A stretch of 64,000 bases of DNA from an uncultured Clostridia bacterium. Lineage in GTDB: Bacteria; Bacillota; Clostridia; Christensenellales; Borkfalkiaceae. The translations under genes were made by a program, and so were the position numbers. The notes under the pieces were generated by a model, which was given only the letters and a program-made list of their open reading frames with translations, ran no database searches and was not told where the DNA came from. The stretch lies in NCBI GenBank assembly GCA_947631925.1, contig CANRNE010000008.1:3683-67682 (forward strand). The letters run 5' to 3'. Every line of letters begins with the position of its first letter. Position 1 is the first letter of the stretch. Positions 1 to 64,000 of the stretch are shown here, piece by piece.

Positions 1-1174
1 ACTTCTCACGGGTCAGGATCGACTGAAAGGCTTCGCCTGATTCCTCGACCAGCAGGATGGCACTCAGAAGCTGATCCATGGTTATTTGGCTCGTGCCGTC
101 CACGAATGCGTAGGCACCAGCCAGCTTCAGAGCCTTGAAGAAGCGGTGGCTCAGTTCAGCCTTGCGGATTTCCTCGTGCTCGGCCAGTTGGTCTGCTGCG
201 AACTCGCAGGCAGCCTTGTACTCGACCAGCTTGATACCTACGTCTTCAAGGACGACCATGCGCCACTCGTAGCGTTCCGGGTCTGCCAATTCGGTGAACC
301 GGGCAGCCCAGTCAGCGACAGTCTGGTTGTTGCTCACTTGGGTCTGACGACGATAGATCTCTGCTGGATCCATCGAGTAGAAGGCCTTGCGGTCCTGGTG
401 ACCGATACCGAACAGGCAACGACGAGCGTAGCCAGTTTCCAAGAACGAGTAGAACTCGTCTTCGGTCTTGTCACCGTCAAACAGCTTGGCCGGCGTACCG
501 AACAACAGCATGTTGGCCGGTGTCTTGCCGTCCAGATCTTCACCACGCACGTTGTCCTGCGTGTTCTTGGTCAGCTTGTTCTTGGTCTTGCCTTGGTCGT
601 ACAGTTCGAGGTACGTGGTCAGCACTTCGACGTTGCCGACCAGATTGGAGCCGATCTCGTCGATCTGCAAACTGACGGCACCGATCTTGCCCATCAGCAG
701 CTTGTTGCGCAGCTGCTTCACTGCCGGCGTGGTACCGGAGTCAAAGGTGAAGGGGTAGGCACCCAAACGGCGATACTCGCCCTTGACCTTCTCGAAGGCC
801 TCTTCTTCATTGTCCTGACCATCACGGATGGCCCGTTCGACAGCCAGCTTGCGCAGGTTGTCTTCGGCGATCAGGCCCATGGTCTCATCCATGAATCGGG
901 TACGGAACCCGGACAGGAACTCGTCTTCCATGATGCCCACGGAATGGCCCTTACCGAAACCGGATGTGGCCAGACCGAGGGCGTAGATGTTCACCGGGAT
1001 ATCACCACGATCCTTGGTGACAATCACGGCACGTTGGTTCGACGCCATCTTGCCGAGGAAGTAGGCGGCCTCGACCTGGAAGAATCCACGGTCGGTGTTC
1101 TGGGTCTTGTTGCACAGCACATCGACGATCTCGGTGATCGCCTTGTGGTGAGTGACGCCTGTCAAATCTATCAT
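1..1174 (-). CDS. Replication-module P-loop protein; 3' end runs off the window (partial, at least 391 codons)
   Basis: My translation from the ATG at 1174..1172 (MIDLTGVTHHKAITEIV...) stays open to position 1. It is absent from the ORF track because no stop lies in the window. The start makes an ATGA overlap with the HNH gene stop. It has a P-loop-like GLATSGFGKGHS motif. Track ORF 86..1219(+) is its antisense shadow. Function is inferred from position (N4 gp43/44 region). Confidence 0.75.
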   Translation of the reverse strand, partial: MIDLTGVTHHKAITEIVDVLCNKTQNTDRGFFQVEAAYFLGKMASNQRAVIVTKDRGDIPVNIYALGLATSGFGKGHSVGIMEDEFLSGFRTRFMDETMGLIAEDNLRKLAVERAIRDGQDNEEEAFEKVKGEYRRLGAYPFTFDSGTTPAVKQLRNKLLMGKIGAVSLQIDEIGSNLVGNVEVLTTYLELYDQGKTKNKLTKNTQDNVRGEDLDGKTPANMLLFGTPAKLFDGDKTEDEFYSFLETGYARRCLFGIGHQDRKAFYSMDPAEIYRRQTQVSNNQTVADWAARFTELADPERYEWRMVVLEDVGIKLVEYKAACEFAADQLAEHEEIRKAELSHRFFKALKLAGAYAFVDGTSQITMDQLLSAILLVEESGEAFQSILTREK

Positions 1175-1674
1175 TTCAGTAACCCAAGTTTCTGGTTGGT
1201 GAGAGCAAACTCGCCATAATGTTTTACGGCTGCTTGGTCATACGCATTGGCAGCTAACTCAGCAGATTCGAAGACACCTAAGTGCAATCTCTTTCTGTTG
1301 ATCATGATGGCGGATTTGTATTTGTATCCATGAGGTGTAACCCCCTTAAAGCCTGAGGAGTTACGAACACGTTTACGTGTGTTGGCCCCATTTTGACTTT
1401 GGGAAGCTGGACGTAGGTTCTTAATGGCGTTATTTGTTTTGTCCAAATCAATATGATCTAGACCACCTATCGGCCACTGCTGGTACACGTAAAACCAAGC
1501 TAGTCGATGTGCTGAGAACACTTTCCCATCAACATAGATTTCTAGGTATCCATGGGTGAGTGTTCCTACAACATCCCCGACTTTTGAAGCAGAACTCAAA
1601 GAGACTTTTCGAGTGAACTTACCTGTCTCAGGGTTGTAGTCCAAAAGCTCCAAAAGTCGGGCATGATCAATCAT
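1171..1674 (-). mobile_element. Free-standing HNH + AP2-domain homing endonuclease gene (167 aa)
   Basis: HNH_3-like HRLAWFY...GGLDHIDLDKTNNAIKNLRPASQSQN, followed by AP2-like SGFKGV...YKSAIMINRKRLHLGVFESAELAANAYDQAAVKHYGEFA. The segment is visibly AT-richer than its flanks. It overlaps both neighbouring genes (8 nt upstream, ATGA downstream). Confidence 0.85.
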
Positions 1675-2647
1675 GGTTCAAGGAATCCTTCTGGGTGCAG
1701 ATCGGGAAGCCGTCGCAGTAGGAGCAACGTTTCGCCGTTCGCGGGGCGGGTACGACCACACCCTTGCCGGCAGCCGTCTGGTGAGCCATGGCTTCAGCAA
1801 GGGAAGTGAAGTTCTTGGTGGAGCGGCCACCGGCAGCGGCAGTCGCAGGATTGGAGTAATAGCGGAAGGACGGATCGGTCATCCACAGATCAGCTTCGCT
1901 GCATTCCGGGATGTCAGCTTCATCAGCATCCCAATACTGAGAGATCAGACGAAGCTTGTTGAGTACCCACACTTCGACCTCTTCCCGCGACATCAGCGGG
2001 TAGGTGGAAGTGGCCATACGGCACTTGGGGTAGTCCGGACGGGAGGCAGCATCCGACTTCTTCCAGTCAGTGAACAGGAAGTTGATCTGGATGGTGTCGG
2101 CAAAGATCTTGTCAGGATTGAGCCAGCGATACAGGGAACCCTGCATGATGTAGTCGTCGTCCTTACCACCAAGCAAATAGGTGTAGACGGACGTGCTCTT
2201 GGTGTCCTGCACCTGACCGAAGACGGTCAGATCGAACTTGCCACCGATACGGTATCCGGCGATATCACGGAAGGCACGCTGCTCGATGTAGATCGCCGAC
2301 TGGCCCGGAGCCAAAGAAGCTGGATCGGGGTTGATACGGACCAGCGAGATTTCCTCATCGGAGTAGCCCATACGCTTCAGGGCGTTGACGTGGTTCCCGT
2401 TGGACCATGCCTTTTCGACGCCGGCATGGATGGCGGAACCCAGCGATGATGCAATCGACTCGCTGAGGTCCTTCTTCTTCATGGTTCCCTTGGCTCGGGC
2501 AGCCAAGATGATCTGACGGACCGGCTTCATCAACGTGGTGACCGAGATGTACTTCGGATCATGGATGTAGTCGTAGTCGTCGTGCATCAGCCAAACGGCC
2601 ATTGCCAATGGGATGTTGTGCTCGTTCGTGTATTCGATGGAAGACAT
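1667..2647 (-). CDS. PD-(D/E)XK nuclease (Cas4/RecB-like exonuclease), 326 aa
   Basis: Motifs GSAIHAGVE, GGKFDLTVFGQVQDTKST and QGSLYRWL, plus C-terminal cysteines CSYCDGFPIC. I moved the start to the ATG at 2647 (MSSIEYTNEH) because the track's longer N-terminus reads through the upstream hairpin. Confidence 0.75.
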   Translation of the reverse strand: MSSIEYTNEHNIPLAMAVWLMHDDYDYIHDPKYISVTTLMKPVRQIILAARAKGTMKKKDLSESIASSLGSAIHAGVEKAWSNGNHVNALKRMGYSDEEISLVRINPDPASLAPGQSAIYIEQRAFRDIAGYRIGGKFDLTVFGQVQDTKSTSVYTYLLGGKDDDYIMQGSLYRWLNPDKIFADTIQINFLFTDWKKSDAASRPDYPKCRMATSTYPLMSREEVEVWVLNKLRLISQYWDADEADIPECSEADLWMTDPSFRYYSNPATAAAGGRSTKNFTSLAEAMAHQTAAGKGVVVPAPRTAKRCSYCDGFPICTQKDSLNHD

Positions 2648-2665
2648 TGAAGCCTCGCAGTTGAA

Positions 2666-2689
2666 GAAGCCCGGGGTATCCCGGGCTTC
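2666..2689 (-). terminator. Perfect 10-bp GC-rich hairpin (GAAGCCCGGG-gtat-CCCGGGCTTC) without a clear U-tract
   Basis: Read directly from the sequence. It lies between the stop at 2700 and the start at 2647. The downstream T-run on the minus strand is weak, so it may be an attenuator or processing/stability element rather than a strong terminator. Confidence 0.35.
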
Positions 2690-2699
2690 AATTTTGGCC

Positions 2700-3002
2700 T
2701 TACTTCGTCTCACTGAGTGGGACGGTGTTGACCCGCGTTCGGGCAGCACACTCACCAGCCAAAGCGGAATAGCCCGTCTGATCGGAGTAGTCGTCGGCCC
2801 GGAACTTGCCACCCTTGGAGCGGGCCATTTTCAGCAGAACCATGAACTGCCAGCCCTGCTCTTCGGTGATGTTGTGACCGAACATGGCATTGAAGGCTTT
2901 GACGGTTGCAGCCATGCTGCGCTCCCCGTCAGTGGCATCACGTTCCTCGCCACGCTCCTGAATGATCTGGAGCTGCTGGGCGAGAAAGTGATCAGCCCTC
3001 AT
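2700..3002 (-). CDS. Hypothetical protein, 100 aa
   Basis: Track ORF. GC-rich third codon positions. Its start overlaps the upstream gene's end by 11 nt. Confidence 0.7.
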   Translation of the reverse strand: MRADHFLAQQLQIIQERGEERDATDGERSMAATVKAFNAMFGHNITEEQGWQFMVLLKMARSKGGKFRADDYSDQTGYSALAGECAARTRVNTVPLSETK

Positions 3003-3360
3003 CGTTGCTCACCACGGTCAAGTTCGGCTTGCCTTCGCTCGTGCGGGCTTCAGCGGCACGAGCTGCCTTGACGGTATCCGGCAGGCCGTCTTCCCATTCC
3101 TTCTCGGTGAACAGGCCCAGCGGGGTGATGCCCAGGATGATCACGTCGATGACGGTCATGTCCCGGGGATCCAGGCCACGACGCTTGATCTGCTCGATGT
3201 AGGTAAGGCCAGCCTTCTGCTGGATGCGGCCCAGATCGGAGGCGTTGATGCGCTGCACGGTGGTTGTGGTCAGGACGTTCACTTTGGCCGTGAAGACCTG
3301 TTCGCCGACCTGTACTTCAACTTCGCAGGTGGCCATGTAGTAGTTCAGCTTGGTGCTCAC
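2992..3360 (-). CDS. Hypothetical protein, 122 aa (GTG start)
   Basis: Track ORF. The start codon is GTG at 3360..3358, preceded by AGGAG 6 nt upstream. Confidence 0.7.
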   Translation of the reverse strand: MSTKLNYYMATCEVEVQVGEQVFTAKVNVLTTTTVQRINASDLGRIQQKAGLTYIEQIKRRGLDPRDMTVIDVIILGITPLGLFTEKEWEDGLPDTVKAARAAEARTSEGKPNLTVVSNDEG

Positions 3361-3379
3361 AATTGCTCCTAAATAACTA

Positions 3380-3439
3380 GGGGGAGCCGAAGCTCCCCCT
3401 GGGGTGGTGAGAGGAGGGTGACGGTACCGGAAGGTACCG
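3380..3439 (-). terminator. Tandem GC hairpins closing the fibre/lipoprotein cassette
   Basis: CGGTACC-ggaa-GGTACCG (3422..3439) and GGGGGAGC-cgaa-GCTCCCCC (3380..3399) lie between the stop at 3468 and the start at 3360. On the minus strand the second hairpin is followed by UAGUUAUUUAGG. Confidence 0.5.
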
Positions 3440-3467
3440 CTCCTGTCTCTCAGAAACTTCTAGGGTC

Positions 3468-3818
3468 TTATGACCCCGGGTACTTGGGGTGGTAGCTCCC
3501 CAAGATGATGTGTAGAACTTCGTGACCGAACACAAGAGTTGCATCATCGTCCACATTCTTAATGGGGAGTGTGTAGACGTACTGCGCACCAGTGGCTTTA
3601 TTTTGCGCAGCGAAGCCAGTCAGTTTGCCTCCCTCGGGAATTGTCCCACCAAAGGCAAGATACTTTGCCTGTAGGTCCTTCTCATTTAGGATCACCCATG
3701 TGAAGGCAGGCACGTCACGGTATTCTCCGGCTTTGGGGAATACCGGATCTGGCTGCTTTTGGCAGCCTGCGAGGAGGATCCCGAGCGTCATGGGTAGGGC
3801 AATCTTGAGAAGGTTCAT
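3468..3818 (-). CDS. Small lipoprotein with a C-terminal HExxH motif, 116 aa
   Basis: Signal peptide plus lipobox MNLLKIALPMTLGILLAGC. The C-terminus reads FGHEVLHIILGSYH. The start makes an ATGA overlap with the fibre gene stop. GC is somewhat lower than in the neighbours. Confidence 0.8.
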   Translation of the reverse strand: MNLLKIALPMTLGILLAGCQKQPDPVFPKAGEYRDVPAFTWVILNEKDLQAKYLAFGGTIPEGGKLTGFAAQNKATGAQYVYTLPIKNVDDDATLVFGHEVLHIILGSYHPKYPGS

Positions 3819-5641
3819 GTCAGGGGAATATCGTAAGGAGGTGGTTGATTACCACCTGGGCCACCGGGTCCTCCAGTAATCGGAGGTGCTGAGCCACCAC
3901 CGCCCGACAAACCTGAGGAAGACCCAGGGTTGTTGCCGGACTCGTTGTAGTTGGCAATGTCCACTGTGAGCCGCAAGGCTTCGGTTCGGTTCTGGGATGT
4001 GCGGACTCGAAAAGAGACCGTGCTCCACGAGTCTAGTGTGGTGTAGCGAATGAGTATGGGAAAGCTGCCTCGGTAGTTGCAATTGAAGGTCACAGACTCG
4101 ATTGGCAGCCATGGACCTCCGTCGTACTGCACCTCTAGGGTTGCCGTCTCATTGCCAGTATCCCCGGAGATCTGAGTATCCAACCAGACATCCATCTTGT
4201 TTCGTGCGAACCGTTTCCAGTTATATCCCGAGCCGTTGCCCGGGGAAACGAAACCATCAACTGTCAGGGTTCGGCTGGCATTGGTTCCGTTCTGGACAAT
4301 GTACCGCCCATCTCGGATTGTGAAGGGCGCGTATCGGCCTCCCCCTGTCGCAAGGCGAAGTGACTCAAGAGCCATGGCAGAGGACTCAATGATCGAAGCC
4401 TTCATTCGGCCTCGGATTTCGAGGTTACCTGCATCGTCCAGAGAAAGAGAACTGTTGGCCTTTGTGGCTCCAGCGGGGCCGACGTTGGGGCCTGCGGCAA
4501 TCAAAAGATTGTCGCTACCAATGCCACCACCAATTACCACCTGAGCCGTGCCCATGTATGCCCGAAGCGCGCCAGAGATCCACTCAAGTCCTCGATTGGC
4601 GGAGCCGATGACCCGGAACACGTCTGCAAGAACTGAGAAGGACGAGCGCGTACCGTCGTTTTCTGATCGTGTACCGGAAACGTAGCCATCCACGTTCAGG
4701 GTTACTGTGTGGGCAGCGTTGTACTTTCCAGAGAGGGAATCGTAACTTGCCTGCAAGGTGGAGGTTGCAGAAGTCAGGTTTGCCTGAACCTGATCAATGC
4801 TCTGGGACAGGATGGTTACCTGCCCATTGGTGTTGGAGATGTTGGTCTGCAACGTGGACATTGCAGTTGCAATGTCACCCCCAGAGTTCAACCGGGAATT
4901 GACCAGATTGATCTGTTGGGCATTCGCCTGATCGGCAGTAGCTCGGGCACTGGCTTCTTGGCTCACGAGAGCACGCAAGTCAGTGTCGAACTGGGCAAAC
5001 AGCAGATTCGTTTGTGAGGCGTAGGACTCGTCCTCATTACTCCGTGTCACGGACTCAGCAATGATGGCTGACTCCAGCTCACCATGCAGGGCAATCATGG
5101 CGTCAGCTCGGGCCAAGGCCTCGGCTGCGATTGCATTGGCGGTGTTGGTGTTGGCTTCGTGGATCGCCACCTCTGCTGCGTACAGTCGAGCATCTGCGGC
5201 CATCTGGGCTTGCAAAAGCTTGAGATCCTGCTCAGACAGCCGCTCCCCCAGCTCCGCATCCAATGGGCCACGGATCAGTTCAATCAGGGAACCAAGGTCT
5301 ACCCCATAGCCCAGAGAAGCAAGGAAGTCGTAGACAGACCCTACATTGCCGGCCTCCAGCCAGATCTGATAGGCAGACTTGCCATTGCCTTGCAGTCCAC
5401 GAGGTCCGCGAGGACCGGTTTGACCCATGGGACCTTGTGGCCCACGAGCTTCCTCTCCTTGGTTCGGGTACTGGATCGGAGCCAGTGGTCCAAGGTCGAG
5501 CTTCAGTGGACCACCGATGGGATTGTCGATGTAACCAGAACCCTCCCCCTGTGTGTTCAGGGGGAGGGCTACAGGCAGCACCGAATACCCGGGCAGATCC
5601 AGCTGGAGAACTGGATGCTGGGATACGGTGATCTCGCTCAT
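3815..5641 (-). CDS. Fibre / host-specificity-like protein with a collagen-like repeat, 608 aa
   Basis: Seven G-X-Y triplets (GPQGPMGQTGPRGPRGLQGNG) followed by KSAYQIWLEAGNVGSVYDFLASL. A long Ala/Gln-rich coiled region follows. The segment HTVTLNVDGYVSGTRSENDGTRSSFSVLADVFRVI resembles the lambda-J/DUF1983-type motif as I recall it. The C-terminus is Gly/Pro-rich. Confidence 0.85.
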   Translation of the reverse strand: MSEITVSQHPVLQLDLPGYSVLPVALPLNTQGEGSGYIDNPIGGPLKLDLGPLAPIQYPNQGEEARGPQGPMGQTGPRGPRGLQGNGKSAYQIWLEAGNVGSVYDFLASLGYGVDLGSLIELIRGPLDAELGERLSEQDLKLLQAQMAADARLYAAEVAIHEANTNTANAIAAEALARADAMIALHGELESAIIAESVTRSNEDESYASQTNLLFAQFDTDLRALVSQEASARATADQANAQQINLVNSRLNSGGDIATAMSTLQTNISNTNGQVTILSQSIDQVQANLTSATSTLQASYDSLSGKYNAAHTVTLNVDGYVSGTRSENDGTRSSFSVLADVFRVIGSANRGLEWISGALRAYMGTAQVVIGGGIGSDNLLIAAGPNVGPAGATKANSSLSLDDAGNLEIRGRMKASIIESSAMALESLRLATGGGRYAPFTIRDGRYIVQNGTNASRTLTVDGFVSPGNGSGYNWKRFARNKMDVWLDTQISGDTGNETATLEVQYDGGPWLPIESVTFNCNYRGSFPILIRYTTLDSWSTVSFRVRTSQNRTEALRLTVDIANYNESGNNPGSSSGLSGGGGSAPPITGGPGGPGGNQPPPYDIPLT

Positions 5642-5973
5642 CGGGTGATGCCTCGCTGGATATCAAACAGCAGGGTGGAGGTCAGCACCTTCTGGCCGGT
5701 GGGACTGGTCAGAAGGATGTCGAACTCGGCCATACCCAGCGGCCATGCTTCGGTGTCGTGCTGGGTGACGGTGACTCGGGCTTCTGTCTCGGTGTTGTCC
5801 CAGACAGCCGGGATGACCGAGATCAAGCCTTTTTCCTTGTCGTGGTGATACCGACGCAGTTCTGCCCGAAGGGTCCAGCCAACGAACTGTTCCGGAGTCA
5901 CTGACTCCGGAAACGAGAACGTGAACTGGAAGCTGGCACCGCGCTTGAAGGCAGCAGCTTTACACTGGTTCAT
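5638..5973 (-). CDS. Small beta-rich protein, 111 aa
   Basis: Track ORF. It has ATGA overlaps at both ends (DNA polymerase stop and fibre start). The KRGASFQFTFSF...DILLTSPTGQKV pattern resembles small Ig-like proteins found next to phage host-specificity genes (recall only). Confidence 0.75.
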   Translation of the reverse strand: MNQCKAAAFKRGASFQFTFSFPESVTPEQFVGWTLRAELRRYHHDKEKGLISVIPAVWDNTETEARVTVTQHDTEAWPLGMAEFDILLTSPTGQKVLTSTLLFDIQRGITR

Positions 5974-8576
5974 GAGGTGTGTTTCTCGATATGTGAGTGG
6001 ATAAGATTCACCACTTCACTCTCGGACGCCCCATTGGGGATGGTCAATTCCTCGGCCCAGGAGGGCCAGAAGATGGAGAGTTCTCCCCCCAGTTTCACTT
6101 CATCGTGAGCAATGGCGGGGTGGTCTTGCCATTCTACTGCCTTGACCAGATGCTCGTTGCAGAACAGGACCGTGGCCAAGTTGTCACGAATCAGCATGTA
6201 CCCAGCGTCATGGATCTGAGCGCACAGGCGGATATGCAGCCGCATGTGTGATGACCGGACGACATCCATGAACTCGTTGTAGGCTCGGCTGTTGAGCAAG
6301 CACCAGCTCTGCCCAAGGGCATTCCCAGCAGACCGCCCCTCAGCCGCAGCTTCACGCGGAGTGACTCGATTCCCCAACTTGGTCTGTCGGATCAGTGGGG
6401 TTCGGATACGGAGACCGAAGGCAGCAGTGATGTAGCCTGTTGTCTCGGCTTCCTTCAGCTGGGTCTGTACCCATGCGTCGCTGACGGCATACAACTCGTG
6501 ATACCGCTTCTCGATGTCCTTGGCTTCTTCTTCCGTGAAGCCGCAGTTCTTCATCAAGGTACTGTAGGTACCCTGATAGGTCAGTGCGAAGGTCGGTGCC
6601 TTGGACTTGCTCCGGAGCTTCCCATACTTGTGTTGGATCGAGTTGATGCTCTCCACCGTATTCTCGATGTCAGGCATCAGATGAGGCCAGTACGAGTAGG
6701 CCCGCAGGCTGTGCCCGTCGTAACCATCGGTGTAGACCTTCAGCTTGTTCGGGTCTTTGGTGGTCAGTGCTGAGATGCGATCCTCTAGTGAGGCAAAGTC
6801 CAGACCCACCATGAGCCAACCTGGAGGGGCTTGGAAGCAGGACTTGATCAGCTTGCCGTAGTCCGAACCTGCTGGCAGGTTCTGCAGGTTCGGGTCTGAG
6901 CTGGACAGTCGGCCTGAAAGCGTCCCGCCCAGATTGAAGTTGCCACACAGGTAGTGCCACCCGTCCTTACCCGGTACAGCGTTCTTCATCGCTGGGATGA
7001 AGGACGAAGTGATCTTGCTGACGCCCGCGAAATCCCGAAGGGCTTGCAGGAGGTCGATCACTCGTTGGTCTGTGGTGTGGTTCGCCAGCTTGCCCAGCGT
7101 GTCACCATCAACGGATGGTTGCTTGCTGTCGGTGTAGCTGATGATCGGCAGACCCAGCTGCTCGAACAGCAGCTTCTGCATTTGCAAGGGCGAGTTGGGG
7201 TTGAGCATCAGTTCGGGGGCATCATCCATGCTGACCCGCTTCACCTTCAACTTGGCATTCCTGTCCTCGACCCACTTCTCTTTCAGGACATAGCTGAACT
7301 CCTGGACGTGGTAGTTGTCATGGATCTGTTTGAGGTAGCCAGCTTCCAGAAGCGAAAGTTCCTTCTCGACTTCGAGGACACGCTTCATGTTGATCGGCAG
7401 TCCTGTTAGCTGCATCTCGATGATGTCCCGGGTACTCTTCTTGAACAGCCCTTGGTACAGCCCCTCCTGCTCGTCTTGGATCAGGGTGTTGCGGTGCTTC
7501 TTGTAAACGAACCAAGTGCCCAGGGCGTCCTTCAGGTTGTAGGTCAACAGCTGAGCCATAGGAATCTTGGTGATGTCGGAGATGTCCGCTTCTGCCCAGT
7601 TCCCAAGGAACTCCTGCGCCTGACCTTTCAGAGAGAGGTCATTGCCGGCACAGGTGTTGGTAGCGAGATAGGTGATGAGCTTGGTGCAGTCCCAATCACG
7701 CAGCAGGACATCCTGCCCATAGAGCAGTCCTTCCACGTCCGTGATGTCATCCATGAAGAGTTGGTAGATCAGAACGTAGGCATCGAAGGCGATGTTGTGA
7801 TAGATGATCTTGTTCCGGAACCGGATCAGAAAGTCAGCCAGCACTGCACGCACTTCGTTGTTAATCACCATCCGAGTGAAGGGTGCCTTCGTGGCTCCAG
7901 GGATCTCTTCCAGATCCACCGGGAAGGCGAGTCCTTCGTGTTCGTTCCACGCGAGGGACACGGTACCAATACCAGCCTTGTGAGCCTTCAGACTGACTGA
8001 CTCGATATCGAGGGTCAGCGGGACGTTGAGCTGATAGAGCCACTCCAGCTGGTATTTGATCTCCCCGATGGTCTTGGGATAGATCGCCATCTTGATCACG
8101 TCATCACCCGGAGGTGAATACTCTCCGGAGAGGTCAGCTTTGACAGCATCCATGGCTCGGCGAATCTTTTCACGCACCGCATCAGGGTTGTGGAAGATCT
8201 GGGAGACTGCCGGCAAGTAGACCACCTTGACGGCAGGGTCCCAGTAGGCTGAACGAACGTAGCCGATATCAGCGTCGGCCTTGACCTGATTTGACAGCAG
8301 CTTGTAATAGTCTGCGTTCGTGACCAGTAGGTACTCCATGGAGAAGTCTTTGATGATCTCGACCAGCTCCGTATCCACAAACTCCCGCATCTCCTTGACC
8401 GGAGTTTTCTTGGCTCCCGCTTTGAAGTGGGGGATGAGAACCATGGCCTCCTTCGGGTCGATGGATGCCGGGTCCCAGATCTCCTTCTGTAGTTGCTTGT
8501 GGTTGATGGCGTTGGTGATCAGGCAGTAACGGTAACTGTCCTGCATGTCTCCGACATACGAGTGTTGCATGGTCAA
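5970..8576 (-). CDS. Family A DNA polymerase with 3'-5' exonuclease domain, 868 aa
   Basis: Exo motifs LTLDIESVS, HNIAFDAYVL and YNLKDALGT. Pol motif A VGLDFASLEDRI, motif B RSKSKAPTFALTYQG, motif C AQIHDAGYML. Confidence 0.95.
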   Translation of the reverse strand: MTMQHSYVGDMQDSYRYCLITNAINHKQLQKEIWDPASIDPKEAMVLIPHFKAGAKKTPVKEMREFVDTELVEIIKDFSMEYLLVTNADYYKLLSNQVKADADIGYVRSAYWDPAVKVVYLPAVSQIFHNPDAVREKIRRAMDAVKADLSGEYSPPGDDVIKMAIYPKTIGEIKYQLEWLYQLNVPLTLDIESVSLKAHKAGIGTVSLAWNEHEGLAFPVDLEEIPGATKAPFTRMVINNEVRAVLADFLIRFRNKIIYHNIAFDAYVLIYQLFMDDITDVEGLLYGQDVLLRDWDCTKLITYLATNTCAGNDLSLKGQAQEFLGNWAEADISDITKIPMAQLLTYNLKDALGTWFVYKKHRNTLIQDEQEGLYQGLFKKSTRDIIEMQLTGLPINMKRVLEVEKELSLLEAGYLKQIHDNYHVQEFSYVLKEKWVEDRNAKLKVKRVSMDDAPELMLNPNSPLQMQKLLFEQLGLPIISYTDSKQPSVDGDTLGKLANHTTDQRVIDLLQALRDFAGVSKITSSFIPAMKNAVPGKDGWHYLCGNFNLGGTLSGRLSSSDPNLQNLPAGSDYGKLIKSCFQAPPGWLMVGLDFASLEDRISALTTKDPNKLKVYTDGYDGHSLRAYSYWPHLMPDIENTVESINSIQHKYGKLRSKSKAPTFALTYQGTYSTLMKNCGFTEEEAKDIEKRYHELYAVSDAWVQTQLKEAETTGYITAAFGLRIRTPLIRQTKLGNRVTPREAAAEGRSAGNALGQSWCLLNSRAYNEFMDVVRSSHMRLHIRLCAQIHDAGYMLIRDNLATVLFCNEHLVKAVEWQDHPAIAHDEVKLGGELSIFWPSWAEELTIPNGASESEVVNLIHSHIEKHTS

Positions 8577-9094
8577 TCCTTCAGCAGCTTATGGACCATC
8601 AGATCATCAGAGAACTTGCGGATCAATGCGAAGTTTGCTCCTGACGTTCCCATCTTCTCGATCTCCTCTTCCGGGATTGATCGTGAGGGCAAGCTGATTG
8701 GCAAGTTGAGGAACGAGATCAGATGATCTGGCAGCACGTCACGGATGTGTTGAAGGTCATCCCCTTCACGGATCAAGTCAGTGAGAGCCTGACGGATCAA
8801 CACGGAATTGTTACTGATCTCGTTACTGCGAGCGTGCATGGCCATGGCTCGACTGTTCAACGAAGGGTGGATGGCCTGTCGCTTGACCAGCCGCATGTCC
8901 CGACGTTGCACCCCTGAGTGGATGTGCATCTGGGAGCCAACGAGAAAGCCATAACGTGTGGAGTCCTGGCCATTCTTCTCGAAGTTGGCCACACACAGTC
9001 GGTCACGTTCCTTCTCAACAGCAAGCTGCTGCTGAAGGATCAGTTGGTTGAGGATCTCCGCCCGCAGCAGCGTGGCGTTGTCCGCAGAAATCAT
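8573..9094 (-). CDS. Hypothetical protein, 173 aa
   Basis: Track ORF with ATGA-type overlaps to the helicase and polymerase genes. Confidence 0.75.
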   Translation of the reverse strand: MISADNATLLRAEILNQLILQQQLAVEKERDRLCVANFEKNGQDSTRYGFLVGSQMHIHSGVQRRDMRLVKRQAIHPSLNSRAMAMHARSNEISNNSVLIRQALTDLIREGDDLQHIRDVLPDHLISFLNLPISLPSRSIPEEEIEKMGTSGANFALIRKFSDDLMVHKLLKD

Positions 9095-10404
9095 GAGATG
9101 ACACCTCCGTATTTGGGAGCCAGCTGACCATAGAGGTACACGGTCTTCTTGGCTCGTGACACAGCGACGTACAGCAGTCGTGCTGCGGTATTGGGATCGT
9201 TACAACGGCTCAGGTTGTCGAGGTCAATGAAAATGAACTCGTAGGTAGAACCTTGTGCCTTATGCACCGTGCCAGCATCTCGCATGCGCAGATCTGGGAA
9301 GGTTTCCTTGACGTGGAAGTAGTTGATCCAGTCCTTCTGGCTCGCAAACCACTTGACCACACGGGTGAGGTGATCACGGTCGGTTGTGATCTTGACTGCG
9401 TACTCGCCACCGAAGGCATCACGGATCTTGGCATCCATGTACGGGATCTTGATCTGCGAGTTCCCTGCACCCAGCCGATACACCTTCACATCCTCGTTCA
9501 GTTCCTTCAACAGAACCTGTTCCTCGACAGCGATGTTCCGCTTCTCGGAGAGCGAGCGAACTGTGAAGGACGAGTTGCAGATCAGGTGCTCACCCTCGAT
9601 GAAGAGGGGCGGCATATCACGGAGCTGACGAACGTGGTCGTTGTAGTCCAGCACGGTGCGGTTGGCATAGGCCACGATGCGGCCTTCATGTTCTGGGTCG
9701 GTAAACTTCTCGGCTACCAGACGCTCAGCTTCGTCACCATCGGTGATGTGAACGATGGATGTTCCATTGGCCTTGATCGGATGGAAGACGCCAGTCCGGA
9801 CAGTGTCACGCAGCTGCTGGTGCAGAGCCATGAGATCCGGATCACCTGTGCGCATCTGCTCGGTGAGTTCGATCACGTCATGACCTTCCTTGAAGATGAC
9901 CGACAAGTCTTCACCAACCGGTGCCAGCTGACGATCATCACAAACGTAGACGATCTTGCAGGTTTCAGAGACCAGGGTCTTCAGGTACTGGCGCAGCTTC
10001 TTGTCGATCATCGAGGCTTCGTCGATGAACAGGATCTGGTTGTAGAGCACCCGGGTGTTGCTGGTGGTAGTCAGACGCATCATGCCCGTTTCGAAGTCTT
10101 CGGTGACCTTCAGACCCAAGTGGGAATGGATGGTACTGGTGGGTCGTCCGGTGGCGACGCTCAGAACTTCTGCTGCCTTGTTGGTGGTAGCAGTCATGTG
10201 TACTGAGGTGTACTTCACCGGGATGTTCAACAGAGCGCAGGTCTGGTGATAGGTGGGGATGATCGTGTCGATCAAGTGGCCCATGAGGAACGTCTTGCCG
10301 GTACCTCCCGGTCCGGTAAGGATCAGCTCCTTCTTGGTGTCGTCCAGCAGGAAGGCGAAGAAAGCATCTGCACCCTTCTGCTGCCCTTGGTTCAGTGCAG
10401 ACAT
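9091..10404 (-). CDS. Dda/RecD-like SF1 DNA helicase, 437 aa
   Basis: Walker A LTGPGGTGKTF and Walker B ILFIDEASMID. C-terminal GTVHKAQGSTYEFIFIDL and LLYVAVSRAKKTVYLYG. Confidence 0.9.
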   Translation of the reverse strand: MSALNQGQQKGADAFFAFLLDDTKKELILTGPGGTGKTFLMGHLIDTIIPTYHQTCALLNIPVKYTSVHMTATTNKAAEVLSVATGRPTSTIHSHLGLKVTEDFETGMMRLTTTSNTRVLYNQILFIDEASMIDKKLRQYLKTLVSETCKIVYVCDDRQLAPVGEDLSVIFKEGHDVIELTEQMRTGDPDLMALHQQLRDTVRTGVFHPIKANGTSIVHITDGDEAERLVAEKFTDPEHEGRIVAYANRTVLDYNDHVRQLRDMPPLFIEGEHLICNSSFTVRSLSEKRNIAVEEQVLLKELNEDVKVYRLGAGNSQIKIPYMDAKIRDAFGGEYAVKITTDRDHLTRVVKWFASQKDWINYFHVKETFPDLRMRDAGTVHKAQGSTYEFIFIDLDNLSRCNDPNTAARLLYVAVSRAKKTVYLYGQLAPKYGGVIS

Positions 10405-10421
10405 TTTGTTCTCCTGGTTGA

Positions 10422-10445
10422 GTGCCCCTCGTTTCCGAGGGGCAC
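10422..10445 (-). terminator. Perfect 10-bp hairpin GTGCCCCTCG-tttc-CGAGGGGCAC, no U-tract
   Basis: Sits between the MazG-like stop (10449) and the helicase start (10404). On the minus strand it is followed directly by the AGGAGA ribosome-binding site. Confidence 0.4.
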
Positions 10446-10448
10446 CGA

Positions 10449-10907
10449 TTATTTCTTGATGATGAAAGGACGGAGATTCGGCGGACGGTATTCCTTGCCC
10501 TTGCCGATCTTTCCGTTCTCCTTGAAGACCGGTGCACCGGCTTCGAACTTGGAAAAATTGGATGAGTTGACTTCACCCATCGCACCAACAATGTCCATGC
10601 CCAATGCGTGTGCACATCCAACGGAGGTGACGATGGTGTCGCACAGTCCGTCCAACAGGCTGGTACGGGCGATGTCGTCATGGACGATCAAGGCCTGTCC
10701 ACTCTTCAGGGCGTCAGACAGCTTGCGAAGGGAGGCACGGGCCTCATCCATCAGCTTCCCGGTCTGTTCGTCCAGTGGTTCGATGGCCTCCAGAGTCTCG
10801 GCCACTTCTTCGCAGTGGACGCCGAACTGCACCGAAAAAGTGTTCGGTGCGGAGGTGGGGCGAGCAGTGGTGAACCACTCCTCGGTACGTTTCAGGGTAT
10901 CGCTCAT
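10449..10907 (-). CDS. MazG-like nucleoside triphosphate pyrophosphohydrolase, 152 aa
   Basis: Helical NTP-PPase-like pattern: HCEEVAETLEA ... LLDGLCDTIVTSVGCAHALGMDIVGAMGEVNSSNFSKF ... NGKIGKGKEYRPP. Confidence 0.7.
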   Translation of the reverse strand: MSDTLKRTEEWFTTARPTSAPNTFSVQFGVHCEEVAETLEAIEPLDEQTGKLMDEARASLRKLSDALKSGQALIVHDDIARTSLLDGLCDTIVTSVGCAHALGMDIVGAMGEVNSSNFSKFEAGAPVFKENGKIGKGKEYRPPNLRPFIIKK

Positions 10908-11209
10908 GATGCGGATCCTTGGTTCTTGTGAGCTTTGACAATCAGGTCACGGATGAAGGCATTGATGGGGTACTTCACAGATACCTGCTCCGAGAGCCAC
11001 AGAAGCTCAGCTTCAGTGAGGGTACGGAGCAGCCCATCCATGAAGGCGTGGCGAGGATTTACCACAGGGATGTTCATACGCTTCAGACGCGCACTCACAC
11101 TGGTGGGGTGCATGCCGAAGTATTCAGCGATACCCGTCACCGACATCCCCATGTTGTTGAGCGTGACGATCTCTTCGTCAGAGGCTTTCTGGTTCGGTTG
11201 CTGGCTCAT
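10904..11209 (-). CDS. Small HTH DNA-binding protein, 101 aa
   Basis: Track ORF. The HTH-like segment is MSVTGIAEYFGMHPTSVSARLKR. Confidence 0.7.
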   Translation of the reverse strand: MSQQPNQKASDEEIVTLNNMGMSVTGIAEYFGMHPTSVSARLKRMNIPVVNPRHAFMDGLLRTLTEAELLWLSEQVSVKYPINAFIRDLIVKAHKNQGSAS

Positions 11210-11225
11210 GGTTCAATTCTCGAAG

Positions 11226-11253
11226 AGGCCCTACCCCTGATGAGGTAGGGCCT
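11226..11253 (-). terminator. Hairpin AGGCCCTACC-(8 nt)-GGTAGGGCCT, no U-tract
   Basis: Intergenic, between the stop at 11259 and the start at 11209. Belongs to the CTACC/GGTAG hairpin group. Confidence 0.4.
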
Positions 11254-11258
11254 ATGGT

Positions 11259-11906
11259 TTACTTCAGGAGAGCCAAGATGGCTTCCTTCTCGGTGTGGGA
11301 AACGCCCAAGGCTTCCCACGACTTCTTGGCCGCCTTCTTGATGGCAGTGGCTTCGGCAGCCTTCTTGGTCGAGCGGATCGGACGCAAGGCAGCGATCTTT
11401 TCCCTGGGGGTCAGAGGCTTCTCGATGGCCTCTTTCACGGCATTCGAGAGCTTGCCTTTCAGCGCCAGCTTCTTGGCTTCCTTTTTCACGGGAGTTTTGA
11501 CCACTGAGGCCGGCTTCACATGCTGAGCATTGGTGGGAATAGCATGGACACCTTCTGCATCAGCATTTACAACATTGCTGGTATCCAAGGGGCTGACCAC
11601 ATCAACCACACACGGTTGTGTGACCTGCTTCTTCACTTCTGCAGGGGTGTAGTGCACGTCCTCTTTCGAGGGACCGGTCACCATCACTGTGCCCAGAACG
11701 TCCGGAATCCAGCCGTTGACCAACGCGGTGACCACCGCAAGATCTTCCTTGTGCTGCACCGGGTCCATTGGCCTGTTGCTGTTCAGTGCCGCAGCTGCGC
11801 TTTCGGAGACCTTGTGGATGATGTGGTAGCGGGCAACACGTACCTTGTCAGGGGTACGGTGTGGAACCACGATCACGTCTTCAGGCCGAATCAGGCAGAT
11901 GACCAA
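11259..11906 (-). CDS. Hypothetical protein with a Lys/Ala-rich C-terminal tail, 215 aa
   Basis: Track ORF. The C-terminus reads KKEAKKLALKGK...STKKAAEATAIKKAAKK, which suggests nucleic-acid binding. It overlaps the upstream gene by 16 nt. Confidence 0.65.
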   Translation of the reverse strand: MVICLIRPEDVIVVPHRTPDKVRVARYHIIHKVSESAAAALNSNRPMDPVQHKEDLAVVTALVNGWIPDVLGTVMVTGPSKEDVHYTPAEVKKQVTQPCVVDVVSPLDTSNVVNADAEGVHAIPTNAQHVKPASVVKTPVKKEAKKLALKGKLSNAVKEAIEKPLTPREKIAALRPIRSTKKAAEATAIKKAAKKSWEALGVSHTEKEAILALLK

Positions 11907-12808
11907 TGCGCCCCCGTGGAAAGACCTGAGATAGAGCCACGGCGAGCGATGTGCAGGCCTGCTGCACAGTCCTGGCGGCGGTTGAGGTTGATCTTGCTGA
12001 TCGGCATGACCACTTCATCACCCACGCGCTGCTCCACAGTGCCGAAGTGGCAATCCGCCATTACGCCTTCTTTCCGGTTGTTCAGACGCTTGTAGGCGAT
12101 GATGTCGCCGTTGATCGTCAGCGGCAGATCGGCACGCTTCAGGAACGAAAGTACGTCCTGAGCTGTGTGCTCGAACTTGGTTTTGGCCATGCGCTTGATC
12201 AAGGCCGCTGCACCGTCACGAGAAACCTCGTTGGTCAGTGCCGCTTCCAATGCTTCAACGCCAATCATGGCTCCGTTGTCAGTCACTGCGACGATGGTCT
12301 GCTTAGCCACCTCGACACCTTGGGTCACTTCTTCCTCGGTAATCGGTGTGGCTTGCTCCATAACTTCCTGGATGCGCAACTTGGTGACGGCATCTTCCGA
12401 GATGCGAACACCTTGCTCGTCACGCGCATTTTTACCGACGTTGGTATCAACGTCGTCCAGACGGATGAACGTACCGTCGGTCTGCGTGGACAGGCCGAAG
12501 ATACGAGCAGCAACCTTGCGAGCCATACGGAAGAACTTGATAGCTCCACCGGCTTCCTTCTCGATAGCCTTCAACGGGCCAGCGATATGGGCACGGAGGT
12601 CAGAGTCCTGGATGCCCCGTACCTGATCCTCGGTGATGGTGAAGGTTTCCCCCTTGGTCAGATGGGTCTGACACAGTTCCACCAAGGCCGGCAGATCAGC
12701 ACGCCCTTGCGGGACGTTGAGGATCTTTCCGGTAGTGGTGGTCAGGGTCAGATACTGCGGCGTCAGCTGTGCCGACAAAATCTCATGTTTCATTGCTTGT
12801 AGCCTCAT
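11891..12808 (-). CDS. Protein downstream of rIIA (rIIB-like by position only), 305 aa
   Basis: Track ORF with an ATGA overlap to the rIIA-like stop. The rIIB assignment rests on position and size only. Confidence 0.7.
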   Translation of the reverse strand: MRLQAMKHEILSAQLTPQYLTLTTTTGKILNVPQGRADLPALVELCQTHLTKGETFTITEDQVRGIQDSDLRAHIAGPLKAIEKEAGGAIKFFRMARKVAARIFGLSTQTDGTFIRLDDVDTNVGKNARDEQGVRISEDAVTKLRIQEVMEQATPITEEEVTQGVEVAKQTIVAVTDNGAMIGVEALEAALTNEVSRDGAAALIKRMAKTKFEHTAQDVLSFLKRADLPLTINGDIIAYKRLNNRKEGVMADCHFGTVEQRVGDEVVMPISKINLNRRQDCAAGLHIARRGSISGLSTGAHWSSA

Positions 12809-15279
12809 TCGAAGTAGGTAGTAAGGGCCTCTTGGAACGTCAAGTCTCCAGCGAGGACTGCGGTTATTACAGCGTCAGCATCAATGAACTTCTTGACCGT
12901 GGGCAACAGTTTGCGCACTTGTTCCCGGATTGCTGCCATGTCGATACCTGTTGCCCATAGAGAACTGCGGGTCAAATAAACTGGGTCATACCACGGCAAT
13001 TCACTTGAGTTGTTGGCGAAGTGCATCATGCACAGGCCAAGGTCTCTTGCCTTGGCAGCGTCAGGTGATGGAAATATTTGCGAAATTACCTTTGCTGCTT
13101 CTGGCCCATTTCCCAGACGGCGGAAGGAAGTCTGAGAGAAGATTCCGGTCGCCACTTGTGCGTAGAAGTTGATCTGCGCATTGACATCCATGTGCTTCAA
13201 CGTCTTGTTGATGTAAGTTGAAAGCTCCGGAACTCCTTTTTTCTCCATTGCTTCGCTTTGTGGCTTGGTGACAGTCAGTGCAATCTGCTTTGCAAACTCG
13301 TGCAGAACGACGTTGTTGTGAACTGTGCAATACAGTTCGGTGCTCAGGTGGTTACCACCAGTCTTGCCGTGGGCAGTCGATGTCCGAACGTAGGCGATTG
13401 GAGCGTCAACACGAGTCTTCTTGGGATCTTCGTCGAGTTGCCTTGCTGCTTCCAAAGCAGTGACGCTGTTGAACCAGTCATTAGCTGAAGCGCGCCCTGT
13501 GCATCCTGCCGTGAGAGACAGATGGCCCAGCTTCGGGGAGCTGATCTTGACCGTCTTGGTTGTTTTAGCTGTCTTGGCTCGCTCAGGAGCTTGCCAACAG
13601 TTGTGCACTTCCCACCCAGCAGCTTTGAAGTTCTCCTCATACGCTGCTGCTTTTTTGGCTGACGAGGTGTGCAGGACAACACCGGTATTTCGGATGTTGA
13701 ACACAGGGAGATCAGTGACCAGACGGGTAATGAAAACCCGCTTTGACAGCAGCGCAAGCTGATCAACTACATCACGAGTGTCGAGCAATTCGAGATCCCC
13801 GTTGGGGTACTTCACGGACTCTCTGCCCTTCTCCACCAGTGAGCGAAACTGAAGAATTGTCTTGCGCAACTGCTTGGGCAAGGCCATGCGACGGGAGTAA
13901 TACGATGGTGCTTGTTCAGTGTTGAGCAGTCGGGTAGCGAGTTGTCTTGCAACACCCATGGAGTACCCCCGCTCATTGAGCAAGAGGGTGATGAGATCCT
14001 TCCAAAGGATTGTGGAGGCTGTCTTGAGACTGACGCCCTCCAACTTCCTGGTAGCCAGCGAAAGTGATGCGGGCATCATGGTTCTGCTCAGAAACTTTGA
14101 GAAGTGCGTCTCCAGCACCTTGAGCAGATTTCCATAGGAGATGGATCCTACGAGCACATAGCCGCTATCCAGCCCATCGAAGTTTTCGCGTGGAATAGCT
14201 ACACCATTGTCATCAGTCTTCGGTGACTCCGTTGAAGCCTTCAGCTTCTCCCGGAGTAGTGCCATCGTGTTCTTGGTGTAACCCGGGACATCGTCGAAGA
14301 GCTTGAGCGTGTTCCGCTCCAATGCCTTCAGCGTATTTTTGGTGGTCTCGGTAAACACCAAGGTTTCACGGCTGGGCTGCAACGACAGGCTATCTGCCGG
14401 AGCCTGGATCACCCATGTGTGGTCCGGGATGTGCGAAAGCTTGATGTGCTCCCGGTCCATGATCGGATAAACGACGGCACCGTAGCGGATGAGGACCTTC
14501 GCGTTCCGAGAGGTAGTTGCATAGACGGGGTTGTAATGGGCTTTGTCGGAGTAAGAAGAGTAAGAGGTCCTCACCAGCGTCGCACTTCCCGGAACCTTAC
14601 TCAGATCAATAGTTTCCAGAAAAGGAAGGTCATTGGGCTTAGTGGAACAGACGGTGTCTTTCAAGGTGGCATGAATGCCACCATAGAAGACCACCCCCTT
14701 GACGTAGGCAACCACGTCACTTATGTCGATGGAGTTGACAATAGGTACGCGGACTTCGAGACCGGTGTCTGTGGTAGGACCACGGAACATCACTTGGATG
14801 CTGGGACGCCCATCGTTGTCCGGATCGGACTTGACCAGGGTGTAGATGGTCTTGGTTCCGTTGTGGTTGCTGGTGACGAAGAATTGATCGACCACTGCCC
14901 ACGGAGCCTTAGAGCCAAGACCGAAACCACCAGTGGATCCTGAGTCGTCTTTCTTGGTGGACTCACCAAAGACCAGATAGATGTCGTCCATCTTGTCGTC
15001 GGGAATACCGTGACCGAAGTCACGAACGACGAGCATATCTCCTTGGCTCTCATCAAGTTCGCCAACGAAGATCTGAATAGGTTTGGTTACGCCGGCCTGC
15101 TGGTGTGCGTCATCGGCATTGCACACGATTTCGCGGATTGCGGCCAACAGCGGGTTGGAGTACAGCGAGGCAGACAGGATGTGGTAGAACGCTGCACTGT
15201 CTGCCATGCGAGCGGTACGGGACGACTTGGTGCCAAAGGTCACCTGAGCGATCTTGTCGCTCTCGTGAGAGATCTGCAT
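12805..15279 (-). CDS. rIIA: rIIA-like protein with an N-terminal GHKL (histidine-kinase-like) ATPase domain, 824 aa
   Basis: GHKL boxes IREIVCNADDAH, VVRDFGHGIPDD and GGFGLGSKAPW. I moved the start to the ATG at 15279 (MQISHESD) because the track's longer N-terminus overlaps the upstream terminator. Confidence 0.85.
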   Translation of the reverse strand: MQISHESDKIAQVTFGTKSSRTARMADSAAFYHILSASLYSNPLLAAIREIVCNADDAHQQAGVTKPIQIFVGELDESQGDMLVVRDFGHGIPDDKMDDIYLVFGESTKKDDSGSTGGFGLGSKAPWAVVDQFFVTSNHNGTKTIYTLVKSDPDNDGRPSIQVMFRGPTTDTGLEVRVPIVNSIDISDVVAYVKGVVFYGGIHATLKDTVCSTKPNDLPFLETIDLSKVPGSATLVRTSYSSYSDKAHYNPVYATTSRNAKVLIRYGAVVYPIMDREHIKLSHIPDHTWVIQAPADSLSLQPSRETLVFTETTKNTLKALERNTLKLFDDVPGYTKNTMALLREKLKASTESPKTDDNGVAIPRENFDGLDSGYVLVGSISYGNLLKVLETHFSKFLSRTMMPASLSLATRKLEGVSLKTASTILWKDLITLLLNERGYSMGVARQLATRLLNTEQAPSYYSRRMALPKQLRKTILQFRSLVEKGRESVKYPNGDLELLDTRDVVDQLALLSKRVFITRLVTDLPVFNIRNTGVVLHTSSAKKAAAYEENFKAAGWEVHNCWQAPERAKTAKTTKTVKISSPKLGHLSLTAGCTGRASANDWFNSVTALEAARQLDEDPKKTRVDAPIAYVRTSTAHGKTGGNHLSTELYCTVHNNVVLHEFAKQIALTVTKPQSEAMEKKGVPELSTYINKTLKHMDVNAQINFYAQVATGIFSQTSFRRLGNGPEAAKVISQIFPSPDAAKARDLGLCMMHFANNSSELPWYDPVYLTRSSLWATGIDMAAIREQVRKLLPTVKKFIDADAVITAVLAGDLTFQEALTTYFE

Positions 15280-15307
15280 TGGTTCGGGCTCTGTGAGTGA
15301 GTGGATG

Positions 15308-15343
15308 AGAAAATTAAAAGCCCTACCCAAGTAGGGTAGGGCT
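15308..15343 (-). terminator. Rho-independent terminator after the SPFH gene
   Basis: On the minus strand: AGCCCTACCC-tactt-GGGTAGGGCT followed by TTTTAATTTTC. Confidence 0.8.
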
Positions 15344-15371
15344 GGGACACCCCCACACCAAAGGTGCTGGG

Positions 15372-16202
15372 TTACTTGGTCTGGACGAGTGCGCCTTCCA
15401 TTCCATAGACCACCGTGTTGCCGGCCTTGGCCGAGTTCACGATGGTGTCGCGCTGGATCTCGGCCATGCGCAGCTGCATGACCTTGTCGTTCAGACTGGC
15501 GGCCAGAATGCCGTTGGCATCGGCCTCACCCTGAGCCAGAGCGACCAGGCGCTCGGCTTCGGCTTGTGCCAGTTCGACTTCCTTCTGCTTCTTCAGGATG
15601 TCCTGGTCCATCTGCACCTGTGCACGGATCGAGGCTTCGATGCCCGGATCGGTGGTCAGCTGACGAACGTTGACGTTGCTGACGATGAAGGCGTCCGGGT
15701 CAGTTGCATTCAGGCCGTCTTGCAGAGCTTCACGAATGGCAGAAGCCAGCTCATCGCGCCTGGTGTGCATGGTCGTGGCCGGGAACCTGGCCACTGCCTT
15801 GAACGCTGCTTCGCGTGCTTCACGGGTGATGCGCTGGTAACCCATCACGTTGACGTGGGGGGTGTTGGAACCCTCCACGATGTTGCCGTGCTGGATGTAG
15901 TCACCCTGGTACTTCACGAACAGGGACGGCACCTTGGCGGGATCGGTGGCCACATAGATGTCGAGGTCCAGATCCTGCAGGGTGAGGTTGTCCTGTGACT
16001 TCGGCTTCAGATCCGCAATCGGAATCAGGACTTCCTTGGCAGTGAACTCGGTCACGCTGTCGATGGTCACGGTGACGCCCGGACTCAACGGGGAGGGGTT
16101 GACCTTGCCCATCCAGGTACGGACACCGATGTTGCCGGAGTCGATCTGGGAGCAGCCGGTGAAGGCCAGAAGAGCCACTGCAGCGAGAATGAACTTTTTC
16201 AT
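15372..16202 (-). CDS. SPFH/band-7 (prohibitin/HflC-like) lipoprotein, 276 aa
   Basis: I set the start at MKKFILAAVALLAFTGC (lipobox). The SPFH core is followed by the typical Ala/Glu/Gln-rich coiled coil (KKQKEVELAQAEAERLVALAQGEADA). Confidence 0.85.
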   Translation of the reverse strand: MKKFILAAVALLAFTGCSQIDSGNIGVRTWMGKVNPSPLSPGVTVTIDSVTEFTAKEVLIPIADLKPKSQDNLTLQDLDLDIYVATDPAKVPSLFVKYQGDYIQHGNIVEGSNTPHVNVMGYQRITREAREAAFKAVARFPATTMHTRRDELASAIREALQDGLNATDPDAFIVSNVNVRQLTTDPGIEASIRAQVQMDQDILKKQKEVELAQAEAERLVALAQGEADANGILAASLNDKVMQLRMAEIQRDTIVNSAKAGNTVVYGMEGALVQTK

Positions 16203-16387
16203 TGGTTGAATGTCAATCCAGAGTTGGTTGAAGAGATGACCGTCACGAAGATGGCGGTCAGGAGTACAACAACGGTGGTACGAAACCCGTGGTCCCGAAG
16301 CTGAGCCCAGGCGAATGCCCGGGCCTGCTTGGAAAACACAAGGGCAGCACACACCACCACGAAAACAAAGATGATCAGGCGTGCCAC
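16199..16387 (-). CDS. Small membrane protein with two predicted TM helices, 62 aa (GTG start)
   Basis: Track ORF. AAGGAG lies 5 nt upstream of the GTG start. Its stop makes an ATGA overlap with the SPFH start. Hydrophobic stretches are LIIFVFVVVCAALVF and TTVVVLLTAIFVTVI. Confidence 0.65.
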   Translation of the reverse strand: MARLIIFVFVVVCAALVFSKQARAFAWAQLRDHGFRTTVVVLLTAIFVTVISSTNSGLTFNQ

Positions 16388-16396
16388 TTTGGCTCC

Positions 16397-17461
16397 TTAT
16401 CCGGGAACGAAGTTCTCGGGAATGGTCTGTCGGAAAGTCATCCAGCCCTTGAGGCAGCCCCATGCTTCAGGGGCACCGAAGAAGTCATACACCGTAGGGG
16501 CTTCGCCGAACGGGTCTTCTTGGGTCGGTACGATGGTCTGCAATTTGAAGACAGGCAGCGGAGTTGCTTGGTGCTCAAAGGGACTGGCGTGTACTGGCTT
16601 GCTGCCGGCAAGTTGTTCGCACAGCTCCAAATCCTTGGCGATATTGATAGTGCCATCGAACCCGAAGTAGCTGGTGCGTGCACAGCGGGCAGCCGACATG
16701 CACAGCAGCAGATGCTGCAACTCCATCGCGCGATCTGGAAAGCTTGGGTGGATCAGAGGTGTGCCACTACGGTGCGCTTCGTTGAGGAACTTAAAGGCAG
16801 CCTCCTTGTCCTCCTGACGGATGTAGGGCATATGCCATTCGCCCGGGTGCAGGAGCTTGAACTCGGTGTTCTCGTAGACCTCCCGCATCCTTTGAACCAA
16901 GGTGCGGAACTCAGGCTGTGCATCCGAGTGATCACGCAGTGCCCAGATGTTGGCGTACTGGCTCGCGGTGAAGATCACCTTGATGCTGTTGTACGGCTCG
17001 GTGATGCGGTTGGTCCACTGCTTGTGAACTTGGGCAGCATCAAAGCAGCTGGCCATGGTTCCAGCGAGCCACGCGGTGAAGTGCCATGCTTCGCCCAAGG
17101 CGATGCCATCGACGTAGAAGTTAGCTTCTGGGGTCAGGCCTACTTCGTTGCAGAAGTAGATGTAGGCGTCGGTCAGGATGGTTGGGATGAACACCCGCGT
17201 ATTGACGGCCTGACCGGCCTGCATACCCTTCTGGTTCTGGCCGAACATTTCCGGACCCCACGGGACGAACTTGGCCGTCTCGATGGCGTACTTGTTCGGG
17301 CGTGCACGGGAGCTGGAGGCGTTCTTGGCAGCGTTGCGATGGGTCATCACTTCGCCGTGAATTGAACGCCAATACTCCAGCTCATAGGTTGCGAGCTTGA
17401 TCCCAGAGACGCTGGACTGGGAGGCGCTGAGCAGCGCGACAGTGGGGGTGGATTGCATCAT
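16397..17461 (-). CDS. thyX: ThyX-like (flavin-dependent thymidylate synthase family) protein, 354 aa, atypical
   Basis: A degenerate ThyX motif THRNAAKNASSSRA (canonical RHRxxSxxxxSxR) lies near the N-terminus. LRDHSDAQPE is mid-protein. AARCARTSY...HASPFEH lies near the C-terminus. Confidence 0.75.
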   Translation of the reverse strand: MMQSTPTVALLSASQSSVSGIKLATYELEYWRSIHGEVMTHRNAAKNASSSRARPNKYAIETAKFVPWGPEMFGQNQKGMQAGQAVNTRVFIPTILTDAYIYFCNEVGLTPEANFYVDGIALGEAWHFTAWLAGTMASCFDAAQVHKQWTNRITEPYNSIKVIFTASQYANIWALRDHSDAQPEFRTLVQRMREVYENTEFKLLHPGEWHMPYIRQEDKEAAFKFLNEAHRSGTPLIHPSFPDRAMELQHLLLCMSAARCARTSYFGFDGTINIAKDLELCEQLAGSKPVHASPFEHQATPLPVFKLQTIVPTQEDPFGEAPTVYDFFGAPEAWGCLKGWMTFRQTIPENFVPG

Positions 17462-17700
17462 GCTTTCTTGGTTCCGTTGGTGGGTGAAAGGGTGACCTCA
17501 ACAGAGACGCCTGCCACCTGAGCCATACGCAACAGGGTGTCTATTGGGACGCGGTGAGGGCCGCCTGACAGCATGTTCAAACAGACCCGGGTAGTAGATC
17601 TCAGAAGAGCTGCTGATTCAGGGATGGTGCGACCGCTGGCTTTGTGCCAGTTTCTCAGTGCCCGGGTCAGGGCACTCTTCAAGGTGTCAACGTAGTTCAC
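17458..17700 (-). CDS. Small HTH protein, 80 aa
   Basis: Track ORF with ATGA overlaps on both sides. The HTH-like segment is PIDTLLRMAQVAGVSVEV. Confidence 0.65.
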   Translation of the reverse strand: MNYVDTLKSALTRALRNWHKASGRTIPESAALLRSTTRVCLNMLSGGPHRVPIDTLLRMAQVAGVSVEVTLSPTNGTKKA

Positions 17701-18032
17701 TTGCTATAACCAATGCTGGGGAAAGGCGTATCCAGAGTGATGACCGGGAACGGCTCATCATCGCGGGAGGGATCGGGATGGTAGTCGATGGTACCGGACA
17801 CGCCTACCCAATAGACGGCTGTGCGCGGTGCTGCCGGGGAGTAGCCCCAGTAGCGATGAACGGCCTGAATAGCCATCACGCCAAGGTCTGCAAGCTCCTT
17901 CTCGTTGAGGACCTCTCCATCTTGGGTTTGGCGAGTCTCCTTCACCTCTAGGGTCCCTTGGGTGGCCGTGAGCAAAACAAAATGTCCGAGCTTCTTCATT
18001 TCATTGTTCTCAAAAGAAAAATCCCCAGACAC
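17697..18032 (-). CDS. Hypothetical protein, 111 aa
   Basis: Track ORF, translationally coupled to the downstream gene. Confidence 0.65.
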   Translation of the reverse strand: MSGDFSFENNEMKKLGHFVLLTATQGTLEVKETRQTQDGEVLNEKELADLGVMAIQAVHRYWGYSPAAPRTAVYWVGVSGTIDYHPDPSRDDEPFPVITLDTPFPSIGYSK

Positions 18033-18063
18033 AATGGTCTGGGGATCTCCTACCGGTGGGTGC

Positions 18064-18495
18064 TTACTCGCCCAGGTCGGCCAGCATCTGCTTCAGCTCG
18101 TCCACGGACTTGCTGTTGATGTCGCGGGCCTCGGCTTCGGCCAGAGCCTGCTTGATGGTCTCGCGCTGCTGACGGCGACGGGCCTGCTCGGTAGCCTTGG
18201 CCATCTGGTCCTGGCGATAGGCGATGACCAGCTTGACGATCTCCAGCTTGTTGACCAGATCGTCGGTGGCCGGGTTCTTCTGAGCCACGAAGGACTCCTC
18301 GCCCATTGCCTTCAGCTGGGTGTTGATGGCACGAGCCACGTCGTCCAGGTTGGGCTTGACATAGCGGAGACCGGTCGGCTGAACCAACGGCAGCTGGTAC
18401 AGGTCTTCGATGGTCAGATCACCAACGACGGATGGGAAGCGGTACTTCTTGATGGCTGCAATCTGCAGCAGGTTGATTTCGGACACAGGAATCAC
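18064..18495 (-). CDS. Hypothetical acidic coiled-coil protein, 143 aa
   Basis: Track ORF with an ATGA overlap to the 681-aa gene. Confidence 0.7.
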   Translation of the reverse strand: MIPVSEINLLQIAAIKKYRFPSVVGDLTIEDLYQLPLVQPTGLRYVKPNLDDVARAINTQLKAMGEESFVAQKNPATDDLVNKLEIVKLVIAYRQDQMAKATEQARRRQQRETIKQALAEAEARDINSKSVDELKQMLADLGE

Positions 18496-20537
18496 TCCTT
18501 GTTGGTGACGTTGAAGATGTGCGGACGACCATCCATCTGCACGCGGAAGGTGAACTCACCGGCCATGGTGGAGCTGATGCCCACACCTGCCAGCTGTTCA
18601 TTGTCGTTGGCCAGGATCATGGTCTTGTCAGCGATGAGGTCAAACACCTTGCGGTGTTCGTTGAGTTCCGGCTTCAGGAACTCGTTGTAGATACCACGGA
18701 CATTGTCCGGGCACTTCGCATCCTTCAGGATGAAGAAGGTGTGCTTGTTCCCGGTCTCGCCTTCCCAGTGGTTCGGCGACAGCGTGACCACGCTAACCTC
18801 GTTGAACTGCTCGGTGTTCACATCCCAGAACTGGCCCGGGGTGCTGACGCCCTTGCTGACGGTCAGGCCGGCACAGGCACCGGGGACATCAACCACTTCG
18901 CCGTTCTGGATCTTGAATACCAACGTGGCACTCTGGTTGGTGACACTGCTGACGGTACGCACGACGCTGTTCTCGATGACCACCTGCAAGGTCCAGCCTT
19001 GTGAAGACTGATTGCGGGTAGAGAAGCGGTTGACCCCCACCTCGTACTCGCCGTCGATCAACTTGGTCAGGTAGATGTTTTCGACCGGATCGGTACTGTT
19101 GGTAATGCCACCAGCATTCATGTCCACGTCCAACCTGGCGTGATTGCTCATGCGATTGCCGAAGTAGACCACCTGGGTAACCCCTGGAGCGCGACGCAGA
19201 TGCAGATCCATGTCATCGCCATTGGCCCAGCCCAGCGAGAAACGCAGGGCAGCATCAGTGACGCCACCAGCAGCCTTGACACGTTGAGTCAGGGCATCGG
19301 TGACATTGCCAGCGTAGGTCCAACCAACGGAACCAGCCCAACGGAACAGGTCCGGGGCGTTGTTGTCTTCCGGTGCGGTCATCACCATGAAGGAGTTCTT
19401 CATGGAGTTGGGCACCAGCAGCTCGACCTTCTCGGCGTTGGGCAGTACCTGCTCGATGAACTCGGACAGCAGCAGCTTCTTGCCTTCGGTAATGCCCTTG
19501 GCCTTGGCCGGCTTCTTGGTGCTCTTCAGCAGGGCGTCGGTCAGAGGGTCCTGGTTCAACTTCTTGGAGGCCGAACGATCAACCCACAGGACGTTGTTGA
19601 CATTCAGATCGCCCAGTACGGCATGACGACGATCCAGTGCCGAACGCAGGCCGAGTTGCTCGATCTGGCCCATGGCGTTCTGCACCATCTTCGGGGTAAC
19701 CACGGCAGCAGTGCGACGGTAGTTCTGCGGGGCAACCTTGGCCTCGTACATACGAACGGCTTCGGTCAGGTCCACGCCGTCGATCAGGTCGAAGACCAGC
19801 GAGCCAATGGAGCTGTTCTTGAAGGTAACAGCCGGGTGCGTGGCATTGAGCCAGAGGTAGTTGATCACCTTCGGGTAGGCTTCCAGCTGTTCCACCTTGG
19901 CCAGCAGCTCACGCACCTTGCGGATCACCGGAGCAAACTCGGAGCCACGGTAGATGCTGTTTGAGGCGATCAGATCTTCCACTTGGCTCAAGGCGTCCAG
20001 GCCGTTCTGGGTCACCAGTGCATCGACGGTACGACGCAGCACATCGACGCCGGTGTTCCACGCACCACGACGGGTGTCGTCCCGTGCCAGCCACCCGTCA
20101 GGGGTGTTGACCATGAAGTGGGTGAAATGGATGCCGGTGTCATCCACGTTCGGCTTGTGGCCGAACATGCGTTCACGGGTGGTGAACAGGGTCTTGATCG
20201 GCAGCTCGGCGACCTTCTGGGCCATGGCGTCAGCCACGACGTAGTACGGGAACGGCAGGCCGGAGGTGATGGCAGCATCCCAGATCGAGACACGACGGCC
20301 ATCGGCAGCCACAGTCACCAGACCGCCGAGCTGACGAATGAAATTGCGGTCGTAGGAGCCATCATGCTCGGTACGGACACGGAAGATCGGGTTGGTACCT
20401 TCCGGGAAGGAGGCCAGATAGTGCTGCCACAGCTCATCGCCCAGACCATCGCCGGGGATGGTGACAGAAAAGACCCGCTCGGGGAAGGAAGACACAGCAG
20501 CTGCAACTGCAGCAGCAAAACTCTTGAACTCGGACAT
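18492..20537 (-). CDS. Large conserved-looking hypothetical protein, 681 aa
   Basis: I set the start at the ATG at 20537 (MSEFKSFAAAV), downstream of the terminator at 20565..20582. The C-terminal half is beta-rich and carries the acidic motif GDDMDLHL...LDVDMNAG...PVENIYL. Confidence 0.8.
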   Translation of the reverse strand: MSEFKSFAAAVAAAVSSFPERVFSVTIPGDGLGDELWQHYLASFPEGTNPIFRVRTEHDGSYDRNFIRQLGGLVTVAADGRRVSIWDAAITSGLPFPYYVVADAMAQKVAELPIKTLFTTRERMFGHKPNVDDTGIHFTHFMVNTPDGWLARDDTRRGAWNTGVDVLRRTVDALVTQNGLDALSQVEDLIASNSIYRGSEFAPVIRKVRELLAKVEQLEAYPKVINYLWLNATHPAVTFKNSSIGSLVFDLIDGVDLTEAVRMYEAKVAPQNYRRTAAVVTPKMVQNAMGQIEQLGLRSALDRRHAVLGDLNVNNVLWVDRSASKKLNQDPLTDALLKSTKKPAKAKGITEGKKLLLSEFIEQVLPNAEKVELLVPNSMKNSFMVMTAPEDNNAPDLFRWAGSVGWTYAGNVTDALTQRVKAAGGVTDAALRFSLGWANGDDMDLHLRRAPGVTQVVYFGNRMSNHARLDVDMNAGGITNSTDPVENIYLTKLIDGEYEVGVNRFSTRNQSSQGWTLQVVIENSVVRTVSSVTNQSATLVFKIQNGEVVDVPGACAGLTVSKGVSTPGQFWDVNTEQFNEVSVVTLSPNHWEGETGNKHTFFILKDAKCPDNVRGIYNEFLKPELNEHRKVFDLIADKTMILANDNEQLAGVGISSTMAGEFTFRVQMDGRPHIFNVTNKE

Positions 20538-20560
20538 TGGACACCTATACAGGGAATGAG

Positions 20561-20582
20561 AAAAGGCCCCCTTACGGAAGCC
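20561..20582 (-). terminator. Terminator ending the tRNA array
   Basis: On the minus-strand RNA: GGCUUCC-guaa-GGGGGCC (two G-U pairs) followed by UUUUCUCAUU. Confidence 0.6.
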
Positions 20583-20615
20583 TTGGATGGGTACTACAGG
20601 GTGTTGCAGAAAAGA

Positions 20616-20693
20616 TTCGGAACAGGCGTCTCGCCTAGTGCAGAGGCTCATGAGTTCCCTGCTGAGTTCGGGCTCAGTGCCGCCTGTTCCGAA
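20616..20693 (-). repeat. 13-bp inverted repeat (TTCGGAACAGGCG / CGCCTGTTCCGAA) enclosing a nested CTGAG/CTCAG hairpin
   Basis: Read directly. The right arm ends 3 nt from the 3' CCA of tRNA-Gln. Confidence 0.8.
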
Positions 20694-20695
20694 AT

Positions 20696-20771
20696 TGGTG
20701 GGGGCAGTTGGATTCGAACCAACGACCTACGGGATCAAAACCCGTTGCTCTTCCGACTGAGCTATGCCCCT
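20696..20771 (-). tRNA. tRNA-Gln (anticodon UUG), CCA encoded
   Basis: Manual cloverleaf: D arm GCTC/GAGC; anticodon arm ACGGG-TTTTGAT-CCCGT; T arm GTTGG-TTCGAAT-CCAAC. There is an A1-C72 mismatch at the top of the acceptor stem. Confidence 0.85.
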
Positions 20772-21025
20772 AAATATGAGGGTGCCTGACGCACTGTAGC
20801 GGCTTCGGCGTATCGCTGGGGGACACACAAGGCACCGAGGGGAGAACGGCACCAGTGTTGGATTTGCAGCAGCATGGGGCCTCCCTCATTCCCCAACATT
20901 TCGACCGTTCGATAAACTGGCCAGCGGTTTAGAGGTACGTCCCTTGGGTCATCTGGCACGGAGCTACCGGCACTCTCACAGCCTTGCGGACTGTGCATCA
21001 AACTTGCGGACACTGCTGCAAAACT

Positions 21026-21102
21026 TGGTCCGAGATGCAGGATTCGAACCTGCGACCCTCTGCTCCCAAAGCAGATGCGCTACCAGACTGCGCTAATCTC
21101 GG
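21026..21102 (-). tRNA. tRNA-Pro (anticodon UGG), CCA encoded
   Basis: Acceptor CCGAGAT/ATCTCGG; D arm GCGC/GCGC; anticodon arm TCTGC-TTTGGGA-GCAGA; T arm GCAGG-TTCGAAT-CCTGC. Confidence 0.9.
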
Positions 21103-21119
21103 ATGAAATCTTCTTGTGT

Positions 21120-21199
21120 GTGGCCACCAGAGGGATCGAACCTCTGCCGCCAAACCCGACTCACATTCGGGTCCGACCTTTGCCACCGAGAGTGGCCAC
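21120..21199 (-). tRNA. Atypical tRNA-like gene, best read as tRNA-His (anticodon GUG)
   Basis: Anticodon arm CCCGA-ATGTGAG-TCGGG; canonical T loop TTCGATC. The best fold gives G-1:C73, but it needs a D stem TCGG/TCGG (two G-U pairs), an 8-9 nt variable region and a 6-bp T stem. CCA is not encoded. Confidence 0.5.
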
Positions 21200-21230
21200 A
21201 GACAAAAAGACTCAAAAGCCTCCTACGACT

Positions 21231-21455
21231 TTAATCATGTGCAATGGCTTTCAATTCGTCCATAGCAGCGTGAAGGAGACCTACTGCTGTCACAGTCCGC
21301 ATTTGCAGCCCGTAAAACTCAACAGAGAATGGTTCATCCAGAACCACGATGGCATTCACATTACCAACGGCTTCAACACGATCTGCCAGAGCGCGTAGTG
21401 AGTCTGCCACTGACTTTGACGGAGCACCCTTAGGAACCAAGGTAACTATGCTCAT
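21231..21455 (-). CDS. Small hypothetical protein embedded in the tRNA array, 74 aa
   Basis: I set the start at MSIVTLVPKG, with GGAG upstream. The track's longer 111-aa version begins inside tRNA-Ser (MAERLKAPVLKTGE is translated tRNA). Local GC is lower than the surroundings. Confidence 0.5.
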   Translation of the reverse strand: MSIVTLVPKGAPSKSVADSLRALADRVEAVGNVNAIVVLDEPFSVEFYGLQMRTVTAVGLLHAAMDELKAIAHD

Positions 21456-21482
21456 TGCTCCCAGCTCCTGCAAGTTAATTGA

Positions 21483-21572
21483 TGGAGGATAGAGTGGGAT
21501 TCGAACCCACGGAAGGTTTGACCCTTCGCCGGTTTTCAAGACCGGAGCTTTCAACCGCTCAGCCATCTATCC
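21483..21572 (-). tRNA. tRNA-Ser (anticodon UGA), class II, CCA encoded
   Basis: Acceptor GGATAGA/TCTATCC; anticodon arm CCGGT-CTTGAAA-ACCGG; long variable arm GAAGG..CCTTC; T arm GTGGG-TTCGAAT-CCCAC. Confidence 0.9.
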
Positions 21573-21580
21573 TTTGGATC

Positions 21581-21666
21581 TGGTGGATGGTCCAGGTAAC
21601 GCTCCTGGCTGGGAATCTACCGGCAGATTTACAGTCTGCCCCCGCTCTTTACGGGACTACCCATCC
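21581..21666 (-). tRNA. tRNA-Tyr-like (anticodon GUA) with a non-canonical T loop
   Basis: Anticodon arm GCAGA-CTGTAAA-TCTGC; acceptor GGATGG(G)/(A)CCATCC plus ACCA. The T arm is CCAGG-AGCGTTA-CCTGG and lacks the TTCRA consensus. The variable region is poorly paired. Confidence 0.6.
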
Positions 21667-21671
21667 TAATT

Positions 21672-21747
21672 TGGTGCTGGCCATAGGATTCGAACCTATG
21701 ACCTACTGCTTACAAGGCAGTTGCTCTACCAACTGAGCTAGGCCAGC
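21672..21747 (-). tRNA. tRNA-Thr (anticodon UGU), CCA encoded
   Basis: Fully canonical cloverleaf: GCTGGCC/GGCCAGC, GCTC/GAGC, ACTGC-CTTGTAA-GCAGT, ATAGG-TTCGAAT-CCTAT. Confidence 0.95.
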
Positions 21748-21787
21748 GTAGCTCCCCGTATCGCCGGGGACACGCGGGGTTAGAAGC

Positions 21788-21852
21788 ATCGGTCAGCTTG
21801 CTGACTTTCAGGTGTTAGAGCTGGCCGCGTGGGCATCAGCAAGCTGACCGAT
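21788..21852. repeat. 17-bp perfect inverted repeat (ATCGGTCAGCTTGCTGA / TCAGCAAGCTGACCGAT) with a 31-nt loop
   Basis: Read directly. It lies in the ~530 nt ORF-poor leader upstream (minus sense) of tRNA-Thr. Confidence 0.85.
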
Positions 21853-22100
21853 ACATCCAAACAACAAAAGTAAGGGGTGCAGTGGTCGAGCCTCTCCATG
21901 CTTGATGGAAACTTCGAGATGTCCCCAAATCCTGCAAGCATTCAGGATTGGAGAGACTCGATCACTGCACCCCACACAACAAAAGTCCGGGGACCCGTTA
22001 CCTGTTTCCAGGCGCGCTCTCACAACAGCACGGGCCAACACTGTCCGCGTTCCTTCCCCTGCTGAGTAATTCCGGTCCTCAACAGGCATGTGCTTTTCAG

Positions 22101-22126
22101 AAAAGTGAGCTTACACTCACTTTTTT
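22101..22126. terminator. Hairpin AAAAGTGAG-cttaca-CTCACTTTT with T-runs, usable on either strand
   Basis: Read directly. It lies about 160 nt downstream (minus sense) of the stop at 22284. Confidence 0.5.
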
Positions 22127-22283
22127 ACTTTTTCCAGCCACTTTTTGTTCATTACGTAGCTTTTGTCGGGACGTGGGGCACTTCGTTGAAAAGTTCCCGG
22201 ATTCCATACCGCCCATGGGTGCTTCTTGGACGGCTTACGTTTCTTGTTTTCCAAAGTACATCAATCCCCATAAAACCAAAGGT

Positions 22284-22724
22284 TTATTGTCCCTGAAACA
22301 GAACCCGCTTGCCGTAGATACCTTCCAGCATGACCAGCGCCAGATCAGCCTTGGACAGACGATCCGTAATCTGAACCACTGGGATTCCGTGGCTCCAACG
22401 AAGGCCGATCTCGACACCGTGCAGATCCAGCAAGGTGTTCATGCGCTTGGTGATCTCGCCCGGTTCCTGCGGCTGTGGGTAGCGCCCACCTTGCAGGAGG
22501 ATTTGGGCCACTTCATGGTTTCCGTCTTCCTTGTGGAAGTACAGGGTTGCGAGGCTGACCATCTCAGTATCAGGCTTGCCCCAGAAGATGCCGATCTTCG
22601 CTTCTTGGCTCAGGAGCATCTTCTCCAGATCGTCGAGGAACAACGAGCCTGCTGCCCAGATGCCTGCACGAGCCACAGCACCCTTTTCAGAGGTGAGCTT
22701 GTGGCTCTTGTAAGACGACTTCAA
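22284..22724 (-). CDS. Hypothetical protein, up to 146 aa (start uncertain: TTG at 22724 or ATG at 22619)
   Basis: Track ORF. Third-position GC bias extends up to the TTG start. The internal ATG has GGAG 4 nt upstream. Confidence 0.65.
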   Translation of the reverse strand: MKSSYKSHKLTSEKGAVARAGIWAAGSLFLDDLEKMLLSQEAKIGIFWGKPDTEMVSLATLYFHKEDGNHEVAQILLQGGRYPQPQEPGEITKRMNTLLDLHGVEIGLRWSHGIPVVQITDRLSKADLALVMLEGIYGKRVLFQGQ

Positions 22725-22801
22725 GGTCTTGGCTTGGGTACGACGGATGGCTGCGATCTTTTAGGCCTTGCCCCGTAGCAAGGCTGCTGGTGTACGACCT
22801 T

Positions 22802-22972
22802 TCATACTTTGCTCGCCGATTGTTTCTTTCGAATGATGGCCTTGCGCAAGCGTTGCGCAGTCCGTTGAAGTTCGGCAGTGGTCCGTTGGGACGCATCTGC
22901 CTTTGCTTGGTACTCCCTCTCCAACTTCTTGAGTTGTTCAAGAGTGAGGCTGTTGATTTGCTTCAGGTCCAT
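22802..22972 (-). CDS. Small coiled-coil protein, 56 aa (below the track cutoff)
   Basis: My translation: MDLKQINSLTLEQLKKLEREYQAKADASQRTTAELQRTAQRLRKAIIRKKQSASKV. The start makes a TGATG overlap with the dCTP deaminase stop. Confidence 0.5.
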   Translation of the reverse strand: MDLKQINSLTLEQLKKLEREYQAKADASQRTTAELQRTAQRLRKAIIRKKQSASKV

Positions 22973-23430
22973 CAATATTTCGCAGGCACAGGGCTATCTT
23001 CTTGGTTCTGGTACTTGCCGTCGTACTCGGCTTCTTGTTCCAAGGTCTCGAAGATGACCTGACAGATGCCTACGCCAGCAGGGATGTAGATGGGCCACCA
23101 CTTCTTGTAGCTGATCTCGATAGTGAGCCAACCACACCAACCGGGTTCGATGTTGGTGGTCATGGAGGCATCAATGCCCCTACGTGCCCAGGTGCTCTTG
23201 TTGAGCACCCGACCCATCAGATGCTTGGGCAGATTGAAATACTCCATGCTGGAGCCCAGACGGAAGCGCCGACCCAAGAAGAGCCACATGCCCTTCTTGA
23301 GACGGATGTCATAACCGCACTCGGTCAGCCCGTAAGAGACGCCGTTCGGGTCATCGTTGTGCCGCTTCTTGTAGGTCAGCATGTTGGTGATGGGAGCGTC
23401 CCGAAGGAGTGCTTTACCGTTGCGGATCAT
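22972..23430 (-). CDS. dCTP deaminase / dUTPase-superfamily enzyme, 152 aa
   Basis: Motifs GYDIRL, IEPGWCGWLTIEISY and GICQVIFE. I set the start at the ATG at 23430, which makes an ATGA overlap with the upstream stop. Confidence 0.8.
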   Translation of the reverse strand: MIRNGKALLRDAPITNMLTYKKRHNDDPNGVSYGLTECGYDIRLKKGMWLFLGRRFRLGSSMEYFNLPKHLMGRVLNKSTWARRGIDASMTTNIEPGWCGWLTIEISYKKWWPIYIPAGVGICQVIFETLEQEAEYDGKYQNQEDSPVPAKY

Positions 23431-23771
23431 TCCTCGGTTCCTTTGTTCTTGCTGGTCTGTTCGTCCACCCATTGGCGGGCAGCCGTCTTGGCCACGCTCA
23501 CAAGGCCAGATACGGTGGCGTAGTCGCCCAGTGCAGTGAAGCTCATGGCTATGGGGACTACTGGGCCAACTTGGTGCCAAAGCTTCAGTGGGATGTCGTT
23601 GAAGTGGGGATCAGTGCTGGCCAGCAGTGCATCGGCACCGATCATCCGGACCACGCAGGCGATGGTGGATCCATTAACCAGTTGAGCGTAATACTGCCGG
23701 TGCAGCGCCGCTGCCGTACTTCGGTCAGCACCTGGCAGTACGCTCATGTACTGACTCCGGGACATAGTCAT
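23427..23771 (-). CDS. Hypothetical protein, 114 aa
   Basis: Track ORF, tightly packed with its neighbours. Confidence 0.65.
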   Translation of the reverse strand: MTMSRSQYMSVLPGADRSTAAALHRQYYAQLVNGSTIACVVRMIGADALLASTDPHFNDIPLKLWHQVGPVVPIAMSFTALGDYATVSGLVSVAKTAARQWVDEQTSKNKGTEE

Positions 23772-23772
23772 G

Positions 23773-24459
23773 TCAGGTTTCCTCGCGCTTGTTGGGCTGC
23801 TCGTCGATCAGGGCCAGCAGACGATCGGCTTCGGCCACATCCGCCGCGTACTTCTCCTGCGACTTCATGAAGTGCATGGGCATCGACTCAACGTCTACAC
23901 CCAGTTCTGCCAGGGCCTTGAACCGCATGACGGCCTTGCGGAACTGCTCCAGGTCGATGGCCGGGGCCGGTTGTGGTGCGGCATACAAGAGAGTTCCCGC
24001 CCGGAGATGGACCGCGCCATCAAGTTTCTTGATGCCGTAAGGGTAGGCGGAGTACGCAGTATCCTGGTCTACCACGACGGCCACTGGTGCGTCGAGTTTC
24101 GCCAACCTCATCCCCGCCTCGTAGCCGATGTGCAAGTCATTGCCGGGCTGGAATGTCAGTGAGGTAAGGTGTTTCTTGATCCGCTTCATGGCCTTGAACG
24201 GGCCGCACCTGTTAGCGTCCCAGTCGGCAACGATGTCTGCAATTTGCTCGCCTCCCTTGGCTTCGGTAACAGGCCGCATCACCGGCACGCGCCAGTCGTA
24301 GCCAGCGGGCATGGGGATGTTCGACCAGCTCCAGTCCGATTTCCACACGCCCTGGTCTGCCCATTGGCCGTAAAACCGGCCGTCTCCATCCTCGTTCCAG
24401 CAATGCCGATCCGCCCACTTCGGCCACTGGTCTGCAGGGATCATGTTGTGATCAGTCAT
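23773..24459 (-). CDS. Hypothetical Trp-rich protein, 228 aa
   Basis: Track ORF with an ATGA-type overlap upstream. Confidence 0.7.
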   Translation of the reverse strand: MTDHNMIPADQWPKWADRHCWNEDGDGRFYGQWADQGVWKSDWSWSNIPMPAGYDWRVPVMRPVTEAKGGEQIADIVADWDANRCGPFKAMKRIKKHLTSLTFQPGNDLHIGYEAGMRLAKLDAPVAVVVDQDTAYSAYPYGIKKLDGAVHLRAGTLLYAAPQPAPAIDLEQFRKAVMRFKALAELGVDVESMPMHFMKSQEKYAADVAEADRLLALIDEQPNKREET

Positions 24460-24746
24460 CGCTTGTTTTTCCTTTTACCGCCCTTGTACTTAACGTGCAG
24501 GGGAATCTGGGAAGCCGGCTTCCGGACCAACACAGCCGGGGTTTCTTCAAACACGGCGGTTTGCTCAGCAACTTCTGCACGACGTTCGTCGATCACCTTC
24601 TGGAGGCGTTCCCGTTCCTCGATTGGCAAATCATTGACCCAGACGGGTGGTTCGGGATCCAGGTGTTCTTCGATCACCAGTTCCTTGGGGGCAGCGAACC
24701 AGCTGGCAATCCAGCTGGTCAGACGGTTGTAGAGATTCTTGTGCAT
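24456..24746 (-). CDS. Hypothetical protein, 96 aa
   Basis: Track ORF. Confidence 0.65.
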   Translation of the reverse strand: MHKNLYNRLTSWIASWFAAPKELVIEEHLDPEPPVWVNDLPIEERERLQKVIDERRAEVAEQTAVFEETPAVLVRKPASQIPLHVKYKGGKRKNKR

Positions 24747-24748
24747 GC

Positions 24749-25849
24749 TCAGTCCAGTGAAATGACTTTCCCGAAGGGAACATCCACATCGGGATTACGC
24801 ACCACGCCCCAGTAGACTTCGCAGTCCACGGAGAGTGGTTCCATGGGGTAGCACTCCATATCGGAGAGGATAATAGCTGCCGTTGGCTCAATTTCCTCGA
24901 TCTTGGTGTGAACACAGGCCAGATCGGTGCCGCCACGGCCTAGCAGTACCAGCCCGTCAAGGGAGTCTCCGGCTTCGACTTCGAAGCTCGTGGTGATCTC
25001 TTCGTCGAAGCAGAAGATGGACATCTTCAGAGGACAGATCTCCGTCCAGATGTAGCGGATCTCGGTCAGGAACTGCTGGACGTTCTCATCAGTGGTGGAC
25101 AGGCTCATGTCGATGAAGTACGCCAGATGAGCCAGACGGCCCTTGTCTACCTTGTAGTACGGAGCCACCAGACCACCTTGGCTCCGACGACCCTGACGGG
25201 TGGTGGTACGTTGACGGCCTGCCAGATCCAGATGAAGGTTCCGCAGGACAGTACGCCAGTCAGCCTTGGGGGACAGGAACTCACTGATCAGCAGCTCGGT
25301 CTGTCCACCTACACCTGCCTGACCAGCAGCCTTGGCCATGTTGTTGGCCTCGATCACCATGGTGACGATCTCGGCCTGCTCGTCTGGGGAGGCTTCCATC
25401 ACATCTTCTTGGAACCAGTTCGGGACAGTATCCGGGTCCTTCACGAGAACATCGTAGATGGCCTCCTCGGACATTCCCTTGAACCTTGGTTCGTGAAGAA
25501 CATCGAAGTCGGGGATCTTGAACCCTTCGTCGAAGGCATCCTGGTTGATGACGTAGTCACAGGCGGCATTCCACAGACGGTTGTCACGGTGACCACGACG
25601 GAGCCAGTAGAGCCGGGCAATGTGCTCCAGCTCATGCTTCAGAGCGAACTTGCGGGACTCGACACTGAAGCGGTTCCAGAAGTTCGGATTGAACGTGATG
25701 GACTTGCCGTTGGTGGCGGCAGGAGCCGGCAGATTCGACTCCCATTTGTATCCGACCAGGCACATGATGCTGGACAGGAAGACCCCGTTGGGGCTGAGGA
25801 ACATTTGCAGCTTGATAGACTCAAGCTGACGGTTCAGGGCGTCGGACAT
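24749..25849 (-). CDS. HExxH metallopeptidase-like N-domain + VWA-like C-domain protein (DUF2201-type), 366 aa
   Basis: KHELEHIARLYW in the N-terminal half. The C-terminal half is VWA-like: AYFIDMSLSTT ... LLGRGGTDL ... AAIILSDME. AGGAG ribosome-binding site. Confidence 0.8.
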   Translation of the reverse strand: MSDALNRQLESIKLQMFLSPNGVFLSSIMCLVGYKWESNLPAPAATNGKSITFNPNFWNRFSVESRKFALKHELEHIARLYWLRRGHRDNRLWNAACDYVINQDAFDEGFKIPDFDVLHEPRFKGMSEEAIYDVLVKDPDTVPNWFQEDVMEASPDEQAEIVTMVIEANNMAKAAGQAGVGGQTELLISEFLSPKADWRTVLRNLHLDLAGRQRTTTRQGRRSQGGLVAPYYKVDKGRLAHLAYFIDMSLSTTDENVQQFLTEIRYIWTEICPLKMSIFCFDEEITTSFEVEAGDSLDGLVLLGRGGTDLACVHTKIEEIEPTAAIILSDMECYPMEPLSVDCEVYWGVVRNPDVDVPFGKVISLD

Positions 25850-25861
25850 GCCGGCTCTCCT

Positions 25862-26062
25862 TCAGAGGGATTCGGTGGCGATGGGAGCTGTGACTGGCTG
25901 GACCCAGATCAAGCCACGCTCCCTTTTGTTGGGTCGGAAGTGTTCGATAGCCCGTTGACGGGCTTCAGCCAGATGTTCTGCAAACAGGTACACCTGCTCG
26001 CCCTTCTGGTTCGCAGCCACGTACAGGCTGTCACCCACACGCTTACGGTTGATCGCGCTCAT
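25862..26062 (-). CDS. Hypothetical protein, 66 aa
   Basis: Track ORF. Confidence 0.55.
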   Translation of the reverse strand: MSAINRKRVGDSLYVAANQKGEQVYLFAEHLAEARQRAIEHFRPNKRERGLIWVQPVTAPIATESL

Positions 26063-26297
26063 GGTTCTGTTTCCGCTTGAAGGGGTGGACGGTGATGGTG
26101 CCTCTCGTGCGTTCCACGGTGTGGGGCACGTTGAGTAGTTTTAGCAGGCGGTGCACCTGCCAGACGGCTTCCCGTTTGGTATACATGGTGGGGAAGTGGT
26201 CACGGACTTCCACTGCGGTGCCGGGATTCCGGCAACACAGGAGAGCCGTTTTCAGATACCCACGGGTCGAGCGGCCAGTTCCACGTAGGGTATCCAT
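26043..26297 (-). CDS. Hypothetical protein, 84 aa
   Basis: I set the start at MDTLRGTG, 2 nt after the MoxR-like stop. The track's 185-aa version overlaps the MoxR gene out of frame. Confidence 0.55.
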   Translation of the reverse strand: MDTLRGTGRSTRGYLKTALLCCRNPGTAVEVRDHFPTMYTKREAVWQVHRLLKLLNVPHTVERTRGTITVHPFKRKQNHERDQP

Positions 26298-26299
26298 GG

Positions 26300-27358
26300 T
26301 CAGTTTCCTTGCAGAGCGCGGGCCAGAGCCTTCTGGAGCTGCGGGAAGACCGGCAGCATTTCCACGTCCGGACGCTTCTTGATCAGGTTGCGTCCGAACA
26401 CAACCAGATAGCTCGGTGACGGGACACGCAATGCGTAGTCCACCAACCGCTCGATATCGACCACATCGGTGTCGTCCTTGATGTAGGACAGGATGGACAC
26501 AATGACGCCGTAGACCAGGCTCGCAGTGGTCGGCATTTCCGTCAGCTGCGGGTTGGCGATGATGTCCTTGACAGCCGGCAGCTGCAACGTGGTGGTGCAA
26601 TGCACACGGAACTTGGCAGCAGTGTCGGAACCAACACAGCCAGCGATGATCGGCAGGGCCACATCACTGGACACATCCAGCTCACCTTCAACCAACAGAT
26701 CGTTGAGCATGGACAGAGTGCGGGGAGCACTGAAAGTCAGCTCTTCTCGCGCGGTCGGATTGAAGGTCAGGAACTGAGACGTGTTGGACATCAGGAACGA
26801 GATCAGGCGGTGATCGTAGTTGCCCGGGATGGCAACATCGTCCAGCCACTCGTCCAAGGACGGTTCCACATCCAACGTCACCACGCGGGACTGCAAGGCA
26901 GTACCCACGGCATTGGCAGCAGCACGGTCAGAGACACGATTGCCAGCCACGACGATGAAGACGTTGGGATGCAGGCGGTAATCGCCGACGGCGCGATCCA
27001 GCAGCAGCTGGTACAGGGAGGCCTGTACTTCACGGGAAGCGTTGGTCAGCTCATCGAGAAACAGGAGCCAGCCGCTGAAGCCTTTCGGCACTTCCATGCC
27101 TTCCAGCGGGAACTTGTCGGTGAAGGGCAGGAACTTGGCCTTGCCATCGACCACGGCACCCATGCCGTTCACGTCTTCCGGCAGCAGGCCGGAGGCACGC
27201 ACGTCGATCATCTTCAGGTTGGCCTTCCGAGCCACATCGGCAACAACGGCACTCTTGCCGATAGCGGGACTGCCCAGCAGGAAGGGGATCTGTCCGGATG
27301 ACAGGATGATTTCTACAGCTTCGCGTGCTTTGCGCAGCGAGATCTTGAAGGTACTCAT
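26300..27358 (-). CDS. MoxR-like AAA+ ATPase (AAA_5 type), 352 aa
   Basis: Walker A LLGSPAIGKSAV; Walker B/sensor WLLFLDELTNASREVQASLYQLLLDR. Confidence 0.85.
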   Translation of the reverse strand: MSTFKISLRKAREAVEIILSSGQIPFLLGSPAIGKSAVVADVARKANLKMIDVRASGLLPEDVNGMGAVVDGKAKFLPFTDKFPLEGMEVPKGFSGWLLFLDELTNASREVQASLYQLLLDRAVGDYRLHPNVFIVVAGNRVSDRAAANAVGTALQSRVVTLDVEPSLDEWLDDVAIPGNYDHRLISFLMSNTSQFLTFNPTAREELTFSAPRTLSMLNDLLVEGELDVSSDVALPIIAGCVGSDTAAKFRVHCTTTLQLPAVKDIIANPQLTEMPTTASLVYGVIVSILSYIKDDTDVVDIERLVDYALRVPSPSYLVVFGRNLIKKRPDVEMLPVFPQLQKALARALQGN

Positions 27359-27390
27359 ATCGGATCACTCTTGATTGTTGAGAGGGGGGA

Positions 27391-28137
27391 TCAAAGATCG
27401 CCCATGAAGTGCATGTGGATGGCGGAGTTGAGCATGCGAATGCCCAGGTTCACCTCGGCGTTCAGCTCTTCCATTTTGGTGACGACAGCCTTGACGGCTT
27501 TCTTTTCGTTGGCCTTGCGCATAGCGACGTAGGCACGGAACAGGGGAAGCTGCGGAATGATCTGAGTCAGTTCATCGACTGTCACCTGATCGGTGTGCAG
27601 CACCAAAGGAACACGCCCAACAAACTCGGTGCGAAGACCGGTAGCGCGGAGATCAGCAATGTCGTGGATCTTCTGGTTTGAGAAAGCGCCGGCGAAGATG
27701 AAAAGGCTGTTTTCAACAACCACCTGGTCGTACTTTCCGTACTCTCCGAAGATGCTGGTGTACTTCGATTCCAGCATGGTCAGGAACTCGTCCTGCACAT
27801 TGGATCGGAAGCCTTCGGTGGTCTCGCCGTTACGCTGGAACAGCTTGTCGAACTCATCGACGAACACGACGTTCGGCTCGTTCCAGTGCTCACGCAGCTT
27901 GCGCATGGCCTTGGAGAGGGAGTTGCCGGACAGGCCTTCGGCAGTCAGCTGTGCACCGTTGATTTCAATCATGGGGACCTTCAGGTCCTTGCAGATCGAG
28001 CCAGTGAGATAGCTCTTGCCGGAACCAGAAGGACCGGTCAGAAAGAAGTGGGGACGGATAGCGGCATCGCTCTCCTTTAGGGTGGATATGATCGTGCTCA
28101 TCTGACGATGCACGTTGACCTGAGACGGGAAAATCAT
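27391..28137 (-). CDS. Second AAA+ ATPase (ClpX/HslU-like core), 248 aa
   Basis: Walker A LTGPSGSGKSYL; Walker B VVFVDEFDKLF. ATGA overlap with the upstream HNH gene. Confidence 0.85.
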   Translation of the reverse strand: MIFPSQVNVHRQMSTIISTLKESDAAIRPHFFLTGPSGSGKSYLTGSICKDLKVPMIEINGAQLTAEGLSGNSLSKAMRKLREHWNEPNVVFVDEFDKLFQRNGETTEGFRSNVQDEFLTMLESKYTSIFGEYGKYDQVVVENSLFIFAGAFSNQKIHDIADLRATGLRTEFVGRVPLVLHTDQVTVDELTQIIPQLPLFRAYVAMRKANEKKAVKAVVTKMEELNAEVNLGIRMLNSAIHMHFMGDL

Positions 28138-28511
28138 GTCTTCTGTTCCTTGGCTCGTTTGGCTCTACGCCGTTGGTTTTTGAGATGGGTAACCAGCTCA
28201 AGATGAGCTGGGTTGCAGCACAAGCGGTTGTTGCACAGGTGATCCACCTGTCGCTTGGAAGGGATGTAGCCGTAGTGGTGGGTAGCCACGACGATGTGCA
28301 CAGCCACGGTTTGGTTGTCCAAGCACATGCGGCCATACCCACCACCACGGCCATTACCAGAGGTGGGGCCTTGCCATACGAGACAAGGGGAGAGCACACC
28401 ATCAACGGTGTGACTATGGTCCTGCACCTCGCATCGGCCCATGATCTTGTCGATGATGTTGTCGCGCCGGGTCACTGGGTTCTCCACGAAAAAATAAAGC
28501 CCAAACCACAA
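28134..28511 (-). mobile_element. HNH homing endonuclease gene, 125 aa
   Basis: GYGRMCL...VAVHIVV...QVDHLCNNRLCCNPAHLELVTHLKNQ (HNH_3 type). Confidence 0.85.
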
Positions 28512-28532
28512 AAGTGGTCTGGGCTTAGAAGA

Positions 28533-29003
28533 TCAACACTTAGGCTCGTTGAATGTGGGAGTCTTCGTGCGGTATTTGTGCAACTCTCCCCGAAGCCTTT
28601 GGTTCTCTTCACGAAGTTGCTGAAGCTCTATGGCTCGCGCTTCGTTCTCCATGTCTGCTGCGAGATGGAACTCATCAACAGTCATGACAAGCATGTTGAT
28701 AGAGCCAGAGAAGTGCGTGACTCTTAGATGGACATCATCAGTTCGGCGCACAGTCATTCTGGACTGCACAGCATCCGCCAACGTTTGCGCGAATGCGTAA
28801 CGGATCTCATCTTCCGCCCTGTTCTTTGCGATAACCGGAGGCTCGTCATACATAGGTATCTCTATGTTGTGTGTACGAGAGATGACCTGTGGGAGATCAG
28901 GAAGTCCCCGTTTTCCTGCACTACGGAGTAGTGCCTGGGTTTGGAACCAAAGGGGAAAACGTCGGCGTAGTGCTTCTATAGCCTGTGCGGTTCTATGTGG
29001 CAT
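28533..29003 (-). CDS. Hypothetical protein with a C-terminal coiled coil, 156 aa (start uncertain)
   Basis: Track ORF. The region is lower in GC than the flanks. An alternative start is the internal MYDEPPV. Confidence 0.6.
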   Translation of the reverse strand: MPHRTAQAIEALRRRFPLWFQTQALLRSAGKRGLPDLPQVISRTHNIEIPMYDEPPVIAKNRAEDEIRYAFAQTLADAVQSRMTVRRTDDVHLRVTHFSGSINMLVMTVDEFHLAADMENEARAIELQQLREENQRLRGELHKYRTKTPTFNEPKC

Positions 29004-29034
29004 TGCAAATCTCGTTGGTGTCTTTACCCATAGA

Positions 29035-29071
29035 AAAAATTAAGCCGCCACCCCCGAAGGGATGACGGCTT
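29035..29071 (-). terminator. Strong strand-specific rho-independent terminator
   Basis: On the minus-strand RNA: AAGCCGUCAUCCC-uucg-GGGGUGGCGGCUU, 13 bp including two G-U pairs (these are C-A mismatches on the plus strand), followed by AAUUUUUUC. Confidence 0.8.
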
Positions 29072-29077
29072 GGTTGG

Positions 29078-29209
29078 TTACCCGATGGTCCAGATGTACC
29101 CGGGTGGGTAACTGGCACAGGTTCGGACGACTGCTTCGTAGGAACCGAAGCGGGGAATGTGACGTACGGTGCTGCCATCCCAGACGTGGATGGTCCAGAG
29201 CTTTTCCAT
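29078..29209 (-). CDS. Possible small protein, 43 aa (below the track cutoff)
   Basis: My translation: MEKLWTIHVWDGSTVRHIPRFGSYEAVVRTCASYPPGYIWTIG. GAGGA lies 9 nt upstream. It sits between the RNAPII large-subunit stop and the terminator. Confidence 0.4.
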   Translation of the reverse strand: MEKLWTIHVWDGSTVRHIPRFGSYEAVVRTCASYPPGYIWTIG

Positions 29210-29220
29210 GATGAGAGTCC

Positions 29221-30435
29221 TCAAGACAGGGCGTACTCAGCTTCCAGCACATCCCTCCACATGTCTGGATCCAGCTTGGTAACGGGAACGTCTTCACCGG
29301 CCAGCTGGGACATGAGGAAGGAGAGCAGGTTGCTACGGGCGATGTTGGAAAGGAGCAGTGCGTACTGCTTGCGCAAGTCGTTGCCATAGTTGGGCAGACA
29401 ACGGAAGCAGTCATGTACAGTGAGCACTTCAAAGGGCTTCACCGGGAGAGAGTCAATCAACTCCCGGATGACGGCTTTGTCAACGAGATCCACAGAGCGA
29501 TGGGTCAGGTGATCCAGAATACGTGCAGACAGGAATCCCGAATCCTTGTAGAGCTTCCACAGCTTGCTGACGATTGCCCTTTCTTCCTTGGCTCCGCTGT
29601 GCTCCCACGGATCACGGCACTCCAGCGCATTCAGGACTGCCAGTACACGGTCGATGTCGAAGGAGCAACGACGAACCATCTCACGGACGATCAGGCCGTC
29701 AATGGAGTGAACGATGTTGGCACCCAGCGAGCGGCCAGTCGGTTGTGGACCAACGACTTTCACGGGTACTTCATAGCGACCGTCATCGAAGAAGACAGCC
29801 TCATTCACCTTGCCCACTACCTTCACCTTGACGTGGAAGTTGTCCGGAAGGATCCAATCGTGGCTCTCGGCTTGAGGGTTCCAGAAGGACATGAAGGACT
29901 CGTTGAGTTCCCATGCACCCGGGCACCATTGCTTGAGGGTCTGGTAGAAGAACTCCAGCTGCTCACCTTCACCGAAGACACGCTTCGGTTCTGCTTCGGA
30001 GGTATAGAAGGCGGTCATGATGGCCTTCTTCACATCGTCACGGGAGGCGGTCAGCTTGACACCTGCCTCCTGAGCCAGAAGCTGGTAGAGGGTGGTGTAG
30101 GCGTCCATGCGGTCGCCGTCTTCATTGGCGATCACGTTGCACAGCATGGCCGTGGAACGATCACCAGTCAGACAGGAGAGGATCTGCATACCGGATGCGG
30201 TTGCATCCAACGAGATCGGGTAACCAGAGGGCAAGCCAGCTTCCGCTGCCTCCCATGCCTTCATGCCGGCGTAGAACATGGCCGGGTCATGTGCATCACG
30301 CAGCAGCAGTTGCAGCTGATGCTTGTTGTCCTCGAACCACTGGAGACGCTGCTTCCAAGTGGCTCGCTCGTTCTCCTTGGAGAAGGAGTTGGCAATGTCG
30401 ATGGCGAGGTACTGCTTACCGGTGAACTGGATCAT
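29221..30435 (-). CDS. T7-like RNA polymerase catalytic part (N4 RNAPII large subunit, gp16-like), 404 aa
   Basis: Motif A-like ISLDATASGMQILS; motif B-like KKAIMTAFYTSE; VHSIDGLIVREM; motif C TVHDCFRC. I set the start at MIQFTGKQ (ATG at 30435), downstream of the terminator at 30463..30482. Confidence 0.85.
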   Translation of the reverse strand: MIQFTGKQYLAIDIANSFSKENERATWKQRLQWFEDNKHQLQLLLRDAHDPAMFYAGMKAWEAAEAGLPSGYPISLDATASGMQILSCLTGDRSTAMLCNVIANEDGDRMDAYTTLYQLLAQEAGVKLTASRDDVKKAIMTAFYTSEAEPKRVFGEGEQLEFFYQTLKQWCPGAWELNESFMSFWNPQAESHDWILPDNFHVKVKVVGKVNEAVFFDDGRYEVPVKVVGPQPTGRSLGANIVHSIDGLIVREMVRRCSFDIDRVLAVLNALECRDPWEHSGAKEERAIVSKLWKLYKDSGFLSARILDHLTHRSVDLVDKAVIRELIDSLPVKPFEVLTVHDCFRCLPNYGNDLRKQYALLLSNIARSNLLSFLMSQLAGEDVPVTKLDPDMWRDVLEAEYALS

Positions 30436-30452
30436 GTGAGAATCCTTGGGGT

Positions 30453-30482
30453 AAAAATGAAGAGGCCACCCGAAGGTGGCCT
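30453..30482 (-). terminator. Rho-independent terminator immediately upstream of the RNAPII large-subunit gene
   Basis: On the minus strand: AGGCCACC-ttcg-GGTGGCCT followed by CTTCATTTTTAC. Confidence 0.7.
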
Positions 30483-30485
30483 TGG

Positions 30486-30668
30486 TTACTGCTGGTTCTT
30501 GCGGTGGTGCCGTCGTCCAGCGCCTCGCAAGGAGGCACTGAAGTTGGCGACTTTGAGGGCATACCACAGAATGCCGATCAGGAAGACGGCAGGGATGAAA
30601 AGGGCGAAGACGCCGATGCTGATGCAGAGGATTGCCAGCAGTCCGAGTAGGATCAGAAAGACCTTCAT
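30486..30668 (-). CDS. Small membrane protein, 60 aa
   Basis: Track ORF: MKVFLILLGLLAILCISIGVFALFIPAVFLIGILWYAL followed by a basic tail. Confidence 0.65.
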   Translation of the reverse strand: MKVFLILLGLLAILCISIGVFALFIPAVFLIGILWYALKVANFSASLRGAGRRHHRKNQQ

Positions 30669-30817
30669 GCGATGTCCTTTCGACAGTTGAGGAAGTTGAG
30701 GCGTGCACAGAACAGTGCAGCTTTGCTGTCACGCAGGCTCACGGTCCAATTGGACAGGGGCAGAGCTTGCCAGATCTGAAAACAGGATGACCAAACAAGA
30801 CGAGGCTTCTTGCTCAT
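30665..30817 (-). CDS. Possible small protein, 50 aa (below the track cutoff)
   Basis: My translation: MSKKPRLVWSSCFQIWQALPLSNWTVSLRDSKAALFCARLNFLNCRKDIA. It has ATGA overlaps at both ends. Confidence 0.45.
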   Translation of the reverse strand: MSKKPRLVWSSCFQIWQALPLSNWTVSLRDSKAALFCARLNFLNCRKDIA

Positions 30818-31020
30818 GTGTGCTCCGGGAAACGACGCCATGCCTGGATGCAGAGCACGTCACCGTTATCGGTGGCAAAGCAGTCAAGCTCATCGTCGTA
30901 GAAGGCGGTGTACGTGCGGAGGATTGAGTGAGTGGTGTCGATGCGGCCCAGCACAACGATCACCACACCTTTTACACGGGGCAAGGTGAAGGGGTGCATC
31001 CAAGGATTGGATTTACGCAT
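30814..31020 (-). CDS. Hypothetical protein, 68 aa
   Basis: Track ORF. Confidence 0.6.
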   Translation of the reverse strand: MRKSNPWMHPFTLPRVKGVVIVVLGRIDTTHSILRTYTAFYDDELDCFATDNGDVLCIQAWRRFPEHT

Positions 31021-31023
31021 GGG

Positions 31024-31233
31024 TCATTTCTCCGGAAGGAAAACTTTCAAGCGATCCAAGGATTCCTTGATGGATTCGATGGTGGCTCGGGTTGCGAAGG
31101 GGAACTCGACCCCTTCACCAGTCACCATGTCGTGGATACGCAAAGTTTCTGCGTGCTCGGGATCTTCGTGGTGCAGGAGACCTGCACACTTTTTGTTCCC
31201 CAAGGTGATGTAGACACTGAAGTCGGCACTCAT
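31024..31233 (-). CDS. Hypothetical protein, 69 aa
   Basis: Track ORF. Confidence 0.6.
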   Translation of the reverse strand: MSADFSVYITLGNKKCAGLLHHEDPEHAETLRIHDMVTGEGVEFPFATRATIESIKESLDRLKVFLPEK

Positions 31234-31505
31234 GACTTCAGTTCCTTCAGATCGGCGACCAGACGTGCCATGACTGCCACGCAGTCGCTATCAGCTGGCA
31301 CCACCAGCAGATGTTCGTCTGGCTCACCGTCGAGGGTGGTCTTGCCGTAATCGGCATAGATGAACAGCATCGGAGGTGCGTCTTCCAGTGACACCTTGAT
31401 GTTGTTGTCATTGAGCCACTGGGCATCCTCGGGATTGATCAGGGTGATCTTGATTTCCTTGGTATCGCCATTCGGACGGATGTAGAGAGTTGCCTTGATG
31501 CTCAT
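31230..31505 (-). CDS. Hypothetical acidic protein, 91 aa
   Basis: Track ORF with ATGA overlaps on both sides. Confidence 0.65.
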   Translation of the reverse strand: MSIKATLYIRPNGDTKEIKITLINPEDAQWLNDNNIKVSLEDAPPMLFIYADYGKTTLDGEPDEHLLVVPADSDCVAVMARLVADLKELKS

Positions 31506-32326
31506 TCGGTGATTTCCTCGTTGGCAAACAGGACGGAAGCTTTGTTCCAGCTGTTGCCCTGATAGTTGATGTGGTAGCCGGCACAGTAGGTGCGGCCCCT
31601 CTTGTCCACGTTGTGGGTCAGGTAGAACTCGTTGTCGTGCTCGGTGATGATGTCGATCACCTTGCGGGCAGTACGGTCGTACTTGTCGAAGGCTCGTTGA
31701 CGCTTCTTGAAGGTTCCGAAGTCTTCACCGGGACGTTGCTTGTCCAAGTGCTTCCAGCTGTTGTGGATGGTGTCCACAACATCACGGTTCACTTTCAAAC
31801 GGATCTTGTTCATCCGATTGAGGTGATCCAAACACACGTCACCGTTGTGGTGGTTGTCATTGAGAATGACCGACTTCTTCTCGACCGTGAGGTACGGGTT
31901 GTCGAGGTTCGACTTCAGCTCCGCTGGTTCGATGACCATGGGCAGTGGGTACTGGAACATTTCCAGTGCTTGCCACACTGCCGGAGTCAGTTCATAGATG
32001 ACGATGAACAGTCGGAGGCTGTCATTCCAGACGAAGAACTCGTTCCTGACCAACTCTCCGAGAGCGTCAGCAGTCTTCTGACAGTCGCCATCGAAGTAGT
32101 GACGCAGCAGACCAATCATGGTCGGCACGTCAGCACGTTTGTGCAGAGCCATCTGGCACAGGGCATCGAGACAGAACATGTCCTTGATGCCCAAGGCGTC
32201 CAGCCCAGTGATGGTATCGACCATCGACTGGGGCAGACCTTGGATGAACTCTTCGCGCACGCGGGGCAGCAGCTGATTCTTGGAGTACAGAGTTTCCAGC
32301 ATCAGCTGGTGTTCGCGGTTGCTCAT
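31502..32326 (-). CDS. T7-like RNA polymerase N-terminal part (N4 RNAPII small subunit, gp15-like), 274 aa
   Basis: C-terminal DKRGRTYCAGYHINYQGNSWNKASVLFA matches T7 RNAP DWRGRVYA..NPQGNDMTKGLL as I recall it. I set the start at MSNREHQL (ATG at 32326). Confidence 0.75.
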   Translation of the reverse strand: MSNREHQLMLETLYSKNQLLPRVREEFIQGLPQSMVDTITGLDALGIKDMFCLDALCQMALHKRADVPTMIGLLRHYFDGDCQKTADALGELVRNEFFVWNDSLRLFIVIYELTPAVWQALEMFQYPLPMVIEPAELKSNLDNPYLTVEKKSVILNDNHHNGDVCLDHLNRMNKIRLKVNRDVVDTIHNSWKHLDKQRPGEDFGTFKKRQRAFDKYDRTARKVIDIITEHDNEFYLTHNVDKRGRTYCAGYHINYQGNSWNKASVLFANEEITE

Positions 32327-32330
32327 TGGT

Positions 32331-32660
32331 TCATTCCTTGGAGACGAAGGTGTAGACGATTCGTGGATGCTTCCAGCACTCCAACGGAGGGTTCCCATTG
32401 GAGATCTGGCGGTCGTACCAATCCTGGTATTCGGCACGGGTGTTGAAGGTCATTACCACAGTGCCGGACGGGGCAACGACATGGATCTCACGCTTCGGTG
32501 AGGGTGCGGTGCCCATCTGGTTTGCAAGGCTGGTAAGTGACCGTGCTTGGGCCGTATCCAGTCCAAACAGGACTGCTACTTCAGCAACGGACTTACCTTC
32601 AGCCAGAGCATCTTGGATGCAGGCAAGACGGGCACGGAGATACAAGTCCCAGTGGTTCAT
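32331..32660 (-). CDS. Small HTH-like protein, 109 aa
   Basis: I set the start at MNHWDLYL, which makes a TAATG overlap with the upstream stop. The HTH-like segment is KSVAEVAVLFGLDTAQARSL. Confidence 0.6.
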   Translation of the reverse strand: MNHWDLYLRARLACIQDALAEGKSVAEVAVLFGLDTAQARSLTSLANQMGTAPSPKREIHVVAPSGTVVMTFNTRAEYQDWYDRQISNGNPPLECWKHPRIVYTFVSKE

Positions 32661-33058
32661 TACAGGGTTCCCCAGAAGGTGGTTTCTTTCGGAAGGTAGG
32701 GACGCCATGCCTCGTCGAACTGCACGTTCTCGGAGTGATCCACGAACATCGGAGCGATGTCCTGATGGCGGTAACCGGCAAGGCCAGTACCGATGGCAGT
32801 GACGTAGAAGGTCAGCTTGCGCTTGGACTTGGCGTAGGCCAGGAATCCCATCACGTAGGCGTGGATGATCTCCAGCGGCAAGGTGTTGAGGAACTCGTCC
32901 TTGGTTGGGATAGCGAAGGAACGGTCGCAGTGGCCATAGGAGAAGCCCAACTTGGCACCGTACTTTTCACGGGCAGTGCGTGCTGCACCAGCACCGTGGA
33001 GGCCAGCCTCATTGGAGCCAAACACCATAACAGTGTTTTTATTATTCGGGATTGCCAT
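32660..33058 (-). CDS. Conserved-looking Rossmann-like protein with FGSN..G.HGAGAA and AIPTK motifs, 132 aa
   Basis: I set the start at MAIPNNKNTVMVFGSNEAGLHGAGAARTA. It also carries SFAIPTKD and VTAIGTGLAGY. The family name is not recalled with certainty. Confidence 0.75.
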   Translation of the reverse strand: MAIPNNKNTVMVFGSNEAGLHGAGAARTAREKYGAKLGFSYGHCDRSFAIPTKDEFLNTLPLEIIHAYVMGFLAYAKSKRKLTFYVTAIGTGLAGYRHQDIAPMFVDHSENVQFDEAWRPYLPKETTFWGTL

Positions 33059-33551
33059 ATTTACCTCGGGATTTTCTAGTGTTATTGGACTGCTCTTTTC
33101 TAGTGGCCCACTTACAGTTCTGTTTTGAATAACCTCCCAGAGTGTTGATTCGTTCAAGAGTAAGACCCTCAGGCCTATGCCCCATATCAGCAAAAAACTG
33201 ACTGAATCCCTCTTCGCCGCACCAACTCTCATCAATGTCTACATCTACATAACAAGGATGGTTTTTTACTCGTTGGTGCATTGCTTGCCACGAACGGTAA
33301 GCTCCTGTTTTTTCCTGCCGTGACGCCTGTGAGTGTTTGGTGTTTTTCTTAATCAGCATCTCTGCTTTGTAACAACCGCAAGAGGTGATGTTTAAGAACC
33401 GTACCCAGTTGAGGTCCGTTTCCACCTCGTTACCGCAATCACATATAAACAATGCCTGGCGTCGTTTATTTTTTGAAGGACGATCTACAAGAAAACGTAG
33501 ACGGGTATTTGGCATACGATCAAGATGGTTGAATGTGATACGCGGTGGCAT
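33042..33551 (-). mobile_element. Homing-endonuclease-like DNA-binding protein gene, 169 aa
   Basis: The segment is markedly AT-rich. CDCGNE...CGC Cys cluster, then YRSWQAMHQRV...WCGEEGFSQFFADMGHRPEGLTLERINTLGGYSKQNCKWATRKEQSNN, a pattern common in free-standing phage endonuclease genes (recall). Confidence 0.7.
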
Positions 33552-33631
33552 ATGTATTCTCTATGTAACCAAAAACGAATACTACCACATACTACCAAAG
33601 ACAAACACGGTGAGCTTGTTGTTGGGGATGC

Positions 33632-33892
33632 TCATTTCTTCAGCTCCTTACGCTTCTTGGCGATGGTTCGTTTGTTCTTGGCTCGGATATCCCGAGAGGT
33701 GGGACCAGCCCAATACTCAATGGGATCCAGCCACTTCCCTTTCTTGGTGTCGTAGATGTTGAAGATCTCGGGGTAGTGCTCATCGCGGTGAGCTTCGAGT
33801 TTCCAACCATCGGAGATCCACATACCGGGACGGAGGTAGCACCAGCCATTGCCGGTGGTGATACGGAGGAACTCGGTTACAGAGATACGCAT
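33632..33892 (-). CDS. Hypothetical protein with a basic tail, 86 aa
   Basis: Track ORF. Confidence 0.55.
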   Translation of the reverse strand: MRISVTEFLRITTGNGWCYLRPGMWISDGWKLEAHRDEHYPEIFNIYDTKKGKWLDPIEYWAGPTSRDIRAKNKRTIAKKRKELKK

Positions 33893-33923
33893 GATGTGAG
33901 CAGCCTATCGGTATGAAATGAAG

Positions 33924-33945
33924 AAGCCCCGCATCAGCGGGGCTT
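33924..33945 (-). terminator. Hairpin AAGCCCCGC-(4 nt)-GCGGGGCTT overlapping the stop codon at 33934
   Basis: On the minus strand it is followed by CTTCATTTCAT (moderately U-rich). Confidence 0.5.
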
Positions 33946-34206
33946 GGTGAGATCCTTCAGTACGTCGTTGATCAAATTGATCGACGTACTCAAAGAGGTG
34001 ATGCTTTGGGAGGATTGATGGGCAGCTTCGGTGAGCTGACTGATCACTTCCTGTTGAACCTTGATGGTCGTCTGCATGATGTGCAGCCGTTGGGTCAGGA
34101 TGTAGATCTTATCCTCCTGCGAACGATACAACTTTCGCAGTTTCGTGAAGGAGTAGATGATGGTGACCAGGGTCAGCAATGACAGGAAAGCGTTGACTTC
34201 GCTCAT
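33934..34206 (-). CDS. N-terminal TM + coiled-coil protein, 90 aa
   Basis: I set the start at MSEVNAFLSLLTLVTIIYSF, 1 nt after the upstream stop. Confidence 0.6.
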   Translation of the reverse strand: MSEVNAFLSLLTLVTIIYSFTKLRKLYRSQEDKIYILTQRLHIMQTTIKVQQEVISQLTEAAHQSSQSITSLSTSINLINDVLKDLTKPR

Positions 34207-34207
34207 G

Positions 34208-34546
34208 TCAGTGCACCGTGTTGTTGCCGGGAGTCTGGGCACTGCACTTGTCGCAAGTGCAGCTTTCGGAAAACACCCGCTCGATGATCTGAACGACATC
34301 AGCTTGGAGCATATCTACAGCTTCACGACGGCCAGCAATGATGATGTTGCCGGTATCGCATTTGAACCAGAGGGCAGCCAGGTCATCGTCATCTTCTTGG
34401 ATGACGACGCCTACACGGATGGCATTGGCACCTTCCACGAGGATAGCTACCAGTGCCTGCAGGAACTTGACTGGGTTGTCGTAACGAACTGCCTGTTTCA
34501 GCAGCTCATGTTCTTCATTGGTAACGACGGATTTGGTGGTATCCAT
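34208..34546 (-). CDS. Hypothetical acidic protein, 112 aa
   Basis: Track ORF. Confidence 0.65.
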   Translation of the reverse strand: MDTTKSVVTNEEHELLKQAVRYDNPVKFLQALVAILVEGANAIRVGVVIQEDDDDLAALWFKCDTGNIIIAGRREAVDMLQADVVQIIERVFSESCTCDKCSAQTPGNNTVH

Positions 34547-34549
34547 GGA

Positions 34550-34696
34550 TCAGCCTCGCAGCATACGAGCGCACTCGTACTTGTTGTAGGAAGGGGATTG
34601 GGTGTCACATTCGGCAGGGTTGCTGGTCAACCACAGACCGAACACACCCAACAAAAATACGACGCACAGTGCGATGTTCTTCTTTTGAATCTTCAT
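34550..34696 (-). CDS. Possible small secreted/membrane peptide, 48 aa (below the track cutoff)
   Basis: My translation: MKIQKKNIALCVVFLLGVFGLWLTSNPAECDTQSPSYNKYECARMLRG. Confidence 0.45.
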   Translation of the reverse strand: MKIQKKNIALCVVFLLGVFGLWLTSNPAECDTQSPSYNKYECARMLRG

Positions 34697-34699
34697 GGC

Positions 34700-35125
34700 T
34701 CAGTTCCCGGGGTGTGAACGATTGCAATGCCGGCAGCGGGCACAGCACGTCTGCGGACGTTGAAGGGGGATCGGACGTTCCTGCTCACGCAGATACTGCT
34801 CGAAGGTCTTTTTGTCAGTGCAGTAGTGCCTCAGGGCACTTCGCACTCGTTCGTGTGAGTTGATGGTTTTGGCGTGCATGACACGCAGCTCCCCCAGCTT
34901 GTTGGCAAGCTCAGGGATCTCTTTGAAGTAGCCATGCGCGGTGTCCAGCATGCCGCTGATCTCCTTGCGATAGTTGGAGAGCATCTCGCTATGGCCTGCG
35001 TGCTCGGCCATGCTACGGGAGAAGGCTTCTTCCATCTTTTGGATACGTGTCTCCAATGTGATGGCACGCATCCACAGGAGGAAGCAGAAGAGCAGGGCAC
35101 AGCCCAGCAGGGTGTTGTAGAGCAT
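34700..35125 (-). CDS. N-terminal TM protein with a Cys-rich C-terminus, 141 aa
   Basis: Track ORF: LLGCALLFCFLLWM ... CCARCRHCNRSH. Confidence 0.65.
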   Translation of the reverse strand: MLYNTLLGCALLFCFLLWMRAITLETRIQKMEEAFSRSMAEHAGHSEMLSNYRKEISGMLDTAHGYFKEIPELANKLGELRVMHAKTINSHERVRSALRHYCTDKKTFEQYLREQERPIPLQRPQTCCARCRHCNRSHPGN

Positions 35126-35128
35126 GGT

Positions 35129-35455
35129 TCAGACCTCGATGTTGATGGGGACGATTTGCATGTCCCGTTCGAGACGGGAAGGAACGACTTCGATGGAAGT
35201 ACCGGCATCAACCTTGATGGTTCTGCCGATGCAATCTTCCTCATAGTCGTACTCGGGACGGTGCTTGCCTCGACGCCATTGGGCCAAGGCATTACGTGCA
35301 CCAGTAACGGTGTAGAACAGGCGAGGGTAGGTGGCCGGCTGACCATCCACAGGCAGGCAGGGTTCGATGTGGGATCCACCACGTCCCATGCGTCCTTGTG
35401 GCTCGGGGAGGTACTCCCCTGTACCCACATCTTTGATGGCGTACTTGGTGATCAT
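35129..35455 (-). CDS. Hypothetical protein, 108 aa
   Basis: I set the start at MITKYAIKD, 2 nt after the upstream stop. Confidence 0.65.
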   Translation of the reverse strand: MITKYAIKDVGTGEYLPEPQGRMGRGGSHIEPCLPVDGQPATYPRLFYTVTGARNALAQWRRGKHRPEYDYEEDCIGRTIKVDAGTSIEVVPSRLERDMQIVPINIEV

Positions 35456-35457
35456 GG

Positions 35458-35652
35458 TCAGAGTCCAAGGAACTTGTTGAGGTTGGTCCACTCGTCACGA
35501 TCTGCGAGATCGAAGACGGGGATGTTGTGGGATTTGGCCAGACGTATTGCCTGACCAGTGCCACCGCCGCCTGCTGCGTTCGGGGTCCAGCAGATCACCA
35601 TGTCAACAGGTGACTTGAGATCGTGGCCGAGGATCTGACACATGTTGCGCAT
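35458..35652 (-). CDS. SLOG/YAcAr(DUF2493)-like C-terminal half, 64 aa from the first ATG; possibly a 5'-truncated remnant
   Basis: RNMCQILG...DMVICWTPNAAGGGGTGQAIRLAKSHNIPVFDL. The same frame stays open and coding-like for 32 more codons upstream (..SVTHGCEQRIDGL..) back to a TAG, with no ATG/GTG/TTG start. Confidence 0.5.
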   Translation of the reverse strand: MRNMCQILGHDLKSPVDMVICWTPNAAGGGGTGQAIRLAKSHNIPVFDLADRDEWTNLNKFLGL

Positions 35653-35767
35653 GTGGATAATGCTGCTGAAGGAACAGAAGTGGAGACCATCAATGCGTTG
35701 CTCGCAGCCATGCGTGACGCTGGAATGATGGTCGGTATTTGATACCTATCGGCAGCAAGTAAGACAG

Positions 35768-35805
35768 GCCACCAGTCCTTGCGGATTGGTGGCTTTCTTT
35801 ATTTG
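35768..35805 (+). terminator. Hairpin GCCACCAGTCC-ttgc-GGATTGGTGGC plus TTTCTTTATTT, better formed on the plus strand
   Basis: The G-T pair at 35775/35786 is a wobble only in a plus-strand RNA, and the T-run follows only on the plus strand, i.e. antisense to the early genes. Confidence 0.45.
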
Positions 35806-35993
35806 GGGAGCTTCAGAGCATCCACCTGATCGACTGTGAAGCAGTAGCGAAGGTGTCCCTCGTGGTAGATGGCCACATACCCGTTGGGGTGTCTGATGAG
35901 GTGCTGCACTGCCCACTTGCGTGGGTCGATGACAGTCAGAGTCCTGAGCAGGACAGCCTTCTTGTTGTATAACTCAATGACGGTAGTGGTCAT
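35799..35993 (-). CDS. Hypothetical protein, 64 aa
   Basis: Track ORF, trimmed to the ATG at 35993 (MTTTVIELYN). Confidence 0.55.
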   Translation of the reverse strand: MTTTVIELYNKKAVLLRTLTVIDPRKWAVQHLIRHPNGYVAIYHEGHLRYCFTVDQVDALKLPK

Positions 35994-36105
35994 AAACAAC
36001 CTTTAGGTACCTTTAGCCGTATTGGCTCGAAAAGTAGAAGATAGGTTTAGAAAGTAGAAGCGATGCCCCTACATGTCTAGGGACTATCTACCACCCATTT
36101 AACAG

Positions 36106-36134
36106 GCCGAGCTACCCTGTGTAGGTAGCTCGGC
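36106..36134 (-). terminator. Hairpin GCCGAGCTACC-(7 nt)-GGTAGCTCGGC
   Basis: Sits 8 nt downstream of the stop of the 52-aa ORF. The U-tract is weak. Confidence 0.45.
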
Positions 36135-36141
36135 TGTGTGA

Positions 36142-36300
36142 TCAGTAGTGCACGTACACCGTGTTGGTGTCGCGCACATAAGTAGCAGAAGGGTCCAACT
36201 TGCGGGCAGTCTCCATGGCCATGATCAGGCAGGCAAGGAGACTGGTACCAACTACCTTAGAGGTGGTGTGGTTGTTGGTGTTGTAGATCGTTACGGTCAT
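36142..36300 (-). CDS. Possible small protein, 52 aa (below the track cutoff)
   Basis: My translation: MTVTIYNTNNHTTSKVVGTSLLACLIMAMETARKLDPSATYVRDTNTVYVHY. Confidence 0.4.
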   Translation of the reverse strand: MTVTIYNTNNHTTSKVVGTSLLACLIMAMETARKLDPSATYVRDTNTVYVHY

Positions 36301-36324
36301 GTCAGTACCTTTGTCCGTAGGAGA

Positions 36325-36537
36325 TCAGGCAACCAGTGCCTGACCGTAGGGAAGCTGAGAAACGTGAAGGCCCAACTTTTTGGCCTTCTTGCGGAGTGCA
36401 CGCGCTGCGTCCTTACGGACGTAGGCGATGAACTCTCCCTTGGTATTGAACTGCGTATAGCAAAGGCGTACCAAGTGGTTCGCCTTGTGGAAGTTGTGAA
36501 GCGACTTGATGTCATCGGCTATGTGGATCTTGGGCAT
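36325..36537 (-). CDS. Hypothetical basic protein, 70 aa
   Basis: Track ORF. Confidence 0.6.
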   Translation of the reverse strand: MPKIHIADDIKSLHNFHKANHLVRLCYTQFNTKGEFIAYVRKDAARALRKKAKKLGLHVSQLPYGQALVA

Positions 36538-36611
36538 GTGAGGATCTCCAATAGGTAAAGGACAGAGCTAAATCAGTGACTTAGCTCTGGTCTCTCGTGG
36601 TGAAAAGGTAA

Positions 36612-36643
36612 GGCAGCTACCCCCAATGAAGGAGGTAGCTGCC
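36612..36643 (-). terminator. Hairpin GGCAGCTACC-(12 nt)-GGTAGCTGCC, followed on the minus strand by UUACCUUUUC
   Basis: Sits 7 nt downstream of the stop at 36650. Confidence 0.5.
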
Positions 36644-36649
36644 GATGAA

Positions 36650-37054
36650 TCACTTGCGCAGGAACGGGTTGCTGCCTGCGTCGGCAGTGACGCTCTTGTC
36701 ACGGACGCGACGGACCTGGATCTCCAGCGTATCCGGCGTACCGGCGATGATCATGCTCTCGCCGGGCTTGAGGTCAGCCACACCCTTGCGGATGTCGGCC
36801 AGCAGGGCATTGGCAGCCTGGTTCAGGAAGCCAACATTGCCGGAGCGGCTCTCGTCGAGGTTCTCGATGTCATCCAACGGGATGCCACGGTTGAGCGCCA
36901 CGAAGGTCGAGGTCGGGTTGCCAGCGTCATCGGTACCCGGGACGCTGTACCCGATGTTCATCCAGAACTCGGAGTTCTTACGCTCCACCACGGCGTCCTC
37001 CGACTTGGCGGCAGCAGTGGTGGTGTTCTTGCGGGAAGCGAAAATGCCAGACAT
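36650..37054 (-). CDS. Early protein, 134 aa
   Basis: Track ORF. AAGGAG lies 8 nt upstream. It lies downstream of hairpin-promoter candidate A. Confidence 0.7.
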   Translation of the reverse strand: MSGIFASRKNTTTAAAKSEDAVVERKNSEFWMNIGYSVPGTDDAGNPTSTFVALNRGIPLDDIENLDESRSGNVGFLNQAANALLADIRKGVADLKPGESMIIAGTPDTLEIQVRRVRDKSVTADAGSNPFLRK

Positions 37055-37108
37055 GTGAAACTCCTTGCAGGGAAATTAGGTGAGGGCAGGATTGCCACAA
37101 CACCAAAA

Positions 37109-37121
37109 GCGGCGCAGCCGC
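37109..37121 (-). promoter_or_regulatory. Candidate N4-type vRNAP hairpin promoter, copy A (GCGGC-GCA-GCCGC)
   Basis: 5-bp GC stem with a 3-nt loop, 55 nt upstream of the ATG at 37054. A near-identical copy lies at 37731..37745. Both share the downstream flank TYTTGG in minus sense. Confidence 0.4.
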
Positions 37122-37140
37122 AATGAAGACAGCACAACCT

Positions 37141-37217
37141 TTGCACTATCCGTAGGTAGGACTACGGGTAACGTGTGGGTTGAACTGTCAGAGGGTAGAT
37201 AGGCTACTTGCACTATC
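37141..37217. repeat. Two direct copies of TTGCACTATC (37141..37150 and 37208..37217)
   Basis: Read directly, in the 208-bp intergenic region between two early genes. Confidence 0.7.
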
Positions 37218-37231
37218 TACGGTTAAGGTCC

Positions 37232-37255
37232 CCCCACCTACGGGTGTAGGTGGGG
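37232..37255 (-). terminator. Hairpin CCCCACCTAC-gggt-GTAGGTGGGG after the stop at 37263
   Basis: Perfect 10-bp stem. There is no clear U-tract. Confidence 0.45.
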
Positions 37256-37262
37256 TTGTGCC

Positions 37263-37595
37263 TTAGGCGGTTACCAGGCCGAGAGCGACCAGCTCTGCTT
37301 TGAACTCGGCAGCGACATCAGCTGCGTCTTCAGCGGTGATCTTGCCGTCGGCCACAAGGGCCTTGATTTCAGCTTCAGCTTCCGCCCGGGAGCGGATGAC
37401 ATCAGCAGTTACCTCGGTTGCGTATGTCTTGCGTTCACCTGCGTAACGCACGGCCTGCTTGTAGCGGGTGTGGGTTACCAGGTCACTGGCCATGCCAATG
37501 GTTTCATCGAGTGCATCGAAGGTGGTGGTGACGGTGTTCGCCGCAGATGCAACAGCGCCGAACACTTGACCGAGAGCGAAACGAGACTTAGCCAT
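37263..37595 (-). CDS. First early protein of the minus-strand block, 110 aa
   Basis: Track ORF, trimmed to the ATG at 37595 (MAKSRFALGQ), with GGAG 9 nt upstream. Confidence 0.65.
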   Translation of the reverse strand: MAKSRFALGQVFGAVASAANTVTTTFDALDETIGMASDLVTHTRYKQAVRYAGERKTYATEVTADVIRSRAEAEAEIKALVADGKITAEDAADVAAEFKAELVALGLVTA

Positions 37596-37730
37596 GGGGA
37601 GAAACTCCAAGAAGGGAAGGAAAGGAACCTGTGATGGACTCCACAGGTAGAGGGCGTGTGAATAGCCGACACTTAACGAACTGCGCTACGGGCAGACGCA
37701 CGAGAGAGTAGAGCTGCCGTCGCAGCCAAG

Positions 37731-37745
37731 AGCGGCGCAGCCGCT
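37731..37745 (-). promoter_or_regulatory. Candidate N4-type vRNAP hairpin promoter, copy B (AGCGGC-GCA-GCCGCT)
   Basis: 6-bp stem with a 3-nt loop, about 135 nt upstream of the first early gene. Confidence 0.4.
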
Positions 37746-37805
37746 AAAACCATGGGAGCCATGGAACCAGACGCAGAGCGAGAAGAATGAAGAGGTGGGG
37801 GGTAC

Positions 37806-37966
37806 ATGTGTAGGGATGTGTAACCCGGAGGGGGGTGTATTTCTTTTTGGTGTAGAAATGTGTAGACACAGAGTCCAGACATAACTATGACCATTTTCCC
37901 AATGGCCCTTCCAAAAAATATATGAGATACCTACGTATATAGGCCCTACATCTATAGGATCTATAG
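37806..37966. repeat. Cluster of short direct repeats: five (A/G)TGT(G)TA units at 37806..37866 and a tandem ATCTATAG-g-ATCTATAG at 37950..37966
   Basis: Read directly, in the non-coding divergent junction. Confidence 0.7.
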
Positions 37967-37977
37967 ACAAAAGAAAA

Positions 37978-38002
37978 GGGAAGCATCCGTCGAGTGCTTC
38001 CC
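37978..38002. terminator. Bidirectional rho-independent terminator in the divergent junction
   Basis: GGGAAGCA-(9 nt)-TGCTTCCC, flanked by AAAAGAAAA upstream and TTTTCGTT downstream. Confidence 0.6.
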
Positions 38003-38230
38003 TTTTCGTTATTGCTTGCTGACCCGAAGTTCAGCTGAGTCGGTTGTAACCCCACCGTGTCCCTATGGGTCTTGGAGAACCAAGCATGGTGACATCTCAT
38101 CCGTTCCGAGGATCCGAACCCAGGAACAACTTCACTATATGAATGGTGATTCCCATAGTCAATAGGGGCTGAGCTTCTTGGCTCAACACAATAGATGCCC
38201 GTCATCCCTTTCTCATTTTTTGAGGGGAGT

Positions 38231-38259
38231 TTGCACGGCGTGCAATGTAAGTCTAAGCT
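38231..38259 (+). promoter_or_regulatory. Sigma70-like promoter candidate (TTGCAC-17 nt-TAAGCT) overlapping a 6-bp-stem/3-nt-loop hairpin TTGCAC-ggc-GTGCAA
   Basis: Read directly. It lies 33-61 nt upstream of the first plus-strand gene. Confidence 0.3.
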
Positions 38260-38291
38260 CTACCTCACTGAACAATCAACCAGAGGCAGGA

Positions 38292-38474
38292 ATGAAGATC
38301 ATCAGTAGAGGGACCATTCCCGAGCAGGTACCCCACCGGTCAACGTGTAGGCACTGCCATACCGTCTTCGAGTGGATGACACCCGAGGCCCGTCGCCACA
38401 GCGATCAACGTGACGGTGATTACTACTCCATCCCTTGCCCGGTCTGTTCCCGGGAAGTAACCAAACAAGCATAG
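38292..38474 (+). CDS. Zinc-ribbon protein, 60 aa
   Basis: I set the start at MKIISRG, with a GAGGCAGGA ribosome-binding site. Cys pairs are CRHC ... CPVC. Confidence 0.65.
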   Translation: MKIISRGTIPEQVPHRSTCRHCHTVFEWMTPEARRHSDQRDGDYYSIPCPVCSREVTKQA

Positions 38475-38483
38475 GACACTGAT

Positions 38484-38732
38484 ATGGAAAACCAACACCG
38501 CAAGATCTCTGGCTACCGTGAGCTGGACCAAGACGAGATTGATCTGATGAACGAGATCAAGGCCCAAGGTCTGGTTCTGGAAAGGTTGATCAACAAAGTC
38601 AACGAGAAGAACGCTACTTACCTTGGGGGTGTTAACAACGAACCTCTTCGATGGGCAACGATTGCCAAGACTGATTTCCAGACCGGCCTGATGGCACTGA
38701 CTCGTGCAGTGGCCAAGCCCACCTTCTTCTAA
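38484..38732 (+). CDS. Small helical protein, 82 aa
   Basis: Track ORF. The C-terminal pattern LRWATIAKTDFQTGLMALTRAVAKPTFF recurs in many phage small proteins (recall; family not named). Confidence 0.7.
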   Translation: MENQHRKISGYRELDQDEIDLMNEIKAQGLVLERLINKVNEKNATYLGGVNNEPLRWATIAKTDFQTGLMALTRAVAKPTFF

Positions 38733-38747
38733 AGGACCTACACGACA

Positions 38748-39194
38748 ATGAGCAAGTATCGAAAGAAGCCGGTGGTGATCGAGGCTGTGCAGTATCCGTG
38801 CGAACACCCGGCCCTGAAGGTGTGCTCCTGTGGTGGACCGGAACAGAAGGCGGGGTGTGTGCATTGCGGGTATCACTACATCGAAACACTCGAAGGGCAG
38901 ATGCGCGTCTCGGCAGGTGACTGGATCATCACTGGGGTCAACGGTGAGCACTACCCGTGCAAGCCGGACATCTTCGCCAAGACCTATGACGCTGTAGAGG
39001 CAGACACCTTCGAGACCCGGCTGCGCCGGGAACATCAAGAGCTGAATGCCCGGGTGACTGCCCTGCGCGCCTTCGCCAACAAGGGCTACCCTTTGGCCAA
39101 CGAGCGCCAGCGTGATCTGCTGGAACAGCAACTGGTCTACATGACCAACTACCTCGAAGTGTTGGAGGAGCGCCTGCATGACCTCGGAACATGA
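38748..39194 (+). CDS. Hypothetical two-domain protein, 148 aa
   Basis: Track ORF. The N-terminal part is KKPVVIEAVQ...GDWIITGVNGEHYPCKPDIF; the C-terminal part is helical. Confidence 0.7.
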   Translation: MSKYRKKPVVIEAVQYPCEHPALKVCSCGGPEQKAGCVHCGYHYIETLEGQMRVSAGDWIITGVNGEHYPCKPDIFAKTYDAVEADTFETRLRREHQELNARVTALRAFANKGYPLANERQRDLLEQQLVYMTNYLEVLEERLHDLGT

Positions 39195-39354
39195 CCTGCG
39201 TGCGGAGAAGCAGCGCCTGCTGCTTTCTACTGCCCGCCTCTCCCAGACCTTGGTTCGGATCGGAATGGCTGATCCTGAGTACCACAAGCTGAAGGTTCAG
39301 TATGATTCCGAGGTCGAAAGGATCTCTGAGATCAACGCAGAACTTTCCAAGTAA
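39178..39354 (+). CDS. Possible small coiled-coil protein, 58 aa (below the track cutoff)
   Basis: My translation: MTSEHDLRAEKQRLLLSTARLSQTLVRIGMADPEYHKLKVQYDSEVERISEINAELSK. It overlaps the upstream gene by 17 nt. Confidence 0.45.
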   Translation: MTSEHDLRAEKQRLLLSTARLSQTLVRIGMADPEYHKLKVQYDSEVERISEINAELSK

Positions 39355-39397
39355 CACAGGGGGCCACGGCCCCCTACTTCATATGTAGGAGCTACAC

Positions 39398-40081
39398 ATG
39401 CTGGACCTTGTAACCGTAAAGCGAGCCCTCCCCGGTAACCTTGCCTCTCTGGCAAGCCAGAGTCTGGTGGATACCCTGAACGCTATTGCCGATGACCCGG
39501 ACGAGGCACAGGCGATCCGCGAGAACTTCATCACCTATACCGGTGTGCTGAAGGATGGGAAGTACAAGACCCTCGACTACATGAATGCCGTGAAGTTCGT
39601 GAGCTACAAGCTCATGGACATGTCGGATCAGGACGCCTACTTCAAGACCTTTCCGGACAAGCACGCCCGCTGGTTGGCTGAGGGCAAGGACAAGCGATGG
39701 ATCTCTGGCCACATCAGCATGTTCAAGAAGGGCAAGCTGGTACAGGCGATCATGGAGCAGTCCTTGGTTCCGACGTGGGTGCTCAATGCCCACCTGCACC
39801 AGAAGGCCTTGAACGTACAGGCTGACCTGATGCAGAACGCAACCAGCGAACTGGTACGCACTCAAGCAGCGAACAGCCTGCTGACCCATCTGGCCAAGCC
39901 CAAGGAAGTAGGTCCGCTGATCAACCTCGACATGCGTGACAGCTCAGGTGTGAAGGAACTGAAGGACACTCTGGCTGCCTTGGCTCAAGGCCAGCTCGCG
40001 GCGATCCAGTCGGGTGTACCTACCCGGGACATTGCTGCCCAGAATCTGGTTCGTGCCGGCGAGGACATCACCGATGTCTAA
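39398..40081 (+). CDS. Putative terminase small subunit, 227 aa (positional call)
   Basis: AGGAG ribosome-binding site. It lies directly upstream of the large terminase and overlaps it by 8 nt. Confidence 0.55.
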   Translation: MLDLVTVKRALPGNLASLASQSLVDTLNAIADDPDEAQAIRENFITYTGVLKDGKYKTLDYMNAVKFVSYKLMDMSDQDAYFKTFPDKHARWLAEGKDKRWISGHISMFKKGKLVQAIMEQSLVPTWVLNAHLHQKALNVQADLMQNATSELVRTQAANSLLTHLAKPKEVGPLINLDMRDSSGVKELKDTLAALAQGQLAAIQSGVPTRDIAAQNLVRAGEDITDV

Positions 40082-41669
40082 GTTGATCAAGCAGGATCTG
40101 GACTCGTGGCTGGATTCGGTCGATTACGCCTTGCTCAATTCGATCAAGTATCTGCCGTCCGAGTTCGCCTTGGTCTTCATGAACTTCGTGAAGCTGGTGA
40201 ATGGCAAGGAGGGCGAGAGCCACAAGACTCCGCCAGTTCACCTGCGCATGCTGGATCGGGTGAGCCAGTCCCCATCGGACTACATCGCCAACCTGTGCTT
40301 CCGTGGTGCAGCCAAGACCACCCTGTTCATGGAGTACCTCAGCCTCTATCTGGGAACCTTCGGGTTCCTGCCCGGGCATGGGCCGGTGCACGGCATGCTC
40401 TACTTGTCCGACTCAATGGACAACGGTGTGAAGAACGCCCGACGCAACTTGGAGTTTCGCTACAACAACTCCGAGTTTGCCCAGCAGATGATTCCCCATG
40501 CCAAGTTCACGGACAACTACATCGAGCTGGGCAATCGGGACGGGCACCTGCTCGGCATCAAGATGTTCGGTGCCAAGACCGGCCTCCGTGGCTCCAAGGT
40601 CTTCGGCAAACGACCGACCCTGGCTGTACTCGATGACTTGCTGAGCGATGACGATGCAGCATCCAAGGCGGCCATGGAGGCAATCTCGGACACCGTATAT
40701 AAAGGAGTGAACCACGCACTCGATCCGACCCGTCGCAAGGTGATCCTCAACGGCACCCCCTTCCACAAGGAAGACATCATGGTTCAGGCCGTGGAGTCAG
40801 GTGGGTGGGAAGTCAACGTCTGGCCGGTGTGCGAGAAGTTCCCATGCACGGAAGAAGAGTTCGTTGGCGCATGGCCAGATCGCTTCACCTACCAGTTCAT
40901 CAAGGATCAGTATGAGTTCGCCTTGGCTACCGGCAAGGAGGCAGCCTTCCAGCAGGAGCTGATGCTCCGCATCTCCAGTACGGAAGATCGGCTGGTACAG
41001 GAAGGGGACATTCGGTGGTACACACGATCCCAGCTGCTTCAGAGCAAGAACAACTTCAACTTCTACATCACCACTGACTTTGCCACCTCCGCAAAGTCCA
41101 AGGCAGACTACTCGGTGGTGTTCGTTTGGGCTTACAATAACAACGGAGATTGGTTCTGGGTTGACGGCTTCATGGAGCGTCAAACCATGGACAAAACGAT
41201 TGACGGCCTGTTCAAGCTGGTATCCGAATACGGACCCCAACAGGTAGGCATCGAGGTCTCCGGTCAGCAAGGCGCTTTCATCAAATGGCTTCAGACCGAG
41301 CAAATGAACCGGAACATCTGGTTCCCATTTGCCTCGAACGAGAAGTCAGGAGAGCCGGGTATTCGCCCTGACATGGACAAGCTGCGCCGCTTCAACCTCG
41401 TGGTTCCTTGGTTCAAGGCTGGCAAGGTGTACTTCCCTTCTGAGATGAAGACCAGCAAGGTGCTGGGTATCCTCATGGGTCAGTATCGCTTGGCCACAGT
41501 CAATGGCATCAAGGGCAAGGACGACGGCATCGACGGTACTTCCCAGCTTGCCTACCTCTCCCCATTCAAGCCTTCTGCCGGAACTGCTGGACCAGCTGAG
41601 TGCGGTGGCCTATGGGAAGAGGCACAGGAGGAAGAAGCTACTCCACTCTCCAACTATCAGGTCACCTAA
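40074..41669 (+). CDS. terL: Terminase large subunit, 531 aa
   Basis: Walker A-like CFRGAAKTTL; Walker B LAVLDDLLSDDD. Nuclease-domain acidic motifs are YITTDFATS and GKDDGIDG. I set the start at MSKLIKQD (ATG at 40074). Confidence 0.9.
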   Translation: MSKLIKQDLDSWLDSVDYALLNSIKYLPSEFALVFMNFVKLVNGKEGESHKTPPVHLRMLDRVSQSPSDYIANLCFRGAAKTTLFMEYLSLYLGTFGFLPGHGPVHGMLYLSDSMDNGVKNARRNLEFRYNNSEFAQQMIPHAKFTDNYIELGNRDGHLLGIKMFGAKTGLRGSKVFGKRPTLAVLDDLLSDDDAASKAAMEAISDTVYKGVNHALDPTRRKVILNGTPFHKEDIMVQAVESGGWEVNVWPVCEKFPCTEEEFVGAWPDRFTYQFIKDQYEFALATGKEAAFQQELMLRISSTEDRLVQEGDIRWYTRSQLLQSKNNFNFYITTDFATSAKSKADYSVVFVWAYNNNGDWFWVDGFMERQTMDKTIDGLFKLVSEYGPQQVGIEVSGQQGAFIKWLQTEQMNRNIWFPFASNEKSGEPGIRPDMDKLRRFNLVVPWFKAGKVYFPSEMKTSKVLGILMGQYRLATVNGIKGKDDGIDGTSQLAYLSPFKPSAGTAGPAECGGLWEEAQEEEATPLSNYQVT

Positions 41670-42373
41670 TGCTCAATTTTGACAATTTCCTTAGCGACCT
41701 TTCCTCTCTGGAACTGTCAGGTACGGTCTTTGGCAACAGTGGTCTGGGCAACATTCCTGAAGATCAGATGCCGAAAGTCGTTGCCGCTGTGAATGCGGGA
41801 CTGCGGCATCTGTACTCACGCTTTCTTCTGAAGGAAGCCTATTTGATCCTGGCCCCCAAGCCGGTCAAAGTCATGTACCCAATCCACTCAAAGTACGCTT
41901 TGAGTTCGGTCACTTCTGCAATCCCAGAGGCGGATCGTTACATCGAAGATTCGGCCATGGTTCCTTACAAAGATGATCTTTTGAAGATCACTGAAGTCTG
42001 GTCCACCGATGGTCGAAAGTTCCCGTTGAACGATCTCGGGCAGCCGGGGGGAGTGTTCACTCCTGCCCCAAACGTTCTCCAACTTCCGCAACCACTGGAA
42101 GAGTTCAAGCTGTCTGTCTCCTACCAAGCCAGCCACCCCCGGGTGACGCTGGATACCGTGGAGCTGGAACTCCCATCAAGTATGGAGGACGTGCTGCGTA
42201 CCTACGTCGGCTACAAGATCCTGTCTTCCATTGGTACGCAGGAAGCGACAGTCAAATCCCAAGAGCTGTACCAGACCTACGAATCACTGTTGAAGATCCT
42301 GTCTGAGTCAGATGCCCTTGGTTCCAGCCACCACACAACACTCCACAAGTTTGATCTTCGAGGATTTGTCTGA
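41669..42373 (+). CDS. Virion structural protein (tail/adaptor region), 234 aa
   Basis: TAATG overlap with the terminase stop. Function is assigned by position. Confidence 0.7.
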   Translation: MLNFDNFLSDLSSLELSGTVFGNSGLGNIPEDQMPKVVAAVNAGLRHLYSRFLLKEAYLILAPKPVKVMYPIHSKYALSSVTSAIPEADRYIEDSAMVPYKDDLLKITEVWSTDGRKFPLNDLGQPGGVFTPAPNVLQLPQPLEEFKLSVSYQASHPRVTLDTVELELPSSMEDVLRTYVGYKILSSIGTQEATVKSQELYQTYESLLKILSESDALGSSHHTTLHKFDLRGFV

Positions 42374-43299
42374 TGGCAGGACTGAATCCTTACACCAGCC
42401 ATAAGCCTAAGATCCCGCTTCGTTTGATGCAGTTCGATGATCTGTATCAGGCGGTGCAGGATCTTTTGCTGGGCTACCAAGTATCCCAAGACATGATGAT
42501 CCTCTTGCCGGAGGAGCGTGTAGATGTCGTGGGACGAACTCTGCCTGCCCCGGTACCAAACGGCATCTGGGCATGGAATGCTGACGCCTCTGCTCCCAGG
42601 TATTTCACCCCGGAAGAGTTCTATGCCCTGATGCCGGTAGAGATTGATCCTACTGAGCTGAGGGATCTTGTCTCTCAGGCTGTCACGGCAAGGAACGAGG
42701 CATCGCTGTTTGCAGCGCAATCAAGCAACTCAGCTCAAACAGCTTATGGGTATGCGACTGCTGCCAACGGTTGGGCAAATGCAGCAGCAGCGTCAGCAGC
42801 AAGTGCTGATACCTTCAAGAGTGTTGCCCAAGCATCTGCAACCGCCGCACAGTCCTCAGCGAATCTTTCGAGCGAGGCTGCCACATCCGCCTCTGACTCC
42901 AAGGATCAAGCTCAAGCGTGGGCAGAAAATCCTCCAGACGTTGAGGTGTCTGCCGGAGAGTATTCGGCCAAGCACTGGGCAACCAAGGCACAGCAGTACG
43001 CTGAAAGTTACCCCACTCTGATGTGGGGCAACATGTCTGGTGCCATTACCGACCAGCAAGACTTGATCGCCTACATTGACAGTCGTATCGAAGCAATTGG
43101 TGGGGGAGGTGGTTCAGGGGGCGGAGGTCTTGTGGTCAGCAGTGCGCCACCGGAGTACCCCACAGCGGGTATGCGATGGCTCGACGATGAAGGCACTGAG
43201 TACACTTACGTTATCGACGGAGACTCCGGCCAGTGGGCACAGCTCGGTGATCCTTTGGTTCTGGGTGGGCTGCTCGTGTTGGATGGGGGGACTTACTAA
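42373..43299 (+). CDS. Tail fibre/appendage protein, 308 aa
   Basis: Ala/Ser-rich repeats. It also has the EYSAKHWATKAQQYAE motif, a Gly linker, and the C-terminal MRWLDDEGTEYTYVIDGDSGQWAQLG. Confidence 0.75.
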   Translation: MAGLNPYTSHKPKIPLRLMQFDDLYQAVQDLLLGYQVSQDMMILLPEERVDVVGRTLPAPVPNGIWAWNADASAPRYFTPEEFYALMPVEIDPTELRDLVSQAVTARNEASLFAAQSSNSAQTAYGYATAANGWANAAAASAASADTFKSVAQASATAAQSSANLSSEAATSASDSKDQAQAWAENPPDVEVSAGEYSAKHWATKAQQYAESYPTLMWGNMSGAITDQQDLIAYIDSRIEAIGGGGGSGGGGLVVSSAPPEYPTAGMRWLDDEGTEYTYVIDGDSGQWAQLGDPLVLGGLLVLDGGTY

Positions 43300-43532
43300 T
43301 GTTGGACTTTCCTGCTAACCCAACGGAGCTTCAAGAGTACACAGTAGGTAATCGTACTTGGGTGTGGACTGAACGAGCATGGCGACTGAAGACTGTCAGC
43401 AACTCGAACCTCACGTCTATTATGAATCTCGTCCCCGATGACGGGGAAATCCTTGAGTTTGACTTGAGCACAAATAAGTGGGATGCGACAAAAGCACCCC
43501 GTGATCTTTACATTGACGGAGGAAGTTTCTGA
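43299..43532 (+). CDS. Small tail-fibre-associated protein, 77 aa
   Basis: Track ORF: FPANPTELQEYTVGNRTWVWTERAWRL. Confidence 0.65.
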   Translation: MLDFPANPTELQEYTVGNRTWVWTERAWRLKTVSNSNLTSIMNLVPDDGEILEFDLSTNKWDATKAPRDLYIDGGSF

Positions 43533-44983
43533 TGGCTAACAAATTGCGTATCAAGCGTCGTGCAGAAGGTGGTGCAGCTGGAGCACCCGCTTCTTTGGAA
43601 AATGCCGAGCTGGCGTTCAACGAAGTTGACGAGACCCTCTACTACGGTAAGGGCACTGGCGGACCTGGTGGCACAGCAACTTCAATCATCCCGATTGGTG
43701 GCTCTGGCGCGTTCTTGAACAAGACGCTTCCTGCCGCCATCTCGGCCATCTACAGCTTCTCTGTCAGCCCCACCGTTCCGACCGCTTCCTTCGGTGACAA
43801 CTCAACCAAGGCTGCCAGCACTGCTTTTGTGGCTGCTGCCATCTCTGCTGCGTCCATCCCGGACGGCAACAAGGGTGACATCACTGTTGGCACCAATGGC
43901 ACGGTCTGGTCGATCAATGCCAAGGTAGTCACCAATGCGGCGTTGGCCGACATGCCCTCCAACACGCTGAAGGGCAACGTCAGTGCAAGCGCAGGTGCAC
44001 CGGCTGATCTGACCGGGGCACAGGTCAAGTCGATCCTCGCACTGAGCAAGGCAGACGTTGGCCTGGCCAACGTAGACAACACCAGTGACGCCAACAAGCC
44101 TGTCAGCACTGCTCAGCAGACTGCCCTGAATCTGAAGGCCAATCTGGCATCTCCTGCCTTGTCTGGCGTTCCTACCGCCCCAACGGCAGCTGCCGGCACC
44201 AATACGACACAGATTGCCTCGACGCAGTTTGTCGTCAACGAAATTGCTTCCCGTCTTGCCAGCACAGACGCCCTGCTCTACAAGGGCGCAATTGATGCCA
44301 GCACCAATCCGAACTACCCGGCTGCCGATGCAGGTCACACTTACCGCATCAGTGTCGCTGGCAAGATTGGTGGTGCCTCCGGGAAAAACGTAGAGGTTGG
44401 TGACCTCCTGATCTGTAACGTGGATGGCACTGCTGCGGGTACCGACAGCGTTGTTGGAACCAAGTGGGACATCATCCAGACCAACATTGATGGGGCACTG
44501 ACAACTTCCCACATTGGCTCTCTGGTTCAGGGCTTTGACTCGACGCTTGCTGGCCTTGCCTCTTTGGCTCCGTCGTCAAACCAAGGTATCTACGCTTCCG
44601 GGACAGACCTCTTCAGTACCTACAGCTTGACCGCTGGTGGTCGTGCTCTGGGTGGTGTTGCTGGTACGGCCAATGCTATCCCGTACTTCTCGGCGGCCAA
44701 CGTGGTCAGTGAGCTGACCACCACAGTAGGGGGTCGGGCACTGCTGGCAGCTGCTGGCACTGCCAATACCTTCCCTTACTTCAGTGCGGCCAACGTGGTG
44801 AGCCTCGGCTCGATCACTGCATTTGGTCGGTCACTCATTGACGATGCTGATTCGTCAACTGCACGTACCACACTGGGTTTGGGCAGCATGGCTACCCAAG
44901 CAGCTACCAACGTGAACATCACAGGTGGTTCGATTACTGGAGCCACCGTGGATAACATCGTCCTCGACGGTGGTACTTTCTAA
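43532..44983 (+). CDS. Tail fibre protein 1, 483 aa
   Basis: N-terminal LENAELAFNEVDETLYYG; SKADVGLANVDNTSDANKPVSTAQQTALNLKAN motif; Gly/Ala/Thr-rich beta repeats. Confidence 0.8.
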   Translation: MANKLRIKRRAEGGAAGAPASLENAELAFNEVDETLYYGKGTGGPGGTATSIIPIGGSGAFLNKTLPAAISAIYSFSVSPTVPTASFGDNSTKAASTAFVAAAISAASIPDGNKGDITVGTNGTVWSINAKVVTNAALADMPSNTLKGNVSASAGAPADLTGAQVKSILALSKADVGLANVDNTSDANKPVSTAQQTALNLKANLASPALSGVPTAPTAAAGTNTTQIASTQFVVNEIASRLASTDALLYKGAIDASTNPNYPAADAGHTYRISVAGKIGGASGKNVEVGDLLICNVDGTAAGTDSVVGTKWDIIQTNIDGALTTSHIGSLVQGFDSTLAGLASLAPSSNQGIYASGTDLFSTYSLTAGGRALGGVAGTANAIPYFSAANVVSELTTTVGGRALLAAAGTANTFPYFSAANVVSLGSITAFGRSLIDDADSSTARTTLGLGSMATQAATNVNITGGSITGATVDNIVLDGGTF

Positions 44984-44992
44984 GGAAGCACT

Positions 44993-46042
44993 ATGGCCAT
45001 TATCTTCAAGCCGCGTAAGAGCACCTTGGCCGGTGCAGTACCTACCACCAGTCAACTGCAGGACGGTGAGTTGGCTGTGAACACCACGGATAAAAAGATC
45101 TTTATCCGTGTTGGTGCTGCCATTGTTGAGATGTTCAAAAATCTCACGAAGGCCGATGTGGGCTTGTCCAACGTGGACAACACCTCAGACGCGAATAAGC
45201 CTGTGAGCACTGCTACTGCCACGGCACTTGCTGCCAAGGCGAACACCACGCATAACCACAGCATTTCTAATGTCACTGGCTTGCAGACTGCGCTCGACGG
45301 CAAGCAAGCTGCTGGCTCTTACGCCCCTGCTTCTCATACGCACACCATCGCAAACGTCAGTGGGCTGCAGGATGCTTTGACTGCTCGACCTCCCTTGGTG
45401 ATCGATGGTGACTGGCTTTCAATCAGTGGTGCGTATGTCTCTGTCTCCACGATTTTCGACGCGGCTAACTCCCCTTTCCGCTGGACAGCACCTTCCGACT
45501 ACACAAACATCGTCAGCTTTCCTAGCAAGGACGCCGACTCTGGCCTAGCCCTCGCGACTACCTTCGGTTCCGGCAACCGTTTCTGGCTACGAGGACGGCA
45601 CAACACTCGTGGACCTACGGCGTGGGAGCGGTGGAAGCCGTGGATGGAGATTGCTCTGAACGGCACGGATGTGTGGTTTCTCGCGGTCAAAACTGCTGGT
45701 CCTAATGGCATCCAAATCGGTGCAGCCACGAATGCCAGTGAGGGGTACATCTCCTACTACACGGCAGGCGATGGCACCACACGCACCGCTTACATGGGAT
45801 ACGGAAGCGCTGGAGCTACAGATTTCGCCATTAGTAATGAGAGGGGCGGATCACTCGTGGTAAGCAGCGCGTGGCTAAACGTTGTAGACGGGGGTGGCCA
45901 TGGATTGTCACTTCGTCCTTCGGGAGAAGTCTGGCTGGGGGACGCGAATAACCGCGCTAACCGACGCCGCCAGCCTCGCACTTTTGTCCAGTCAGCCGAT
46001 CCTGGTGCTGCTGCAGCTGACGGGGATCTCTGGATCTGGTGA
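44993..46042 (+). CDS. Tail fibre protein 2, 349 aa
   Basis: TKADVGLSNVDNTSDANKPVSTATATALAAKAN, and HxH repeats HNHSISNVTGLQTAL and HTHTIANVSGLQDAL. Confidence 0.8.
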   Translation: MAIIFKPRKSTLAGAVPTTSQLQDGELAVNTTDKKIFIRVGAAIVEMFKNLTKADVGLSNVDNTSDANKPVSTATATALAAKANTTHNHSISNVTGLQTALDGKQAAGSYAPASHTHTIANVSGLQDALTARPPLVIDGDWLSISGAYVSVSTIFDAANSPFRWTAPSDYTNIVSFPSKDADSGLALATTFGSGNRFWLRGRHNTRGPTAWERWKPWMEIALNGTDVWFLAVKTAGPNGIQIGAATNASEGYISYYTAGDGTTRTAYMGYGSAGATDFAISNERGGSLVVSSAWLNVVDGGGHGLSLRPSGEVWLGDANNRANRRRQPRTFVQSADPGAAAADGDLWIW

Positions 46043-46045
46043 TTT

Positions 46046-46492
46046 ATGACGATCAAACGACGTTCAGGTGGTACCCAAGTTGATGTCGCCAATGTACGTC
46101 GCCGGAGTGGCTCTTCTTGGGTCACCCCGGCGAACGTGTATCGGCGACAAGGTGGGGCATGGGTGAAGGTGTGGCCGGTGAATGTGCCATTGAGCATGAC
46201 GCTCTCACACACGGAAATCTACGGGTACTCCCCGTCTACCGGCACGATTTCCACCAACAACGTGATTGCAAGCCCATCAGGCGGCACTGGCTCATACACC
46301 TACAGTTGGGCCAGGATCTCCGGGCAGGCGTCAGTCTTTGCATCTGCTGGCTCAAGTTCAGTGTCGTTCTACTCGTCATTCACTAGCCAAGGCAGCACCC
46401 GTTACGCAACTTTCCGGTGCACTGTCTCAGATGGTGTAAGTAGTGTGTACCGGGATGTCTATGTTGAGATCTCATGCGGTCAGCTTGCTTGA
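46046..46492 (+). CDS. Fibre-associated protein, 148 aa
   Basis: Track ORF: RRRSGSSWVTPANVYRRQGGAWVKVW, then Ser/Thr-rich. Confidence 0.65.
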   Translation: MTIKRRSGGTQVDVANVRRRSGSSWVTPANVYRRQGGAWVKVWPVNVPLSMTLSHTEIYGYSPSTGTISTNNVIASPSGGTGSYTYSWARISGQASVFASAGSSSVSFYSSFTSQGSTRYATFRCTVSDGVSSVYRDVYVEISCGQLA

Positions 46493-46600
46493 TCGAGTAA
46501 AATTACCAACATTTGATGGCATTCCAGCAAGGTCGTCTGGCCCCTGAGCAATCATCCATCTGCTTCTGGACCTATATGACCTACACCTACTGGAACACCC

Positions 46601-46936
46601 ATGAGCGAATCACCCGAAGTTCAGATCGCCCGACTGGATGAGCGTTGCAAGAACCTGTTGTCCGCAATGGAGCAGGAGCGGGAAGCCCGTCAAGCGACCA
46701 ACGAGAAGATCGACAATCTTCAAAAGGTGCTGATGGATATGAGTGGTCGAATGGAAAACGTGGAGTCGGCGGTCGCTTCGGCGGCCCCGACTCTTAACGA
46801 GTTCGTGACTTTGAAGCACCGAATTATTGGTGCAGGGGCGGCAGGCAAGATCATCTGGGCATGTGCTGCCGGCTTGCTTGGTTTCATGTACGGAGCACGG
46901 GAACAGATCTCTCATTTGCTCACGCGGGGGAACTGA
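46601..46936 (+). CDS. Coiled-coil protein with a single C-terminal TM segment, 111 aa (lysis-cassette member, role unclear)
   Basis: Track ORF. The TM segment is GAGAAGKIIWACAAGLLGFMYGA. Confidence 0.55.
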   Translation: MSESPEVQIARLDERCKNLLSAMEQEREARQATNEKIDNLQKVLMDMSGRMENVESAVASAAPTLNEFVTLKHRIIGAGAAGKIIWACAAGLLGFMYGAREQISHLLTRGN

Positions 46937-47166
46937 TGAAATTGATCCCTGACTGGAAAAAGGCATGGAAGCTCCCTTCCGTACAAGGGAGCGTGATCGG
47001 CATGCTCGTCATGGGCTTCGTTGAGGTGGTTCGGGAGACGTGGCTCAGTCTGCCTCCCTACATCCACGACCAGATCCCCCATTCGAACCGGATCGGGTTT
47101 GGCCTGTTCCTCTTGGTTCTGATCTTGCGTATTACGACTTCGAGGAAGAAAGACGATGGCAAATAA
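46936..47166 (+). CDS. Holin candidate, 76 aa, two TM segments and a charged C-terminus
   Basis: I set the start at MKLIPDWKK (TGATG overlap). TM segments are SVIGMLVMGFVEVV and IGFGLFLLVLILRI; the tail is TSRKKDDGK. Confidence 0.6.
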   Translation: MKLIPDWKKAWKLPSVQGSVIGMLVMGFVEVVRETWLSLPPYIHDQIPHSNRIGFGLFLLVLILRITTSRKKDDGK

Positions 47167-47767
47167 AAAGATCATTGGTGGGGTAGCCGCTGCGATCATT
47201 GTGGCGGTTTTTGCCGTGGAGGGTGGTTACGTCAACAACCCCAAGGATCCGGGTGGAGCTACGAACCACGGAATCACGGAACAGGTTGCCCGGCAACACG
47301 ACTACAAAGGTGACATGCGTGACCTGACTCGGGAAGCTGCCCAGTCGATCTACTACGCCGACTACATCGAAAAGCCGGGTTACGTTCCCATGCTTTCGAT
47401 CCAGCCGGTGATTGCAGAGAAGCTGGTGGATGGGGCAGTCAATGCCGGTCCAGGTCGAGCTTCCCGTTGGTTCCAGACGGGGCTGAACTCACTTAACCGA
47501 GACCAGAAGGACTACCCTGATGTTGCAGTGGACGGGGCAGTTGGACCCAAGACCATTGCTGCCTACATGGGACTGGAGAGGGCAAGGGGAAAGGTCAAAG
47601 CTTGTGAGCTGATGCTGAAGGTCTTGGACATCCAGCAAGGTGCTCACTACCTGAGCCTGACTCGGTTGGAGACCTTTACGGTAGGGTGGATCGACAATCG
47701 TATCGGTCACATTGACCCGGCACGGTGTGCCATGAAGGACGGAGGTTTCAATGAACCCGCTCACTGA
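47156..47767 (+). CDS. GH108-type endolysin with an N-terminal signal-anchor-like segment, 203 aa
   Basis: KKIIGGVAAAIIVAVFAV followed by EGGYVNNPKDPGGATNHGIT (GH108 signature). The C-terminal half resembles a peptidoglycan-binding domain. Confidence 0.85.
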   Translation: MANKKIIGGVAAAIIVAVFAVEGGYVNNPKDPGGATNHGITEQVARQHDYKGDMRDLTREAAQSIYYADYIEKPGYVPMLSIQPVIAEKLVDGAVNAGPGRASRWFQTGLNSLNRDQKDYPDVAVDGAVGPKTIAAYMGLERARGKVKACELMLKVLDIQQGAHYLSLTRLETFTVGWIDNRIGHIDPARCAMKDGGFNEPAH

Positions 47768-48290
47768 TCAAGTCCGTTTCGTCATTGGTCTGGTGCTGAT
47801 TGCAGCACTGGGCTTTCTCTGTTGGTGGGGCTGGACGAGCTTCACAGACAGCTACCGGGAAGAGGGCCGCCAAGAGGTACAAGCCTTATGGGATAAGGAA
47901 AAAGCTCGGAATCGGGAAGAAATCGAACGTATTCAGAGTAAACTCACCGAAAAAGAGCAAGCCCATCTCATAAAGGTACAGGAACTCAATGACCTTCTCT
48001 CTCAAGCCAATGTCGCTCATGCAGGCCTCGTTGCTGGCCTGCACGCTGATTACCGTAACCGGCTGCGCGACAGTGAAGCCCGAGCCGACGTATATCGTCG
48101 TCAAGCCCAAGGTGGCTCCACTGAGCAAGACAGTCTTGCAAGCCATGCAGCCGAACTCGACCGAACTCTTACAGAGGGCCGACTCTTGGTTGCAGAACTC
48201 CGGGCAACTCTTGGACTCCGTGACAAGTCCCTAATCCTGTTGGGTCAACAGATCACAGCCGACCGCGAACTCCTGGAAGAAACTCCCTGA
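47751..48290 (+). CDS. i-spanin (Rz-like), 179 aa
   Basis: N-terminal TM segment VIGLVLIAALGFLCWWGW, followed by a charged coiled coil. Confidence 0.75.
   Translation: MNPLTDQVRFVIGLVLIAALGFLCWWGWTSFTDSYREEGRQEVQALWDKEKARNREEIERIQSKLTEKEQAHLIKVQELNDLLSQANVAHAGLVAGLHADYRNRLRDSEARADVYRRQAQGGSTEQDSLASHAAELDRTLTEGRLLVAELRATLGLRDKSLILLGQQITADRELLEETP
47989..48234 (+). CDS. o-spanin (Rz1-like lipoprotein) fully embedded in the +1 frame of the i-spanin gene
   Basis: Lipobox LLACTLITVTGC followed by a Pro-rich mature part. The start may instead be the internal MSLMQAS (48010). Confidence 0.7.
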   Translation: MTFSLKPMSLMQASLLACTLITVTGCATVKPEPTYIVVKPKVAPLSKTVLQAMQPNSTELLQRADSWLQNSGQLLDSVTSP

Positions 48291-50458
48291 TGAATACCGA
48301 GAACCATCTGTCACTGGCTACCAGTAAGCCCCTGACTTCATGGACCCACGAACCAAAGGTCGCCGACCTGAAGGCCGACTACGACAACACCAAGCCAACG
48401 CATGATGGTCATGTGCGTCGGATTGAGCGTTGGCGCAATCTGCTCAATGTGACTGGTTCTGCCAAGCCCCGAGAGGTGAAGGGGCGTTCTTCGGTACAAC
48501 CGAAGGTGATTCGTAAGCAGGCCGAATGGCGCTTCCCGGGTTTGTCCGAACCGCTACTCAACAACCACAAGTTGTTCGAGGTGAAGCCTGTCACCTTCGA
48601 AGACGTGAAGGCAGCAGAACAGAACTCCTTGGTTCTGAACCACCAGTTCCGCACCCAGATGAACCGGGTCAAGTTGGTGGATGACATGGTTCGTGCGCAG
48701 GTGACCGAGGGCACCTTGGTTCTGCGTACCGGTTGGGAACGTCGTACCGCCAAGGTCAAAGAAATGGCCCCGGTGTGGAACTACTTCCCGATCCAAACCG
48801 AGGAAGACTTCATGGCTCTTGAGCAGGCAGCTCAGGAAAGCCAAGCTGATCCACGGACCTTCAAAGAGTCCGCCCCGGAAGAACTCCAGGAGTCGGTACG
48901 TTACTTCCTTGAAACCGGGCAGCCAGTGATTGCCCAGCCTTCGGGTACCGAACAGGAAGTCGAAGTCGAGAAGATTCTGGTCAACCGTCCCGTGGTTCAA
49001 GTGATGAACCCCGAGAACGTGATGATCGACCCTACCTGTGGTGGGGACATCGACAAGGCGATGTTCGTCATCTACTCCTTCGAAACCAGCTACTCGGAGC
49101 TGGTGAAGGAGCCGGAACGTTACAAGAATCTGGATCTGGTGGACTGGTCAAATCTGGGTGTGATCAACAACCCGGACCATGCCACGTCTACTCCGCAGGA
49201 CTTCCAGTTCAAGGACAAGGCCCGCAAGAAGGTCGTGGCCCACGAATACTGGGGCTACTGGGATGTAGAGGGTGACGGCAATCTGGTGGCGTTCGTAGCC
49301 ACATGGGTCGGCGACACCATGATCCGAATGGAAGAGAATCCCTTCCCGGATGGCAAGCTGCCTTTCATCGTGGTTCCGTATTTGCCGGAACTCCGTGAGC
49401 TGTATGGCCAAGCTGACGCTGAGCTGCTGGAAGACAACCAGAAGATCATGGGTGCCCTGATCCGTGGTCTGGTGGATTCCTTCGGTCGAAGTGCTGTAGG
49501 TCAGCAAGGTTTCGCCAAGGGTATGTTGGATCCGGTCAATCGTCGTCGCTTCGACAACGGTCAGGACTATGAGTTCAACCCGACCTTCCATCCGAACCAG
49601 CACCGCATTGAACACAAGTACCCGGACATTCCCCAGTCCGCAATGCTGATGCTCAACCTGCAACAGCAGGACGTGGACAGCATGTCCGGCACCAAGTCCT
49701 TCAGTGAAGGCATCTCTGGTGCGGCCTATGGCAATGTGGCTACCGGTATCCGTGGAGCACTGGATGCTGCTGGCAAGCGCGAGATGTCGATCCTCCGCCG
49801 TTTGGCTCATGGCATGCAGCTGCTGGGCACCCGGATCATCTCGATGAACCAAGCTTTCCTGTCAGAACAGGAAGTGGTTCGCATCACGAATACTGACTTC
49901 GTTGACGTAGCTCGCGAAGATCTGGCTGGCAACTTCGATCTGGAAGTAGATATCTCCACCGCCGAGGCCGATGCAGCCAAGGCGCAGGATCTGGCTTTCG
50001 TTCTCCAGACCATTGGCCCGAACAGTGATCCGCAGGTTGTCATGAAGATCCTGTCGGAGATCGTCCGTCTGAAGCGCATGCCAGATCTGGCCAAACAGAT
50101 TGAGGAGTTCAAACCGGAACCAAGTCCCGAGCAGGTGGCGATGCAGGAAGCTGAGGTTCGCAAGGCTCAAGCTGAAGCAGCTGAAGCAGAAGCCAAGGTT
50201 CAACTGGTATATGCCCAGATTGCCGCGTTGCAGGCCAATGCCCAGAAGACTGGGGTAGAGGTCATGGATCGTGTGACAGGACGTGCACACGCTCAGGAGC
50301 TGGAAAAGCAGCAGGCACAGTCGGCAGGAAACCAAGAGCTGCAAATTACCAAGGCTCTGACTACCGCACGAAAAGAAGGCGAAAGTGCCCCGGATTTGGC
50401 CGCAGCCATCGGTTATCAGCAGCTTTCTTCTCGAAATACTGGACAGCCTGTTCTCTAA
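48290..50458 (+). CDS. Portal protein (N4 gp59-like by position and size), 722 aa
   Basis: Large ORF between the lysis genes and the scaffold/capsid genes, with an acidic coiled-coil C-terminus. No diagnostic motif was recalled. Confidence 0.75.
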   Translation: MNTENHLSLATSKPLTSWTHEPKVADLKADYDNTKPTHDGHVRRIERWRNLLNVTGSAKPREVKGRSSVQPKVIRKQAEWRFPGLSEPLLNNHKLFEVKPVTFEDVKAAEQNSLVLNHQFRTQMNRVKLVDDMVRAQVTEGTLVLRTGWERRTAKVKEMAPVWNYFPIQTEEDFMALEQAAQESQADPRTFKESAPEELQESVRYFLETGQPVIAQPSGTEQEVEVEKILVNRPVVQVMNPENVMIDPTCGGDIDKAMFVIYSFETSYSELVKEPERYKNLDLVDWSNLGVINNPDHATSTPQDFQFKDKARKKVVAHEYWGYWDVEGDGNLVAFVATWVGDTMIRMEENPFPDGKLPFIVVPYLPELRELYGQADAELLEDNQKIMGALIRGLVDSFGRSAVGQQGFAKGMLDPVNRRRFDNGQDYEFNPTFHPNQHRIEHKYPDIPQSAMLMLNLQQQDVDSMSGTKSFSEGISGAAYGNVATGIRGALDAAGKREMSILRRLAHGMQLLGTRIISMNQAFLSEQEVVRITNTDFVDVAREDLAGNFDLEVDISTAEADAAKAQDLAFVLQTIGPNSDPQVVMKILSEIVRLKRMPDLAKQIEEFKPEPSPEQVAMQEAEVRKAQAEAAEAEAKVQLVYAQIAALQANAQKTGVEVMDRVTGRAHAQELEKQQAQSAGNQELQITKALTTARKEGESAPDLAAAIGYQQLSSRNTGQPVL

Positions 50459-50470
50459 GTCTTAGAGTCC

Positions 50471-50519
50471 ACCCTCAACGAGTAGGGGCTATCCCCTACT
50501 CGTATATCACCCTCAACCA
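50471..50519. repeat. 9-bp direct repeat ACCCTCAAC flanking the hairpin CGAGTAGGGG-ctat-CCCCTACTCG (50479..50502)
   Basis: Read directly, just downstream of the portal stop. Confidence 0.75.
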
Positions 50520-50535
50520 CTAGGACCACTCAGAA

Positions 50536-50898
50536 ATGTCTGAAGTCACCCTGATCGAAAAGTACCAGAACGCCATTGCCCACGAGAAAACCGTGCTGGA
50601 GCAGTGCGACGAGATTATCAAGTTGGCCGGCGAGCGCCGTTTCAAGAAGGTGATCCTCGAAGGTTTCTGCCGTGATGAAGTCGTGCGCTACAGCGCCTTG
50701 GCCGTGGATCCCGGTCTGACCCAGTCCCAACGTGACGATGCCCAGCGCATGGCGCATGCCGGTGGCCTGCTGCGTCGTTGGATCCGGATTGCGGAAATGC
50801 AGCGCGAGACCGCAATGAATACCATCCGTGAGCACGAAGAAGAGCTGCGTGAGCTGCTGCACGACGATGTCGGTATTGCTCCGGGTGAGGACGCCTGA
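50536..50898 (+). CDS. Hypothetical protein, 120 aa
   Basis: Track ORF. Confidence 0.7.
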   Translation: MSEVTLIEKYQNAIAHEKTVLEQCDEIIKLAGERRFKKVILEGFCRDEVVRYSALAVDPGLTQSQRDDAQRMAHAGGLLRRWIRIAEMQRETAMNTIREHEEELRELLHDDVGIAPGEDA

Positions 50899-50900
50899 TC

Positions 50901-52052
50901 ATGAACATCGAGAACCTGACTGACGAACAGTTGGCCTCGATGTCAGCACCCCCGGCAACGGGGGTTTCTGGCGGCGATGCCACTGCTGATACCACTTCTA
51001 CCGAAGCAGCAACTGGGGACGAAGAAGGTACCGACAACGCTGCTGCCTCTGCCGGTGAAGGTGAGCCGGACAACGTTGACACCACTGCTACTGATGGTGA
51101 TGCCACCGCAGGTAGTGGTGATCCCCTGAGCCAAGATGCGGGAGCTGCTGCTTCCACTGGTTCGGAAGCCGGTGCACAACCGGGCAAGGAAGAAGGTGCT
51201 GCACCCGCAGCTGCCACCGAAGCCAAGGAGCTGGATTACAAGGCTCTGTATGAAGAGTTGATGGCCCCGCTCCGTGCGAACGGTAAGGACATCGAGCTGA
51301 AGTCGCCCCAGGAATTGAAGCAGCTTGCTTCGATGGGTGCGAACTACACAAAAAACATGCAGAATATCCGTCATCACAAGAAAGCCTTGTTGATGTTGGA
51401 AAACAACGGCCTGTTGGACGAGGGCCAGATCAGCTACCTCATTGACTTGAGTAAGGGCGATCCGGCAGCCATCCAAAAGCTGTTGAAGGAAAAGCAAATT
51501 GATCCGTTGGACGTGGACACTCGCGGCGAGACCACGTACACCGATCAGGGCAATCATCGACTGACTGACAACGAAGTGAGTTTCCGTGAGCAGGTGGACG
51601 AGATCGTCTCTACTCCACGCGGCGCAGAAACCATTTCGGTATTCAACAGTTGGGATCAGGCCAGCAAGGACCTCCTGTGGAAGAACCCACAGTTGATGTC
51701 CGTCATCCACAACCATCGCCTCAACGGCACGTTTGACGTTGTGGCCGAGGAAGTGGCTCGCCGTCGCACCATCGGCACCATCCCCGTGAGTGAATCTTTC
51801 TTGTCCGCCTACAACGCAGTCGGCGAAGAAATGCTCGCAGCCCGTCAGCAGCAGTCCACTGCTGCCAAGACTCCGGTTGCAACCCGAGCAGTTTCTTCGG
51901 CTACTTCGCAGGCCGGCGCCTCCGGGAAAGTTGCTGCTGCTGCTCCCACCCGTTCGGGTACACGCTCTGCAACCCCAATCGTCAATCCTCTTGCACTGTC
52001 GGACGAAGACTTCGAAAAAGCCTTCGCAGCGCAGTTCAAGGATCGCCTCTAA
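50901..52052 (+). CDS. Scaffold-like protein, 383 aa
   Basis: Acidic low-complexity N-terminus. It lies immediately upstream of the major capsid gene. Confidence 0.65.
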   Translation: MNIENLTDEQLASMSAPPATGVSGGDATADTTSTEAATGDEEGTDNAAASAGEGEPDNVDTTATDGDATAGSGDPLSQDAGAAASTGSEAGAQPGKEEGAAPAAATEAKELDYKALYEELMAPLRANGKDIELKSPQELKQLASMGANYTKNMQNIRHHKKALLMLENNGLLDEGQISYLIDLSKGDPAAIQKLLKEKQIDPLDVDTRGETTYTDQGNHRLTDNEVSFREQVDEIVSTPRGAETISVFNSWDQASKDLLWKNPQLMSVIHNHRLNGTFDVVAEEVARRRTIGTIPVSESFLSAYNAVGEEMLAARQQQSTAAKTPVATRAVSSATSQAGASGKVAAAAPTRSGTRSATPIVNPLALSDEDFEKAFAAQFKDRL

Positions 52053-52064
52053 GGAATCGCCGCA

Positions 52065-53267
52065 ATGCTGCAATACAACGCTCCCGCCGATGGCACGAAG
52101 TCAACCATCGACTCCGCCAGTTCGGATCAGATGAACACCTTCTTCTGGCTGCGCAAGGCTCTGACAACTGCCCGCAAGGAGCAGTTCTTCATGCCGCTGG
52201 CCAACGCCGTCAACATGCCGAAGCACTACGGCAAGACCGTCAAGGTCTACGAGTACATCCCGCTGCTGGACGACCGCAACGTCAACACCATGGGCATCGA
52301 CGCCGCCGGTGCCACCATTGCCAACGGCAACCTGTATGGTTCGTCGAAGGACATCGGTGTGATCCAGGGCAAGCTGCCGCACCTGTCCGAGAACGGTGGC
52401 CGCGTCAACCGCGTCGGCTTCACCCGTATCGAGCGTGAAGGTTCGATCCACAAGTTCGGCTTCTTCACCGAGTTCACCAAGGAGTCCATGGACTTCGATT
52501 CCGACGACGGCCTGAAGGAACACCTGTCGCGTGAACTGCTGAACGGTGCTGTCCAGCTGACCGAAGCCTGCCTCCAGATCGACCTGCTGCTGAATGCCGG
52601 CGTGGTGCTGTACCCAGGTGCTGCCACCAGCAACGCCACCATGACTGCTGAAGGTGCGCTGCCGTCGCTGGTCAACTACAAGAACCTGGTCAAGATGGAC
52701 CAGATCCTGACCGACAACCGCACACCGAAGCACACCACGGTGATCACCGGTTCGCGTCTGATCGACACCAAGGTGATCCCGGCCTGCCGTGTCGCCTACG
52801 TTGGTTCGGAGCTGGCTTACCACCTCCAGACCATGAAGGACCCGTTCAACAACAAGGCCTTCATCGAAGTCCAGCACTACGCCGATGCCGGTACCGTGCT
52901 GAACGGCGAGATCGGTTGCATTGGTTCGACCCGCTTCGTGCAGGTCCCGGAAATGCTGAAGTGGGCCGGTGCCGGCGCTACTGTCGGTACCAACCCGGGC
53001 TACTACTCGACCACCGTTGGTGCGGACGAGAAGTACGACGTGTTCCCGATTCTGTTCATCGGTGATGACAGCTTCAGCACCATCGGTTTCCAGACCGATG
53101 GCAAGACCCTGAAGTTCGACATCCTGACCAAGATGCCGGGCAAGGAAACCGCTGACCGCAGCGATCCGTATGGCGAAACCGGCTTCAGCTCGATCAAGTG
53201 GTACTACGGCTTCCTGGCCAAGCGTCCCGAGCGCATGGGCCTGATCAAGACCGTGGCTCCGCTGTAA
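52065..53267 (+). CDS. Major capsid protein (N4 gp56-like by position and size), 400 aa
   Basis: Strong codon bias. It is followed by a strong terminator, and its synteny is scaffold-MCP. Confidence 0.85.
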
Positions 53268-53289
53268 ATCATCGGCCTGGGCGTATAGA

Positions 53290-53318
53290 GTGAGGGGCAC
53301 TTAGCCCCTCACTTTTTT
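53290..53318 (+). terminator. Rho-independent terminator after the capsid gene
   Basis: GTGAGGGGC-actta-GCCCCTCAC followed by TTTTTT. Confidence 0.85.
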
Positions 53319-53339
53319 CACAATCAAGAGTACAGAACC

Positions 53340-53963
53340 ATGAGCGAAGAGAACCAGAACCAGACTCCTCCGGCCAACGATCCGGTTGTCCAGAGTGATC
53401 CCCAGACCGAGAAGCAACTGCTGATGGCTCAAGCCAAGGTCATGGGCCTGACCGTCTCCAACAACATCACCATCGAAAAGCTGCGTGAGCGTATCGCCGA
53501 GCACACCGCCAAGTCAGCAACTACCACTACGGTTGCTGCTGATGTCGCAGGTGAAGTCGAAGAACTGGGCGAGCACGCCATTCCGTCCACCAAGTCCATC
53601 CACGTCCTGCGCAAGGAAATGCGGCTGGAAGCCATGGCTCTGGTGCGTGTTCGCATCGGTAACATGGATCCGAAGAAGGCTGGCCTGCAAGGTGAGATCC
53701 ACACCCTGCACAACGATCTGATCGGCACGATCAAGCATTTCGTCCCCTACGGCGATGCAACCGAGAACGGTTGGATGCTGCCGAAGATCCTGGTCGATCA
53801 TCTGAAGTCCAAGCAGTTCCAGCACATCCGTTCGTACACGGATCCGAAGACCAAGCAGGTCAAGGTCGAGACCGCGATGCGCAACGAGTTCGTGATCGAA
53901 ACCCTGCCGCAGCTCACCGCTTCCGAGCTGGCCGATCTGCGAGCTGCACAGCTGGGCCAGTAA
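53340..53963 (+). CDS. Virion-associated protein (gp55 position), 207 aa
   Basis: Track ORF. Confidence 0.7.
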   Translation: MSEENQNQTPPANDPVVQSDPQTEKQLLMAQAKVMGLTVSNNITIEKLRERIAEHTAKSATTTTVAADVAGEVEELGEHAIPSTKSIHVLRKEMRLEAMALVRVRIGNMDPKKAGLQGEIHTLHNDLIGTIKHFVPYGDATENGWMLPKILVDHLKSKQFQHIRSYTDPKTKQVKVETAMRNEFVIETLPQLTASELADLRAAQLGQ

Positions 53964-53985
53964 CATCCTCTGTATGTAGGCCCTA

Positions 53986-54019
53986 CGGCTCGCTACCATT
54001 ACGGTAGCGGGCCGTTTTT
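53986..54019 (+). terminator. Rho-independent terminator
   Basis: CGGCTCGCTACC-attac-GGTAGCGGGCCG (one G-U pair) followed by TTTTT. Confidence 0.8.
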
Positions 54020-54033
54020 CATAGGACACGACG

Positions 54034-54891
54034 ATGACTTCTGCAAGCACTCATTTTTCAGACGATCTGGCCATTGGTCTTTTCGAGCGCCTGACTGATG
54101 ACATCAACATCTCCATTCCCACCATCAACTGGGATACGGATTTTGCTTTCCCGTACAACAACGACAGTGACCTGTTCAAGCAGCAGAAACAGCTGACGAA
54201 CGGTGATCTGACCTCCGGCAATTCCTGCGGCGAAGGTGCCGTGGACGTGTTGGTGGCCAAGGTCCGTGCTGTGCTCCAAGAGGAGTACAACCAAGGCCGA
54301 ATCACCCAAGCCGAGTACACGAAGGCTCTGGTGGAATCCATGGCTCAGGCTATCGGCAACGGTACCCAGTTCCTGTTGAATCGTGATCAGTCCTACTGGG
54401 CTGCGGTTCGTACCCAGATTGAAGCAGCCACTGCTCGAATCGGGTTTGCTACTGCACGTCTCCAGTACCTGACTACCGAGGCTCAGCTGAAGACCCAGCT
54501 GGCTACCTATGCCCTGACCAAGTTGAAGCTGGCCAGTGAGGACATGGGTTACGGCACTGCCAAGTTCAATCTGGAGCTGATGCTGCCGACCCAACGGGAA
54601 ATGGTCTCCGAGCAGCTGGAAGCTGTCCGTGCCCAGACTCTCGATACCCGTCTGGATGGGATTCCGGTTTCTGGTTCCGTGGGTATGCAGAAGAAGCTGC
54701 ACCAGCAGCAGATCACCAGCTACCAGCGTGATGCTGAGTTGAAGGCTGCACGCCTGTTCTCTGATGCCTGGATCACCATGAAGACCGTGGACGAAGGTCT
54801 GCTGCCTCCGGGTGGTTTCGCCAATGCCAGCCTCGATCAGATCCTGACGACGCTGAAGACCAACAACGGTCTGGAAGGCGGTACACCGTAA
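54034..54891 (+). CDS. Virion protein (gp54 position), 285 aa
   Basis: Track ORF. Confidence 0.75.
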   Translation: MTSASTHFSDDLAIGLFERLTDDINISIPTINWDTDFAFPYNNDSDLFKQQKQLTNGDLTSGNSCGEGAVDVLVAKVRAVLQEEYNQGRITQAEYTKALVESMAQAIGNGTQFLLNRDQSYWAAVRTQIEAATARIGFATARLQYLTTEAQLKTQLATYALTKLKLASEDMGYGTAKFNLELMLPTQREMVSEQLEAVRAQTLDTRLDGIPVSGSVGMQKKLHQQQITSYQRDAELKAARLFSDAWITMKTVDEGLLPPGGFANASLDQILTTLKTNNGLEGGTP

Positions 54892-57089
54892 TGGGCCTGT
54901 TTGGTTCCCGGAAAAAGGTCTACGTCTCATCCTCCATCTACAACTTGGCGGGTGATGTGACGAAGCGCCCGAGCTTCATGAAGTCAGTGGTGATCAACAA
55001 AGTCATGTCGGGCAACCCTCGAAACAGCATGGCCAGCGTGGTCACCAATGCACTTCTGGGCGGGCCGGGAATCAAGCTCCGGTCCTTCGGTCGTTGGGCA
55101 CGGACGAGCGGGTACACAGATTCCTTGCGAATCCAGAAGACCCACTTGTCCAACAACTACGCTCTGGACATGGAGGTCCTTCGAGCCTATATCGGGGAAC
55201 GAGTATCAGCAGAAGTCCAGATCCAGTCTGTGGAGATCGACGATGCTGATCACTCTTACTGGGCCGAGCAGTGGATGCTGGCCAACTTCCCGGAAGAGTT
55301 CGATACCGAGTGGGCAGCGGACTACAACGACCTCGAAAAGAAGATCTACATCGACCGAGCCAACGGAGCTGGACTGACCTCGGTTTACGCTCCTGAGTTC
55401 TCCCGTGGCCGGAAGTACATCTACACGGCATACACACTCCCGGATCAGACCTTGAAGATCTGGATCTACCCAGAGGGTGGTGGCTCAGCTGAGCTGGATG
55501 CCATGTTCCGTGCTGGACAGTCAGTAGGTGGATTCTTCCCTCCGATCTTTGTCCGGTACGACAACAAGTTCCTGAGCCCGTCCTACAAGGCGGATCTGTA
55601 CCGTCTCGGCAATAAGGCTTACAAGAAGGCCGTTGGCTCAGAACTGTCAGATGTGGTGAAGACCCTTCAGGACAATGATTCCTTGGGAGATATCGACCAT
55701 GCCTTCATCATGTTCGGGGCAAGCCTGAACTCTCCAAGCACCAATGCCTGTAGGTACATCTACTCGTTCTTCCACTCGATGCTCTCGGATTACCCGGGAG
55801 TTGTCAGCCAGCCAAACCTGACTGACTACGTCAACAAGATGGGCTTGTCAAAGCTCTCCATTGATGCTGTCGAAGAGTGGATGGACAACCCGGTAGGCAA
55901 TGCTCCGGAAGTGGTGACACCTCCGGCAGCTCCCCGAACCTCGGTCACGATGGCATCGTCCCGGACGGACATCGACTTCTCGATGAAGATCGAGTGGGCA
56001 TCCCTCCAGAAAACAACTGGCCAAGGAATGTTCGATCCCACCAAGAAGGTGGGTGAGTGCTGGATCCAGAAAGGCAGCACACTACCGGTGGCCAAGGGAT
56101 TGATTGGACGGGCCGTTACTCGAACCAACTTGGCCGAGTCATTCGAGAGCATCCAAATCTATTGGCAGGAGACTGCCGACTCCTGGAGCTGTCTGGAGAT
56201 TCGAGGCCTGAAGCACACCAACCGGGTTTACAAAGGTAAGTCGGTTGAGATCACAGGTTGGGAGGCCCTCGACGACGAGGAGGAATCAGGATTCCTGATC
56301 CCTTTGCACGAGACCATCCTGAAGCAGATGTCTCTGACCAACGCCACCCAGTTTTGTACGGCCAACACCTACATGGTGTTGAACTGTTACAAGGTGGTGA
56401 AGAAGAAGTGGTACCAGACCGGCATCTTTGCCGTGATCCTGATCATAGTCATGATCGTGGTGTGTTACTTCTACCCACCGGCTGCTGCTGCACTATCCTC
56501 TACTTTCGGTGGTACTGCCGCTACGGCAGCGGGTCTGACTGGTCTCGCAGCTACTGTGGCAGCTGTGGCGATCAACGCTATCGTTGGTATGGTGGTTCTG
56601 AGCATTCTTACCAAAGCGGGTACTGCCCTGTTCGGTGAGAAGATCGGTGCCATCATCGGAGCCATCGGGGCTGTAATAACCATGCAGGTCGGTACCGCCA
56701 TGATGAATGGTGCAACCTTGGCTACTGCCTTCAGCGGGATGATGAGTGCCCCCAACATCATGGGTCTGATGAATGCTGCGGGTAAGGGGTACCAAGCCTA
56801 CATGGCTGCCTCGACCAACGAGATCATCGGCAAGACCCAACAGGTAATGGAGGAATACTCAGGTGCAATGGATGAGATTTCCTCTAAAATGCAAGAACTG
56901 CTGGGAACCGAACAAGCGTGGCTTGATCCACTCGCGTTCCTTGATTCGACCAACGGCACCATTGGGGCCGAGTCCCGTGACAGCTTCTTGGCTCGGACAC
57001 TGATGACTGGTTCTGACGTGGCTGAGATGAGCTTGGAGCTGATCTCGGAGTTCACCAATATCACCCTCGATACTTCCTCAACGGTGTAA
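54891..57089 (+). CDS. Large internal virion protein (gp53 position) with a C-terminal cluster of hydrophobic Ala/Gly-rich segments, 732 aa
   Basis: TAATG overlap at the start. Hydrophobic segments include IFAVILIIVMIVVCYFY, GLTGLAATVAAVAINAIVGMVVLSIL and IGAIIGAIGAVITMQVG. Confidence 0.8.
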   Translation: MGLFGSRKKVYVSSSIYNLAGDVTKRPSFMKSVVINKVMSGNPRNSMASVVTNALLGGPGIKLRSFGRWARTSGYTDSLRIQKTHLSNNYALDMEVLRAYIGERVSAEVQIQSVEIDDADHSYWAEQWMLANFPEEFDTEWAADYNDLEKKIYIDRANGAGLTSVYAPEFSRGRKYIYTAYTLPDQTLKIWIYPEGGGSAELDAMFRAGQSVGGFFPPIFVRYDNKFLSPSYKADLYRLGNKAYKKAVGSELSDVVKTLQDNDSLGDIDHAFIMFGASLNSPSTNACRYIYSFFHSMLSDYPGVVSQPNLTDYVNKMGLSKLSIDAVEEWMDNPVGNAPEVVTPPAAPRTSVTMASSRTDIDFSMKIEWASLQKTTGQGMFDPTKKVGECWIQKGSTLPVAKGLIGRAVTRTNLAESFESIQIYWQETADSWSCLEIRGLKHTNRVYKGKSVEITGWEALDDEEESGFLIPLHETILKQMSLTNATQFCTANTYMVLNCYKVVKKKWYQTGIFAVILIIVMIVVCYFYPPAAAALSSTFGGTAATAAGLTGLAATVAAVAINAIVGMVVLSILTKAGTALFGEKIGAIIGAIGAVITMQVGTAMMNGATLATAFSGMMSAPNIMGLMNAAGKGYQAYMAASTNEIIGKTQQVMEEYSGAMDEISSKMQELLGTEQAWLDPLAFLDSTNGTIGAESRDSFLARTLMTGSDVAEMSLELISEFTNITLDTSSTV

Positions 57090-57092
57090 CCA

Positions 57093-57542
57093 ATGGAAAA
57101 CGAATACGGCACTTTCCTGAACTCGTCAGGCTTCTCTGATCCCATCCAAGTAGGCAACACCACCATGACACCTGCTATTGGAGGTCTGGTGGCTTTGGGT
57201 GCTGATTCCTATATGGACGGCATGAGGTCCTTTAATCCTGGCATTCAAGGAGATCAGGGCAACGGCTTCATGAACTTCCTTGGCTCCAACGGTTTCAAGA
57301 CTGGTGTGAGCGCACTCCAGACTGTTGCCGGTCTCTACAACGCCTACAACTCCAACAAGATGGCCAAACAGCAGTTGCGCTTCTCGCGTAACTTTGCCAA
57401 TGCCAATCTGGCCAACCAGACCCAGAGCTACAACACGGCCCTCTCTGACCGTGCACGTAGCCGTGGTGTGATGGAAGGACAGAGCCAAGCTCAGGTTGAT
57501 GGCTACATCGCTGCCAACCGTCTGCAAGATCGCACTGTCTAA
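57093..57542 (+). CDS. Virion protein (gp52 position), 149 aa
   Basis: Track ORF. Confidence 0.7.
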   Translation: MENEYGTFLNSSGFSDPIQVGNTTMTPAIGGLVALGADSYMDGMRSFNPGIQGDQGNGFMNFLGSNGFKTGVSALQTVAGLYNAYNSNKMAKQQLRFSRNFANANLANQTQSYNTALSDRARSRGVMEGQSQAQVDGYIAANRLQDRTV

Positions 57543-57551
57543 GGAGGCAGC

Positions 57552-59804
57552 ATGTCACGCCTGCAATGGGGCAACGTTACCGCCCCTGATTTCACCGCTG
57601 CTGCTCGCCTCCAGGAATCGGCCAACAAGGCACTGGATGGTGCACTGACTGGCGTTACTGATTTCGTTACCGGGATCACCACACGTCAGCGTGAGGCCGA
57701 TGAGCAGAGCCTGCGCATCAAGGCACAGAGCTACATGGACGATCCGGAGGGTCTTCGTAGGGAACTGGCCGACGGAACGTTCTACGGCAAGATTAAGCCC
57801 GGCAGTCTGTCCAACGGGTTCATCGAGTCGTTGACCACGGCTGCCGATGGTCTGCTGACCAGCAAGAACAACTTCCTGAAAGACCGTGACTCCAAGGAAT
57901 ACGCAGCACTGGTAGCTGCGGCCAACCCGTACTTGAATCAGGCAACTCTGGCGGAGAGTCAAGGAAGGCCTGATGAAGCTCGTGCGATTCTGGCTCGACC
58001 GGAGGTTTTGGCTCTGCGGAATGCCGATTTCCGTCTGGCTACTCAGAACCGTCAAGCTGACGGTACCGCACAGCGCACGGAAGAGACTGAGATCCAGACT
58101 TTCAACGAGCAACGGGAACAGGCAGCTGTGGAAGCCTTCCTGACCCAGAACAGCATCACCGATGCTGGCAAGGCCCCGTTGTTGCGTCAGATGCTTGAAG
58201 AGAAGCGGATCAGTGCCAATACCTTCAACAAGCTGATGGGCCAGTACGGTGCTGCACCTACTAGCGCAGTCGGTACAGCTGGTGGATCTACTGGTACAGG
58301 TTGGGGCGCAGGATCTGCCATGACCGAGACCGACTGGTTCTCTGATTCCCTGACTCCGTATGAAGCAGGGCTTTTTGGAGCCGAATCGTCCAATAACCCC
58401 AACGCCCGGAATCCGGATTCAACGGCTACTGGGCTGGGACAGTTCTTGGGTAGTACGTTCGTCAACGTCATGCGTAAGTACCACCCGGATCAAGTACGTG
58501 GCATGTCCGATGATCAGATCAAGGACTTGCGTACCAACCCGGAAATGAATGCTCTGGCTTCTGTGGCATTCCGAAAGGAGAACGCAACAGCTCTCCAAAG
58601 GGCTGGTGTACCTCTGTCCCCGGAGACCATGTACCTCGCGCATCACTTTGGTGCCGAACGTGGTGTCGAAATCTTCCGCAAAGCATCTCCATCAACCCGC
58701 ATGGAGGATCTGCTGACTCCGACAGAGTTGGAGGCAAACTCGTCTTACAAGGGTAAAACTTTCGGTGAAGTGTCATCCAACTGGGCTGGACGATTTGCTC
58801 GGAATAGTCCTCGTGACACCATGAATCAGAGCCTCCTGGTTCAAGATGATGCAGCCAACTCTTTCCAGTCTGTTGCCGCAGGTAACCAGCGTTTCCTTGA
58901 TTTGCAGGCAGATCCGTCTGACCAGAATCAGGTGATCACTGCTGCCATGCAGGAAGGAGGCACCTTGGCCGGTGAGGGGGTGACCCGTGGGATGGTGACT
59001 CAGGCGTATCGAGATATCGAAAAGATGCGCCCGAACAATCTGTCCCGAGGAGAACTGGCCGACGCAAACTGGACACCCTCTCCCGCGCTGATTGCCAGCA
59101 TCCTTGCCGAGTCTCGTTCAGGAAGTGGGGATGTCCCGAATGTGGGCAGCCGCATCTTGAATTACATTGCGGGTTCTGAAGGTCCCCGTCTTTCGTATGA
59201 CAAGGAAGCAGCGCAGGAGCGTATCAATCGTGCCTACGCTGCTTCGTCACAGGCAGGTGCTCAGGCGGGCCGTAGCATCAACCAGACTCGTGCTGAGGCT
59301 GCTCAAGCGCAGGCCACACTGCAGGCCGCTACCCAGCGAGTGACCCAATTGGAGCAGGCTGCCCGGGGCAATCCACGCTTGATGCAATCACGGGAAATGC
59401 AACAAGCACGGCAGGATGTCCTGCTTGCCCAAGCTCAACTTGAAGCCGCCAGTCAGGCTACCCAAGGGGTGATTACCCCTACACGTACTGGTGATCAGGT
59501 GCGTGCAGGGAATGAGCAGACTCAGCAGTCTTCTCGACAGCGAGCCACAGAAGCGGCCCGGCTGTTGCAGGAACAGCGCGCAGCTGAGCAGGCTCGTCTG
59601 CGTGGAGTACCAGCAGGTGCAGGTGTTTTGGCCAACTCCGGTGGTATGTTCGCTTCTTGGCTCCCGGCTGCTACAACTCCGGCTGCTACACCGCAGATGT
59701 CTGAAAGCCAAGCACAGGCTGTCGCTGCACGGTTGGCTCAGGAAGCTGCGAAACGGGAACGTGACCAGCAGGCTGCAAGCTGGGTAGCGAATCGAATGCG
59801 CTAA
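57552..59804 (+). CDS. Internal virion protein with a lytic transglycosylase (SLT) domain (gp51 position), 750 aa
   Basis: AAGGAGG ribosome-binding site. The SLT signature is LFGAESSNNPNARNPDSTATGLGQFLGSTF. Confidence 0.85.
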   Translation: MSRLQWGNVTAPDFTAAARLQESANKALDGALTGVTDFVTGITTRQREADEQSLRIKAQSYMDDPEGLRRELADGTFYGKIKPGSLSNGFIESLTTAADGLLTSKNNFLKDRDSKEYAALVAAANPYLNQATLAESQGRPDEARAILARPEVLALRNADFRLATQNRQADGTAQRTEETEIQTFNEQREQAAVEAFLTQNSITDAGKAPLLRQMLEEKRISANTFNKLMGQYGAAPTSAVGTAGGSTGTGWGAGSAMTETDWFSDSLTPYEAGLFGAESSNNPNARNPDSTATGLGQFLGSTFVNVMRKYHPDQVRGMSDDQIKDLRTNPEMNALASVAFRKENATALQRAGVPLSPETMYLAHHFGAERGVEIFRKASPSTRMEDLLTPTELEANSSYKGKTFGEVSSNWAGRFARNSPRDTMNQSLLVQDDAANSFQSVAAGNQRFLDLQADPSDQNQVITAAMQEGGTLAGEGVTRGMVTQAYRDIEKMRPNNLSRGELADANWTPSPALIASILAESRSGSGDVPNVGSRILNYIAGSEGPRLSYDKEAAQERINRAYAASSQAGAQAGRSINQTRAEAAQAQATLQAATQRVTQLEQAARGNPRLMQSREMQQARQDVLLAQAQLEAASQATQGVITPTRTGDQVRAGNEQTQQSSRQRATEAARLLQEQRAAEQARLRGVPAGAGVLANSGGMFASWLPAATTPAATPQMSESQAQAVAARLAQEAAKRERDQQAASWVANRMR

Positions 59805-59814
59805 GCTTCAAAGG

Positions 59815-59840
59815 AACCCCGCTTCGGCGGGGTTTTCCTT
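59815..59840 (+). terminator. Rho-independent terminator between the SLT protein gene and the giant gene
   Basis: AACCCCGC-ttcg-GCGGGGTT followed by TTCCTTTAT. Confidence 0.8.
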
Positions 59841-59897
59841 TATGGGGGAAGGGGAAACGGGTAAAGTTGCATCCACCAAGACCCGTAGGTACGAAGA

Positions 59898-62800
59898 ATG
59901 TCCACTCCCCAGGAATACATGGATCGCCTGTTCTCTCAGGCATCTGCTCCGGCTACCCCAGCGGCAACCGCTGGACGTGCAGCAGGTCTTGCTGCCGCAA
60001 CAGGTTACGGCGGTGAGTCCACTGCTCCGGGACTGGAAGCCGACCTTCGCACCATGTCTGCATCCGCCTTGGCTCAGAAGTATGGCTATGAGACTGCCAT
60101 GCAGGCCCTCGGTGCACAGGGTCAAGCTGCTGCTCAGTACAACGGGCTGGTGAATAACCAAAGCCGTTCCACATTCGGTGCAGTGGATGACACTGTGCAA
60201 GGTGTGGCTGACGGCTTCGTCAACTCAGTCATGGGCATTGCCGGTCTGGCTACCGGTGCTCTGTCTGATCCGGGTGGTTCCGCTGTGGCTGGAGCTAACC
60301 AGGACTACAACGACTGGTCATTCTTGCAGCGTTCCGATCAGATGCGTTCGCGTCTGGCCGCAAGGGAACTGCGCAATGAAATGCGCCAGCGTGACAACGA
60401 CGCTGCCTACGAGGCTGACAAGCAGACGAACGGTGACGGTCTGGTGACTGGCCTTCGTCGTATCGGGCGTGAAGCACTGTCGGGTGGTGCTGCCATGTTC
60501 GACGATGGTTCGACCTTTGGTGAGGATGTCTCGCAGGCCATTGGCTCGTTGGCCACTGCTGGTCCCATCGGTAAGGGCATCACTGCTGCCGGTAAGGGAG
60601 TAGCTGCTGCTGCTCGTGCAACGGCTCCTCGTCTGGCAGCCAAGACTGATGATGCTCTGGCTGCTCTCACTGTCTCCAACCCTCGACTGGCGTCGGTGAT
60701 TGAGAAGACGGGGCAGAACGCTGGAACCATGGCAGGTATTACTGCGATGGAGGCGGGTGGTGCCTACAACTCGACCATGCAGGATGTGGCATCCCTCCCG
60801 TTCGATACCTTGATGCAACACTCTCCAGTGTTCGCAGAACTGGTGGCTCAGGGCATGTCTCTGGAAGACGCCCGTGAACAGGTGGGCAATGCTGCTGCCT
60901 TGCAGGCTGCCGGCTGGACTGGCTTGATGGCTGCACCTCTGTCCGCTCTTGTGGCTCGCTTCGAAGGCAACCTCTTCTCCAGCGTTCCGCTGGGACGTGG
61001 CATTGCCAACATGGGGGCGGAAGCCGTAGAAGAAGGCGGCATCGGTCTGGGTGGTGGTTTGTCTCAGAACGCTGCTGTTCGTGACAACGCTGACGCTACC
61101 CGTAGCCTGACCGTGAATGTCGGTGAGCAGGTTGGCCAGGGTGCAATCCTTGGTGCCGCTGCTGCTGGTGCAGTTCAAGCTCCCCGTATGGCAGGCCAAG
61201 CCACTGCTGCTGTAGCAGGTAAGGCGCTGGATGCTGTGGCTGGCTCAACCAATGAAGTGGCCAACCGTGAGCAAGCAGCAGTCGCCCAAGTACAGGCAAG
61301 GGAAGTGCAGCAGGCAGTGGAAGCTGCTGAACCGACTTTGCAGACACTGACCCCGGAAGGCCAAGCAAAGTGGAACGAGATCCGTGAGGTCTATGAGTTC
61401 AATGCTGAGGAGTTCTTCGGTGGGCAGGCCCCTCCGGAAGTCATGGAAGCTCTCGGCCCGGCAGTCAATACTCCGGATGCCGTCAGCCGCATGGTCAAGC
61501 TGGCTGAGACGACCAAGGATCCTGCTCTGAAGCAACAGATGGCTCTGCTTGCTTTCGAGCAGTCCCTCTACATGGAGGCGATCCTCGAAGACCCGGACAC
61601 CTTCACGGTGGCTGGTGCCCCTGAAGCAGATGCCGCTATGGCTGCCATGGCTTCTTCCATGGCGTCTGCATGGAAGGGTGACGGGCGGCAGAAGCTGCGT
61701 GAGCAGGCTGCTGAAATCTACCGTGCTCAGATGGCTCAAGGCACCCCGGAGCAGCAGGTTCAAGCTGCTGAAAATCTGGTTGTGGCTGATCCGCTGTCTG
61801 CCGAGCCAGCGCAGATTCGTACCGTCCTTCAGCACGCCGAGAATGGCATCGGCAACATGTCCCCTCAGTCTCGTGCAGCTCTGGAAGCTGCACTGGAAGT
61901 GGTGGAAGCTGACCGTACTCTGCGTGCTCAGTTGGAATCGGAAGGCTATACCCCGACCAACAATGACAAGGTATCTGAGCAGATCCGCTCCTCACAGGAA
62001 TGGGGCAACGGCACTGCTCAGTCTCTGGGTGGTCATGTAGCTCAGCTTCTGAACTTCGTTCGTCAGGGGGCTACCAACGCTGCTGCTGATCAGGCAGATC
62101 ATCTGGCCAACTTCGCCCAGCACATGAGCAACAAGGTCGAAGCCTTGAATGCTCACTACGCTGCTGGCCCAAAGACTGAGCCAATGGGCTATGAGCAGTA
62201 CACCCGTGACGGTGTATGGCGCACGGTGGAAGGCGGACTCAAGACTGGCTTGGGTGTTACCCCCCAAAGCGGGAAGTCTCTCCAGAACGCCCGAGCCATC
62301 GAAGCTGATGCTCGCATGACGGTAAACACTCTCAATGCCATGGCTGATGCCTTCCCTCAACTGGGTCTGAGCAAGCTTCCGTTGCCGAAGCTGGCTGATG
62401 CCTTGCAAGGCCCGATGGAAGAAGTCCTGGAGCGTCACCGTCCGGTGAAGCAGGGTCCTGCCCCGATCAAGCGCGGTCAGACTGTCGTACCTGATCAAGC
62501 CCCTCCGGTCCCTACTCCGGAACAGATTCAGGAGATTGAGCGAAAGGCTACGGAGCGTGATGCCTCAAAGTCTGAGCCAACGAAGCAGGAAGAGTCTGCT
62601 CCGGTGGCTCGTCCGACTGCCACTCCGGAACAGGTGCAGGCCAAGAAGGATCGCTATGCCCAGCAGAAGGCTGCGGCCAAGGAAGCCAAGAAAGAAGAAG
62701 CACCTGCACCTGTAGCGTCTCGGGTCACTCCTGAGCAGGCCAAGCGACTGTCGGATGAAGGTCTCAACGAACGTTTGCAGAATCTGGTTGGCAAGCGCGC

Positions 62801-64000
62801 TGATGGAAGGGCTACCCCAGAGGACAACGCAACCTTCGATGTTCTTGATGCCGAGATGATCGAACGTGAAGACGCTTCCGCAGTTGAGGTAGATCTCATG
62901 GCTCCGGTTGTGGAGGCACAAGCCGCGCCGCAGGAAGAAATCACTGAGACCGTTGAAGACGTTACCCCCGTGGAAGAAGCTCCGGCTGCTGCCGACACGG
63001 AGGAAGCACCGACGACAACTGCAACAGATGAGGAGAGTGCTTCTGCATCTGTAGAGGTTGAGCCGAAGGGTAACCTGAAGGCTGATGCTGAGTTGGTTCA
63101 GCGTTTCCCGAACCTCCTGCCTACCTCATGGTTCCGCCACATCTTCCGTAGCACCGGGGAGAACGTGGTACTGGCCGGTCGCTCGATTGAAGAATTGTCC
63201 GATCTGCTCAACACGGATGAGCTGACCTCTATGGCTCCGAATGTGGGTGCACTGGAGCCGTCGGTAGCCGAGGGTTATCAGGAGCTGCTGGGAGAGATGT
63301 TGCCCCAGTTGCGGGAAATCATGCGCAATCGCATGACCTCGTTCCTAACTGCCGACTATGACTCGAAGGGCGACCGTACAAATCTGGATGTACTGTTCGA
63401 ATCGAACACCTTTGAGCACACCCCATCAGGTCGTGCACTCAACGTTGCTGAGTCAGTCAATGGTGAGGAGATCACTTACAACGAAGAGATTCTCAATGCT
63501 GCACTGCTGTCGGCTACCCAGTGGTACTTGAACGCTGGTGTATCCCCGGCCATGTCTGCCGATGAGTGGTCCGAAGCTCTGGGCGTCGTAGTGAACATCG
63601 ACTTGGCTAACCAGCTCAATGCTGGCTCTCACTACGAGGATGCCATTGACGAAGTGGCTCATCGCATGACTCGTTACTTGGGAATCCAAGGAAACAACGA
63701 TGCCCCACAGGGCATGGTGCAGGGTGTCCAGTTTGCGCTGGCTCAGGAAGCTTTGGAGGCATTGATCCAAGCTGAGGCAATCCGGGTTGAGAACGTCAAC
63801 TTCGCTGGGTTCTCTAATGAGGCCGGTCAGGAAGATTCCTTGCTCAATCGTTCAGTGCGTCGCATCCACGTTGACAAGACCAAGTTGCATCCAGGCCTTG
63901 TTGGTGAGGGCGGTGATTCCAACGTGATTGAACGCATGTTGGCCAAGGAACCGGAAGGTGGACGCTTCTATGTGGGCGATGAGGTCCCGAAACCGATTGC
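59898..64000 (+). CDS. Giant virion protein, N-terminal ~1367 codons; vRNAP (N4 gp50-like) by synteny; runs off the window
   Basis: My translation from the ATG at 59898 (MSTPQEYMDRLFSQ...) is open to the window end. It is absent from the track because no stop lies in the window. All listed ORFs in this region are short or antisense. No polymerase motifs are expected or seen in this N-terminal part. Confidence 0.7.
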   Translation, partial: MSTPQEYMDRLFSQASAPATPAATAGRAAGLAAATGYGGESTAPGLEADLRTMSASALAQKYGYETAMQALGAQGQAAAQYNGLVNNQSRSTFGAVDDTVQGVADGFVNSVMGIAGLATGALSDPGGSAVAGANQDYNDWSFLQRSDQMRSRLAARELRNEMRQRDNDAAYEADKQTNGDGLVTGLRRIGREALSGGAAMFDDGSTFGEDVSQAIGSLATAGPIGKGITAAGKGVAAAARATAPRLAAKTDDALAALTVSNPRLASVIEKTGQNAGTMAGITAMEAGGAYNSTMQDVASLPFDTLMQHSPVFAELVAQGMSLEDAREQVGNAAALQAAGWTGLMAAPLSALVARFEGNLFSSVPLGRGIANMGAEAVEEGGIGLGGGLSQNAAVRDNADATRSLTVNVGEQVGQGAILGAAAAGAVQAPRMAGQATAAVAGKALDAVAGSTNEVANREQAAVAQVQAREVQQAVEAAEPTLQTLTPEGQAKWNEIREVYEFNAEEFFGGQAPPEVMEALGPAVNTPDAVSRMVKLAETTKDPALKQQMALLAFEQSLYMEAILEDPDTFTVAGAPEADAAMAAMASSMASAWKGDGRQKLREQAAEIYRAQMAQGTPEQQVQAAENLVVADPLSAEPAQIRTVLQHAENGIGNMSPQSRAALEAALEVVEADRTLRAQLESEGYTPTNNDKVSEQIRSSQEWGNGTAQSLGGHVAQLLNFVRQGATNAAADQADHLANFAQHMSNKVEALNAHYAAGPKTEPMGYEQYTRDGVWRTVEGGLKTGLGVTPQSGKSLQNARAIEADARMTVNTLNAMADAFPQLGLSKLPLPKLADALQGPMEEVLERHRPVKQGPAPIKRGQTVVPDQAPPVPTPEQIQEIERKATERDASKSEPTKQEESAPVARPTATPEQVQAKKDRYAQQKAAAKEAKKEEAPAPVASRVTPEQAKRLSDEGLNERLQNLVGKRADGRATPEDNATFDVLDAEMIEREDASAVEVDLMAPVVEAQAAPQEEITETVEDVTPVEEAPAAADTEEAPTTTATDEESASASVEVEPKGNLKADAELVQRFPNLLPTSWFRHIFRSTGENVVLAGRSIEELSDLLNTDELTSMAPNVGALEPSVAEGYQELLGEMLPQLREIMRNRMTSFLTADYDSKGDRTNLDVLFESNTFEHTPSGRALNVAESVNGEEITYNEEILNAALLSATQWYLNAGVSPAMSADEWSEALGVVVNIDLANQLNAGSHYEDAIDEVAHRMTRYLGIQGNNDAPQGMVQGVQFALAQEALEALIQAEAIRVENVNFAGFSNEAGQEDSLLNRSVRRIHVDKTKLHPGLVGEGGDSNVIERMLAKEPEGGRFYVGDEVPKPI

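Follow-up and report, generated by a model that had tools for sequence, protein, structure and literature searches.

Why would a fibre-like gene and a lipoprotein gene lie directly behind the DNA polymerase gene of an N4-like phage, within its replication operon? We addressed this question in a 64,000-nucleotide stretch of DNA (the window), where three genes encoding proteins of 111, 608 and 116 aa follow the polymerase gene (Table 1). We infer that these genes supply an accessory fibre together with an envelope-acting mini-metallopeptidase, possibly for exclusion, an assignment of function on which our confidence is evenly balanced.

The open reading frames and the reads of the junctions agree with a preliminary description of this DNA, in which the three genes were chained to one another and to the polymerase gene. 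On the coding strand, ATGA occurs at all three junctions (polymerase/111-aa, 111-aa/fibre and fibre/lipoprotein), with the start of the 111-aa gene overlapping the stop codon of the polymerase, the upstream gene of the operon. The polymerase itself is 57% identical to those of Zuri, Paxi and N4. The two tandem hairpins said to close the cassette were also located, and the region that contains them folds with -50.5 kcal/mol (z = -4.7), a stability reached by 0 of 200 shuffles. Beyond the hairpins, the next gene occupies the position of N4 gp40, with no BLASTP similarity to gp40. The moron-type module proposed there is not a moron of the classic kind. Although the terminator of a classic moron is present, no sigma-70-like promoter was detected on the coding strand of the cassette, its GC content (0.53-0.58) equals the genome average (0.56), and it is chained to the polymerase gene. 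In Paxi, a terminator is annotated at the place equivalent to the window hairpins.

Table 1. Features of the polymerase-proximal cassette and its borders, in window coordinates
Feature	Position	Strand	Protein residues	Basis or detail
DNA polymerase family A, 868 aa	5970..8576	-		Pfam DNA_pol_A 3.6e-41; phrog_17
111-aa Ig-like beta-sandwich protein, putative fibre-anchoring adaptor (LtfC/BppU-N-like)	5638..5973	-		
608-aa mosaic fibre protein (predicted)	3815..5641	-		
Seven collagen-like G-X-Y triplets GPQGPMGQTGPRGPRGLQGNG	5381..5443	-	67-87	
SAYQIWLEAGN..DFLASL motif	5312..5377	-	89-110	
J-like Phage_Tail_Tip segment	4595..4747	-	299-349	Pfam PF09327
Distal 'type A' domain and Gly/Pro-rich tail	3818..4345	-	433-608	
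116-aa lipoprotein, C-terminal zincin-type motif	3468..3818	-		
Lipobox L-A-G-C, Cys19 predicted lipidation site	3762..3773	-	16-19	Fits [LVI][ASTVI][GAS]C
Putative metal-binding-type motif GHEVLHIILGSYH	3489..3527	-	98-110	Invariant alignment columns
Terminator-like hairpin 1	3421..3440	-		8-bp stem, UUCC loop
Terminator-like hairpin 2	3379..3400	-		9-bp stem, UUCG loop, then U-rich tail AGUUAUUU
Tract ~90% shared with L009 (1.29 kb)	3371..4663	-		blastn, 89.6% nucleotide identity
122-aa gene, conserved replication block resumes; outside cassette	2992..3360	-		phrog_5974

The first of the three proteins is best understood from its predicted structure. Its AF2 model (mean pLDDT 90) is all-beta, with nine strands forming a compact single-domain beta-sandwich. 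A Foldseek search of BFVD matched it to phage proteins of ~110 aa and also to N-terminal domains of minor tail proteins and a BppU_N protein, with TM scores of 0.67-0.87 overall, and the same type of search against the PDB gave generic Ig and Siglec folds only. The protein is thus confidently modelled as an Ig-like beta-sandwich, with a resemblance to the domains that anchor phage tail proteins at their N-termini. At the sequence level, Pfam LtfC (PF23926) scores 24.1 bits on the 111-aa protein, below the gathering cut-off of 27, and matches at E<=1 in just two of eight members of its family, which comprises at least 131 clusters. Alignment of a 65-sequence family profile with DT57C LtfC in hhalign gave a probability of 0.66%, i.e. 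no similarity, and the protein has no sequence match in the PDB. In gene arrangement, T5 and DT57C offer a parallel, as the small beta-sandwich gene ltfC lies immediately upstream of ltfA, the gene of the L-shaped lateral tail fibre, and overlaps it, and LtfC is a collar that holds the fibre N-termini (PMC10713586). We propose that the window adaptor may share this logic, with the fibre N-terminus held in a ring of small subunits, although the window phage, a podovirus, has no tail tube and carries these genes in the replication operon. The preliminary description had missed the anchor-like character of the 111-aa protein and likewise, in the lipoprotein, the zinc motif with its invariant HExxH...H.

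The fibre-like nature ascribed to the 608-aa protein was borne out by matches to tail-fibre PHROGs, by tblastn matches to tail fibres, to DUF1983 proteins and to 'central tail fiber J' (J proteins at 1e-6 to 1e-3), and by a match to PDB entry 7z4b, a 'putative tail tip fiber protein' (E 0.032). From its N-terminal strand, the protein runs through the collagen-like repeat, the SAYQIWL..DFL motif, an Ala/Gln-rich shaft and the J-like segment to a distal domain with a Gly/Pro tail. The sequence motifs listed earlier were located, namely the seven G-X-Y triplets, SAYQIWLEAGN at aa 89, DFLASL at aa 105 and VDGYVSG at aa 317, with SFSVLADVFRVI at aa 334. The SAYQIWLEAGN..DFLASL motif is common to Paxi gp71, RiverRider gp75 and phAPEC8-type tail fibres, and the putative coiled region is rich in Ala, Leu, Ser and Gln, with weak matches to known coiled coils, those of the P22 gp26 needle and HA2. 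The lambda-J/DUF1983-like assignment calls for more care. It is weak for this copy, which scores 20.9 bits for Phage_Tail_Tip against a cut-off of 22, but it is backed by the L009 ortholog (22.6 bits, above the cut-off), by the tblastn matches and by 7z4b. The distal 'type A' domain is rare, with only 3 matches in 5.8 billion proteins.

Comparison with other phages shows that the first two genes are not peculiar to the window. An adaptor-fibre pair is found at the equivalent site in Pokkenvirus, Riverridervirus, Waedenswilvirus S6, Yonginvirus and metagenomic N4-like phages (ctda_1-like contigs), and is absent in N4, Zuri, Ea9-2 and Axy11. The idea that the cassette is an insertion holds relative to these last four phages. 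The anchor-fibre pair at this site is common to several described Schitoviridae genera. The annotated pairs are gp72 and gp71 in Paxi, Pokken and Piffle (from Stenotrophomonas), gp76 and gp75 in RiverRider (Xanthomonas), and gp065 and gp066 in S6 and gp69 and gp70 in phiEaP-8 (Erwinia). In each, the slot behind the polymerase gene encodes a small protein that is 33-44% identical to the window 111-aa protein, with 38-44% given for the orthologs of Paxi, RiverRider, S6 and EaP8. Its partner is a large protein that is annotated as a tail protein, tail fibre or virion structural protein and carries an N-terminal collagen-like repeat and an S.YQ.WL..GN.G...DFL motif. These pairs differ from the window in that the distal fibre parts are unrelated (e.g., a C1q head in RiverRider), the lipoprotein and the overlap with the polymerase stop codon are missing, and extra genes intervene in S6 and EaP8.

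A further precedent comes from the Pseudomonas N4-like phages LIT1, PEV2 and LUZ7 (Ceyssens et al. 2010), whose replication module contains virion tail genes immediately upstream of the exonuclease block. For LIT1, mass spectrometry in 2010 identified virion tail proteins encoded there (PMC3715699), and LIT1 gp56 carries Phage_Tail_Tip at 36 bits. This cluster differs from the window cassette in its reverse orientation and transcription with the late genes, in that it substitutes for N4 tail genes, and in the proteins it encodes, with gp55 unrelated to the 111-aa family. The other fibre-like genes of the window phage do lie, as previously stated, on the other strand in the late operon (42373-46042, plus strand). 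Calling a receptor-binding-type gene in the replication operon unexpected was nevertheless too strong, given the LIT1 case and the pairs already annotated in relatives. For N4-like phages, the site of the anchor-fibre pair is a hot spot at which one more receptor-binding fibre is acquired and distal tips are swapped, and host-range prediction or engineering in the Schitoviridae would need to consider this site. The pair is already annotated in related phages; the new part of the cassette is the lipoprotein family.

The fibre gene also records how such tips may be exchanged. Two unrelated tips are found on one fibre backbone, the window 'type A' tip being 91% identical to that of L009 and unrelated to that of L010. 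Homology to L010 stops at window position 4597 and the tract shared with L009 begins at 4663, and the breakpoints in relatives fall at aa ~327-348, both inside or beside the J-like segment. The L009 tract spans the distal fibre, the lipoprotein gene and the terminators, and is shared with an otherwise distant phage whose backbone proteins are 47-58% identical to those of the window. Judged by these alignments, the 608-aa fibre is a classic mosaic with breakpoints near the J-like segment, and the shared tract marks a horizontally exchanged unit.

The identification of the 116-aa protein as a lipoprotein was sound, as it has a signal peptide followed by an L-A-G-C lipobox, the Cys of which is kept in at least 90% of 47 homologs. 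At the other end of the protein, G98, H99, E100, H103, G107 and H110 are invariant across the 47 homologs, in the pattern GHExxHxxxGxYH, and H110 would be the third metal ligand. Minigluzincins bind zinc through HEXXH and a third His (PMC6925264), and the profile of the lipoprotein family matches the minigluzincin MJ1213 in the PDB (E 0.014-0.044) over 22-24 motif residues only. Weak matches to M48 and DUF2268 also occur in the family, M48 in two of 47 members. Like the lipoprotein, the minigluzincins (projannalysin MJ1213 and proabylysin), with their M48/M56 core, are ~100 aa in length and have HExxH followed by G-x-Y-H with the third His, and the local profile match reads L.HE..H....G.YH. 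The minigluzincins differ in that they are soluble zymogens from archaea and carry a C-terminal helix or tail, which is missing from the phage family, and the likeness is confined to ~24 residues. The phage chain stops directly after the third His, without the C-terminal subdomain of larger zincins. The suggested zincin link of the lipoprotein rests on the 22-24-residue motif match. Its AF2 model is poor (pLDDT 63), with a beta-beta-alpha-beta-beta-alpha order that places the motif on the last helix, and Foldseek with this model gave no match below 1e-3.

Pfam, PHROG, NCBIfam and PADLOC hold no assignment for the lipoprotein, whose family comprises 94 representative clusters at E<=1e-3. Against 50,697 cultured-phage records, the window lipoprotein and query P0130 found no family member, and one divergent family query found Xanthomonas phage phiXF1 only. 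By these searches, the family is undescribed and nearly absent from cultured phages. Although unannotated, it recurs beside receptor-binding genes in several lineages. The lipoprotein gene lies directly 3' of a J-like tail protein gene in the window, L009, L010, L014, L025 and L042, and family members lie near or in tail-fibre clusters in L034 and L037, so that the J-like-then-lipoprotein order is found in at least five lineages, often with overlaps or gaps of 1-4 nt. In L013, the gene is flanked by an unknown 528-aa gene and the endolysin gene, and in T7-like and other contigs further family members lie far from fibres, in regions of early genes or of DNA metabolism. Elsewhere, the lipoprotein is absent behind proteins with the same 'type A' tip. 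Lipoprotein identities and tip identities are uncorrelated (r = 0.2, 21 pairs), and the mature lipoproteins of the window and L010 are 93% identical despite unrelated tips. This absence of covariation argues against a tip-specific receptor match.

The recurring fibre-then-lipoprotein order is the part of the earlier parallel with T5 Llp that stands. In T5, the small lipoprotein gene llp is a neighbour of the gene for the receptor-binding protein, and its expression precedes lysis. The same arrangement, a lipoprotein gene next to a receptor-binding gene with pre-lysis expression, holds for Cor of T1, phi80, N15 and HK022. The parallel does not extend to the proteins themselves, as in hhalign only 16 signal-peptide and lipobox columns align with T5 Llp and none of the mature part does. 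Moreover, at about 97 aa the mature window protein is larger than Llp and Cor, and its invariant HExxH...H suggests catalysis over masking.

Together, these observations are consistent with a three-gene host-interaction module that would occupy a variable slot between the polymerase gene and the gp40/DUF6378/exonuclease block of an N4-like phage. Middle-phase transcription would read through from the polymerase gene, the ATGA overlaps would couple translation, and the hairpins would end the unit. The 111-aa adaptor may dock the N-terminus of a trimeric 608-aa fibre on the virion, and the two would form an accessory receptor-binding fibre additional to those of the late operon. The N-terminal strand, collagen-like repeat and SAYQIWL motif of the fibre are conserved together with the adaptor across genera, and recombination swaps everything distal to the J-like segment. 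The lipoprotein would be exported via Sec, lipidated at Cys19 and probably anchored in the outer membrane facing the periplasm. Its invariant HExxH and third His suggest a minimal zinc metallopeptidase whose target would be an envelope component. Because family members follow J-like receptor-binding genes, in the slot of cor and llp, it would most likely disable or alter a surface receptor or some component of the envelope, which would exclude superinfecting phages and keep progeny from adsorbing to debris. A more specific proposal makes the 116-aa protein the founding member of a family of minimal lipoprotein zinc metallopeptidases of phages, about 95 residues long when mature, which would act from the periplasm and enzymatically cleave or inactivate a receptor in the outer membrane or a component of the envelope. 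Such an enzyme would be a catalytic counterpart of Llp and Cor, with a gene that travels with J-like receptor-binding genes in podoviruses, siphoviruses and prophages. We consider this version unlikely in its full extent. An active mini-protease in the periplasm, if that is what the protein is, would bring an enzymatic mechanism to superinfection exclusion and would be among the smallest known metallopeptidase scaffolds.

Other explanations have to be weighed against this model. The 111-aa and 608-aa pair could be a capsid or neck decoration, such as a head fibre or whisker, or a non-virion middle-phase protein. The gene for gp17 of N4 presumably lies outside the late operon. Gp17 is a capsid decoration protein (PMC3715699), decoration proteins such as Hoc typically have this generic Ig-like fold as well, and the cassette is expressed with replication genes in a phage that already has a full set of late fibre genes. 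Either role is nonetheless quite unlikely, given that the fibre has a J-like tail-tip segment and matches tail-fibre PHROGs and a tail-tip fibre in the PDB, that the adaptor fold is like that of tail-protein N-termini, and that tips are swapped in the way typical of receptor-binding proteins. For the third gene, its location and the ATGA that couples it to the fibre gene would fit a tail-fibre assembly chaperone, the usual role of a small coupled gene behind a fibre, but the conserved signal peptide and lipobox route the protein out of the cytoplasm, where fibres fold, and the same protein accompanies unrelated tips, which makes a chaperone exceedingly improbable.

Two further alternatives accept the protein as an envelope lipoprotein. 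It could mask an outer-membrane receptor stoichiometrically, as Llp and Cor do, with HExxH...H serving as a structural metal site only. The shared gene position, the small size of the lipoprotein, expression before the late genes, and the end of the chain after the third His, without the additional subdomain of larger zincins, are all in keeping with masking. We regard masking as very unlikely, as the mature protein bears no resemblance to T5 Llp and the general-base Glu100 is invariant in 47 diverse members, which is hard to square with a purely structural site. Alternatively, and possible though somewhat unlikely, the lipoprotein gene could be an independent accessory gene in a recombination-prone slot behind receptor-binding genes, like lom or bor in lambda, with a function apart from the fibre, for instance in remodelling the envelope, in timing lysis, or in acting on a protein of host defence or of the periplasm. 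Independence would explain the lack of tip covariation and the pairing of one lipoprotein with two unrelated tips, the family members in early and DNA-metabolism regions, the L013 placement, and the 'type A' tip homologs without a lipoprotein. It is countered by the finding that the gene recurs beside that of a J-like tail protein in at least five lineages and by the movement of tip, lipoprotein and terminator as one 1.29-kb tract. Against a lysis function, the phage already encodes a canonical i-/o-spanin pair (47751-48290 and 47989-48234) adjoining the endolysin gene, and this pair rules out the lipoprotein as an o-spanin.

The cassette behind the DNA polymerase is real and well delimited. 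The preliminary description had its three genes chained to the polymerase by ATGA overlaps, and the ORF coordinates, collected in the table, bear this out together with the junction sequences: in order from the polymerase to the lipoprotein gene, the sequences at the junctions are CTCATGAAC, CCGATGAGC and GACATGAAC, all three of them ATGA stop/start overlaps. The two hairpins said to close the cassette were likewise recovered (3421-3440 and 3379-3400), both 3′ of the lipoprotein stop; the second has a U-rich tail. This region has a folding energy of -50.5 kcal/mol (z = -4.7), a stability reached by 0 of 200 shuffled sequences. The window phage is a divergent N4-like phage of the Schitoviridae. 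Its polymerase shares ~57% identity with the Zuri, Paxi and N4 enzymes, and only 266 nt matched when an 8-kb query (window 1000-9000) was compared by megablast with 50,697 phage records. As had also been described, the remaining fibre-like genes of the phage are on the opposite strand (42373-46042, +), where they are flanked by terminase and by lysis and portal genes.

Coordinates of the cassette, the polymerase gene and the lysis genes in the window
Feature	Coordinates	Strand	Remarks
Family A DNA polymerase, 868 aa	8576..5970	minus	first gene ahead of cassette
111-aa ORF	5973..5638	minus	directly after polymerase
608-aa ORF (fibre)	5641..3815	minus	second cassette gene
116-aa ORF (lipoprotein)	3818..3468	minus	third cassette gene
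Holin-like ORFs	46601-47166		upstream of spanin pair
Endolysin	47156-47767		upstream of spanin pair
i-spanin	47751-48290	+	canonical; downstream of endolysin and holin-like ORFs
o-spanin	47989-48234	+	embedded in i-spanin, +1 frame; lipobox VTGC

Conservation of the cassette at this site in all N4-like phages, a check proposed earlier, does not hold. It is missing from N4, Zuri, Ea9-2 and Axy11, where two to four small genes separate the polymerase from the exonuclease and primase. In the window, the conserved block resumes past the hairpins with genes for a 122-aa protein (phrog_5974), a DUF6378 protein, the exonuclease, an HNH protein and the primase. Orthologs of the 111-aa protein occupy exactly the same site in Stenotrophomonas phages Paxi, Pokken and Piffle, Xanthomonas phages RiverRider and PB119, and Erwinia phages S6, phiEaP-8, Pastis, Kuerle and the Fifi series, and are present in 22 of the 487 polymerase-matching records. 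This distribution is patchy even inside Erskinevirinae, with the adaptor-fibre pair found in phiEaP-8 and not in Ea9-2. In each locus inspected (Paxi, RiverRider, S6, phiEaP-8 and a ctda_1-like metagenomic N4-like contig of the same layout), the ortholog is followed by a large gene annotated as a tail protein, tail fibre or virion structural protein. Two of the three cassette genes add to a Schitoviridae module that is already annotated though unstudied; the features particular to the window lineage are the third, lipoprotein gene and a cassette translationally chained, on the same strand, to the polymerase. A receptor-binding-type gene in the replication region had been called unexpected; however, LIT1, PEV2 and LUZ7 carry an MS-verified tail cluster in the replication module, just upstream of the exonuclease block (PMC3715699), and such a gene is therefore not unprecedented there. 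That cluster is in reverse orientation, whereas the window cassette is on the polymerase strand. The 122-aa window protein showed no BLASTP similarity to N4 gp40 or Paxi gp70, and is equated with gp40 by position only for this reason.

The 608-aa protein is a mosaic fibre. All of the motifs first listed for it are found, namely seven G-X-Y triplets (aa 67-87), SAYQIWLEAGN (from aa 89), DFLASL (from aa 105), VDGYVSG (from aa 317) and SFSVLADVFRVI (from aa 334). A short N-terminal strand, a collagen-like repeat and an S.YQ.WL..GN.G...DFL motif are kept alongside the adaptor across genera, and the distal parts differ between genera, as exemplified by the C1q head in RiverRider. Residues 257-361 match 7z4b, a solved structure labelled 'putative tail tip fiber protein' (E 0.032), and Pfam Phage_Tail_Tip scores 20.9 bits in the window fibre and 22.6 bits in the ortholog from locus L009. 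How this fibre has recombined is exposed by two metagenomic relatives. L010, a close relative at 92% nucleotide identity, is collinear to window position 4597 (fibre aa ~348) and then carries an unrelated tip, until homology (93%) picks up again within the lipoprotein gene (window 3773-3340). The other relative, L009, is distant, its backbone proteins being 47-58% identical, yet it shares a 1.29-kb tract at 89.6% identity (window 4663-3371) that spans the distal part of the fibre, the lipoprotein gene and the terminators. The distal domain of the window fibre (aa 433-608, the type A tip) is rare, with three matches in 5.8 billion proteins. Two type A homologs (P0221 and P0222, from loci L029 and L030) run on past the Gly-rich linker and 'PPY' (compare window 3815-3850) with an extension of ~135 aa whose first residue is Cys and whose last residues are 'THNI'; the window fibre ends six residues after PPY (PPPYDIPLT, then stop). 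The extension looks like a Hint/intein-type self-cleaving domain, and a PDB sequence search with it gave no match.

The structure prediction suggested for the 111-aa protein yielded a confident all-beta sandwich (AlphaFold2, 65-sequence alignment; pLDDT 90, pTM 0.79). A profile search places the protein among at least 131 clusters of ~110-aa proteins, mostly encoded on contigs of 70-77 kb, in some cases of ~100 kb, and all lacking a Pfam assignment. The PDB matches of the model were limited to generic domains of the Ig-like and Siglec V-set kinds (best E 3e-4, TM ~0.5), and PDB sequence searches with the 111-aa profiles found nothing. Among predicted viral structures, it matched many ~110-aa phage proteins, as well as N-terminal domains of Microbacterium-phage minor tail proteins, a 'BppU N-terminal domain' protein and, from the N4-like Vibrio phage pVco-5, a 787-aa protein (TM 0.67-0.87). 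The Pfam LtfC-like match reached 24.1 bits, under the 27-bit threshold. LtfC is a dodecameric collar clamping the N-termini of T5/DT57C lateral fibres (PMC10713586), and the DT57C ltfC gene lies immediately ahead of ltfA and overlaps it, an order identical to that of adaptor and fibre in the window. Given this fold and gene order, but no similarity to DT57C LtfC in a direct profile comparison (hhalign), we treat the 111-aa protein as a putative fibre anchor on the basis of predicted fold and synteny, and leave its LtfC-family membership unproven. The 11.7-kDa LIT1 virion protein gp55 was rejected as a homolog (hhalign probability 0.7%). In ~100-kb phages of the phiK7A1 type (L008 4602-6312 and L041 5001-7798), the adaptor homolog adjoins an SGNH/GDSL esterase gene instead of a fibre gene, and the LIT1 virion fibre gp53 has a GDSL domain too, so the adaptor may serve to anchor enzymatic tail spikes as well.

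The lipoprotein family is undescribed and constitutes the new element of the cassette. None of the three cassette proteins has a match in NCBIfam or PADLOC, and the 116-aa lipoprotein has none in Pfam or PHROGs; none was returned by tblastn against the 50,697 phage records or by a metagenome scan with a close-family pattern. An exhaustive profile search recovered 94 representative clusters of 100-135-aa proteins. An alignment of 47 sequences shows no variation at G98, H99, E100, H103, G107 or H110 and very little at the lipobox Cys, W41, G68, T83, V89, D90 and Y109, and the last His is mostly within a few residues of the C-terminus. The profile matches the ~110-aa minigluzincin projannalysin MJ1213 at L.HE..H....G.YH (E 0.014-0.044), and a few members have weak M48 or DUF2268 matches. 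In minigluzincins, zinc is held by HEXXH and a third His (PMC6925264). The AF2 model of the lipoprotein is poor (pLDDT 63), with a beta-beta-alpha-beta-beta-alpha order that places the motif on the last helix. A PDB Foldseek search with this low-confidence model gave nothing below 1e-3, and its top matches, tyrosine phosphatases at TM 0.3, were regarded as noise. With lipobox and zincin-type metal motif conserved, yet a poor model and a blank Foldseek search, we consider that the third gene most likely encodes a true lipoprotein with a metal site, whereas a zincin-type fold and any activity are what we infer for it. The sole tblastn match of a divergent family member in the 50,697 phage records is in Xanthomonas phage phiXF1 (L062 6944-7339), where it is annotated as hypothetical among small genes of unknown function. 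As the only cultured phage found with a member, phiXF1 could offer an experimental entry point to a family whose mechanism is testable and potentially novel.

Members of the lipoprotein family directly follow a 1629-aa central tail fibre J in L014 (a siphovirus contig), a 1265-aa tail protein in L025 (a Luteimonas prophage) and the fibre in L010. Another follows a J-like C-terminus after a 1-nt gap in locus L042, and members lie two genes past tail proteins in L034 (an N4-like late operon) and L037 (a 99-kb phage). The distal ~150 aa of the L010, L014, L025, L034 and L042 proteins share homology with one another at 27-70% identity and define a type B tip; the widespread association is therefore that of a J-like type B tip and then the lipoprotein. 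The window and L009 have another tip ahead of the same lipoprotein.

The evidence best supports a model of an accessory fibre, composed of adaptor and fibre, with a linked envelope-acting lipoprotein. The adaptor-fibre pair is probably virion-associated. We consider a role of the lipoprotein in exclusion or receptor inactivation less likely than not; its predicted zinc motif favours a catalytic mechanism over masking. The earlier analogy with T5 stands for gene position, since llp is also next to a receptor-binding gene, but not for homology, as only the signal peptide of Llp aligns with the family. The gene cor too sits beside receptor-binding genes. A rival explanation, in which the lipoprotein is an independent hitch-hiking accessory gene, is kept alive by the lack of correlation between lipoprotein and tip identities (r = 0.2, 21 pairs) and by family members located away from fibres, in early or DNA-metabolism regions and in some cases with a signal anchor in place of the lipobox. 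A lysis lipoprotein (o-spanin) is ruled out, because the phage owns a canonical i-/o-spanin pair.

Several observations concern the neighbouring replication genes. An HNH homing-endonuclease gene (1171-1674, -) lies between exonuclease and primase and has a GC content of 0.44, against 0.56 for the genome; in L009, an HNH gene (5601-6182) instead interrupts the DNA polymerase gene, leaving two ORFs (3848-5539 and 6414-7253), as the polymerase is split in VEc25-type N4 phages. Long antisense ORFs opposite real genes, including 86-1219 (+) and 5084-5848 (+), with 377 aa opposite the primase and 254 aa opposite the fibre, are taken to be composition artefacts rather than genes. The mechanical start of the exonuclease ORF (1667-2812, -) is a GTG overlapping the DUF6378 gene. 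As the PHROG match does not set in before aa 60, translation probably initiates at the ATG near 2650 (MSSIEYTNEHN...). The 100-aa DUF6378 protein (2700-3002, -) matches PHROG families labelled 'phosphofructokinase', and GenBank records name it 'phosphofructokinase' or '3'-phosphatase 5'-polynucleotide kinase'; on a protein of this size such labels look like propagated misannotation.
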